Below, one piece after another: positions 1-64,000 of a DNA stretch of 64,000 nucleotides. This stretch comes from Antedon mediterranea (Eukaryota; Animalia; Echinodermata), in NCBI RefSeq assembly GCF_964355755.1, contig NC_092679.1:17157432-17221431 (forward strand), given 5' to 3'. The first letter of the stretch is position 1, and each line of letters opens with the position of its first letter. The notes under the pieces were generated by a model, which saw nothing but the letters and a program-made list of their open reading frames with translations, did no database searches and was not told the origin of the DNA. A program made the translations under genes and the position numbers.

Positions 1-356
1 AATTCAGATCTTTGCTAACTACCTTCATGCGCGGTCCGAAAATAAACAAAAAAAGCTAAAATGGCTATCGCAACGAATTTAGTTGAAACCAGGAAGTCGC
101 AATGTGATGACTCACCAAAGCCGGAACTAAGTTTACCATGCCAATGTTTAAAAATCTACGGATGAAATCCAACATTTTGTTTTAAAATCCTTCATGATAT
201 CTACCTATTAAAGAGAGAAGAATGGAACAACATCTGCTAAACTGTTGTAGAATACCTATCACGGTACACACAGAACAGCTTGGGTAAGTAACCGACAAGA
301 GTTGGTGACAAGCGTTTTACATTGTGTCTACCTATTCCAGAAATAAGCACAATTTA

Positions 357-1013
357 GAGTGTTGACAAAGTGCGAGGCAGCGAGGCATGCCAAATATTTG
401 TGCGAGGCATCATTTTATCATTTCCAAAAGTGCAAGGCATGCGAGGCATATAGTTTACAATTTCAAAAAGGTGCAAGGCATATCTTAACGTGCTATTATG
501 CTATATTATAGGCATAATAATCAATTATTTATATTTGTATAATAATAGGCCTAGCGTATCTAAATAAATTTGTGTATACACTCCACCAAATAATACGTTA
601 AATACATATAGATTCCACAGAGTTTTTAGCCCTCTAATTAATTTTTCTCTTTTGGCGTTCCATAAACCAAAATATTGAACATTGAGTGTACAGTATGCGA
701 GAAAAACGTCTGTAAAATCACCAATTTAACGGATTTATTCTTCAATAAAGTAGGCCTACTAATTCTAAGGTGTGGTATTCAGGATAAAGCATGGTTAACA
801 AATTTTGAAATAAAATACAATGCAGGTGCAAAAGGGAACTAGCCTAATAGCGGGCCTAGGCCTAAGCTACTTCAATTTCGGTGATTTCCTGCCTCGCAAT
901 TTTGAGAAATGATAAAATGATGCCTTGCATTTTTTGATGATGGTAAAACGATGCCTCGCATAAATGTGTGACTTGCCACGCATGTCTCGCCGACTCGCAC
1001 TTTGTTACTACCC
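357..1013. mobile_element. Non-autonomous TIR element (Mutator-like, 9-bp TSD)
   Basis: Imperfect TIRs (gagtgttgacaaagtgcgaggcagcgaggcatgc ... gcatgtctcgccgactcgcactttgttactaccc) with reiterated gcgaggcat/atgcctcgc motifs; direct repeat cacaattta at 348-356 and 1014-1022. Confidence 0.7.
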
Positions 1014-1912
1014 CACAATTTATATATACAAGAAAAAAAAATAGAGGCTAAACGCCAATGGACACTAACAGGTGAATTGACACTTCTAACTAGCTCAGTT
1101 GATCATCAACAACTGTTTTTGTTTCCAAGCAAATCTTTTAAAATAGTAGGCCTACTATAGAAATATTTTAAACTGCATTCATAAATAAAATAAAAATGTC
1201 ACTGTAATAACCATTCAATTGCAAATTTATAATTTATTAACCAAACACAATGTTTGAAATGTTTTACATACAGAACTTTAATAAATATAACTTTTTTTTT
1301 TGTTTTTAGCAAAAATTTCTTTTCCAAACTTCTATAAATATATACTTCATATTGACAATAAATATCTAACATCAACTTACTTTAAATACTAAACATGGAA
1401 ACAACATTATCTTCAGTACAGTGCATTTGCTTTGAATGGACATGTGAATGAAACTACCGCCTTTTGCAACAAATATGAAATTCCAACAATCCTAAAAATG
1501 TTATTCCATTGTATACATATCGCCAAGACAACGGAAGGAATAGGTTCACGATATTTAAATCAAAATGTTCAAATTTGTGTGTATAGGCAAATTCTTGCTT
1601 TTTGGTGCAGCAAAGTGACATCAAGGCTTATTATTACAAACCGTTATTTAAATATTTTTGAAAATACATTCTAAATTCAAACTACATCATTTAATCAGGG
1701 AGATCTCACTGAATTAATGCCAATTATTAATATATTTTTTAAAGTTATATATTTGATTTTGAACAGTTGTGATATGTAAATCTAAGACCTGAATGTATTT
1801 TTTTAATTAATAAAAAATATTTAGCACAAATATTTCAAATAGCACTGTAGGTACAAAATAATACTTTGGATTTAATTCTATTATCACAGTAGTGTGACAA
1901 TTATTGCATAGT

Positions 1913-2509
1913 TCATTCTTCGCTTTGATACCAGTTTGGCACCAACTGTTCCTCCTCCTCTCTTGCTGTACATCTACGACGTTCAACCTCCATTCCAGGG
2001 ACTTCCCTTTCATCATCACTAACATTGACAGCTGCAAAATTTCCTCTAAGATCATCCAATAAAAGAGCATTTGAACTTGTGGCATAGTTTGTTCTAAAAA
2101 ATGAATGTTCACTGGTGGGGTCATCCGAATCCTTATAACAACCAGTTTGGTGGTTTGTGTGAATGGTTGTTGTTGCAGCATTAAGTTGATGTCGCAGCTG
2201 TGGGCTTCGTGGCGGGGATTTCACTACCATACTAGATGGTTTATTGCATTTCTGAAGAGTCTCCGACTCTTCCTCACTTTCATCGTTAAACAGATCTTGT
2301 AACGAACCGTCATAGATGGAAGTGACCACCGGTATGGATTCATGGGTTACTTGCAGATTTGGAACCAAACAATCATCATTTATGTATTCCTCAACATAGT
2401 ATCTTCCTGTCTTTTGGTTGGCAATTCTTTCATCAACATCATCTGGTAGTAAAGACTCAAAGCAGGTAAGGTCAACAGATTGAGATACTGCTGGTACAAA
2501 AGCAAACAT
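1913..2509 (-). CDS. Hypothetical acidic, Ser/Glu-rich 198-aa protein
   Basis: Long ORF with higher GC than flanks; polypyrimidine-AG acceptor just upstream (~2543); candidate GTAAGT donor at ~3158 near a CpG-rich promoter-like patch (3230-3340). No family recognised. Confidence 0.6.
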   Translation of the reverse strand: MFAFVPAVSQSVDLTCFESLLPDDVDERIANQKTGRYYVEEYINDDCLVPNLQVTHESIPVVTSIYDGSLQDLFNDESEEESETLQKCNKPSSMVVKSPPRSPQLRHQLNAATTTIHTNHQTGCYKDSDDPTSEHSFFRTNYATSSNALLLDDLRGNFAAVNVSDDEREVPGMEVERRRCTAREEEEQLVPNWYQSEE

Positions 2510-5489
2510 ACTTGATCTGCCTCACAAATGCCCAGAAAAAACTAAAAAAAAAACCATTACTTTTGGCAAAACGGGAAGCGAACGACTTACTGAATGAACA
2601 AAAATGTGTTACAAAGTATCGAGTGTTGTGGTCAAATGAATGCAGTCGAGTACACTACATTACGAGTGCTTGGGTATACCTAGGCTAGGATTATAATCTA
2701 GTAGATAATATAGTACAGTAGGTAGGCCATTTTTAAAGTTTGTAGGCCTAGGCCTAGCCTAGGTGACAACTCGAAGTGTGTTACATGCCGATGCGAAAGT
2801 ATTAATACTAGGGCCTAGGCCTAGGTAGGCCTATTAATAATAATAATAATAAAAGGTAGAAAAATGTAAACCATCCCATGCAAATTTTAATTTAGTGTCC
2901 ATCTTTCTTTCAAATAGTGCGAGGCCTAGCCTGTTATACCTCCAGAGGCTGTAGACTTTGGCCTACTAGAGGGGGCCTAGGCCGATGAAGTAATTTATGA
3001 TGAACAGGCATTTGCACTTTGGAAAAAAAACGCCGTCCGTTGATGATCGGCGGCCGACAAGTCAGTTTAGTATTTACATATTGTTTTATAGCCTAGTATA
3101 TGACAATATAAAAACAAGAGAACACTTAAATTATGTATTATAAGGTGATAAACTTACATCCAATATTAACTGTCCGATGCCTCAACCTCGAAGAAAACAC
3201 AGTACACAATGTAAAGTATGTTGAATGGCCTAGGTTTTGCTTCGTCTCCTCGTCGTGTCGTCGTCGTCGTCTTTCTGAATCTGCCGCGCCTTATTTACAT
3301 AATATGCAAATTTGTGAAGTCATCCGCCGCGCGTCGAGCAAGATATTTATACTTTTAACCAATCAAATTGTTGATAATTCTTCATATACTGATAAAATAA
3401 GCAGCTGACTGACCGCACAATACAATGTAAAGTCTTTGTTTCGCACTATTTTTCTATCCGATATCTTTATCTTGTTGCACAAGAATGAAAAGACTATGAT
3501 AAACACCAAAAGTATTGATGAACAAAAGTAGATGATTTTTAAACATGTAATCAAATTGTTTGAATTATTTTTTGTGTATTCTCATTGATTATGATATCAC
3601 TATTATTATCATCATCATCATCACCTTTGATGCACTCATCATAATTTATATAACTTATCATAATAATATAATCATATCATTTATCATCATCCATTATTAT
3701 TTTTTGTAGATAAAATAATTAAGATAAACTTTAAAGATTTATATAAAGAAAAATGAAATTAAACTTTGAATAGACCATTTTGTTACTCAATTCCACTAGA
3801 CAAAAAACACGAAATAAAAACCATTGACTTTTTTTATTTTATGGTTTTTAGGTAAATAATTATTAATATATTTAGTATATTTTTAAATTTTTATCAAAAT
3901 GAATAATGTGATCAAATGTGATTAAAATGGCATATTCAAACACCCAAAAATATTTGTTTTTCAGGGAGGGGGGGGGGGGCAACATATCAATTTATAAAAC
4001 AATGAGGACACAAGAAAATACAATTATAATGCAATAACCTTTATTTCATTAGTATGCAAACAAAATGATCTACAAGATACAATTTGTTTCAAAGCCAATC
4101 TACACTACTAAAAAACAATTATCTACAACATACAGTTTAAACATTTAGGCAACAAACAAAACAACATTGTTTTATTATTTTAGGAATATGAAATTATCTG
4201 TAATATGGAAAAAAATTTAACGATTTTAGTGCCTATTTTAAATTAATTAATCTTTCCTTGGCAAAGCTGGGTTATTTATAGAAAAGTTTAAAGAATAAAT
4301 AATGCAACTGTAGGCTTTATCACGTAGGATTAATTCATCTGTATTACTGTATTATTTATTTACTATATATATAAAAACATTTATTTCTATATACAGTATT
4401 TTTTATGGAGATTTTGTGAACCCAAAAAGTATCACCCATCCATTGTACAATGTATTGATAAGATACAAATAAATATATGTAACAAAATTAATATTTTAAT
4501 TCAGCCACCAGGACCAATGTTCTATGTAAAACATTAAGTTGAACATGATGAGTCTTTAGCCATTCACACATGGTCAGGATCAACTTACTCATGATGTAGC
4601 ACCATGTAGCTGCAGTGTTTACTTTTCGACCGGTTGGGTGTAGAATTGAGTAGGTAACATTTGAATAACACAATTACAATTTTTAAAAGATTACAAACAA
4701 AAATAATTAAATATGTAAAAATTGCCTTTACTTAATGTTTAAATCTATAAATTTCTAAAATTCTATCTTTAATATTTGTACTATTTTTTATACTAAACCT
4801 TGGAGACGACAACTTTTTGTATGGTTACACGGTTTTATTTTACCTTTAATGCAAATTGAACCTGTTCTGAAAATTGTAAACATTTTTTATTTTACATTTT
4901 TCCTCCATTATTCTACAAGCTTCCTCCTCTACAATTTCCTCCTTCATGTTAAATGCTTTCTATTCATTTTCAAAATGTTTGAATATTATTAACACATTTA
5001 ACAACATAAAGTCAAAAACCAACACTATTTCAGTTATCTTTATTGACAAATTCTGTGCTAATCAAATATAGTACACATGTCACACTTTCTTTTATCGGAG
5101 TTACAAAGCAAAATTATTTTTTTTTTATAAATCATTTTTTTTAAAATGAGTTTTACAATAATGTATACAAAGATCTTAATGAAAAATATTTTTTGTTTAT
5201 AATTGTTAAATCTTGTAACTAGTTGCAATGGCGTAACATTTGGATGAATTGAGGTTAAAGGTCAAGACCCTAAAACTAGATCGCAGTGAAACTTTCCTTT
5301 AAGGTTGCTCTTGGATTCTATACAACAACGTTGGCACAACGCAAATGAGTTGACCAGTCACAAGCGACAATTTGGATGATCCAATGCGTCGTGGTTGGTC
5401 AAATTGCTTGTAGTGCGTTTAAGCGATTGTGTTGCATCCTAGTGGAAACCAAGCTGTATACAAGATGAATAGCTGACTCTTAAACAGGT

Positions 5490-5669
5490 CAGTCGACTCT
5501 CCCAATACTGGTCTCTCTGAAAACCAGAAACTCTTCCAATACCAGACTTTTCTCAAAGTTCAAAAGGTCACAAATTCATTTTTTCCATTAATAACACATT
5601 CCGAATACCAGACTTTCCAAAAAAAACAAACATATTTGGTCAGCCCAAATGTATTGAGAGAGTTGACTG
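5490..5669. mobile_element. Short MITE (Tc1/mariner-like CAGT termini)
   Basis: cagtcgactctcccaatac ... gtattgagagagttgactg inverted ends, TA on the right flank. Confidence 0.45.
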
Positions 5670-5875
5670 TATAATTAAACATCCTACATACAAGAGGGTT
5701 TATATAGGTGCCTACCTGTTTATTACAAATATTATGTATAATTTATTAATTTCATATAGACACATGCCCATATGTTTTCTAATTTATTTCATGAAGCTCA
5801 CTCATACTGATTTTGATATGTCAGTATACAGCCAACTGTAAATTAAATCGCCACTTGTAATCTATGCTTTCTGAT

Positions 5876-6077
5876 TAGGGAGTTTTCGATTTACAACAAC
5901 CGACAACCAAAGTCATGTCATGTCATTGTAGGCATGCAAAGATATTAGGACATGTATCCTCAATCTCCACTTGGACACAGTTTGACGATTGCTATGTCCG
6001 AACGACGACCGAAAATACTGATCTGACTGATCTGACCTAGGTAGGTTGTTGGTCGTACCAAATCAAAGGATCCCTAT
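5876..6077. mobile_element. MITE; related copy at ~14401-14592
   Basis: tagggagttttcgattt ... aaatcaaaggatcccta imperfect TIRs; internal ccacttggacacagtttgacgat matches the reverse complement at ~14480-14505. Confidence 0.55.
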
Positions 6078-6635
6078 TTAGGAAATAGGCAGTGTTTTGA
6101 ACCCATGACCTTGGAAATAAACCACCAAACTACACGCGCCACTTCGCTTATATACAAACAAGACAAAGTTATTGCTTTTAATTACCTTATTTCCAATCTA
6201 CAAAATCTTGTTGCATACATTTTAATTTACTTTTACAGATAGGAGTACAGTACATCTAGGCTTAGAAAATAAAATTGTTATATGCATATTTATATTTCAG
6301 TGGTATGAAATTTACTGTAATATTATGGATGACATAAAACCATTTTTATCCCCACCAAACCCACTTTCAAATTAATCAAAAGTAATTTGCTTGTTACGCC
6401 ACTGACTAGTTCATTTACTGTAGTTAAACTAACAGTAACTGTTTAAAAATATATTTATTTGATAGATTACTGTTGCAATAACACTACTAAAAAACAAAGT
6501 TTATTGTTTTTTAAATTCCCCTCTCATCCTCCTTAAAAAACACACTACATAAATATCGCTAATATATCTATCCCTCTGTCAAACTCTTCCATGAAAAATG
6601 TTTCTACTTACAAAGATGTACAATTTTTTAATTGG

Positions 6636-19296
<12,661 letters not shown>

Positions 19297-19713
19297 GTTT
19301 ATGCTTCTCTTTCTAGGCAAAAACAATCTAAATCTCTACATTTTTCTAAAGAAAAGCTTTGTAAAATGTGAATATATGAGGATCTTATCCTCGTAACATA
19401 AAATCAAAACGAAAATTCATGTCTTTCGGATCCAAATCCTTTGTCCAATTTTTGGTTCACAGGTTGTGTGTGGTCCGCGTCCGATTCCGCGAGCGAGAAT
19501 TTAGAGATGGTTAAAAATGGCCAATTGAGGGCGACATTAGTCTAAATATTGTAAGCCTTTATAGTGCTTGTGTCAAGCTAGCCGACAATAAGCCAGCCGA
19601 CAATAAGCCAGCCCACTTTTATTTTTTCCAGCCGACAATAACTATGAAACGCCGTTTGTGTATTTTTCACATTTTCAGTATTGCTTAAGGTTTTTATAGT
19701 ATTAGAAATTCAA

Positions 19714-22700
19714 TATTTGTGAGAAAATGGCGGATTGCTCCTGGGAGTCACTTGGTGGGATTATACTAGGGTACCTCCTTAGTCGTCCAGTATAAGTTAG
19801 AGTAGGACCGCTGGTCCTGTTTACTCAGCCCTCATCTTTTAAATCTGAGTGTAACTCAATTACGATTTTTAATATTATAGTGAAATTTGATATTGTATTT
19901 GTGAGAAAATGGCGGATTGCTCCTGGGAGTCACTTGGTGGGATTATACTAGGGTACCTCCTTAGTCGTCCAGTATAAGTTAGGGTGGGACCACTGGTCCT
20001 GTTTACTCAGCCCTCATCTTTTAAATCTGAGTGTAACTCAATTACGATTTTTTATATAGTGAAATTTGATACTGTATTTGTGAGAAAATGGCGAATTGCT
20101 CCTGGGAGTCACTTGGTGGGATTATACTAGGGTACCTCCTTAGTCGTCCAGTATAAGTTAGAGTAGGACCACTGGTCCTGTTTACTCAGCCCTCATCTTT
20201 TAAATCTGAGTGTAACTCAATTACGATTTAAAATATTATAGTAAAATTTGATACTGTAGGCCCTATTTGTGAGAAAATGGCGGATTGCTCCTGGGAGTCA
20301 CCTGGTGGGATTGTACTAGGGTACCTCCTTAGTCGTCCAGTATAAGTTAAAGTAGGACCACTGGTCCTGTTTACTCAGCCCTCATCTTTTAAATCTGAGT
20401 GTAACTCAATTACGATTTTTAATATTATAGTAAAATTTGATACTGTATTTGTGAGAAAATGGAAGATTGCTCCTGTGAGTCACTTGGTGGGATTATACTT
20501 GGGTACCTCCTTAGTCATCCAGTATAAGTTAGAGTAGGACCACTGGCCCTGTTTACTCAGCCCTCATCTTTTAAATCTGAGTGTAACTCAATTACGATTT
20601 TTAATATTATAGTGAAATTTGATACTGTATTTGTGAGAAAATGGCGTATTGCTCCTGGGAGTCACTTGGTGGGATTATACTAATGGACCTCCTTAATCGT
20701 CCAGTATAAGTTAGAGTAGGACCGCTGGTCCCGTTTACTCAGCCCTCATCTTTTAAATCTATCTGAGTGTAACTCAATTACGATTTTTTATATAGTGAAA
20801 TTTGATACTGTATTTGTGAGAAAATGGCGGATTGCTCCAGGGAGTCACTTGGTGGGATTATACTAGGGTACCTCTTTAGTCGTCCAGTATAAGTTAGAGT
20901 AGGACCGCTGGTCCCGTTTACTCAGCAGCCCTCATCTTTTTAAATCTGCGTGTAACTCAATTACGATTTTAAATATTATAGTGAAATTTGGTACTGTATT
21001 TGTGAGAAAACGGCGTATTGCTCCTGGAAGTCACTCCGTGGGATTATACTAGGGTACCTCCTTAGTTGTCCAGTATAAGTTAGAGTAGGACCGCTGGTCT
21101 TGTTTACTCAGCCCTCATCTTTTAAATCTGAGTGTAACTCAATTACGATTTTTAATATTATAGTGAAATTTGATACTGTATTTGTGAGAAAATGTCGGAT
21201 TGCTCCTGGGAGTCACTTGGTGGGATTATACTTGGGTACCTCTTTAGTCGTCCAGTATAAGTTAGAGTAGGACCGCTGGCCCTGTTTACTCAGCCCTCAT
21301 CTTTTAAATCTGAGTATAACTCAATTACGATCTTTAATATTATAGTGAAATTTGATACTGTATTTGTGAGAAAATGGCGGATTGCTCCTGGGAGTCACTT
21401 GGTGGGATTATACTAGGGGACATCCTTAATCGTCCAGTATAAGTTAGAGTAGGACCGCTGGTCCCGTTTACTCAGCCCTTATCTTTTAAATCTGAGTGTA
21501 ACTCAATTACAATTTTTTATATAGTGAAATTTGATACTGTATTTGTGAGAAAATGGCGGATTGCTCCTGGGAGTCACTTGGTGGGATTATACTAGGGTAC
21601 CTCCTTAGTCGTCCAGTATAAGTTAGAGTTGGACCGCTGGTCCTGTTTACTCAGCCCTATTCTTTTAAATCTGGGTGTAACTCAATTACGATTTTAAATA
21701 TTATAGTGAAATTTGGTACTGTATTTGTGAGAAAACGGCGGATTGCTCCTGGAAGTCACTCGGTGGGATTATACTAGGGTACCTCCTTATTCGTCCAGTA
21801 TAAGTTAGAGTAGGACCACTGGTCATGTTTACTCAGCCCTCATCTTTTAAATCTGAGTGTAACTCAATTACGATCTTTAATATTATAGTGAAATTTGATA
21901 CTGTATTTGTGAGAAAATGGCGGATTGCTCCTGGGAGTCACTTGGTGGGATTATACTAGGGGACCTTCTTAATCGTCCAGTATAAGTTAGAGTAGAACCG
22001 CTGGTCCCGTTTACTCAGCCCTCATCTTTTAAATCTGAGTGTAACTCAATTACGATTTTTTATATAGTGAAATTTGATACTGTATTTGTGAGAAAATGGA
22101 GGATTGCTCCTGGGAGTCACTTGGTGGGATTATACTAGGGTACCTCCTTAGTCGTCCAGTATAAGTTAGATTTGGACCGATGGTCCTGTTTACTCAGCCC
22201 TTATCTTTTAAATCTGAGTGTAACTCAATTACGATTTTAAATATTATAGTGAAATTTGGTACTGTATTTGTGAGAAAACGGCGGATTGCTCCTGGAAGTC
22301 ACTCGGTGGGATTATACTAGGGTACCTCCTTAGTTGTTCAGTATAAGTTAGAGTAGGACCGCTGGTCTTGTTTACTCAGTCCTCATCTTTTAAATCTGAG
22401 TGTAACTCAATTAAGATTTTTTAAACAGTGAAATTTGATACTGTATTTGTGAGAAAATGGCGGATTGCTCCTGGTAGTCACTTGGTGGGATTATACTAGG
22501 GTACCTCCTTAGTCGTCCAGTATAAGTTAAGGTAGGACCACTGGTCCCGTTTACTCAGCCCTCATCTTTTAAATCTGAGTATAACTCAATTACGATTTTT
22601 AATATTATAGTGAAATTTGATACTGTATTTGTGAGAAAATGGCGGATTGCTCCTGGGAGTCACTTGGTGGGATTATACTAGGGTACCTCTTTTGTCGTCC

Positions 22701-25700
22701 AGTATAAGTTAGGGTGGGACCACTGGTCCCGTTTACTCAGCCCTCATCTTTTAAATCTGAGTGTAACTCAATTACGATTTTTAATATTATAGTGAAATTT
22801 GATACTGTATTTGTGAGAAAATGGCGGATTGCTCCTGGGAGTCACTTGGTGGGATTATACTAAGGGACCTCCTTAATTCTTCCAGTATAAGTTAGAGTAG
22901 GACCGCTGGTCCCGTTTACTCAGCCCTCATCTTTTAAATCTGAGTGTAACTCAATTACAATTTTTTATATAGTGAAATTTGATACTGTATTTGTGAGAAA
23001 ATGGCGAATTGCTCCTGGGAGTCACTTGGTGGGATTATACTAGGGTACCTCCTTAGTCGTCCAGTATAAGTTAGAGTAGGACCGCTGGTCCTGTTTACTC
23101 AGCCCTCATCTTTTAAATCTGAGTGTAACTCAATTACGATTTTAAATATTATAGTGAAATTTGGTACTGTATTTGTGAGAAAACGGCGGATTGCTCCTGG
23201 AAGTCACTCGGTAGGATTATACTAGGGTACCTCCTTAGTTGTCCAGTATAAGTTAGAGTAGGACCGCTGGTCTTGTTTCCTCAGCCCTTATCTTTTAAAT
23301 CTCAGTGTAACTCAATTACGATTTTTAATATTATAGTAAAATTTGATACTGTATTTGTGAGAAAATGGCGGATTGCTCGTGGGAGTCACTTGGTGGAATT
23401 ATACTAGGGTACCTCCTTAGTCGTCCAGTATAAGTTAGGGTGGGACCACTGGTCCCGTTTACTCAGCCCTCATCTTTTAAATCTGAGTGTAACTCAATTA
23501 CGATTTTTAATTTTATAGTGAAATTTGATACTGTATTTGTGAGAAAATGGCGGATTGCTCCTGGGAGTCACTTGGTGGGATTATACTAGGGTACCTCCTT
23601 AGTCGTCCAGTATAAGTTAGAGTAGGACCACTGGTCCTGTTTACTCAGCCCTCATCTTTTAAATCTGAGTGTAACTCAATTACAATTTTTTATATAGTGA
23701 AATTTGATACTGTATTTGTGAGAAAATGGCGGATTGCTCCTGGGAGTCACTTGGTGGGATTATACTAGGGTACCTCCTTAGTCGTCCAGTATAAGTTAGA
23801 GTAGGACCGCTGGTCCTGTTTACTCAGCCATCATCTTTTAAATCTGAGTGTAACTCAATTACGATTTTTAATATTATAGTAAAATTTGATACTGTATTTG
23901 TGAGAAAATGGCGGATTGCTCCTGGGAGTCACTTGGTGGGATTATACTAGGGTACCTCCTTAGTCGTCCAGTATAAGTTAGAGTAGGACCGCTGGTCCTG
24001 TTTACTCAGCCCTCATCTTTTAAATCTGAGTGTAACTCAATTACGATTTTTAATATTATAGTGAAATTTGATATTGTATTTGTGAGAAAATGGCGGATTG
24101 CTCCTGGGAGTCACTTGGTGGGATTATACTAGGGTACCTCCTTAGTCGTCCAGTATAAGTTAGGGTGGGACCACTGGTCCTGTTTACTCAGCCCTCATCT
24201 TTTAAATCTGAGTGTAACTCAATTACGATTTTTTATATAGTGAAATTTGATACTGTATTTGTGAGAAAATGGCGAATTGCTCCTGGGAGTCACTTGGTGG
24301 GATTATACTAGGGTACCTCCTTAGTCGTCCAGTATAAGTTAGAGTAGGACCACTGGTCCTGTTTACTCAGCCCTCATCTTTTAAATCTGAGTGTAACTCA
24401 ATTACGATTTATAATATTATAGTAAAATTTGATACTGTATTTGTGAGAAAATGGCGGATTGCTCCTGGGAGTCACTTGGTGGGATTGTACTAGGGTACCT
24501 CCTTAGTCGTCCAGTATAAGTTAAAGTAGGACCACTGGTCCTGTTTACTCAGCCCTCATCTTTTAAATCTGAATGTAACTCAATTACGATTTTTAATATT
24601 ATAGTAAAATTTGATACTGTATTTGTGAGAAAATGGAAGATTGCTCCTGTGAGTCACTTGGTGGGATTATACTTGGGTACCTCCTTAGTCATCCAGTATA
24701 AGTTAGAGTAGGACCGCTGGCCCTGTTTACTCAGCCCTCATCTTTTAAATCTGAGTGTAACTTAATTACGATTTTTAATATTATAGTGAAATTTGATACT
24801 GTATTTGTGAGAAAATGGCGGATTGCTCCTGGGAGTCACTTAGTGGGATTATACTAGGGTACCTCCTTAGTCGTCCAGTATAAGTTAGAGTAGGACCGCT
24901 GGTCCTGTTTACTTAGCCCTCATCTTTTAAATATGAGTGTAACTCAATTACGATTTTAAATATTATAGTGAAATTTGGTACTGTATTTGTGAGAAAACGG
25001 CGTATTGCTCCTGGAAGTCACTCCGTGGGATTATACTAGGGTACCTCCTTAGTTGTCCAGTATAAGTTAGAGTAGGACCGCTGGTCCCGTTTACTCAGCA
25101 GCCCTCATCTTTTTAAATCTGCGTGTAACTCAATTACGATTTTAAATATTATAGTGAAATTTGGTACTGTATTTGTGAGAAAACGGCGTATTGCTCCTGG
25201 AAGTCACTCCGTGGGATTATACTAGGGTACCTCCTTAGTTGTCCAGTATAAGTTAGAGTAGGACCGCTGGTCTTGTTTACTCAGCCCTCATCTTTTAAAT
25301 CTGAGTGTAACTCAATTACGATTTTTAATATTATAGTGAAATTTGATACTGTATTTGTGAGAAAATGGCGGATTGCTCCTGGGAGTCACTTGGTGGGATT
25401 ATACTTGGGTACCTCTTTAGTCGTCCAGTATAAGTTAGAGTAGGACCGCTGGCCCTGTTTACTCAGCCCTCATCTTTTAAATCTGAGTATAACTCAATTA
25501 CGATCTTTAATATTATAGTGAAATTTGATACTGTATTTGTGAGAAAATGGCGGATTGGTCCTGGGAGTCACTTGGTGGGATTATACATGGGGACATCCTT
25601 AATCGTCCAGTATAAGTTAGAGTAGGACCGCTGGTCCCGTTTACTCAGCCCTTATCTTTTAAATCTGAGTGTAACTCAATTACAATTTTTTATATAGTGA

Positions 25701-28700
25701 AATTTGATACTGTATTTGTGAGAAAATGGCGGATTGCTCCTGGGAGTCACTTGGTGGGATTATACTAGGGTACCTCCTTAGTCGTCCAGTATAAGTTAGA
25801 GTAGGACCGCTGGTCCTGTTTACTCAGCCCTATTCTTTTAAATCTGGGTGTAACTCAATTACGATTTTAAATATTATAGTGAAATTTGGTACTGTATTTG
25901 TGAGAAAACGGCGGATTGCTCCTGGAAGTCACTCGGTGGGATTATACTAGGGTACCTCCTTAGTCGTCCAGTATAAGTTAGAGTAGGACCACTGGTCATG
26001 TTTACTCAGCCCTCATCTTTTAAATCTGAGTGTAACTCAATTACGATCTTTAATATTATAGTGAAATTTGATACTGTATTTGTGAGAAAATGGTGGATTG
26101 CTCCTGGGAGTCACTTGGTGGGATTATACTAGGGGACCTTCTTAATCGTCCAGTATAAGTTAGAGTAGAACCGCTGGTCCCGTTTACTCAGCCCTCATCT
26201 TTTAAATCTGAGTGTAACTCAATTACGATTTTTTATATAGTGAAATTTGATACTGTATTTGTGAGAAAATGGAGGATTGCTCCTGGGAGTCACTTGGTGG
26301 AATTGTACTAGGGTACCTCCTTAGTCGTCCAGTATAAGTTAGATTTGGACCGATGGTCCTGTTTACACAGCCCTTATCTTTTAAATCTGAGTGTAACTCA
26401 ATTACGATTTTAAATATTATAGTGAAATTTGGTACTGTATTTGTGAGAAAACGGCGGATTGCTCCTGGAAGTCACTCGGTGGGATTATACTAGGGTACCT
26501 CCTTAGTTGTTCAGTATAAGTTAGAGTAGGACCGCTGGTCTTGTTTACTCAGTCCTCATCTTTAAAATCTGAGTGTAACTCAATTACGATTTTTTAAACA
26601 GTGAAATTTGATACTGTATTTGTGAGAAAATGGCGGATTGCTCCTGGTAGTCACTTGGTGGGATTATACTAGGGTACCTCCTTAGTCGTCCAGTATAAGT
26701 TAAGGTAGGACCACTGGTCCCGTTTACTCAGCCCTCATCTTATAAATCTGAGTGTAACTCAATTACGATTTTTAATATTATAGTGAAATTTGATACTGTA
26801 TTTGTGAGAAAATGGCGGATTGCTCCTGGGAGTCACTTGGTGGGATTATACTAGGGTACCTCTTTTGTCGTCCAGTATAAGTTAGGGTGGGACCACTGGT
26901 CCCGTTTACTCAGCCCTCATCTTTTAAATCTGAGTGTAACTCAATTACGATTTTTAATATTATAGTGAAATTTGATACTGTATTTGTGAGAAAATGGCGG
27001 ATTGCTCCTGGGAGTCACTTGGTGGGATTATACTAAGGGACCTCCTTAATTCTTCCAGTATAAGTTAGAGTAGGACCGCTGGTCATGTTTACTCAGCCCT
27101 CATCTTTTAAATCTGAGTGTAACTCAATTACAATTTTTTATATAGTGAAATTTGATACTGTATTTGTGAGAAAATGGCGAATTGCTCCTGGGAGTCACTT
27201 GGTGGGATTATACTAGGGTACCTCCTTAGTCGTCCAGTATAAGTTAGAGTAGGACCGCTGGTCCTGTTTACTCAGCCCTCATCTTTTAAATCTGAGTGTA
27301 ACTCAATTACGATTTTAAATATTATAGTGAAATTTGGTACTGTATTTGTGAGAAAACGGCAGATTGCTCCTGGAAGTCACTCGGTAGGATTATACTAGGG
27401 TACCTCCTTAGTTGTCCAGTATAAGTTAGAGTAGGACCGCTGGTCTTGTCTCCTCAGCCCTTATCTTTTAAATCTGAGTGTAACTCAATTACGATTTTTA
27501 ATATTATAGTAAAATTTGATACTGTATTTGTGAGAAAATGGCGGATTGCTCGTGGGAGTCACTTGGTGGAATTATACTAGGGTACCTCCTTAGTCGTCCA
27601 GTATAAGTTAGGGTGGGACCACTGGTCCCGTTTACTCAGCCCTCATCTTTTAAATCTGAGTGTAACTCAATTACGATTTTTAATTTTATAGTGAAATTTG
27701 ATACTGTATTTGTGAGAAAATGGCGGATTGCTCCTGGGAGTCACTTGGTGGGATTATACTAGGGTACCTCCTTAGTCGTCCAGTATAAGTTAGAGTAGGA
27801 CCACTGGTCCTGTTTACTCAGCCCTCATCTTTTAAATCTGAGTGTAACTCAATTACAATTTTTTATATAGTGAAATTTGATACTGTATTTGTGAGAAAAT
27901 GGCGGATTGCTCCTGGGAGTCACTTGGTGGGATTATACTAGGGTACCTCCTTAGTCGTCCAGTATAAGTTAGAGTAGGACCGCTGGTCCTGTTTACTCAG
28001 CCATCATCTTTTAAATCTGAGTGTAACTCAATTACGATTTTTAATATTATAGTAAAATTTGATACTGTATTTGTGAGAAAATGGCGGATTGCTCCTGGGA
28101 GTCACTTGGTGGAATTATACTAGGGTACCTCCTTAGTCGTCCAGTATAAGTTAGGGTGGGACCACTGGTCCCGTTTACTCAGCCCTCATCTTTTAAATCT
28201 GAGTTTAACTCAATTACGATTTTTAATATTATAGTGAAATTTGATACTGTATTTGTGAGAAAATGGCGGATTGCTCCTGGGAGTCACTTGGTGGGATTAT
28301 ACTAGGGTACCTCCTTAGTCGTCCAATTTAAGTTAGAGTAGGACCACTGGTCCTGTTTACTCAGCCCTCATCTTTTAAATCTGAGTGTAACTCAATTACG
28401 ATCTTTAATATTATAGTGAAATTTGATACTGTATTTGTGAGAAAATGGCGGATTGCTCCTGGGAGTCACTTGGTGGGATTATACTAGGGGACCTCCTTAA
28501 TCGTCCAGTATAAGTTAGAGTAGGACCGCTGGTTCCGTTTACTCAGCCCTCATCTTTTAAATCTGAGTGTAACTCAATTACGATTTTTTATATAGTGAAA
28601 TTTGATACTGTATTTGTGAGAAAATGGCGGATTGCTCCTGGGAGTCACTTGGTGGGATTATACTAGGGTACCTCCTTAGTCGTCCAGTATAAGTTAGATT

Positions 28701-31700
28701 TGGACCGCTGGTCCTGTTTACTCAGCCCTTATCTTTTAAATCTGAGTGTAATTCAATTACGATTTTAAATATTATAGTGAAATTTGGTACTGTATTTGGG
28801 AGAAAACGGCGGATTGCTCCTGGAAGTCACTCGGTGGGATTATACTAGGGTACCTCCTTAGTTGTTAGGTATAAGTTAGAGTAGGACCGCTGGTCTTGTT
28901 TACTCAGCCCTCATCTTTTAAATCTGAGTGTAACTCAATTACGATTTTTTATATAGTGAAATTTGATACTGTATTTGTGAGAAAATGGCGGATTGCTCCT
29001 GGGAGTCACTTGGTGGGATTATACTAGGGTACCTCCTTAGTCGTCCAGTATAAGTTAGAGTAGGACCGCTGGTCCTGTTTACTCAGCCCTCATCTTTTAA
29101 ATCTGAGTGTAACTCAATTACGATTTTTAATATTATAGTGAAATTAGATACTGTATTTGTGAGAAAATGGCGGATTGCTCCTGGGAGTCACTTGGTGGGA
29201 TTATACTAGGGTACCTTCTTAGTCGTCCAGTATAAGTTAGGGTGGGACCACTGGTCCCGTTTACTCAGCCCTCATCTTTTAAATCTGAGTGTAACTCAAT
29301 TACGATTTTTAATATTATAGTAAAATTTGATACTGTATTTGTGAGAAAATGGCGGATTGCTCGTGGGAGTCACTTGGTGGAATTATACTAGGGTACCTCC
29401 TTAGTCGTCCAGTATAAGTTAGGGTGGGACCACTGGTCCCGTTTACTCAGCCCTCATCTTTTAAATCTGAGTGTAACTCAATTACGATTTTTAATTTTAT
29501 AGTGAAATTTGATACTGTATTTGTGAGAAAATGGCGGATTGCTCCTGGGAGTCACTTGGTGGGATTATACTAGGGTACCTCCTTAGTCGTCCAGTATAAG
29601 TTAGAGTAGGACCACTGGTCCTGTTTACTCAGCCCTCATCTTTTAAATCTGAGTGTAAATCAATTACAATTTTTTCTATAGTGAAATTTGATACTGTATT
29701 TGTGAGAAAATGGCGGATTGCTCCTGAGAGTCACTTGGTGGGATTATACTAGGGTACCTCCTTAGTCGTCCAGTATAAGTTAGAGTAGGACCGCTGGTCC
29801 TGTTTACTCAGTCATCATCTTTTAAATCTGAGTGTAACTCAATTACGATTTTTAATATTATAGTAAAATTTGATACTGTATTTGTGAGAAAATGGCGGAT
29901 TGCTCCTGGGAGTCACTTGGTGGAATTATACTAGGGTACCTCCTTAGTCGTCCAGTATAAGTTAGGGTGGGACCACTGGTCCCGTTTACTCAGCCCTCAT
30001 CTTTTAAATCTGAGTTTAACTCAATTACAATTTTTAATATTATAGTGAAATTTGATACTGTATTTGTGAGAAAATGGCGGATTGCTCCTGGGAGTCACTT
30101 GGTGGGATTATACTAGGGTACCTCCTTAGTCGTCCAGTTTAAGTTAGAGTAGGACCACTGGTCCTGTTTACTCAGCCCTCATCTTTTAAATCTGAGTGTA
30201 ACTCAATTACGATCTTTAATATTATAGTGAAATTTGATACTGTATTTGTGAGAAAATGGCGGATTGCTCCTGGGATTCACTTGGTGGGATTATACTAGGG
30301 GACCTCCTTAATCGTCCAGTATAAGTTAGAGTAGGACCGCTGGTTCTGTTTACTCAGCCCTCATCTTTTAAATCTGAGTGTAACTCAATTACGATTTTTA
30401 ATATTATAGTGAAATTAGATACTGTATTTGTGAGAAAATGGCGGATTGCTCCTGGGAGTCACTTGGTGGGATTATACTAGGGTACCTTCTTAGTCGTCCA
30501 GTATAAGTTAGGGTGGGACCACTGGTCCCGTTTACTCAGCCCTCATCTTTTAAATCTGAGTGTAACTCAATTACGATTTTTAATATTATAGTAAAATTTG
30601 ATACTGTATTTGTGAGAAAATGGCGGATTGCTCGTGGGAGTCACTTGGTGGAATTATACTAGGGTACCTCCTTAGTCGTCCAGTATAAGTTAGGGTGGGA
30701 CCACTGGTCCCGTTTACTCAGCCCTCATCTTTTAAATCTGAGTGTAACTCAATTACGATTTTTAATTTTATAGTGAAATTTGATACTGTATTTGTGAGAA
30801 AATGGCGGAATGCTCCTGGGAGTCACTTGGTGGGATTATACTAGGGTACCTCCTTAGTCGTCCAGTATAAGTTAGAGTAGGACCACTGGTCCTGTTTACT
30901 CAGCCCTCATCTTTTAAATCTGAGTGTAAATCAATTACAATTTTTTCTATAGTGAAATTTGATACTGTATTTGTGAGAAAATGGCGGATTGCTCCTGGGA
31001 GTCACTTGGTGGGATTATACTAGGGTACCTCCTTAGTCGTCCAGTATAAGTTAGAGTAGGACCGCTGGTCCTGTTTACTCAGTCATCATCTTTTAAATCT
31101 GAGTGTAACTCAATTACGATTTTTAATATTATAGTAAAATTTGATACTGTATTTGTGAGAAAATGGCGGATTGCTCCTGGGAGTCACTTGGTGGAATTAT
31201 ACTAGGGTACCTCCTTAGTCGTCCAGTATAAGTTAGGGTGGGACCACTGGTCCCGTTTACTCAGCCCTCATCTTTTAAATCTGAGTTTAACTCAATTACA
31301 ATTTTTAATATTATAGTGAAATTTGATACTGTATTTGTGAGAAAATGGCGGATTGCTCCTGGGAGTCACTTGGTGGGATTATACTAGGGTACCTCCTTAG
31401 TCGTCCAGTTTAAGTTAGAGTAGGACCACTGGTCCTGTTTACTCAGCCCTCATCTTTTAAATCTGAGTGTAACTCAATTACGATCTTTAATATTATAGTG
31501 AAATTTGATACTGTATTTGTGAGAAAATGGCGGATTGCTCCTGGGATTCACTTGGTGGGATTATACTAGGGGACCTCCTTAATCGTCCAGTATAAGTTAG
31601 AGTAGGACCGCTGGTTCTGTTTACTCAGCCCTCATCTTTTAAATCTGAGTGTAACTCAATTACGATTTTTTATATAGTGAAATTTGATACTGTATTTGTG

Positions 31701-33795
31701 AGAAAATGGCGGATTGCTCCTGGGAGTCACTTGGTGGGATTATACTAGGGTACCTCCTTAGTCGTCCAGTATAAGTTAGATTTGGACCGCTGGTCCTGTT
31801 TACTCAGCACTTATCTTTTAAATCTGAGTGTAACTCAATTACGATTTTAAATATTATAGTGAAATTTGGTACTGTATTTGGGAGAAAACGGCGGATTGCT
31901 CCTGGAAGTCACTCGGTGGGATTATACTAGGGTACCTATTTAGTCGTCCAGTATAAGTTAGAGTAGGACCACTGGTCTTGTTTACTCAGCCCTCATCTTT
32001 TAAATCTGAGTGTAACTCAATTACGATTTTTTATATAGTGAAATTTGATACTGTATTTGTGAGAAAATGGCGGATTGCTCCTGGGAGTCACTTGGTGGGA
32101 TTATACTAGGGTACCTCCTTAGTCGTCCAGTATAAGTTAGAGTAGGACCGCTGGTCCTGTTTACTCAGCCATCATCTTTTAAATCTGAGTGTAACTCAAT
32201 TACGATTTTTAATATTATAGTAAAATTTGATACTGTATTTGTGAGAAAATGGCGGATTGCTCCTGGGAGTCACTTGGTGGAATTATACTAGGGTACCTCC
32301 TTAGTCGTCCAGTATAAGTTAGGGTGGGACCACTGGTCCCGTTTACTCAGCCCTCATCTTTTAAATCTGAGTTTAACTCAATTACGATTTTTAATATTAT
32401 AGTGAAATTGATACTGTATTTGTGAGAAAATGGCGGATTGCTCCTGGGAGTCACTTGGTGGGATTATACTAGGGTACCTCCTTAGTCGTCCAGTTTAAGT
32501 TAGAGTAGGACCACTGGTCCTGTTTACTCAGCCCTCATCTTTTAAATCTGAGTGTAACTCAATTACGATCTTTAATATTATAGTGAAATTTGATACTGTA
32601 TTTGTGAGAAAATGGCGGATTGCTTCTGGGATTCACTTAGTGGGATTATACTAGGGGACCTCCTTAATCGTCCAGTATAAGTTAGAGTAGGACCGCTGGT
32701 TCCGTTTACTCAGCCCTCATCTTTTAAATATGAGTGTAACTCAATTACGATTTTTTATATAGTGAAATTTGATACTGTATTTGTGAGAAAATGGCGGATT
32801 GCTCCTGGGAGTCACTTGGTGGGATTATACTAGGGTACCTCCTTAGTCGTCCAGTATAAGTTAGATTTTGACCGCTGGTCCTGTTTACTCAGCCCTTATC
32901 TTTTAAATCTGAGTGTAACTCAATTACGATTTTAAATATTATAGTGAAATTTGGTACTGTATTTGGGAGAAAACGGCGGATTGCTCCTGGAAGTCACTCG
33001 GTGGGATTATACTAGGGTACCTCCTTAGTTGTTAGGTATAAGTTAGAGTAGGACCGCTGGTCTTGTTTACTCAGCCCTCATCTTTTAAATCTGAGTGTAA
33101 CTCAATTACGATTTTTTATATAGTGAAATTTGATACTGTATTTGTGAGAAAATGGCGGATTGCTCCTGGGAGTCACTTGGTGGGATTATACTAGGGTACC
33201 TCCTTAGTCGTCCAGTATAAGTTAGAGTAGGACCGCTGGTCCTGTTTACTCAGCCCTCATCTTTTAAATCTGAGTGTAACTCAATTACGATTTTTAATAT
33301 TATAGTGAAATTAGATACTGTATTTGTAAGAAAATGGCGGATTGCTCCTGGGAGTCACTTGGTGGGATTATACTAGGGTACCTTCTTAGTCGTCCAGTAT
33401 AAGTTAGGGTGGGACCACTGGTCCCGTTTACTCAGCCCTCATCTTTTAAATCTGAGTGTAACTCAATTACGATTTTTAATATTATAGTAAAATTTGATAC
33501 TGTATTTGTGAGAAAATGGCGGATTGCTCCTGGGAGTCACTTGGTGGGATTATACTAGGGTACCTCCTTAGTCGTCCAGTGTAAGTTAGAGTAGGACCAC
33601 TGGTCTTGTTTACTCAGCCCTCATCTTTTAAATCTGAGTGTAACTCAATTACGATTTTTAATATTAAAGTGAAATTTGATACTGTATTTGTGAGAAAATG
33701 GAGGATTGCTCCTGGGAGTCACTTGGTGGGATTATACTAGGGTACCTCTTTAGTCATCCAGTATAAGTTAGAGTAGGACCACTTGCCTTGTTTAC
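19714..33795 (+). repeat. Satellite left arm, ~77-78 units of 179/182 bp
   Basis: Unit begins tatttgtgagaaaatggcggattgctcctgggagtcac; first starts at 19714, 19896, 20075. Confidence 0.98.
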
Positions 33796-33823
33796 TATAA
33801 TTTGTTTACTATAATTATTTCAA

Positions 33824-35265
33824 TATAATATTTAAAATCGTAATTGAGTTACACTCAGATTTAAAAAGATGAGGGCTGCTGAGTAAACGGGACCAGCGGT
33901 CCTACTCTAACTTATACTGGACGACTAAGGAGGTACCCTAGTATAATCTCACCAAGTGATTCCCAGGAGCAATCCGCCATTTTCTCACAAATACAGTATC
34001 AAATTTCACTATATAAAAAATCGTAATTGAGTTACACTCAGATTTAAAAGATGAGGGCTGAGTAAACGGGACCAGTTGTCCAACTTTAACTTATACTGGA
34101 CGATTAAGGAGGTCCCCTAGTATAATCCCACCAAGTGACTCATAGGAGCAATCCGCCATTTTCTCACAAATACAGTATCAAATTTCACTATAATATTAAA
34201 AAGTCGTAATTGAGTTACACTCAGATTTAAAAGATGAGGGCTGAGTAAACAAGACCTGCGGTCCTACTCTAACTTATACTGGACAACTAAGGAGGTCCCC
34301 TAGTATAATCCCACCGAGTGACTTCCAGGAGCAATCCGCCGTTTTCTCACAAATACAGTACCAAATTTCACTATAATATTTAAAATCGTAATTGAGTTAC
34401 ACTCAGATTTAAAAAGATGAGGGCTGAGTAAACAGGACCAGCGGTCCTACTCTAACTTATACTGGACGACTAAGGAGGTACCCTAGTATAATCCAACCAA
34501 GTGACTCACAGGTGCAATCCGCTATTTTCTCACAAATACAGTATCAAATTTTACTATAATATTAAAAATCGTAATTGAGTTACACTCCGATTTAAAAGAT
34601 GAAGGCTGAGTAAACAGGACCAGCGGTCCTACTCTAACTTATACTGGACGACCAAAGAGGTACCTTAGTATAATCCCACCAAGTGACTCCCAGGAGCAAT
34701 CCGCCATTTTCTCACAAATACAGTATCAAATTTCACTATAATATTAAAAATCGTAATTGAGTTACACTCAGATTTAAAAGATGAGGGCTGAGTAAACAGG
34801 ACCAGCGGTCCTACTCTAACTTATACTGGATGACTAAGGAGGTACCCAAGTATAATCCCACCAAGTGACTCCCAGGAGCAATCCGCCATTTTCTCACAAA
34901 TACAGTATCAAATTTCACTATAATATTAAAAATCGTAATTGAGTTACACTCAGATTTAAAAGATGAGGGCTGAGTAAACGGGACCAGTGGTCCCACCCTA
35001 ACTTATACTGGACGACTAAGGAGGTACCCTAGTATAATCCCAGAAAGTGAATCCCAGGAGCAATCCGCCATTTTCTCACAAATACAGTATCAAATTTCAC
35101 TATAATATTAAAAATCGTAATGAGTTACACTCAGATTTAAAAGATGAGGGCTGAGTAAACAGGACCAGCGGTTCTACTCTAACTTATACTTGACGATTAA
35201 GGAGGTCCCCTAGTATAATCCCACCAAGTGACTCCCAGGAGCAATCCGCCATTTTCTCACAAATA
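33824..35265 (-). repeat. Satellite right arm, ~8 units, inverted
   Basis: Reverse complement of the same unit (ccgccattttctcacaaata), running into the right TIR. Confidence 0.97.
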
Positions 35266-35493
35266 TTGAATTTCTAATACTATAAAAACCTTAAGCAATA
35301 CTGAAAATGTGAAAAATACACAAACGGCGTTTCATACTTATTGTCGGCTGGAAAAAATAAAAGTGGGCTGGCTTATTGTCGGCTGGCTTATTGTCGGCTA
35401 GCTTGACACAAGCCTTTATAGTACTGAAAAATTAAACCACACTTGTTTCTACAGATCAAACAATTCAAATTACATAAAAGCTATCATAAGCAT

Positions 35494-35506
35494 TGAACTT
35501 TGACCC
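35494..35506 (-). promoter_or_regulatory. Candidate nuclear-receptor DR1 element upstream of seipin
   Basis: tgaactttgaccc = GGGTCA-A-AGTTCA on the minus strand, ~170 bp before the ATG. Motif match only. Confidence 0.4.
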
Positions 35507-35673
35507 AATCTCCAAACCTCCTGGTTTGTTTTTTTATCACACAGTTTCGACCTGTGGTGTATTGCACAAAAGTTGTCTTTGATTTTTGGACTAGCCTAAC
35601 TAACTTCTACAACAAAATCAGCAATTCTACACGTTTCTGTCGTTTTGTATAGTTATTAAACGAGATAAGAAAC

Positions 35674-38390
35674 ATGTTGGATTCTCTTAAACAATCCGTA
35701 AATTTAACCACACAGTGGATGTTGGATGAAACATACCTGTGGTATTTCTGGCTTCGTGACACAGTTGTGAAAATAACATTTGTTGTCTCAATTTTAGCAT
35801 TATTGTTTTGGATTTCAACATTTTTGTATGGTAGTTTTTATTATGCCTACATGCCTACTGCAATACATTCAAGGCCTGTATATTTGACTTTCAGGTAATA
35901 AGGAAATTCAAATGGCTCCCTGATTTGCAGTTTCTTCCGTCATCATGATGATCGAGTCAAAATATTTTTTTTAGTTTACTAGCCTAGTACTTGCTGGTAG
36001 TACAGTTGTTCAATTAAGATGTCGACTAAATCTTGTTTGTGAAAATTCCTTCTACTTCAACTTGTCAGAATAAACATAATATATGCTTTACGTTGATTAT
36101 ACAATGAAAAATATGTTTTATTTTAAAATCATTTTATCTACCGTAGGCATTATTCTAAAGGAAATAAAAAAATGTTCACTAAAATAATAATTTCTTTTGA
36201 ATTGTTTTTATTTTCAGTCCTTGTGAAGTTTATTCTGGATCCAAAGAATGTCATTTTCCATATGCAAACCTTACATTTGTAACACAATCAAAAACACAGG
36301 TAGGCCTACTTCAAAACATACACTTCATTGATATTTTTTAATTTATTTATTCAATCATTCAACTGCTTTCAGCATTTTTAAATTCTTTTCTAGTTTCTAA
36401 TGCGAGGCCAAAGTTACAACATCTTTTTACAAATGGACGTCCCGCAGTCCCCAACTAATGAAAATCTTGGTATGTATTGTTAAATCATAATTAAGCAAAA
36501 ATATTGAAAAATCTTTATTATACTTCATGGACTGATTGGATACCCATTTGCACACAAACATTAATCTAGAGACAGAAGGCAAACTATAGTAGTCACTCTG
36601 ATTCTTATACCATTGAATTTTATCTTGCTTTTTAATACCATTTCATTTTTCTTTTCTTGTAGGCATGTTTATGATTAACCTGGAATTGTTTGCTAAGGGT
36701 GGAAAAATTGTTGACAAATCATCTCGACCTGTAAGTGCTCTTATTGCCTGTCTTCACCATTTACATCCCTAGCTTCCTGAAAATTTGCAGTACATCCCTA
36801 GCTTCCGATATCCCTTTTCATTGTATTTTGTTACAATTGAATCATTTCAATTCAACAATTTATTTTTCAGGCTTTAATCAAGTATAGGTCTGCATTACTG
36901 AAGTATTTGGAGGTTATGATTTTTTCGCCGTTCTTGATGACAGGCTACAAACATGAAAAAGAGAGTTTAACGGTGGAACTTTACGACAATTTTATAGACA
37001 ATGTGGTAAGTATTGGGAAATGGAGTTTTGGTCACATTGGGGCTGGGACCTGAAGAAAGTATTGAGACTAGTTATCCAACAGTGTTCTGGTCAGCCAACC
37101 GTGTTCTGGTCAGTCAATCGTGTTCTGGTCAGTCAATCAGTGTTTTTATGTACAGTCAAAATTTGTATTTTTATAATATAAGCAAACAGAAATTGTAAAT
37201 ACATATAGTTTTGTCCTGTGTGATGTCAGTGTAACACATACTGTAAATCGGTAATTGCTATCAATTTTCTTTGTTATTGTAGTATCAACCAATTATTGGA
37301 GCAAATCTAATGATACAAGCACGTCGGATTGAAATGTACTCTTCGTCGTTGGAAGTTTACGCTCGCTTTAGTGGTCTCAGGTATTTTTACTCAACTTGCG
37401 TATCTGGACGCCATTTTCGAGCATTATGGTGGTGATATAATCATTTATATCATGTGGTCTGATATTATTGTGAACACTGTGTTAATTTGTATAAACTATT
37501 TTTGTCTTCAGGTATTTCATGTTCTTCTGGCCAGTGAGCTCTGCGTTCTTTGGCATTGTGGGGTTCTTCACCCTACTTTGTTTTGTCACAGCATTGTCCT
37601 GGTACAGATGCATAGGGTTGATATCAAAGCATACACAATCACTGATTCAGGCCTCCGGGCATGGTCCAGTACAAAATAGGTATGGTGAAAGGCTGCAGCA
37701 GGTACAGAGGATGGTGGAACAGGAAAGATTAGGTAAGTGACATTGGGAATGTGACATAATAGTGGCAGCCTCAGTACAAGATAAATTGATGTGTATAAAT
37801 GTGTGGGAATAACTCGTGTCTTGCAGCCAAACTGTGCTGAATTGCACACAGGTGTGAAAGACATATACAAATATGTACACTTATGTTCTACCACCAGAGC
37901 CATGCTCAAGGATAACTCTTCTTCACTTTAACCGCTCAACTATGTAGGCTACGTTCCTCTTCTTTGTTTTCCATTTGGTACAAAAGTATTTCTTATTTTC
38001 AATACAGCCGAGATACGAACTAGACCAGCTCATGTAACTGTTCTGGACACCGCGTCAAGTGTTGCCCCACCAGTTGGTAGAGTGTCTGGACAACCAAAGG
38101 CATCAAGACAGACTCACATGGAAGACGGAGAGGAAGATGGCACTTTAGCTGCTTCTATCAGACCTAAAAGTAATGTGCAAACACTCCACCAAGGATCAAG
38201 ACGACCAGATGTTTCAGAAGACACACCAGTTCATCTCTCGGCAAGTGATAGCAGTGGTAGTAGTGACAGTCTTGTAAGAGTTGGGGAAGAGGTTATGGCG
38301 GATGTCAACGGTATAAATAATGAACATCTGATCGAACCAGAAGAAGACGAAGAAGTAACAGTCAGACGTCGAAAACCTTTTGACCAATAA
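35674..38390 (+). CDS. BSCL2: Seipin, 8 coding exons
   Basis: Exons approx 35674-35895 (FLYGSFYYAYMPT..HSRPVY), 36218-36299 (C.FPYAN), 36394-36469 (LMRGQ.Y...PQSPTNENLG), 36663-36730 (MFMI), 36871-37005 (KYRSALL), 37283-37380 (IEMY...ARFSGLR), 37512-37732 (YFMFFWP, TM2), 38008-38390 (acidic tail ending VRRRK). Confidence 0.95.
37080..37138. repeat. 19-bp minisatellite x3
   Basis: gtgttctggtcag(c/t)caa(c/t)c repeated in a seipin intron. Confidence 0.8.
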
Positions 38391-38953
38391 ACCACACATT
38401 CATTTTTTGCCATTTTTGTATTCTAGAAAATCGTAAGTGTGCGTATAGGTTTTATATTTTTGCAGTAAAATGAATTCGCAATATTATATCATATATAAGT
38501 AATTGTATTAATTATTGTTTTATATATATTTTTATGTTTAAATAAAACTGTAACTATTGATGAAGTTAATTTCTTATGGTAGGCAATATTTATTTGTTAA
38601 ATATGTTATTACGAAAACTATATTACTGATAATATTTAAGTTTCCAACACTTTTACTTAAATCTTAAATGAAAGTCTTCATTTTATTGTAATATGCAAAA
38701 CAAAACTAAATAATAAAAAATAAGTTAACATGGTGATAAAAATGAAAGCAGCTGAATTAATAATTAAGCTTAAAAAAAATAATAAAAGTATGAACTGAAT
38801 ACAAGACTGTTGATATCTTGTTCATCTACTTACTAACTAGATAGTGCTAAAACATGTCAGTTCCAAGACCAGGGCCAACCCAAAATACTAGCTTGTTATG
38901 TGGAAAGAACATAGATCAAGAGTGAATGTTCAGCAGAAGAAAGATTTAAGATG

Positions 38954-41900
38954 TTAGAAAAGTTTTGTCTTTCCTCTTTGGTATTGTCGAAGCTGCCTTA
39001 ATCCAGCATGTGCAGTACAGAAAAGTAGTCCTGCCCCGTGGCCAATCACAACACCAATTGAACATGATATAGGCCACACCTAAATCAGCAAAAAAAAACA
39101 GATAACATAAATAAAACCATTAGAAAGTTCTCGTTGTTCATGACAGGGGTTGGAATTAAAGCAAATAAGCAACTTGTACTGAAATCATTCGGAATAAAAT
39201 TGTGATTAGGATTTACCTGCCAAGGCCTATCCCAATCTAGTGGTATCGGTAAAGCTCCTAGCCACGCCCCTAACAAGCTACAACAGGCAACTGCTAATAC
39301 ATAGCTTTCCACTCCTGGTAAAGTACTGAAAATAAAGCAATAAACAGGTTGGTTTGGAAAAGTGTTCTCTGTGGAAATTATAGGTGGCAGCAAACAGGTT
39401 TTATTAAAGGCAAATAATAGAATCATGTATCTTTAATAAAAAATATAGGTGGCAGCAAACAGAGTTTTTTAAAAGGCAAATAATGAATCATGTATCTTTA
39501 TTATTCTGTACTCACCTTCCTATAATTAGTCTATTCCAAGCATCTTGATTAAGTTCATTAATTAATAAACATGGTAAAGAAACTAATGTTGACATTAACA
39601 CAGAGAAAACAAATGTCTCTTCTATATTTCTGCAAGAATAAACAATCCATGGTTTGTTATACATTTTGTTGAAGGTTATGAAAAATTTGCATAACATGTG
39701 GTTGTGTGAAATATGTGCCAGTCTGGTATTGTTACTTCCGAAGTGCGCAGAGTGTATCATGGTCAACTTCTGAGCACTCCAGACACGCATATCATATTAG
39801 GTTTAGGTGATTCTGATGAATAAAGATTTTCTTTAGTGAGTGATTGAGCAGACAAACTAGTAAGAAAACAATGGTACATTTTTAACATTTAAAATGTTTA
39901 ATATAAAATTTTCCTGTAATACTTACTCAAATATATAAGCACCATACAGCACTGAAATGACTTGGAAAGCAATACAACTGGCAACGTACAAGAAGAATAA
40001 TAAAACTACATTTCTTAACTTGATCCAAAAAGAGATTCTCGTCTGATAAAAAATAAATAATGCTTTTGTTACAAGGGAGTCACATAAGAGACATTAAAAT
40101 ATACTTTATTTTTGCTTTATATGTAATATTTAACTGATTTAAATTAATGTGAAAAATTCCCACTATATGTGAAAAATTACTAATTGCAAATCTACTCGCT
40201 GCATACGCGCATACTCTATGGCAATGATTTTGAGGAATGAAGGCCACTTTTTGGCAAAAAACTCATAAATATGAGTACTGTTGTAGTTGAACCGTACTGC
40301 AGAGGTATGGGGTTACTACAGACAGAGATCATGGAGGTTCACTATAATATTTCTATGGGTATTTTAAAAACCATAGAAGCCTAATAATAATTAGTTATCC
40401 GCTTAGTAGCGGATAACTCCTTGTAATCGTCCTGGATCTTTTTTTTTTTCTTTATATTATTCTTCTTTCTTTCTCCTCCATTTTTGTGTCTCGCGTATCT
40501 CAAAAACTTGTAAACATAACATTTCATAACTTTGTCAACATATGGGCATTTACGTGAAGTTGTGCACCTCCTATTTTGAATGACGTCAGAGTTGCGCAAT
40601 GTGACTTACGTGCGATTTTATGATTTTTTATGATTGATCATAGGCTAAAAACCAAGCATAATTTTATTTTGACACTTTCTGAAAATTTAAGTCATATCAA
40701 GGGCAAACTTTTTGTCGATTAAAAATGCCATGTTTTACAAGACGTTACGCGCGCACGCGCATTTCTCCTCTATTTTAGTGTCTCGCTTATATCAAAAATG
40801 TGTAAACATAACATTTCATAACTTTGTCAACATATGGGCATTCACGTGAAGTTGTGCACCTACTATTGTGAATGACGTCAGAAATGCGTAACGTGACTTA
40901 CGCGTGATTTTATGAATTTCCCGTATTCAACATAGATTGAAAACCATATAACTATGTAAGTTGAAACTTAGCAAAAGTTTAATTTATATCTTGCGCTAAC
41001 TTTTTGTGCACTAAAAATGGCATTTTTTAAACGAAGTTACGCGCGCACGCGCATTTAAAATTTAAAATGCACAAAATTAATTTCTAATCAACTTTCTACG
41101 CTGATCATGAAATTTTGAGCATGTCAAAAATTCCCACGCGCGCGAACAATTTTACGCGCGTGGTCCGCACGTAGCGCTAAAAACATCTGTTTTTGCGTGA
41201 ATTATGTCTTTCCAGCCTTTTATAGTAATTTTATCAAATTTTAAAACAATTTAGACTTAAAATTACGTCATACGAGCACGTCGAATTATACAATTTGTGC
41301 GTGTTTTTAAAGAAAAAATTCAAAAATTCGTCAAAATTATGCCTTTTTTTAAACAATCATAGATTCTAAACTACGTGGAGAACTTTTTTTTACTTACATA
41401 TTCTGGAAGGTGATGAGTTGTAGATATCGGATCATTAATCAATATGGCTAACCGGACATTGTGACGTCATCGTATGGCCACGCGAATATAAAATATAGGA
41501 TTTTTGTCTCTTTCGTCATAGCTCATCACATTTAATAGAGCGCATCTCCACTTATTCGTTGTCCATTTTCACCCCGATTTTAATATATTCTAGGTCAATC
41601 AACTATCTTTTGCATGAATTAAATTTTTTAAAATTTTTTTAACGTCATCATGCCTACAAATTTAAATTACGTTGGTCATTAATTTCATCTTTACAGTAAA
41701 TTTTAATCTGTTATAGCTCGTAAGAATAAAATGTGATAATCACGAATAAAACGTTTTCAGGAAGCTATTGTATTGTAGATACAAAATCATGTGAAAATTG
41801 TGCCAATTGAATGTTGTGACATCATCATATGGCCAGTTAAATAAAAAAAGTCGTATTTTCATCTTTTGCCTTATATTTCATTACATTTAAAAGAGCGCGC

Positions 41901-42733
41901 ATTAATATTTCACGTATTCAAATTTCTTCTACACGTTAATATGTTGTTGCTGAGATAATTTTATTCTGAAATTTCTACTTTTGCATTTCATTTTGAAACC
42001 GTCAAGATGTTAAAAATTACAATAAAATACCGGTCCCGTAATTTCACCTATTTTACACTGTTTGTGATATGTATACAGATTGTACTGTGTATACTATATG
42101 ACACAAAATTACAGAATTCAGAAATAACAACATATCATATTCTTCAGTTCAGGTCATAATGCCTTAATATTTTTCTGTGTGCAATATTCTAACGTATGAC
42201 ATGCACGTGGCGTTTGTCGAGCGGATAACTAACTCGTCAAAGTGACGAGTTTCATGTCTAGTTAATATTATTATTATTAATAAGTATAATTATATTTATT
42301 TCAAAAAATAAAATATCCATATTTATAATAAATATTTATGTATAACAAACCTACATAAAAAACAGCATTGATTGAAACATTGAATAAAAGAGGTAAAGTG
42401 TCGCATATTGCCATTTGTAGGCCCAAAAACACAAACCTTGTAAATCAATACACCCGTACTACTGCGATGGCTAGCTGCCTTGCCCACGCCTGCCAACTTG
42501 ACCAAAACAAACAGCAACAGCTGAAACACGGCCCACGAACATGCTAGGGTTTTTATAAGAAAAAGAGGAGTATATACTTCCTCAATATCTTGAATTTGTA
42601 AAGAAACTAATGCAACAATTATATAAAATACAGATGTGATTGTAGCGAGTAAAGCAAAAGTATTAGTTACGGAATATGAGCCGGTTTTTCCATCATTAAT
42701 TCTGCCTTCTACACTTCTACTGGGTGCTGCCAT
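38954..42733 (-). CDS. PIGF: GPI anchor biosynthesis protein PIG-F, 5 exons
   Basis: Exons approx 42438-42733, 39927-40043 (VISVLYGAY), 39516-39629 (EETFVFSVLMSTL), 39218-39326 (GAWLGALPIPLDWDRPWQ), 38954-39079 (VWPISCSIG...*). The GAWLGAxPIPLDWxRPWQxWP motif is diagnostic. Confidence 0.94.
40391..42263 (+). mobile_element. Non-autonomous Helentron/DINE-1-like (HINE) element in PIGF intron 1
   Basis: 13-bp subterminal IRs ttagttatccgct (40391) / agcggataactaa (42220); 5' palindrome agttatccgct-tagt-agcggataact; 3' stem-loop aactcgtca-aag-tgacgagtt then ctagtt; internal ~292-bp tandem duplication. Confidence 0.85.
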
Positions 42734-43444
42734 CTTGTTTACGAGCGAGCGCCCTCCTACGTTTAAAAAGTTTTGGGTGCGTGTGACAATTTTTCAAAAT
42801 AATGTATTTGTGTTTGAACAAAGAAAATTTGCATAATAAATGAAAAAAGACAAAATTTGACAACGAAAAAATAAAATTTATTTTTCCATTAATAGGCTAA
42901 TCAATAAGTTATTTAAAAAGGCAGAGAGAAAATAATTCAAAATTGAGTTTCAAAGACAGGTCTATGTTAAAAATGTTAACCAGTTTGTTATTTTTAAAAC
43001 CTCCCCAACCCCAATAATTAGAACATACATATATACTTCATAAATAAATAATCATAATAATACTAGGCCACTAGGCCTACATAAGCATACATTTATACAG
43101 TAGAGTAAAATAAATTGTTTTTCACCTTGTCGGATAAAGAAAATCAGTAGTCAGTATCAGTACTGTAGAAACAAGCCTAATAAGATATGCATAACTTTAC
43201 AATAAAAAAATAATTGCACATATCAAGTCAAAAAAAGAATTATCCTTAAAACTTAAAAAAGGGGTGGAAAATATGTGATTTAATTACTAAAAATTTACGA
43301 ACGAAAAAATCCCTCCTCACGAGTGTTGAGCAGGGTGTACTCTAAACTTTACAATATATAATATTTATTTTATGAATTTTTATTTATGATTATGAATAAA
43401 AGAAAACGAAGATAATTTAATATAATCTATGATCTAAAAACTGA

Positions 43445-46400
43445 TCATTGTAACGATGAATCCTCCTCTTGATTGTTTTCAATTTTTTCTAATTGTTCAC
43501 TAGATAACCTTTGTATTCTACGTCGTCTAATTTCTTGGTGATCATGCTCCCCAGGAGTCATTTCAAATTTGAGTTCATAATCATCGGAAATAATCTCTGG
43601 CACCGGCTCATCTTGTCCGCCAGTGGCTCCTAATACTGTTGCTGAAAATAGAATTACAAAGCAAATGTTACTTACTGTGAACAGTCAAATCTGGAACTTT
43701 TCGAATTTGGAAAGTCTACCAAAAGCCAGATTTTTATAAAAAAGAATTACAGTACATCTACCCCTCCTTTGGGAAACCCCTAATCAAGGGACACACTATT
43801 AATCGGACACTTTCATGTTAAAGAACAAAGAGAAATATATGTTTTAACACCCCAGCCAATCAATATTCAAGGAACACCTCTAATTTGAGGACACCCTTAT
43901 TAAGTGGACAATTAGGTGTGTCCCAAAGGTATTCTCTTAAAGGCCAGGTGCAGGCAAAAAATGTCTATTGATCATACATTCCAATAATTATCGATCTATA
44001 GTTTCCCCTATGTTTCATAATTTTTGGGATTTTATTTGTGTTACATGAGCTTGTTGAAAATAAGCACTTTCTTATCAGTGGGGGGATAGTTCAAATTACA
44101 CAGTAAAATCTCTATTCTTTTGTACACACATTTTGTAAATAGAGAGGCATTTTAAAAAGCTATGAAAAATAAACGGTGTGGTAAAAAATGTTATCAGATG
44201 ACTAAATATAGGTAATATAACTTTAATATTACATTTCTGATATTTTTATTCAACTTCAGATTTTTATTTTCATGCTATAGCAAAAATTATCCACCGTATA
44301 TCCACCATCTTTTTTCACTGTCTAGGGAGTCACCAGACATGTTATTACATTAGGTTAACTACATAACAACTGAAAAAAAGTCTTCCTGGTTTTTAGGATA
44401 TTGCTAAACACCGCAAACCCCGCAAACCCCCGCAAACCTCCAAAAAAACATAGCAAACCCCATCGAACCAACATAAAAGTGATTGAATCATGTAGTGTAC
44501 AACCCACTGGGTATATCAATGTAAAAAAAAAATTAAATTTCTACATTTAACAACTTATTTTTGGGGTAAAACATCATTTTTTGGTCAAAAATGATTGGTA
44601 AACCCCGCAAACCTCCAAAAAACCATAGCAAACCCCACCGAACCAACATAAAAGTGATTGAATAATGTAGTGTACGACCCACTGGGTATATAAATTATTA
44701 AATTTCTACTGTTAACTACTTATTTTTGGGGATAAAACATAATTTTTTGGTTAAAAATTAGCAATCATTTTTGACCAAAAAATGATGTTTTACCCCAAAA
44801 ATAAGTAGTTAACGGTATAAATTTAATATTTTTTTTACATGGATATACCCAGTGGGTTGTACACTACATGATTCAATCACTTTTATGTTGGTTCGATGGG
44901 GTTTGCTATATTTTTTTTTAGGTTTGCAGGGTTTAGCAATCATTTTTGACCAAAAAATGATGTTTTACCCCAAAAATAATTAGTTAACAGTAAAAATGTA
45001 TTATTTTTTTTTACATGGATATACCCAGTGGGTTGTACACTACATGATTCAATCACTTTTATGTTGGTTCGATGGGGTTTGCTATGTTTTTTTGGAGGTT
45101 TGCGGGGGTTTGCGGGGTTTGCGGTGTTTAGCAATACCCGGTTTTTATGGAAGAATTTTGCCAAATTTTGTATTTGACCATATTAAGGGAAATTCATGTT
45201 TTTTCGTCTCGATTTCTGTTACAAATATTTGATTTATGTACAATTAACCATATATTATATTTAAAATTCATGCCTGTACCTGAGCTTTAATATGGGATCT
45301 ACTGGCCAGCTAAATAATAGGGTATTTCCTAAAGTTGGCAAATGGAATGTGCATATTATTGTATTGTTTATAATTAATTAACCTATACAAAACAATAATA
45401 CATACAATCAATTTCAGTTCCTTTGGTGGAACTATCTGCAGCTGCTGTAGTTTTACTTGTACTTGGTTGTGAATCTAAATCTGAAGTTGCCGAGGCTACT
45501 GGTGTTGTCACTGTAGTAGTGGCGGATACCGTAACAGTAGAAGCCGTACTGCTACTAGCTGGTACATTTATTCTATCAAAAATAAAAGAAATTGAGTGAT
45601 GCAGAGAACTGAGGCCCCTGATCCCTCTAACACTGGAGGCCTAGGGCATTTTTAGCCTTTTTTGACATATTTTAATGAATTTCTTCTGCGCACTGCTCAG
45701 GGGTTTAGCCAGTGAGCGCTCATAGGCGTTATGCCACTGGATGTACAGAAGAACCGAAAGTCTAATAATTCCTCAACTTTGTTGGGTCCTGAAGGTGTCC
45801 CTCTTAATAGAGGTTTTACGGTACTACAAACAAGTCAGTCTCAAGATTCCAAAACAAATAAAATAAAAATAAAAATAAAAAAATAAAATAGATTATTTGA
45901 AGCAGGTATATGAATACTTACCCCAGGTTTTGCATTACTGTTGTATACTGTTGTATTTGTATCATAGCTGCATCTAGGAATGTGTGTATACTACGAAGGC
46001 ATTCGATCCTCGCCTCCATATGAGATCTTTCTGTACCCTCCATAGCTCGTAATTCTTCATCATTCAAGCCTTGGAAATCTGGAGGAGGTCTAGGTGGTGG
46101 AATATCTGGCAAATCAAACACAAACAAATTATTTTTAAAATCGAAAAACTGTGGATAGCTACATATTATAGAGTAGAGTTGTGGCTTGGTGGTTATGATG
46201 CTTGGCTACCATTCCAAAGGTCCTGGGTTCAAGTCCCGTCACATGTCAGGATTTTTTCTAAGGACAAAATTACAACTCCACTCCCAAAGACTTGTAATAA
46301 GACTTTGTTTGTGTAGAGCATCTTGTGCATATGTTTGTCTTGTGAACCTCTGAGGGTCCCTAATGATCAGCAATTGCTGGATGGATCACCCTCATTAAAT

Positions 46401-49400
46401 ATGGTTTTTAAAAAAATGAATTGTTTTGTGTGATGTTTTTCTTGTTATTTGTCCATGTTTTTTACATTGTATTTTTATGGAGACAAAATAAATGAAATGC
46501 ATAATTAAGTCTAACCTACCTACTAAAAAAATGTGGAAAATAAAAGCAGAAAGTTCAATTACTTACTAAATGGTGGAATCATAAAAGGTGGAGGCATCAT
46601 AAATGGAGGGGGCATCATTCCCTGGAACAGTGGGGGCGGTGCAGTTGTTGTACTATCTGCTTCTGATGTACTAGTAGTGCCTAAATATAAAATAAAACAT
46701 TTAAACAAAGGTAAAAAACTGGTGATCAACTACAGTAAATTTAATGAAGTCAGTCAGTGTTAGGCGGTAGGAAACAAAAGGTAAACCATTTATTTTATTT
46801 CAAAAGGCTTGAACGAAGATTGAATTGAAAGTTTGCGTTATGAAAATAAAAATATCAGAGATGTCACAAGAAATAAAGTGTTTTCGCAAGAAAAGGGAAC
46901 AATCTCTGTTCAAGCCACTGGGTTGCCAAAGGCCTCTGTTAAAAAGTGGTCAGGTTGAAACCATACAACCGTACTGGTGGCTACAGCGCTAAATATGCAA
47001 AATAATCGATATAAATCGATAGGATTTTCGGATACAGTAAATTCATTTAGTCTAGAAAGCAAATTTATTTGTTCCAGTTACCTTGTGTGGCATCTGCATT
47101 AGCTTGAGTTTGTGCAGGCTGAGGTGGTTGTGGAAAAGCCATTCCAGGCTGTGGGAATTGACCAGGCTGTGGAAACTGCGGGAATTGTCCATGCTGCATT
47201 GGAAAAAACGGGAAGCCAGGAAATGGTGGCATCATGCCAGGAACTGCAAAGAAAATAAACAGAATTTTAGCTGATTCTTTGTTCTGTATCTATAATTTGT
47301 ACAGTATCACAGGCAAATTGTTTGATACATTGTCACATAGGTATCACATGTAACACCCTTTGCATACTAATCATACCAACCTTAACATAGTACAGGTGCC
47401 ACATGTGATAATTAATAAATATGTGACACTCTATTACAAAATTTGCATATGATATTGGACATTATTATGTATAATGCCATATGTGGAGGTACAGTACAGA
47501 GAATGTTTGCACACAAGGTCACGAGGTCAAGCCTTGTCTTACCATTTTGATTAGCATTTTGCTGTTGCTGAGGTGCCTGTGCTTGCTGCTGTGTTGGCGT
47601 TGTGGGCATACGCAATACATCCATACGGCATGTTGGGCAAGACTGTTGTCTTTGGAACCATGATCGAAGGCAGCTGGTGTGAAAGATGTGGTTGCATGGT
47701 AGCTTCTTACAGTTGGTGACCATCTCTTCACGGCAGATGATGCAGACGTTATCCCCAGCTGCAAGCTCTTCTGGTGTGGCATCTGGATAACTAAAGAGGA
47801 AAACATCATGACATGAGCCATTAAAGAGCTGAAAACCAATCACACATTATTGTAGTAGAACCCTCCCTTTGGACATTGGTAATCAGTAACACCTCTTAAG
47901 GGGACACTTTCCTGTTTAACAAACAAATTTTACAAACACTTATTTTATTTATTTCAGTTGACAACCAACAGCGATGAAACCGCCACTAACAGGTTGAATC
48001 TAAACATAATAAACTATAATAATATATTCAAATAAGCAACAATAACATAAACAAAGATTGGAACATTATAGACATTTAACAATTTTACCCTTAAATACAT
48101 TTAAACTATCATAAAATAAATCAATATCCAAACAATTAACAAATAACCTATTAAATGCATTCAACACGACCATACGAAGGAACACTTTGTTGGGTCTCAA
48201 AAGTGTCTCTTAAATAGGGGTGCTACTATCATTTCTCTAATATATACGAATGGATACAAATGTATGTTCTACTTACAGTGTATTCATATTTCTGATAGCT
48301 CTTCTAGACAAAACGACATCATTGAGTGCTTTTTTGAATGACCTATCATAAAAGCAATATGTATATTAATAAAAATAAAATCATAATTTATTAAATGTTT
48401 CATATACTCAAGGATACACTGCTAAGTATATTTTTGAAAGAATGACATTTCTAATTAAAAAAGTGACTGTTCAATTTATTATTAATACCATATAAATAAT
48501 CTACAATTTTATCTTTTAATCAATATGCAAAACCTTTTACTTAACTTATTACTTATAATAATATTTATTCGGTCATCAATGTAAAAATAACCAGGAATGA
48601 GAATAGACTAAAGCCCAAACAGATTCTGCACTCACTCCATACAATACAAACAGTTAAGATAAAAAATTAACATGATATATATTTACTTTCCGTTTGTAAA
48701 ATTATAAAAAAATAAGTCTACGCAAGGTCAGCAATTAATCACACTAACGTAGTCAATAATTTATTTTCGCACTCCCTTAAATTTGAAATAAATCTGGTCC
48801 GGTATTGTTATACATTGGAACCTAATTAAAGATGAGCGTAATAAATAAAACTACCAACCATTAATAGTAAGTCATTTATTTTTCCACACACTAACATAAA
48901 AATACATTTCCTGGTTTGTTAAATATTGAAACATATTAAAGATGAGTCTATTGTAATAATATATATTAATATTAGAACTTATTATTTTCGCACTTAAATT
49001 CTACGAAATATGATATTTCCCTAGACCATTATTACAGTACATCATAATGTTCCCTTTTAATGTTCATTTATCTAATAATGACATTTTATATGTATTTTAC
49101 ATATTTATATACATTGATAAATGTCACTGAAGGTCCGTATATTATTTACATTTTATGTCATTATATAGATAAAAGTTGATATATTTATTGTATCAAGTTT
49201 TTTTCCAATCAACCACATTTTAAATTGCCTTGTTAATTTAAATTTTGATTTGAAATTATAACAACAAAAAAAGAATGTATTGTACTAACCTCATTGCAAG
49301 ATACATTGGCCTGATCGCAAACAATGGGAAAGTGTGCACTTTAATCATAATAGCCATAAATGCTGTGTATAATATCACCTTTATGAAGCCTGACAAAAAA

Positions 49401-52329
49401 GTTCCATATAAAAATTATTGTTAAATATATAAATATTTGTAACAAGCTAAACTATCCAAGGAAATTAAGGTGGTGGCAGACTAAAGAATTATCTTTTGAC
49501 TCAAATATTTGGGCATATCACTACCATATTTGGGCACATCACATGATTATTATACTTATATAGCATGGTTTTACTAACACTAACAGTTATAGATAAAATC
49601 AGACTTGCTATTTCATATGTAATTAAGAAACCACTAAAGCCTATGGTTGACAAAAACAGTGTTTTTTTTATGATTTAAAAAACAGTTTATTCAACCGTAC
49701 ATTCGATACTGGGAATTTTCAGTGTTTTAGTATTTTCATTTTCCTTATAATACACTCTTTGCTATCATTACTAAAAATGCGATTTGCAAGGAGCCTCTGT
49801 TAAATATTAATATATACTACTTCAACTTAAAAATATTATTAATATGAATATTTTCAATATTAATGCGAGTATTCTTAAATATCAATATGAATACTAAATG
49901 ATAAACATCCATTACACCAAGATTATGTATGGTTAAGGTCACGAAAGCGACTACGTAGCACACTATATAGAACTAACAGATATCTTAATTCATTCGTCCC
50001 TTTTTCCATCCATGCTTTCAATGACAAATACAGTACTGTTGAATCACCTTGTAGTTTATTTTGTATTGTATATCTTTCTCTTTACTTGTTATATTTATTT
50101 TACTTATATATATTTTGTATGTTATTGTAATGTTATGTGAGCGATTTGTGGCTGTCATGAATTTCCGCAAGGGCCAAATAAATCTGAATCTGAAACTTAC
50201 CCATGACAAGCTCTGTATAGAGTAGATAAACAGCCTTATTCTCCCATGGATTCTCACTTTGTAAGTCAATTGAATGCAAGCCGTACTTCAAGAAGACATT
50301 AACTACAACACTCAATAAAATAGCATACTGTACCAAAGAAAAAATGATTATAATATTATTCAAAATTAAAAAACACAAGCAAATAAATGGTATCTAAGGC
50401 TGAGTTACATACAGTTAGTTGGTTTAACTCCTGTATGTGGCATAGGCGGACTCAGGATTCCTGCAGTCAAACACCATCTAACCACAAATCCCACCTCACC
50501 CCCCATTCTCACACACATTTTAGTAATTACAATAAGAAGGATAGGATGATGTCCACCCACCCCCTTCTTCTATTAGAGTCCTTTAATGTGCAAACATATT
50601 AGAGTACTTTAATGTGCAAACATATTCGAGTCCTTTAATGTGCAAACATATTAGAGTCCTTTAATGTGCAAACTTATAAGAGCATAGTAGTAGTGCATGT
50701 CTGTTGGTCACATTATGCAGCCAAGCTTCTACCTAAATTCTTAAAATCTGTCACACGTTTCGTTTATTTTATTAGTTTCATTTATATCAGAGGAACATTA
50801 GATTTTTATTATTATTATTAGTATTATTTTTACATTTACATCACATGTTACATCACATGTTAAAAATAAAGCCTTACCTCAAAGCCAAAAACAAGCTGAA
50901 CTGATGCGCCCTTAGTCAGCGTATAGTGGTAAGCATTGTGAATAAACAACATATCAAGACAACACAAAACCACCATTATCACTGAAAAAAAACCAAATAA
51001 TCACACATGAATACTGTATACTAGTACCTAGCAACAACTGAAAATTCAATAGACTCACTGCATCCATGTAAACATTGATATGATTATAATAAACATTGAA
51101 TGATTTAATTAAAATTAAATGAATGATGTACTTGGTAAAAATGAGAATACTTACTAATGGCTCGAAGATGGAATATCCACGATATTATTGGGCTTCTTTC
51201 CATCTAAAAAATTTTTGGGAAAATTGCATTATTTAAATCTTCTTTTATAAATTTGTTACACAAACAATAAAAAAAAAATGTTTAACCATCAATTAGAAAT
51301 AAATTAAATTTATCATATTTAATTTTTTTAAATTTAAAATGGTAATTACATAATCTACTCTGTCTTCTGCCAGCCAATGGAAACACTTGAGAAACAAAAG
51401 AAGAGTGAACATGGCAACAAAGCGCGGACTGAAATCATCACGAAACACGGTGAAAGCAAGGCAGGTTTCCGTCACTGCATACCAAGACCGCTCTATCATG
51501 TGCTTAAAAAAACAAAACACAGTAATTTAAAGTATATATTTAGAACACTATATTTGAAATGATTGACATTTAGTGACTGGGGTGTATATGGTTGAATATT
51601 TTATTAACTTTTCGATTACGTACTTCCATTTCTGCATCCCGTAATTGACCGAAAAACACTTTCTTGAAAAGTTTTCCCATTAGGACAACAAACACCAAGG
51701 CTTGCGAGTATAGTACCTATAACATAAAATAAAACATTTATTTAATATTAGTACAGTAGTATGTAGAAAAACAAGGCTTTGTGAGGGTACGCCTAGTTAC
51801 AGTAGCCTACTGTAGTATAGGCTAGCCTCTACTACGAGTACTATCTAGGGCCTAGCCTACCTAGCACTAGGTTTTAATGGTAGAGAGTAAAATTATTATA
51901 TTATTTTATGATAAATCAAAATAAAATCATCAACAATAATTTTAATAAAGAAAAGACAAGCAATCTGACTGACTAATAATTAATATTAAAACATAAGAAC
52001 TTCATACATTTATTTCTCTACTCTAGCCTACTTGACTATTCTAGGCCTCCTCTTACAACCCGAGCCAACTTCGCGAGGCAGCCAGGAGGAAAGGCGGACA
52101 AGGATGAAAATAGTGTTTTAATAGCCTAGGCCTAGGCCTAGCCTAGGCTAGATTATTTTTATACTTTATCATCAGCCGTTTTTCATCTTCACATACTTAC
52201 CGCCATGCTTGCATTTGATTTTGTAATATACACCATTGACGGGTAAAATTGTTTCTTTTGAAAATATGCATGGCCAACGACTGCAAAAGTAAGCACAAAG
52301 CTTAAAGATGTAACAATTGCACCCCTCAT
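43445..52329 (-). CDS. SYVN1: E3 ubiquitin ligase synoviolin/HRD1, ~14 exons
   Basis: Exons approx 52201-52329 (KKQFYPSMVYITKS), 51624-51716 (KVFFGQLR), 51350-51502 (ERSWYAVTETCLAFTVFRDDF), 51155-51203, 50878-50981, 50201-50327 (ENPWENKAVYLLYTEL), 49290-49389, 48277-48341, 47543-47790 (RING-H2 CIICREEM..CKKLPCNHIFHTSCLRSWFQRQQSCPTCR), 47083-47243, 46568-46680, 45921-46106 (LRAMEG.ER..MEARI), 45406-45572, 43445-43641 (EIRRRRIQRL). Confidence 0.97.
43941..45286. mobile_element. TTAA-flanked TIR element (Kolobok-like) with internal inverted tandem repeats
   Basis: ttaa|aggccaggtgcaggca ... tgcctgtacctgagct|ttaa; internal ~180-190-bp unit twice forward (44401-44760) then twice reversed (44760-45135). 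Confidence 0.75.
46179..46400 (+). mobile_element. tRNA-derived SINE (degenerate)
   Basis: A-box tggcttggtgg and B-box ggttcaagtcc at tRNA-like spacing; no acceptor stem. Confidence 0.6.
50572..50682. repeat. ~27-bp minisatellite x4
   Basis: attagagtcctttaatgtgcaaacat repeated. Confidence 0.85.
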
Positions 52330-52643
52330 TTTCTTGTAGGCATTTAAGCTAGGCTCGTCGTCGTGTAAATTCTTCTAGCGAAAAACGTCGAGTTGACACG
52401 GTTTATTTGAGAAAGTTCAAAGTTCATATTTATTACACGTCGTATAACTTTCTAATTTACATATGCCTTATATGGTAACTCATTTGCCTTTTATAAACAA
52501 TAAAGTCTATTGCGTTTATGATTGGTTCAAAAGTACAGAATTGTTCCGGATGAGTAGTTACGCAGCAGCAGCAGAGAACCAGCTGAAAAAACAGCAGCCA
52601 CAGCCTAAAAAGTTACAGAGTTAGGAAATCATTTCAACATTAT
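52330..52643. promoter_or_regulatory. Bidirectional SYVN1/Speedy promoter and probable non-coding Speedy exon 1
   Basis: CpG-enriched; DR1 agttca-a-agttca (52414-52426), CArG ccttatatgg (52466-52475), inverted CCAAT (52521), GTAAGT donor at ~52644. Confidence 0.55.
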
Positions 52644-53187
52644 GTAAGTTATTACTATTTATGTTATTAAATTCGATCCGACAGTCTTTACTGTTATATA
52701 TGAAGCATTGCAAAATTGAATAAATGCTAGCCTATTTGTTATCTCTTTTATATAGGCCTACCTACCTGCTGCTGACTTTCGGGCGGGCGAGAGCAGACGT
52801 GCTGGGCATGCTGTGTGTAGTTCATATGCGCGTAAAAAAGCAGCCGATGCGTATATAAAAAACATAGCGCCTTCATTTACCTAGAAATGACAGCGTTATT
52901 CTTTTACTTTGTATTATGTTTTTTGTTTGCAATTGAAATACAATCTTATTTAGTCGTTGTAGAAATACCGTATAGGCTATTCCACATACGTTTTACAGAA
53001 TTTTGTATTTCTGTTTAAAGTTTGATATATTTTAATAATGTATTTCATTGTTTAAAAAGTTTGATAGGGCCTACTTCTACTGTCTGTCAATAAAAGTAGC
53101 CTAGGCCTAGGCCCATATACAACAAGGAACAATCATAGCCATCTGTCTATGTGACCTAAATACCATTTAAAGCACCGGACTTGAAAA

Positions 53188-55652
53188 ATGGAGGGCAACA
53201 CTGAACGCATCTTTGAGCCATTGAAAACATTTATTGTAACCCCACCATCATCAAATGATGGTATCGAAAGTGGTCATCAGAAGATTGTAGAACGTGTCTT
53301 AGTAACTAGTGTACCAGATGCTAATGGATGGAAAAGAAGACATGACTGGCAAGGGATCGATTCGGACATGGTTGGTTCTCTAGCACCCATTAAAAGATTG
53401 AAGAACTCATCAATGACAGTAAAAAGCAAAGAGATGAATGCTTATTTTAAACTTTTTGGTATGATATTTTAAATTATTAATGATTAAACACAGATCTTGC
53501 TATTGTATTGATCAGTCTTTCAAATTTGAATATCCATATGTTTTATAAATTATTATTATTTTAACAGAAAATGAAATAATTCAGGATTTCCTATGGATGG
53601 ACAAATGTGCAAAAATAGCTGACAAGGTACGGTATATTACCAAATCCTTTCAACTTTTCAACTACTTGAAATATGTATTAAAACATTTTATTTTTTGTGT
53701 TTAAAATGTAATTATAGTAAGAAGAAAGTATATAAGTGATAATCAAGTTTCTCAACAATAAGTTAGTTTTTAATGTTTTTTTTTCTTACAGTACCTTTTA
53801 GCAATGGTCTTTGCTTATTTTAAGAGAGCAGAATTTAAGATCAAACAGTTCACCAAAATAAATTTTTTTATTGCATTGTAAGTTTAAAAAGTTTATTATT
53901 GCTTTAAATAAATGTTTATTGTTTTGTAAGTTTAAAAAAAAAATTTTTAATGTTCAATACAAAATTGTGTTTACATTTTGTTTTTTTTTTATATAAATTG
54001 TAGAGTGTGTATTTTGTACCTTGCTAAAGGTAAATGTAATAAAAATATGAATATGTTAATATGATTTTACTTACAATTTCTGAATTGTATTAATACAAAT
54101 TATTAGGTACCTTGCAAATGATATGGAAGAGGACGAAGAGGATTTTAAATATGAGATCTTTCCATGGGCTCTTGGCAGAGATTGGAGACATAAATACACT
54201 AGGTTTTTACGCAAAAAGGACCTTTTCTGGAAGTCGATTAACTTCAGAGCTGCAGTTAGTAGACGATGTTGTGAAGAGGTAGGCTTTTAATATATTACAG
54301 CCATTATTTAGTACACACAAAATGTGTATTCAGTACGAAAAAGCCACTTGATTCTCTGTACTGCATCATCACATTTGTATAACATGTGATGCCTGTATTA
54401 TGTTGTTATATACACTGCTGCCAATGATTTTCACAGCTAATTTCAATAATATAATATGTCCTTACTGCTATGTATTAACTTTTGTAAAGGTTGCCCTATT
54501 AATGGGGCAAAAGAACATTTTAATTAAACATTACTATAAACTGCTAAAGGTTGCCCTATTAACTTTTGTAAAGATTGCCCTATTGATGGCACAAAAGAAC
54601 ATTTTAATTATACATTACTATACACTGCTAAATGTTGCCCTATTAACTGTTGTAAAGGTTGCCCTATTGATGGCACAGAAGAACATTACAAATATCTATT
54701 ACTATAAACTGGTAAAGGTTCTCTAATGATGATAGTATTGAACAATACAAATTTATGCTTGGTTTGCTAACTAATACTACTTGTTTTAAGATAATGGCAA
54801 TTGCCCCATATCATGGGATTTGGCAACGCAATAGAGCCGACCACCATGGTGGAGCTTATAGGAACTATGACACAGACGATGAATTTCTGCCCCGTGGGCC
54901 TGGCGCTTCACCGGTCCACTGTGAGGCTTGTGCCAAGAAAGGAACTTATGTATACACACCATCAAGTTCTGAAGAGACAGATGATGGCTACTTACTTCTG
55001 TATTCTTGCACCGATACCTCAGATGAGGAGACTGACCAAGCAGTACCAAAGAGTTTTGATATGAGAGGTGCAGTAATGTTTTCTTTAACATTTTCCAATT
55101 ATCTAAAACTCTGTCCAAACAAACTTTATGTGACAAAAAATGTAATGTGCCCATATATGACATGATGATATCATATCACTACCATATTTGGACGTATCAC
55201 TACCATATTTAGGCACACACTTTTTTTGTCAAACTAGTTTGATAATATAGACGGGGCTTTATTCAGATTTTGAAGGACTTTGAACTATCTACCTTTTGGC
55301 TCTTATTTTTAATACACTTTTACAAATCATTTAGTTATAGAATTGTCAGGTTCTTGAAGTGCTTGTTCAGACTTAATTCTTTACCAGGCTAGGTTGGCTT
55401 CTTCAGACCAATTATTGCTAACTTTTAAGTAGGTAGTTCACCAACTTACTTGGGTAAACTATGGAGTATTCTTTACTCCATGAGTAAACTAAGTGTGAAA
55501 TGCACCCACATTTAAGTTATTCTTTCACCATTAAACCAGTTACCACACCGTGCCTGTTTACCAATATTTGTTGTATTTTTACAGGTCTTCAGAACACATT
55601 ACAAACCAGTGATGACTCCTACTCATACTTTTGGGCTGATAAAGATGAGTAA
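53188..55652 (+). CDS. SPDYA: Speedy/RINGO CDK activator (Speedy A-like), 6 coding exons
   Basis: Exons approx 53188-53458, 53568-53627 ([14 protein letters not shown]), 53793-53877 ([13 protein letters not shown]), 54108-54279 ([21 protein letters not shown]...[11 protein letters not shown]), 54791-55067 (WQR.R..HHGGA.R...PRGP), 55585-55652. Confidence 0.95.
54472..54722. repeat. ~84-bp compound minisatellite x3
   Basis: aaaggttgccctatt recurs twice per unit; explains ORF 54400-54726. Confidence 0.85.
55106..55260. mobile_element. MITE family A
   Basis: ctctgtccaaacaaactttatgtgac ... aaactagtttgataatatagacggggctt. Confidence 0.8.
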
Positions 55653-56579
55653 CATTATAATAAAGTTGTGCATTCTTCACCAATTCTTGTTGCTGTATCT
55701 CCACATACAGCAATATGTGTTTAGTATCATAAGCAACTTCCACAATAAAGCATCACATGTGGTGCCTCTATCATGGAAGGTTAGGTAAAGGGTTAGGCTA
55801 GGGTGTATGATACAGGCATCACATATGAATCACATGTGATACAGTATCATGGAATTTGCCTTGATACTGGACGAATTTAATACTAAGAAATGACTGGAAT
55901 CTACTGTAATACAGCAATAAATAACATATGGAAGAGGAATACGAATCTTTCAATTATGAAAGAAATTAAGTTACAATTTTGTTGAATAAGTTAACAGTTA
56001 ACTTTTTAAAGAAGAGTGGGGATTTATATAATAATATTTAAAACAATATTTTTTTTCCTGCTAAAATAGTATTGTATTATGTTTAGTTGTATACATGTAG
56101 AATGTATAGTACATGTAAAATAAAAATACCAAGCAAAAAAAGGTCAAGGGTCAAGCTCTTTTTGTCCCTCTTTGTGGGTAGAGGACTGGGGTGCAAATAT
56201 GACCATGACCTTTTCAAATGGGGGAGTGCAGTATTTAAGTTTCTTAACAAATTAGTAAAACAAAGATCTCTATTTTTTGTTTAAAACTAAAAGATTAAAG
56301 AATATATAATTATTTATTCAAAATATTTGTTTACTTTCTAATAATTGAAAGTGATGAAAGTTTTATGTTTAGAGAATAGAAATAAATAAAATTAAAACTA
56401 ATTTTGAATGTTAAAAACTTAATAAATTATACATAGATAGAAAAGATTTTTACTTTAGAAGAAGTACAGATTATATATAAAAAACCTATTTATTTATTTA
56501 TTGTACTATTACTGTATTATAACAAGGGGAAGAGAAAAATTTGAATTTCACTCTTCCCTGGTACAGGTATAACATTTTT

Positions 56580-56972
56580 TTTTAAAGATGTACCTAGGCC
56601 TATTTTGTGCAAGGAGCAATGGGTTAATAAAACTAATATTTTATATAACATATATCTGTCCAATCAGAGACCGATGTTCTGTTGACTAGATGACCTTTAA
56701 AATGTTTTTAATTAGTGACATGTGCTGACCATATTTATTAACCATTTTTTTCTTATAGAAAAAAAGTACATAGACAAGTTACTGTATTCTATTTAAAGAT
56801 GTACCTAGGCCTATTACTTATGTGCAAGGAGCAATGGGTTGATAAAACTAATATTTATTACGAAATATATCCATCCAATCAGAGACCGATGTTCTGTTGA
56901 ATAGATGACCATATTTATTAACCCTTTTTTCTTATAGAAAAAAGTAGAAACAAGTTACAGTATTCTATTTAT
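56580..56972. repeat. ~211-bp local tandem duplication
   Basis: tttaaagatgtacctaggcctat at 56581 and 56792, with shared ccaatcagagaccgatgttctgttga. Confidence 0.85.
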
Positions 56973-57169
56973 CTTAGTAGATGTACCATAATAATAAATA
57001 TCAGTAAATTATTTGTTTGTATGGTAAATATATGGTTACTTTAATGTGATTTAATCATATTTATGTGATTGTATAAAAAAAAGACAATAAAGTTATGTTG
57101 TTATTTATTATTGCAGGTTTAAACTTTTATTTTTTGGGGTCCAATTTAGAATTTAGAATTATTTCTTTA

Positions 57170-57622
57170 AAGCTCTGTCTGCACTATCAAACTAGTTTGA
57201 AAAAAAAAGTGTGATGTGCCGAAATATGGTAGTGATATGACAGGGGCGTGTGGCGCAGTGTGTTGGACGTTGGACTACCGATCGTCAGACCTAGGTTCGA
57301 ATCCAACTCTCGCCGCATTGCTTGTATCCGTAGGCAAGATACTTTACTTACGTTGCCTCTCTCCACCCAGGTGTATAAATGGGTACCCAGTTAGATCTAG
57401 ACACAACTTTGCGCTGGTTACCGGCTGCATTATGGGAGTATGTTTCCATACGTGTTTGATCCCAAAAAATACTGGGGTAATAATCCTTGTAAAGCGCCTT
57501 TGAGCATGATTACTCATGAAAAGGGCGCTATATAAATGTGGTATTATTATCATCATGTCCATGTAATGTATGGGTACATCTAATTTTTTTTGTCACATAA
57601 AGTTTGATGTAGACAAAGATTT
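57170..57622. mobile_element. MITE family A (reverse orientation) split by a SINE
   Basis: Left half ends gtagtgatatgaca (57242); right half resumes tcatcatgtccat (~57550). Confidence 0.8.
57243..57552 (+). mobile_element. Full-length tRNA-derived SINE with LINE2-like tail
   Basis: A-box tggcgcagtg, B-box ggttcgaatcc, CORE-like centre (ggcaagatacttt...ctctctccacccaggtgtataaatggg), tail gtaaagcgcctttgag...ggcgctatataaat...(tat)n. Confidence 0.85.
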
Positions 57623-60477
57623 AGGCTACTAGTATTAGCTTAAACAATATCTTCAGTCTTCAAAATCTGAAATTGCCTTCAAAGTCTTTTGTTGATGAAT
57701 GATGGTGTGTTTCTCTTTGATAGGCTACTTAGCTATTAAGTATTACCAATTTAAACAAACAACCACTTATTCATGATGATGTTGATTGAAACACCATCTA
57801 GAAAAACCGCAATTGGCCAATTGGAAAACACTATTTCTTTTGAAAGCCCAATCAGTTTGCCAAAAAGATGTTTTTATATTTCCACTCAATCTCTGATCGT
57901 TTGCATTTATCAGCATTTGAATATCTCTAGGCCAAGGGCCAATCTACAACTATGTGGCAGGGACAAATGCACATGCCTGGTGGAAATTCTTAATTCACCA
58001 AAGGATTCCAGTGAAAATTGATCCTCTGCTGTGTTGACAACGCTCAGAAATCTTAATCTGGTCTTAATACATGAATGTGTTTATTTAAATTTGTTTATTT
58101 AAATTTTTGAAATACATAAACAATATTTGAACAGCAATACATATTACTTTTTGCAGCAAAAACAAACAAACGGCACTACTGCTGTACTGAGATTACTCTA
58201 CTCGGCTGCATGTTTTCAAAACAAACGCACGTGTAGTGTTAAGTTTAAGCAAAACTATCTTTATTATAGAGGGCGCTCATACTAAGAAAGTTAAGATCAG
58301 ATCTATTTATAACAAGAAATATTTCTTACAAAAACCGCCGCTTAACTTGTTGACGTACAGTAACAGTTTAGTTATTGTTCTTTCTTCATCAAATGATATA
58401 TTTTTTTAATTGATATTCTATTCAATAATTTAAGAAATATTGATGTATTATCTGAAATGCTCTATTTAATCATGAAGCAGGGCATAACGGGTATTAAACA
58501 CGTAACTGTTTTAAGGATGTATTATTATGATTGGTTCCAGTTTTCCTTCTGTTGTTGATTTAGCTTATCAATTAATTAATTAAATCCGCAATCAGACAAT
58601 CAACTTTTATTGCATAACAAAGTCTGTGGTCTATCGATGTACTGAGAACAAATATAAAACTATATAGTAGGCCTACTGTTCATATTCCGGCGTAGGGTCA
58701 ACCAACCCCCAACATTCCAATTCCATCTATACACACCAGGGAAGCTTCCCAGAAACAGTACATACACAACTATTTACCATATAGGAAGGATTTGACCCGG
58801 CGTTATTCAATGATAAATGCCTACGTTAACAGCCAGATTACCTGTCTGATCTCATAGGCTATCTTTCCCCATGCATAAGGGTTTGAGTATTCTCAGTCCG
58901 AGTTTTCAATACCCATTTTTTCAGCCGTAGTATTGTCGTATTCGATTGGGAACTTTCGTTGTCAACGTAAAGATTCGTTGAGTACTTTTTGTATTCGAAT
59001 TGTAAATTTGTGCTCAACAGAAAGTCATTCGAATAGAAAACGTTGACAACGAAATCTTTTTCGTTAAGAACAATCTCAACGCTCAAAATACTCCGTTAAA
59101 GAAGTACTCAACGGAAAAACTGTACTCAACGGTGAAAGTCTAAATCGAATACGACAATTGTAATAAGCTCCCGCATGTGATACAGCTCCTAATATTTCAT
59201 CCTTAATATAACTGCGGCGCAAAAAAATGCCATGGTTGATAATTGAACCATTTGGGCCCAACGTTGGACATAAGAGGATAGGGTAACCAATAAACCGCAA
59301 AAGGAAGTTTTCCATACCGTTTTTAGGTTGTTTTCGTCGAAAAAATCTTTTCTTAGAAATTAGCCTAAGTTGTGATCAACGAAATTATCAGGACGAAATA
59401 ACGGAAGATAGCGGTTGATGTCACTGTCCCTGTACCGCATCAACAGTTATCTTTCTTAAAAGTAAAGAAGATTGAGATTAAATTAAATTTAATTGATTCC
59501 CCATTTAATCACACCTGAATTTTGCCTTAAACGATATATGCCCTCTTAAAATTATTTTGTAACAATTTTGTTAAAATACCATTTTTGTCATAATAACTAT
59601 GACCTGTGACTTTGACAAAAAAAACTGGATTAAAAAAAGTGAAAAACAACATAATTTAAGAATGGTTTGGCTATTTTAAATACCGGTACAGTATACGGTA
59701 ATTGTTTAAATTCAATTTTGGTCAAATTGAATACAGTAACTATTGGTTAAATTAAAATGGCATATTCAACAACAAAATGTTTTAATGTTAAGTTCATCTG
59801 TTGTGGACGGGATTGTGGATTGAATGGGTATCGAAACTGTGTGGTTAATAAACGTGCTCAAAATAAATTGTTGTTTTTCCCATTTAATTCATAATAATTA
59901 GAGTTCTGTTCATACAACCAGTCTTATTACAATAGTGATTCTTCTGTTCTGTTAGGTAATCATCCGATAACAACTCATGGAGGGAAACCGCAGTTTCCAG
60001 GGACCTTCTGCTTAGTGGTCACGTGCACACCTTTGACTACAATTTCTATTTCGGAGATTCCCTTTTCTTCTTAGAGTATGTGTCGTAGGCCTGTTCCGGA
60101 TATCTCAATTTAACAGTCAGTCTATCATTTCTATTCTTCAAGGAATATAGTCCTGATACATTTCCGTTTTATATGTTTGGGAATGATACCGGATATGATG
60201 ACAGTCGTTTGAGCTGTTATTAAGAGCACGGAAAACAATTATCGGGTCTCCATAATATTGGGAGATTAGATGTAAGACTGGTGGTATATGATTGATTGCC
60301 AGCCCGGTTTTTTGGGTGACTTTTTTCTGAATACGTGTAATAGCTGTACAAACAGTTCATATACTTGTGCTAGAGACCACCACCCCCTGAGAGGTACACT
60401 GTGGAAAAGCAAGACTTTTGAGTACAATAGTCTGATCTGAGACTGAAAGTACAGACGTGTAATTTGGAGGCTTAAAT

Positions 60478-63400
60478 ATGCTTCCTGACCAGGAGGAGGT
60501 GCTTACCTTGTTTGGGACGGATCGTGCTATGCGGAAACATGATTGGGTAAACATCTTAAGAGGCCTGGTAGCAAGACTGTTGTTTACGGGGCATGTTGTT
60601 ATCTGTGCAAAGCAATATTCTCAAGTTCTTTGTGATACCAAAGCCTGGTTTATGTTGATTTTGTTAGCTATTATATACGCTGAATTTATACTTCTTATTG
60701 TTCTTCGTCGGGGAAAGGAATGGAAATGGTAAGTTGGTATAGGAGGAGGAGGAGGTATAGGTGGGTCACGTCTATACAACTCACTGGGTAGAGGATATAA
60801 AATTCCTTTAAAGATGTATTGTCCCCCTGAAAAAATAATTCATTAACAACATTTTTGTTGAATATTCCATTTTACTGCAACATAATAGTTATCCACTTTG
60901 ACCAAGGATCGGAAAAAAAATGTATTTACCTGAAAAAACTGTAATTTAAAGCAAAATGGTCAATATTGGCTTCCAGCCAATGAGTTTTTGGTTGAATTTA
61001 ATCATTTCTTTTGTCATTTTATAAGTGAAAAAAAAATTTTTTTTTAAATATTTTTTTTCTACGGAAGTGATTCACTTTATTAAAACTACAAAATAACATA
61101 TTCAAAGTTTGATTTAATTAATCTTCATTTTTCATGTTTTTGGGGACAATACAACTTTAATTTATGACATATCTTTTGGCCACAATTAATATTCAATAAC
61201 AATTCATGAATTTAAAATTAAAACACTGGTCGGAAGGAATATACATTTAATATATCCGTGACAAAAATGGAGTGATTGACAACCGACTGATACACCAACT
61301 ACTATATTCTTTACCATCCATCACAGAAATATTAACTATGGAAACAGACAGCATTATAACATAGAGTGGTTGCATTATAAACCTGACAAAATTTTATTTT
61401 AATTGTAATGCAAATTTTGATATGACTCCATGGGATATTGTTTCATGCATTTGATATACTCACCAACCAGCATGTTAAGATTCTTCTGCATTTCTTGCAA
61501 TTAAACCAACACCTGGCCAGAAAAAATCAATATTAAAATTGATACACCAAACTCAACTTTAAAAAATGTTTTTTCTATGAGCTATGTCCCCTTAAATATT
61601 TGAACAAATTTAATACGCAATTCTTACAGTCTTGTGTAGGTTTGTCCCACTTTTATTATGATACTCTGTTACAAATATATATATGTGTATACATTTATAA
61701 TTTTTTTTAAACATATTGTTTTCTCTCATTTGTGTGTTACTGTTTAATAGGCAATTTTCATAGCAATGACCATCTTACATGATTATTCTCTTTGACAAAA
61801 ATTTGGATTAAAAAAGGAAAATTGTGTAGGCCTAGAAACCAGAAATACTGTACCAGAAGTTCATTTTCAGGTTAACTGCATATTTTATTTTGCTGTTTTT
61901 TTTATAAGAAAAAATCACTATTTTTTTTTTGTTTTTTTTTTTTTTTTAACATAATTGAATAATGTATTCAAAATGGCCAAGTAAGAATGCTTTATGATAT
62001 ATAAACTGTTTCATATTTTGTAGGTTTTTGCTCTCAATTCTGTGTTATCTACTGACTGTAGTTCCAACACTGTGGATTTTGGAAATCCGTTCCCTCAAAA
62101 TTTTGGTGGATGGTATGAATAACAATAGTTGTGGCAATGATAGCAAGATCTCTAACGAAACCTCAACCATTTTGGGATTACAGGTATATATTTTGATATA
62201 TGTATATTTATCCAAAGGCAAAATACTGAAAAAATGACAATGCTGTGGGTATCAGTGGCTGGATCTCAAAGGAGATACAAAAAAAAAGCAAAAAGCTAAA
62301 TCAAAACAATAAAGTAAAACAGCCAGAAAAGTTAGCAGAGCTTTCGGGCAACACTAGCCCTTCATCAGTGAAGATATATGTATATATATAAATGCTTTTT
62401 ATTTTGTATCTCCATTGCGATCCAGCCACTGATACCCACAGCATTGTCATTATTTTCAGTAATTAGCCTTTGGATTTGTTGATACACTGATGCATTTGTG
62501 AAGTGGTAGTGTTGACCGAAAGCTCTGCAAATAATTCTGGCTGTTTTACTTTATTGTTTTGATGTTAGCTTTTTACTTATTTTATTTTGTATCACCATTG
62601 AGATCCAGCCACAGCATTTTCAGTAATTTGTGTCCGGTGGGTAAAGCCTGTTTTCCTGTCGACGCTATCGTCGTTGATCGTTAACAGTTCAACGACGATC
62701 GTTTGAAAACGATCAAGTTGAAATAATAACGATAGCGAGTACCTTTTCCTGTAAATCGTTAACATTTCAATGTTTACGTAGAAGATCGCCGATTATTGTT
62801 AACGATAGCGTCGAATAACGTCGACAGGCTTTAGACTGCTTCCAAATAAACTGTTGCAAGTCAGGTAACTGTAACATACTCTTACAACTGTAAATATGCA
62901 ACCCTTTAATTGACTTGCATACAAATGTAATCTTTTTTTTTTAAGATGACGCACCAAGAGTGGTCTGTGACCCTTCAACAAATTCTTCTTTTTGTGCTAA
63001 TAATTGGTCGATGGATCCTACCGCGAGGACCAGTCACAAGTGACCAAATATCGCAACTGCTTCTAATCCAGATCGGCATAGGAGCAGATATCCTCGAGTT
63101 CTCGACCGAGGGGTTACGGCTGCCAGAGGTACAGGCCCAAAGTAGCGTTGTGTACGTTATTCTTGCGGTGTGGACTGCCAGCTTATTCCAGTTCACGTTG
63201 TGTTTGACACTTCGTAAGAGACGAAAACCACGGGCAAATGTTAAGGGTTTTCAAAAGTTTAAATCCTTTGCTGGTATGTGTTGTGCGACAGAAGTCTGGA
63301 GTATTGTCGTGACTTCTAGTCTTCAAGACGGCCCATTTTTACTAGTCCGCATCTATCTCATCTCGATTCAAGAAACTCAAAACCAGCTTCTAATCTTTTT

Positions 63401-63599
63401 TATGTTGAAAAACATACTTGTGTTACTTCTGCAGTGCTATAGATTATGGGTGTTGTTGAATAGGAGGCTAGACATGAGGCGTTCTCAGCGTATTGCTGTG
63501 AAGCTGGGGAAAGTTAGACATGGGGTGGGTGATGTTGGTACTTTAGATTCAAGAAATAATGGAACGCTGCGACCTGGCATTATGGATACAAAAGTATAA
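60478..63599 (+). CDS. TMEM26: Transmembrane protein 26-like, 3 coding exons
   Basis: Exons ~60478 (true start may be the ATG at 60529)-60728 (ARLLF..H...RRGKEWKW), 62024-62183 (CYL..VVP.LWILE), 62946-63599 (L.IGRWILP....DQISQLLL..IG.GADILEF...QDGPFL.VR...FF.LKN.LV..LQ.YRL). Confidence 0.9.
60812..61156. mobile_element. Kolobok-like MITE
   Basis: ttaa|agatgtattgtcccc ... ggggacaatacaact|ttaa. Confidence 0.8.
62208..62630. mobile_element. Penelope-like/retrozyme-like repeat, inverted plus tandem copies
   Basis: 62210-62283 is the reverse complement of 62402-62475; the plus-strand unit restarts at ~62585 (~180-bp period); carries hammerhead cores; related fragment at ~10058-10175. Confidence 0.7.
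62335..62370 (-). ncRNA. Minimal type I hammerhead ribozyme motif
   Basis: Minus strand: ca-CUGAUGA-a-gggc-uaguguu-gccc-GAAA-gc-UC-ug; complete core, 4-bp stem II, palindromic AGCU stem III, but stem I is only ~2 bp in this copy. Confidence 0.6.
62642..62833. mobile_element. CpG-rich palindromic MITE
   Basis: taaagcctgt ... acaggcttta ends; internal IR tcgacgctatcg / cgatagcgtcga. Confidence 0.6.
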
Positions 63600-63609
63600 T
63601 CTATGCGAC

Positions 63610-63810
63610 TATTTAAATTGTGGGAAATCATTTGAATTGTGGGAAACCATTTGAATTATAAAAACTTATTTAAATTGTGGGAAATCATTTGAATTGTGGG
63701 AAATTATTTAAATTGTGTGAGATCATTTGAACTATGGGAAATTATTTGAATTGTGGGAAATTATTTGTATTTTGGGAAATAATTTGAAATGTGGGAATTA
63801 TTTGAATTTA
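63610..63810. repeat. ~19-bp minisatellite just after the TMEM26 stop
   Basis: atttgaattgtgggaaatc/t, about 10 copies. Confidence 0.9.
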
Positions 63811-64000
63811 TTAAAACTTCACTTAAATCAGTAGTACGCACTCATCAAAAAACACACAAATTGATACAATATCAATAACTTAAATAAAATAATTAAATAA
63901 ATAAAAGTTTTTGAAATAAAAAAAAGCTGACACGGCCGGCGTTTAACCATATAAATGATATTTCTGAATTTTGGGAAATTAACTGAATCATGAGAAATGA

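Follow-up and report, generated by a model that had tools for sequence, protein, structure and literature searches.

A likely Mutator/Rehavkus-type foldback transposon, built almost wholly of satellite DNA, between the PAPOLA and seipin genes of the crinoid Antedon mediterranea

Introduction

By what route does satellite DNA enter gene-rich euchromatin? The question is still debated, and it is posed directly by a 64,000-nucleotide stretch of the Antedon mediterranea genome (hereafter the window). There, two housekeeping genes, poly(A) polymerase (PAPOLA) and seipin, start divergently, and between their starts lies a 15.8-kb insertion (19557..35422) that has no gene of its own and is built almost wholly of a 182-bp satellite. 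A first-pass annotation had described it as a young, non-autonomous foldback transposon acting as a mobile satellite seed, caught while one arm expands. Its intact target-site duplications (TSDs) and terminal inverted repeats (TIRs), together with a readable duplication history, allow the cargo of older units to be separated from later block growth at one locus; if the insertion is polymorphic, it is also a natural experiment on the effect of 16 kb of satellite in a promoter common to two genes. Among echinoderms, the TU elements of sea urchins are foldbacks with modular inverted arms. Our literature searches found no paper on TU elements, none on crinoid satellite DNA and nothing relevant on gap-repair-driven satellite expansion.

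The reading that we favour, with somewhat better than even confidence, is that the insertion is a Mutator/Rehavkus-type foldback whose transposase was probably supplied from elsewhere and which probably entered the PAPOLA/seipin promoter with arms already several kilobases long.

Results

The PAPOLA and seipin starts are 16.4 kb apart with the element and would be ~520 bp apart without it, and the surrounding DNA is gene-dense, as the first-pass annotation had it. On the PAPOLA side, a 2522-nt contig from read set X7 shows 0 differences from the window over 19289-19474 and departs from it at the GT donor; the downstream exons match PAP_NTPase, PAP_central and PAP_RNA-bind, and the left end of the element is ~90 bp from the known 5' extent of the PAPOLA transcript. 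On the other side, the seipin coding start lies 261 bp past the right TIR, its start methionine is the start of the Antedon and Anneissia seipins, and 427 of 427 residues of the Antedon seipin map to the window. This position between divergent gene starts fits MULEs, which tend to enter genes or their vicinity (PMC6446971).

The element is flanked by two copies of the 9-mer CTTTATAGT, the only two occurrences on both strands of the 64 kb. When we tested target duplications from 5 to 15 bp across the element ends, no other length gave a match; a 9-bp match at any one given place would arise by chance with a probability of ~1e-5. The two TIRs differ only at TIR position 77; both the TSD and the ~148-bp TIRs with one mismatch are as first described. 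The TIR terminus is a 13-bp imperfect palindrome, and a subterminal repeat with a 15-bp period has its core at TIR positions 15, 30 and 65 and a partial copy at 45. No further TIR copies were found inside the 64-kb window.

Table 1. Coordinates of the element, its parts and the neighbouring genes in the window.
Feature	Position	Strand	Basis or remark
PAPOLA first exon	19289..19474	-	predicted ATG 19296; splice donor after 19289
Left 9-bp TSD	19557..19565	+	exact match to 35414-35422
Left 148-bp TIR	19566..19713	+	palindrome and subterminal repeats; outer end meets other flanks in X7, X5
Long arm F01-F23, 23-unit block copy 1	19714..23894	+	unit comparison
Long arm F24-F46, 23-unit block copy 2	23895..28067	+	0.55-0.66% divergent; rearranged F29-F30 excepted
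Long arm, 10-unit block F44-F53, then three partial copies (F54-F76)	27525..33502	+	10-mer parse
Long arm end: F77 (last full unit), F78 (partial)	33503..33796	+	unit cutting
20-bp centre, arms head to head	33797..33816	.	tandem duplication and X1 contig, 0 differences
Short arm, 8 units	33817..35265	-	every unit more than 2 differences from all long-arm units
Right 148-bp TIR	35266..35413	-	147/148 identical to left TIR
Right 9-bp TSD	35414..35422	+	exact match to left copy
Seipin coding exons	35674..38390	+	Pfam Seipin

The element holds seven stop-to-stop frames of 63-82 aa, every one within the repeat arrays and none (0/7) with a Pfam match, in agreement with the earlier view that it lacks coding capacity and is non-autonomous. 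Pfam found no transposase domain in 49 frames (18 + 31, part of the listed frames), and Rfam gave 0 matches over 19400-20300 at E up to 1. A 20-base TIR pattern had 0 matches in prokaryote genomes; its three matches in metagenome contigs were only 21-28 bp long, in contigs of 47-52% GC, and we attribute them to chance.

To look beyond the window, we compared contigs from runs X1, X2, X5, X7 and X10 (five of 14 runs). TIR depth was high in four of four runs, and loose ends with discordant flanks fell exactly at 19566 in X7 (two contigs, agreement 0.6) and X5 (four contigs, 0.64). These differing flanks support a dispersed TIR family. Summed unit/TIR depth, which reflects contig depth and not copy number, was 33-40 in organism A, close to the reconstructed 31-unit arm, and 2.5-3.6 in organisms B and C. 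In X10 (organism C) depth is low and the TIR alleles are B-like; this sample is perhaps not independent of organism B. No empty site was seen, an uninformative negative: the unique left flank is mostly uncovered in X1, X5 and X10, and the X7 contig ends at 19474. X7 resembles RNA, judging by its spliced PAPOLA contig; because its unit/TIR ratio is the same as that of X1, we do not infer from its satellite contigs that the satellite is transcribed.

The arms meet at the 20-bp centre, where the join lies within a 14-bp tandem duplication (33788-33815). The join also appears to carry a 6-bp microhomology, which presupposes the common A-variant unit as right partner. An 89-nt contig from X1, with 39 letters to the left of the centre and just 30 to the right, reproduces it at 0 differences; its depth of 192.5 is 0.2% of the TIR depth in X1 (~99,000), and unit depth in X1 is, as a rough figure, ~20,000 times that of the centre. 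Since the inversion junction is reproduced exactly and at so low a fraction of TIR depth, we consider it real and single- or few-copy. The centre is bridged in X1 only; depth is zero at 33800-33804 in X2, X7 and X5, whose records are filtered, so that these holes are uninformative. X2 is another run of X1's sample, and X1 may be the sample behind the assembly itself. A separate 'opposite strands' signal at the joint 33796-33866 was considered as a second inversion and ruled out, because an ordinary unit gives the same signal on this reference.

These observations bear on whether the structure could be an assembly artefact, or a satellite block that was inverted by chance, with no transposition involved. 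No spanning contig or long read is present among the data examined, and the centre is absent from the X2 contigs, as an artefact would have it. Yet the X1 contig matches the centre base for base, the duplicated blocks described below are 2-19 substitutions apart and so not exact duplicates, the exact TSD would be a rare coincidence, and loose ends in two other samples place the TIR end independently. We regard such an origin as highly improbable.

Within the arms, TRF found a period of 182, with 77.6 forward copies at 19714-33796 and 8.0 reversed copies at 33817-35265, in an identical register at the TIR in both arms; the ~77 forward and ~8 inverted 179/182-bp monomers of the first-pass annotation are thereby reproduced. 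When the arrays were cut into 86 units, 55 measured 182 bp, 19 measured 179 bp and 11 measured 177-189 bp; the remaining unit, a partial one at the centre, measured 112 bp, and no large foreign insert was found among them. The unit variants show no excess of CpG transitions (6 at 8 CpG positions; 32 at 64 other C/G positions). A putative promoter-type (YY1-like) motif of the satellite unit occurs as an exact match at 60 sites of the element but at no other site of the 64-kb window.

The long arm carries clear traces of recent growth. Near-identical unit pairs at an offset of 23 number 25, as compared to a maximum of 8 in 2000 shuffles, and in the 10-mer parse, among the 23 units of F54-F76, 20 have a counterpart in F44-F53 at 3 differences or fewer, with F59, F68 and F72 at 4-7 differences from the nearest one. 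Recent block duplications (the 23-mer twice, the 10-mer ~4 times) account for ~46 of the 77.6 long-arm units, and the blocks have diverged by 0.18-0.88%, or 2-19 substitutions each. The 23-mer duplication begins at most ~45 bp from the TIR border, a post-hoc observation and a weak hint. That one arm has recently grown, much as had been proposed, is borne out by the duplications. The 78:8 asymmetry between the arms is probably due in part to the inner right arm having been lost at the centre junction.

Beneath this growth is an older layer of ~31 long-arm units that are ~6% apart. Long-arm units differ by a mean of 10.7 in pairwise comparison and fall into 28-38 distinct lineages; left and right units are on average 11.9 events apart, and left/right near-identity stops ~60 bp into the first unit. 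The older long-arm lineages also contain 29 of the 43 right-arm unit variants, and the recurrent variants at unit positions 91, 97 and 105 are widespread across the family in X1 and X7. The comparison of left and right units ruled out mirror-image arms, and a unit order common to both arms was ruled out by shuffling (586 of 2000). Because the ~31 units are ~6% apart and bear family-wide variants, the long arm was already long before its recent growth, and the description of the element as a seed is not supported in that form. Because this divergence is far above that of the TIRs, the element probably came with multi-kilobase arms: at 6% divergence ~9 TIR differences are expected and 1 is observed (Poisson p ~0.001). 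TIR-TIR conversion could have maintained TIR identity; the insertion would then be older and this argument weaker, and the nine unchanged TSD bases are a poor guide to age.

How much of the long arm grew in place can be judged against two other histories. If a small seed with few units per arm had landed and nearly all of the long arm had then grown at the locus, the share of recently duplicated units would be accommodated, as would the ~2.5-3.6 units per TIR by summed depth in organisms B and C and a second foldback in the same 64-kb window, of 744 bp with ~2+2 units. This history seems to us distinctly unlikely: young growth from few units predicts a far more uniform array than the older lineages form, with their right-arm variants and family-wide alleles, barring TIR homogenisation or unit import.

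Alternatively, the same kind of element could have reached its finished 15.8-kb form, with deleted centre and block duplications, elsewhere, and moved as one piece. TIR divergence (1/148, 0.7%) is indistinguishable from that of the duplicated blocks, both element ends are intact, long arms seem usual in organism A, and there is a precedent in TfSat06 of Tribolium, whose inverted termini exceed 11 kb and which is believed to spread by transposing (PMC12581902, accessible part). Against this, the low depth of the centre indicates that the structure has not been multiplied, although cut-and-paste could still yield one copy, and the authors of the Tetris study suggest, in its accessible part, that large arrays disrupt transposition (PMC4079207). 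We consider a one-piece jump the less probable course, albeit one with a real minority chance. Our preference remains arrival with multi-kilobase arms followed by block growth at this locus.

Discussion

Judged by its sequence, the element is likely a Mutator/Rehavkus-type foldback transposon. MULE TSDs range from 8 to 11 bp and those of Rehavkus are 9 bp (PMC6446971); the TSD here is exactly 9 bp, in one insertion, and the 148-bp TIRs are long and nearly identical. As in foldbacks, TIR, 15-bp repeats and 182-bp array occur on both sides, and the middle is 20 bp. As in Rehavkus, a 9-bp TSD and TIR accompany variable subterminal tandem repeats, which is a structural likeness only. The Rehavkus transposase has a PHD finger; the Antedon copy has no coding part. 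The Mutator/Foldback build recognised in the first-pass annotation is supported: TSD, TIR, terminal palindrome and subterminal repeats of 15 bp all resemble those of Muta1/Muta5. A MITE, which would be short, uniform, high-copy and with a common interior, does not describe a 15.8-kb element whose centre stands at 0.2% of TIR depth. The element is at the same time a satellite, with a 14-kb head-to-tail array, 23-mer and 10-mer blocks and genome-wide abundance, and this copy lies among genes.

A foldback of a different superfamily, for example P/Galileo-like, could have reached the same architecture independently. No transposase is seen, Galileo TIRs are long and internally repeated and yet belong to the P superfamily (PMC3573991), and the foldback form can emerge in several lineages (PMC4079207; accessible parts of both). 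However, 9 bp lies within the range of MULE TSD lengths and is the length given for Rehavkus (PMC6446971), and the TIR layout parallels that of Muta1/Muta5. We rate this as very unlikely.

Under the Mutator/Rehavkus-type reading, a MULE transposase would bind the terminal palindrome and the 15-bp repeats of both TIRs, whatever the interior, and make a 9-bp staggered cut. Unit divergence suggests arrival with at least ~31 left units and 8 right units, ~7.5 kb or more. The middle was then probably deleted by microhomology-mediated end joining, which would have removed the inner arms along with any transposase gene and left a presumed 6-bp overlap and the 14-bp duplication seen at the junction. 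The ~46 units (8.4 kb) that the long arm gained came in four or five block duplications, which may have arisen by out-of-register recombination or by repair between sister copies, probably at the PAPOLA/seipin locus. A bolder version, which we hold to be speculative and rather doubtful, is that in one Antedon lineage a foldback family, with relatives that have 2-3 repeats per arm, ballooned to 30-40 and still transposes 7-16 kb of satellite into active promoters, and that the PAPOLA/seipin copy split a 520-bp promoter, is still polymorphic and is tolerated via the YY1-like motif.

The hosts listed for Rehavkus are arthropods and annelids, with echinoderms absent (PMC6446971). In Tribolium, the accessible part of PMC12581902 describes Rehavkus foldback transposons with satellite termini (TfSat23, TfSat25/TCsat12 and TfSat06); that set includes copies with a central part, whereas the Antedon copy has just a 20-bp centre and a crinoid host. 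Muta1 and Muta5 of Aedes aegypti resemble the element in their 145/151-bp TIRs, 12/15-bp subterminal repeats, 8-9-bp TSD, terminal motif (palindromic as stated for Muta1) and many non-autonomous derivatives, and their subterminal repeats were shown to boost transposase binding and excision (PMC5225508, PMC5499845). Unlike the Antedon TIR, with three to four repeats, they have nine subterminal repeats, and their transposases are known; a 180-bp satellite layer is not reported for them in the accessible parts of these papers. Galileo of Drosophila mojavensis, in the accessible part of PMC3573991, has ~210-bp tandem repeats inside its TIRs, arms that expand and contract independently and deletion derivatives, but it belongs to the P superfamily and has only 0-3 repeats per TIR.

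The accessible part of PMC4079207, which also mentions sea-urchin foldbacks, describes Tetris of Drosophila virilis, like our element a non-autonomous foldback with tandem repeats in both arms and a transposase that was not found. It has an 8-10-bp TSD, by which it was assigned to Mutator, and ~220-bp repeats (the TIR-220 satellite) in arrays of up to 66 copies, the long ones bounded by two terminal domains. Tetris repeats have 37 bp in common with the TIR, whereas derivation of the Antedon unit from its TIR was ruled out (93 of 300 shuffles scored equally high). Tetris expansions lie in beta-heterochromatin, and few repeats are found in its complete copies; the Antedon element, by contrast, has a 78-unit arm in a copy that is intact, bounded by TSDs and placed between two gene starts. 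As far as the accessible parts of these reports go, the architecture has already been described in Drosophila and Tribolium, which limits how surprising the crinoid copy is.

Structure of the insertion

The 15,848-bp element (TSDs excluded) is almost certainly genuine, an insertion of one or another foldback type with satellite arms. The TSD, CTTTATAGT, is present as exact copies at 19557–19565 and 35414–35422 and nowhere else in the window; when the element ends were compared, no TSD of 5–8 or 10–15 bp matched, and at a predetermined position 9 bp would match by chance with a computed probability of about 1e-5. The TIRs are 148 bp each and differ at a single site. At its outer tip the TIR carries an imperfect palindrome of 13 bp; next comes a repeat with a 15-bp period, the core of which lies at TIR positions 15, 30 and 65. 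Between the TIRs we counted 77.6 satellite units forward and 8 reversed; most of the 86 units cut measure 182 bp (55 units) or 179 bp (19 units), and none carries a large foreign insert. None of the seven open frames inside the element (63–82 aa) has a Pfam match. The first-pass annotation had described a 9-bp TSD, TIRs of about 148 bp with one mismatch, about 77 forward and 8 inverted 179/182-bp monomers and no coding capacity, all of which these data bear out. Within the unit, the 10-mer AAAATGGCGG has 60 exact copies inside the element (19714–35265) and none elsewhere in the window, with a shorter version at 19515, upstream of PAPOLA; we take it to resemble a YY1 site.

The centre junction

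The left arm breaks off within a unit at 33796; the first base of the right arm is 33817. A 14-mer spanning the join is present twice in tandem, and at the join six bases are common to the left-arm end and the reversed unit of a common variant. Microhomology-mediated end joining usually leaves this kind of scar, in which microhomology is accompanied by a brief templated duplication. In public sequencing run X1, an 89-nt contig covers 33758–33846 with zero differences at a depth of 192.5, close to the 187.6 beside the left TSD and 0.2% of the TIR depth. Thus, read data contain the inversion junction, which has one or a few copies and is no family-wide interior. On the other side, X1 may come from the sample behind the assembly, contigs of X2 (same sample as X1), X5 and X7 do not cover 33800–33804, and among the runs examined no record spans the whole element. 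With the exact contig in hand, an artefact is scarcely credible.

History of the long arm

Numbering the long-arm units F01–F78 from the left TIR, we found that F01–F23 are repeated as F24–F46 (25 near-identical pairs at offset 23, as compared to a maximum of 8 in 2000 shuffles) and that F54–F76 are three partial copies of F44–F53. The duplicated blocks diverge by 0.18–0.88%, with a local exception at F06–07 versus F29–30 (5.5%). This recent part comprises about 46 units (8.4 kb); about 31.6 units (F01–23, F47–53 and F77–78) are left once duplicates are removed. The older units are on average 10.7 events apart (about 6%) and represent 28–38 lineages. Right-arm units form separate lineages, yet 29 of their 43 variants are common to the left arm, and the commonest unit variants occur family-wide (X1, X7).

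At 6% divergence about 9 TIR differences would be expected as compared to the 1 observed, a measure of age that conversion between the TIRs could mask; the simplest reading of these sequences is that the element inserted recently, with arms that were probably long by then. An earlier proposal of a mobile satellite seed with one arm expanding stands as regards expansion, since about 46 units arose by recent block duplication; the older units, about 6% apart against a single TIR difference, speak against the seed, and growth from a small seed is decidedly improbable.

We observed the TSD and TIRs, no coding capacity, dispersed TIR ends, a rare centre and block duplications, and we lean towards the following course of events: a MULE-type transposase acting in trans would have mobilised the element, which would have arrived with about 7.5 kb or more; end joining would have removed the middle; and out-of-register recombination or repair would have lengthened the long arm, probably in place. 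Set beside the rare centre, transposition of the complete 15.8-kb structure as one piece is doubtful.

The family in sequencing runs

The region is partly present in fourteen public runs (four coded organisms and one group), five of which were examined. When contigs were mapped on the window, unit and TIR were both found in 4/4 runs. At least two contigs of X7 and at least four of X5 have a loose end precisely at 19566 and a discordant flank beyond it, which confirms the terminus and indicates that further insertion sites exist. Unit–unit tandem joints were seen in X1 and X5. At a joint of X1 at 19751–19757, a unit variant has a 38-base hairpin-like insert.

The ratio of unit to TIR summed depth is 39.7 (X1) and 33.0 (X7) in organism A, as compared to 2.5 in organism B (X5) and 3.6 in organism C (X10). 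Summed depth does not measure copy number, and X10 may not be independent of organism B; as a hint, then, the ratios point to long arms in one lineage and short ones in another, with arm length possibly differing tenfold between related organisms.

At several TIR sites (19599–19711; for example 19634, 19668, 19680, 19698 and 19711) the allele in the window is unlike that of the majority of family contigs in X7, X5 and X10. Both TIRs of the element agree at these sites, indicating that TIR subfamilies exist. At an X7 loose end (19684), the inner TIR is joined to a related form of the TIR whose terminal palindrome is similar.

Insertion site and neighbouring features

PAPOLA reads leftward by Pfam matches. 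A 2522-nt X7 contig matches 19289–19474 exactly and exits the window at a GT donor, which positions the first exon; the predicted start codon is the ATG at 19296. Seipin starts at the Met where both crinoid proteins begin and matches the Antedon mediterranea protein over its entire length; this match and that of a TMEM26 exon identify the host as an Antedon feather star. The distance between the start codons is 16,377 bp now and would be 520 bp minus the element and one TSD; the element lies 92 bp past the point to which the PAPOLA transcript is known to extend in the 5' direction. Judging from these gene starts, the element likely lies inside a shared divergent promoter.

Features of the window, with genes in order from the left
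Feature	Position	Strand or place	Remarks
PAPOLA	9800–18400	-	
Seipin	35674–38390	+	
PIG-F	39085–42793	-	
Synoviolin/HRD1	45383–51526	-	
TMEM26-like	60478–63599	+	exon 99% identical to Antedon mediterranea TMEM26
Second foldback, 744 bp	44396–45139	synoviolin–PIG-F region	main-element build in miniature; 8-bp TSD 44388–44395 / 45140–45147
MITE-like element, 327 bp	18574–18900	PAPOLA intron 1	perfect 54-bp inverted ends, apparently TA-flanked
Short-repeat family	7160–8184, 12781–13782, 14892–14934, 17570–17617, 55171–57240		inverted ends, 21-bp internal tandem units; many recurrences in introns and spacers
Inverted-repeat/tandem elements	365–1005, 40470–41056, 62229–62612		a ~640-bp element (31–39-bp repeats inside), a 292-bp dimer, nested inverted repeats (TMEM26 intron)

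The second foldback sits between two minus-strand frames of the synoviolin–PIG-F region. Its 136-bp inverted ends are 99% complementary with a 9–10-bp minisatellite at the tips, and a 176-bp unit, present about 2+2 times, is arranged head to head around a middle without coding. Nothing in its sequence resembles the main element, and the window contains no further copy of it. Frames 1913–2521 (-) and 54716–55165 (+) have no Pfam match; nor do 12348–12722 (-) and 49891–50130 (+), whose translations give the impression of a LINE reverse-transcriptase C terminus.

Comparison with known systems

Among Aedes elements, Muta1 has TIRs of 145 bp, with a terminal palindrome of 10 bp and 12-bp repeats, and Muta5 has TIRs of 151 bp with 15-bp repeats, the TSDs of both being 8–9 bp (PMC5225508); Muta subterminal repeats increase transposase binding and excision (PMC5499845). 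The likeness of our TIR to these is one of layout, as distinct from a membership test. TSDs are 8–11 bp in MULEs and 9 bp in Rehavkus (PMC6446971). By its TSD and TIR the element is a candidate member of MULE or Rehavkus; we give very little weight to an element of another superfamily.

Tetris, a non-autonomous foldback of Drosophila virilis, has 8–10-bp TSDs and, in both arms, 220-bp repeats; its arrays reach 66 copies, and some lie between two terminal domains (PMC4079207). Tribolium Rehavkus has up to 50 repeats per terminus and termini longer than 11 kb; orthologous repeats that are short in one species reach 80.5 kb in its sibling (PMC12581902). In Galileo, repeat number changes independently per arm (PMC3573991), and satellites derived from or carried by TEs are common according to a 2025 review (PMC12628747). 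In a literature collection with few subscription papers, we found no description of this family under crinoid satellite DNA, Antedon transposable elements (judged by titles and the opening lines of abstracts) or echinoderm satellite–transposon links. Taken together, the element appears to operate like Tetris, Tribolium Rehavkus, Galileo and MULEs; well preserved, it is particular in the intact boundary around a 78-unit arm, in a history that tells cargo from later growth and in its position between two gene starts.
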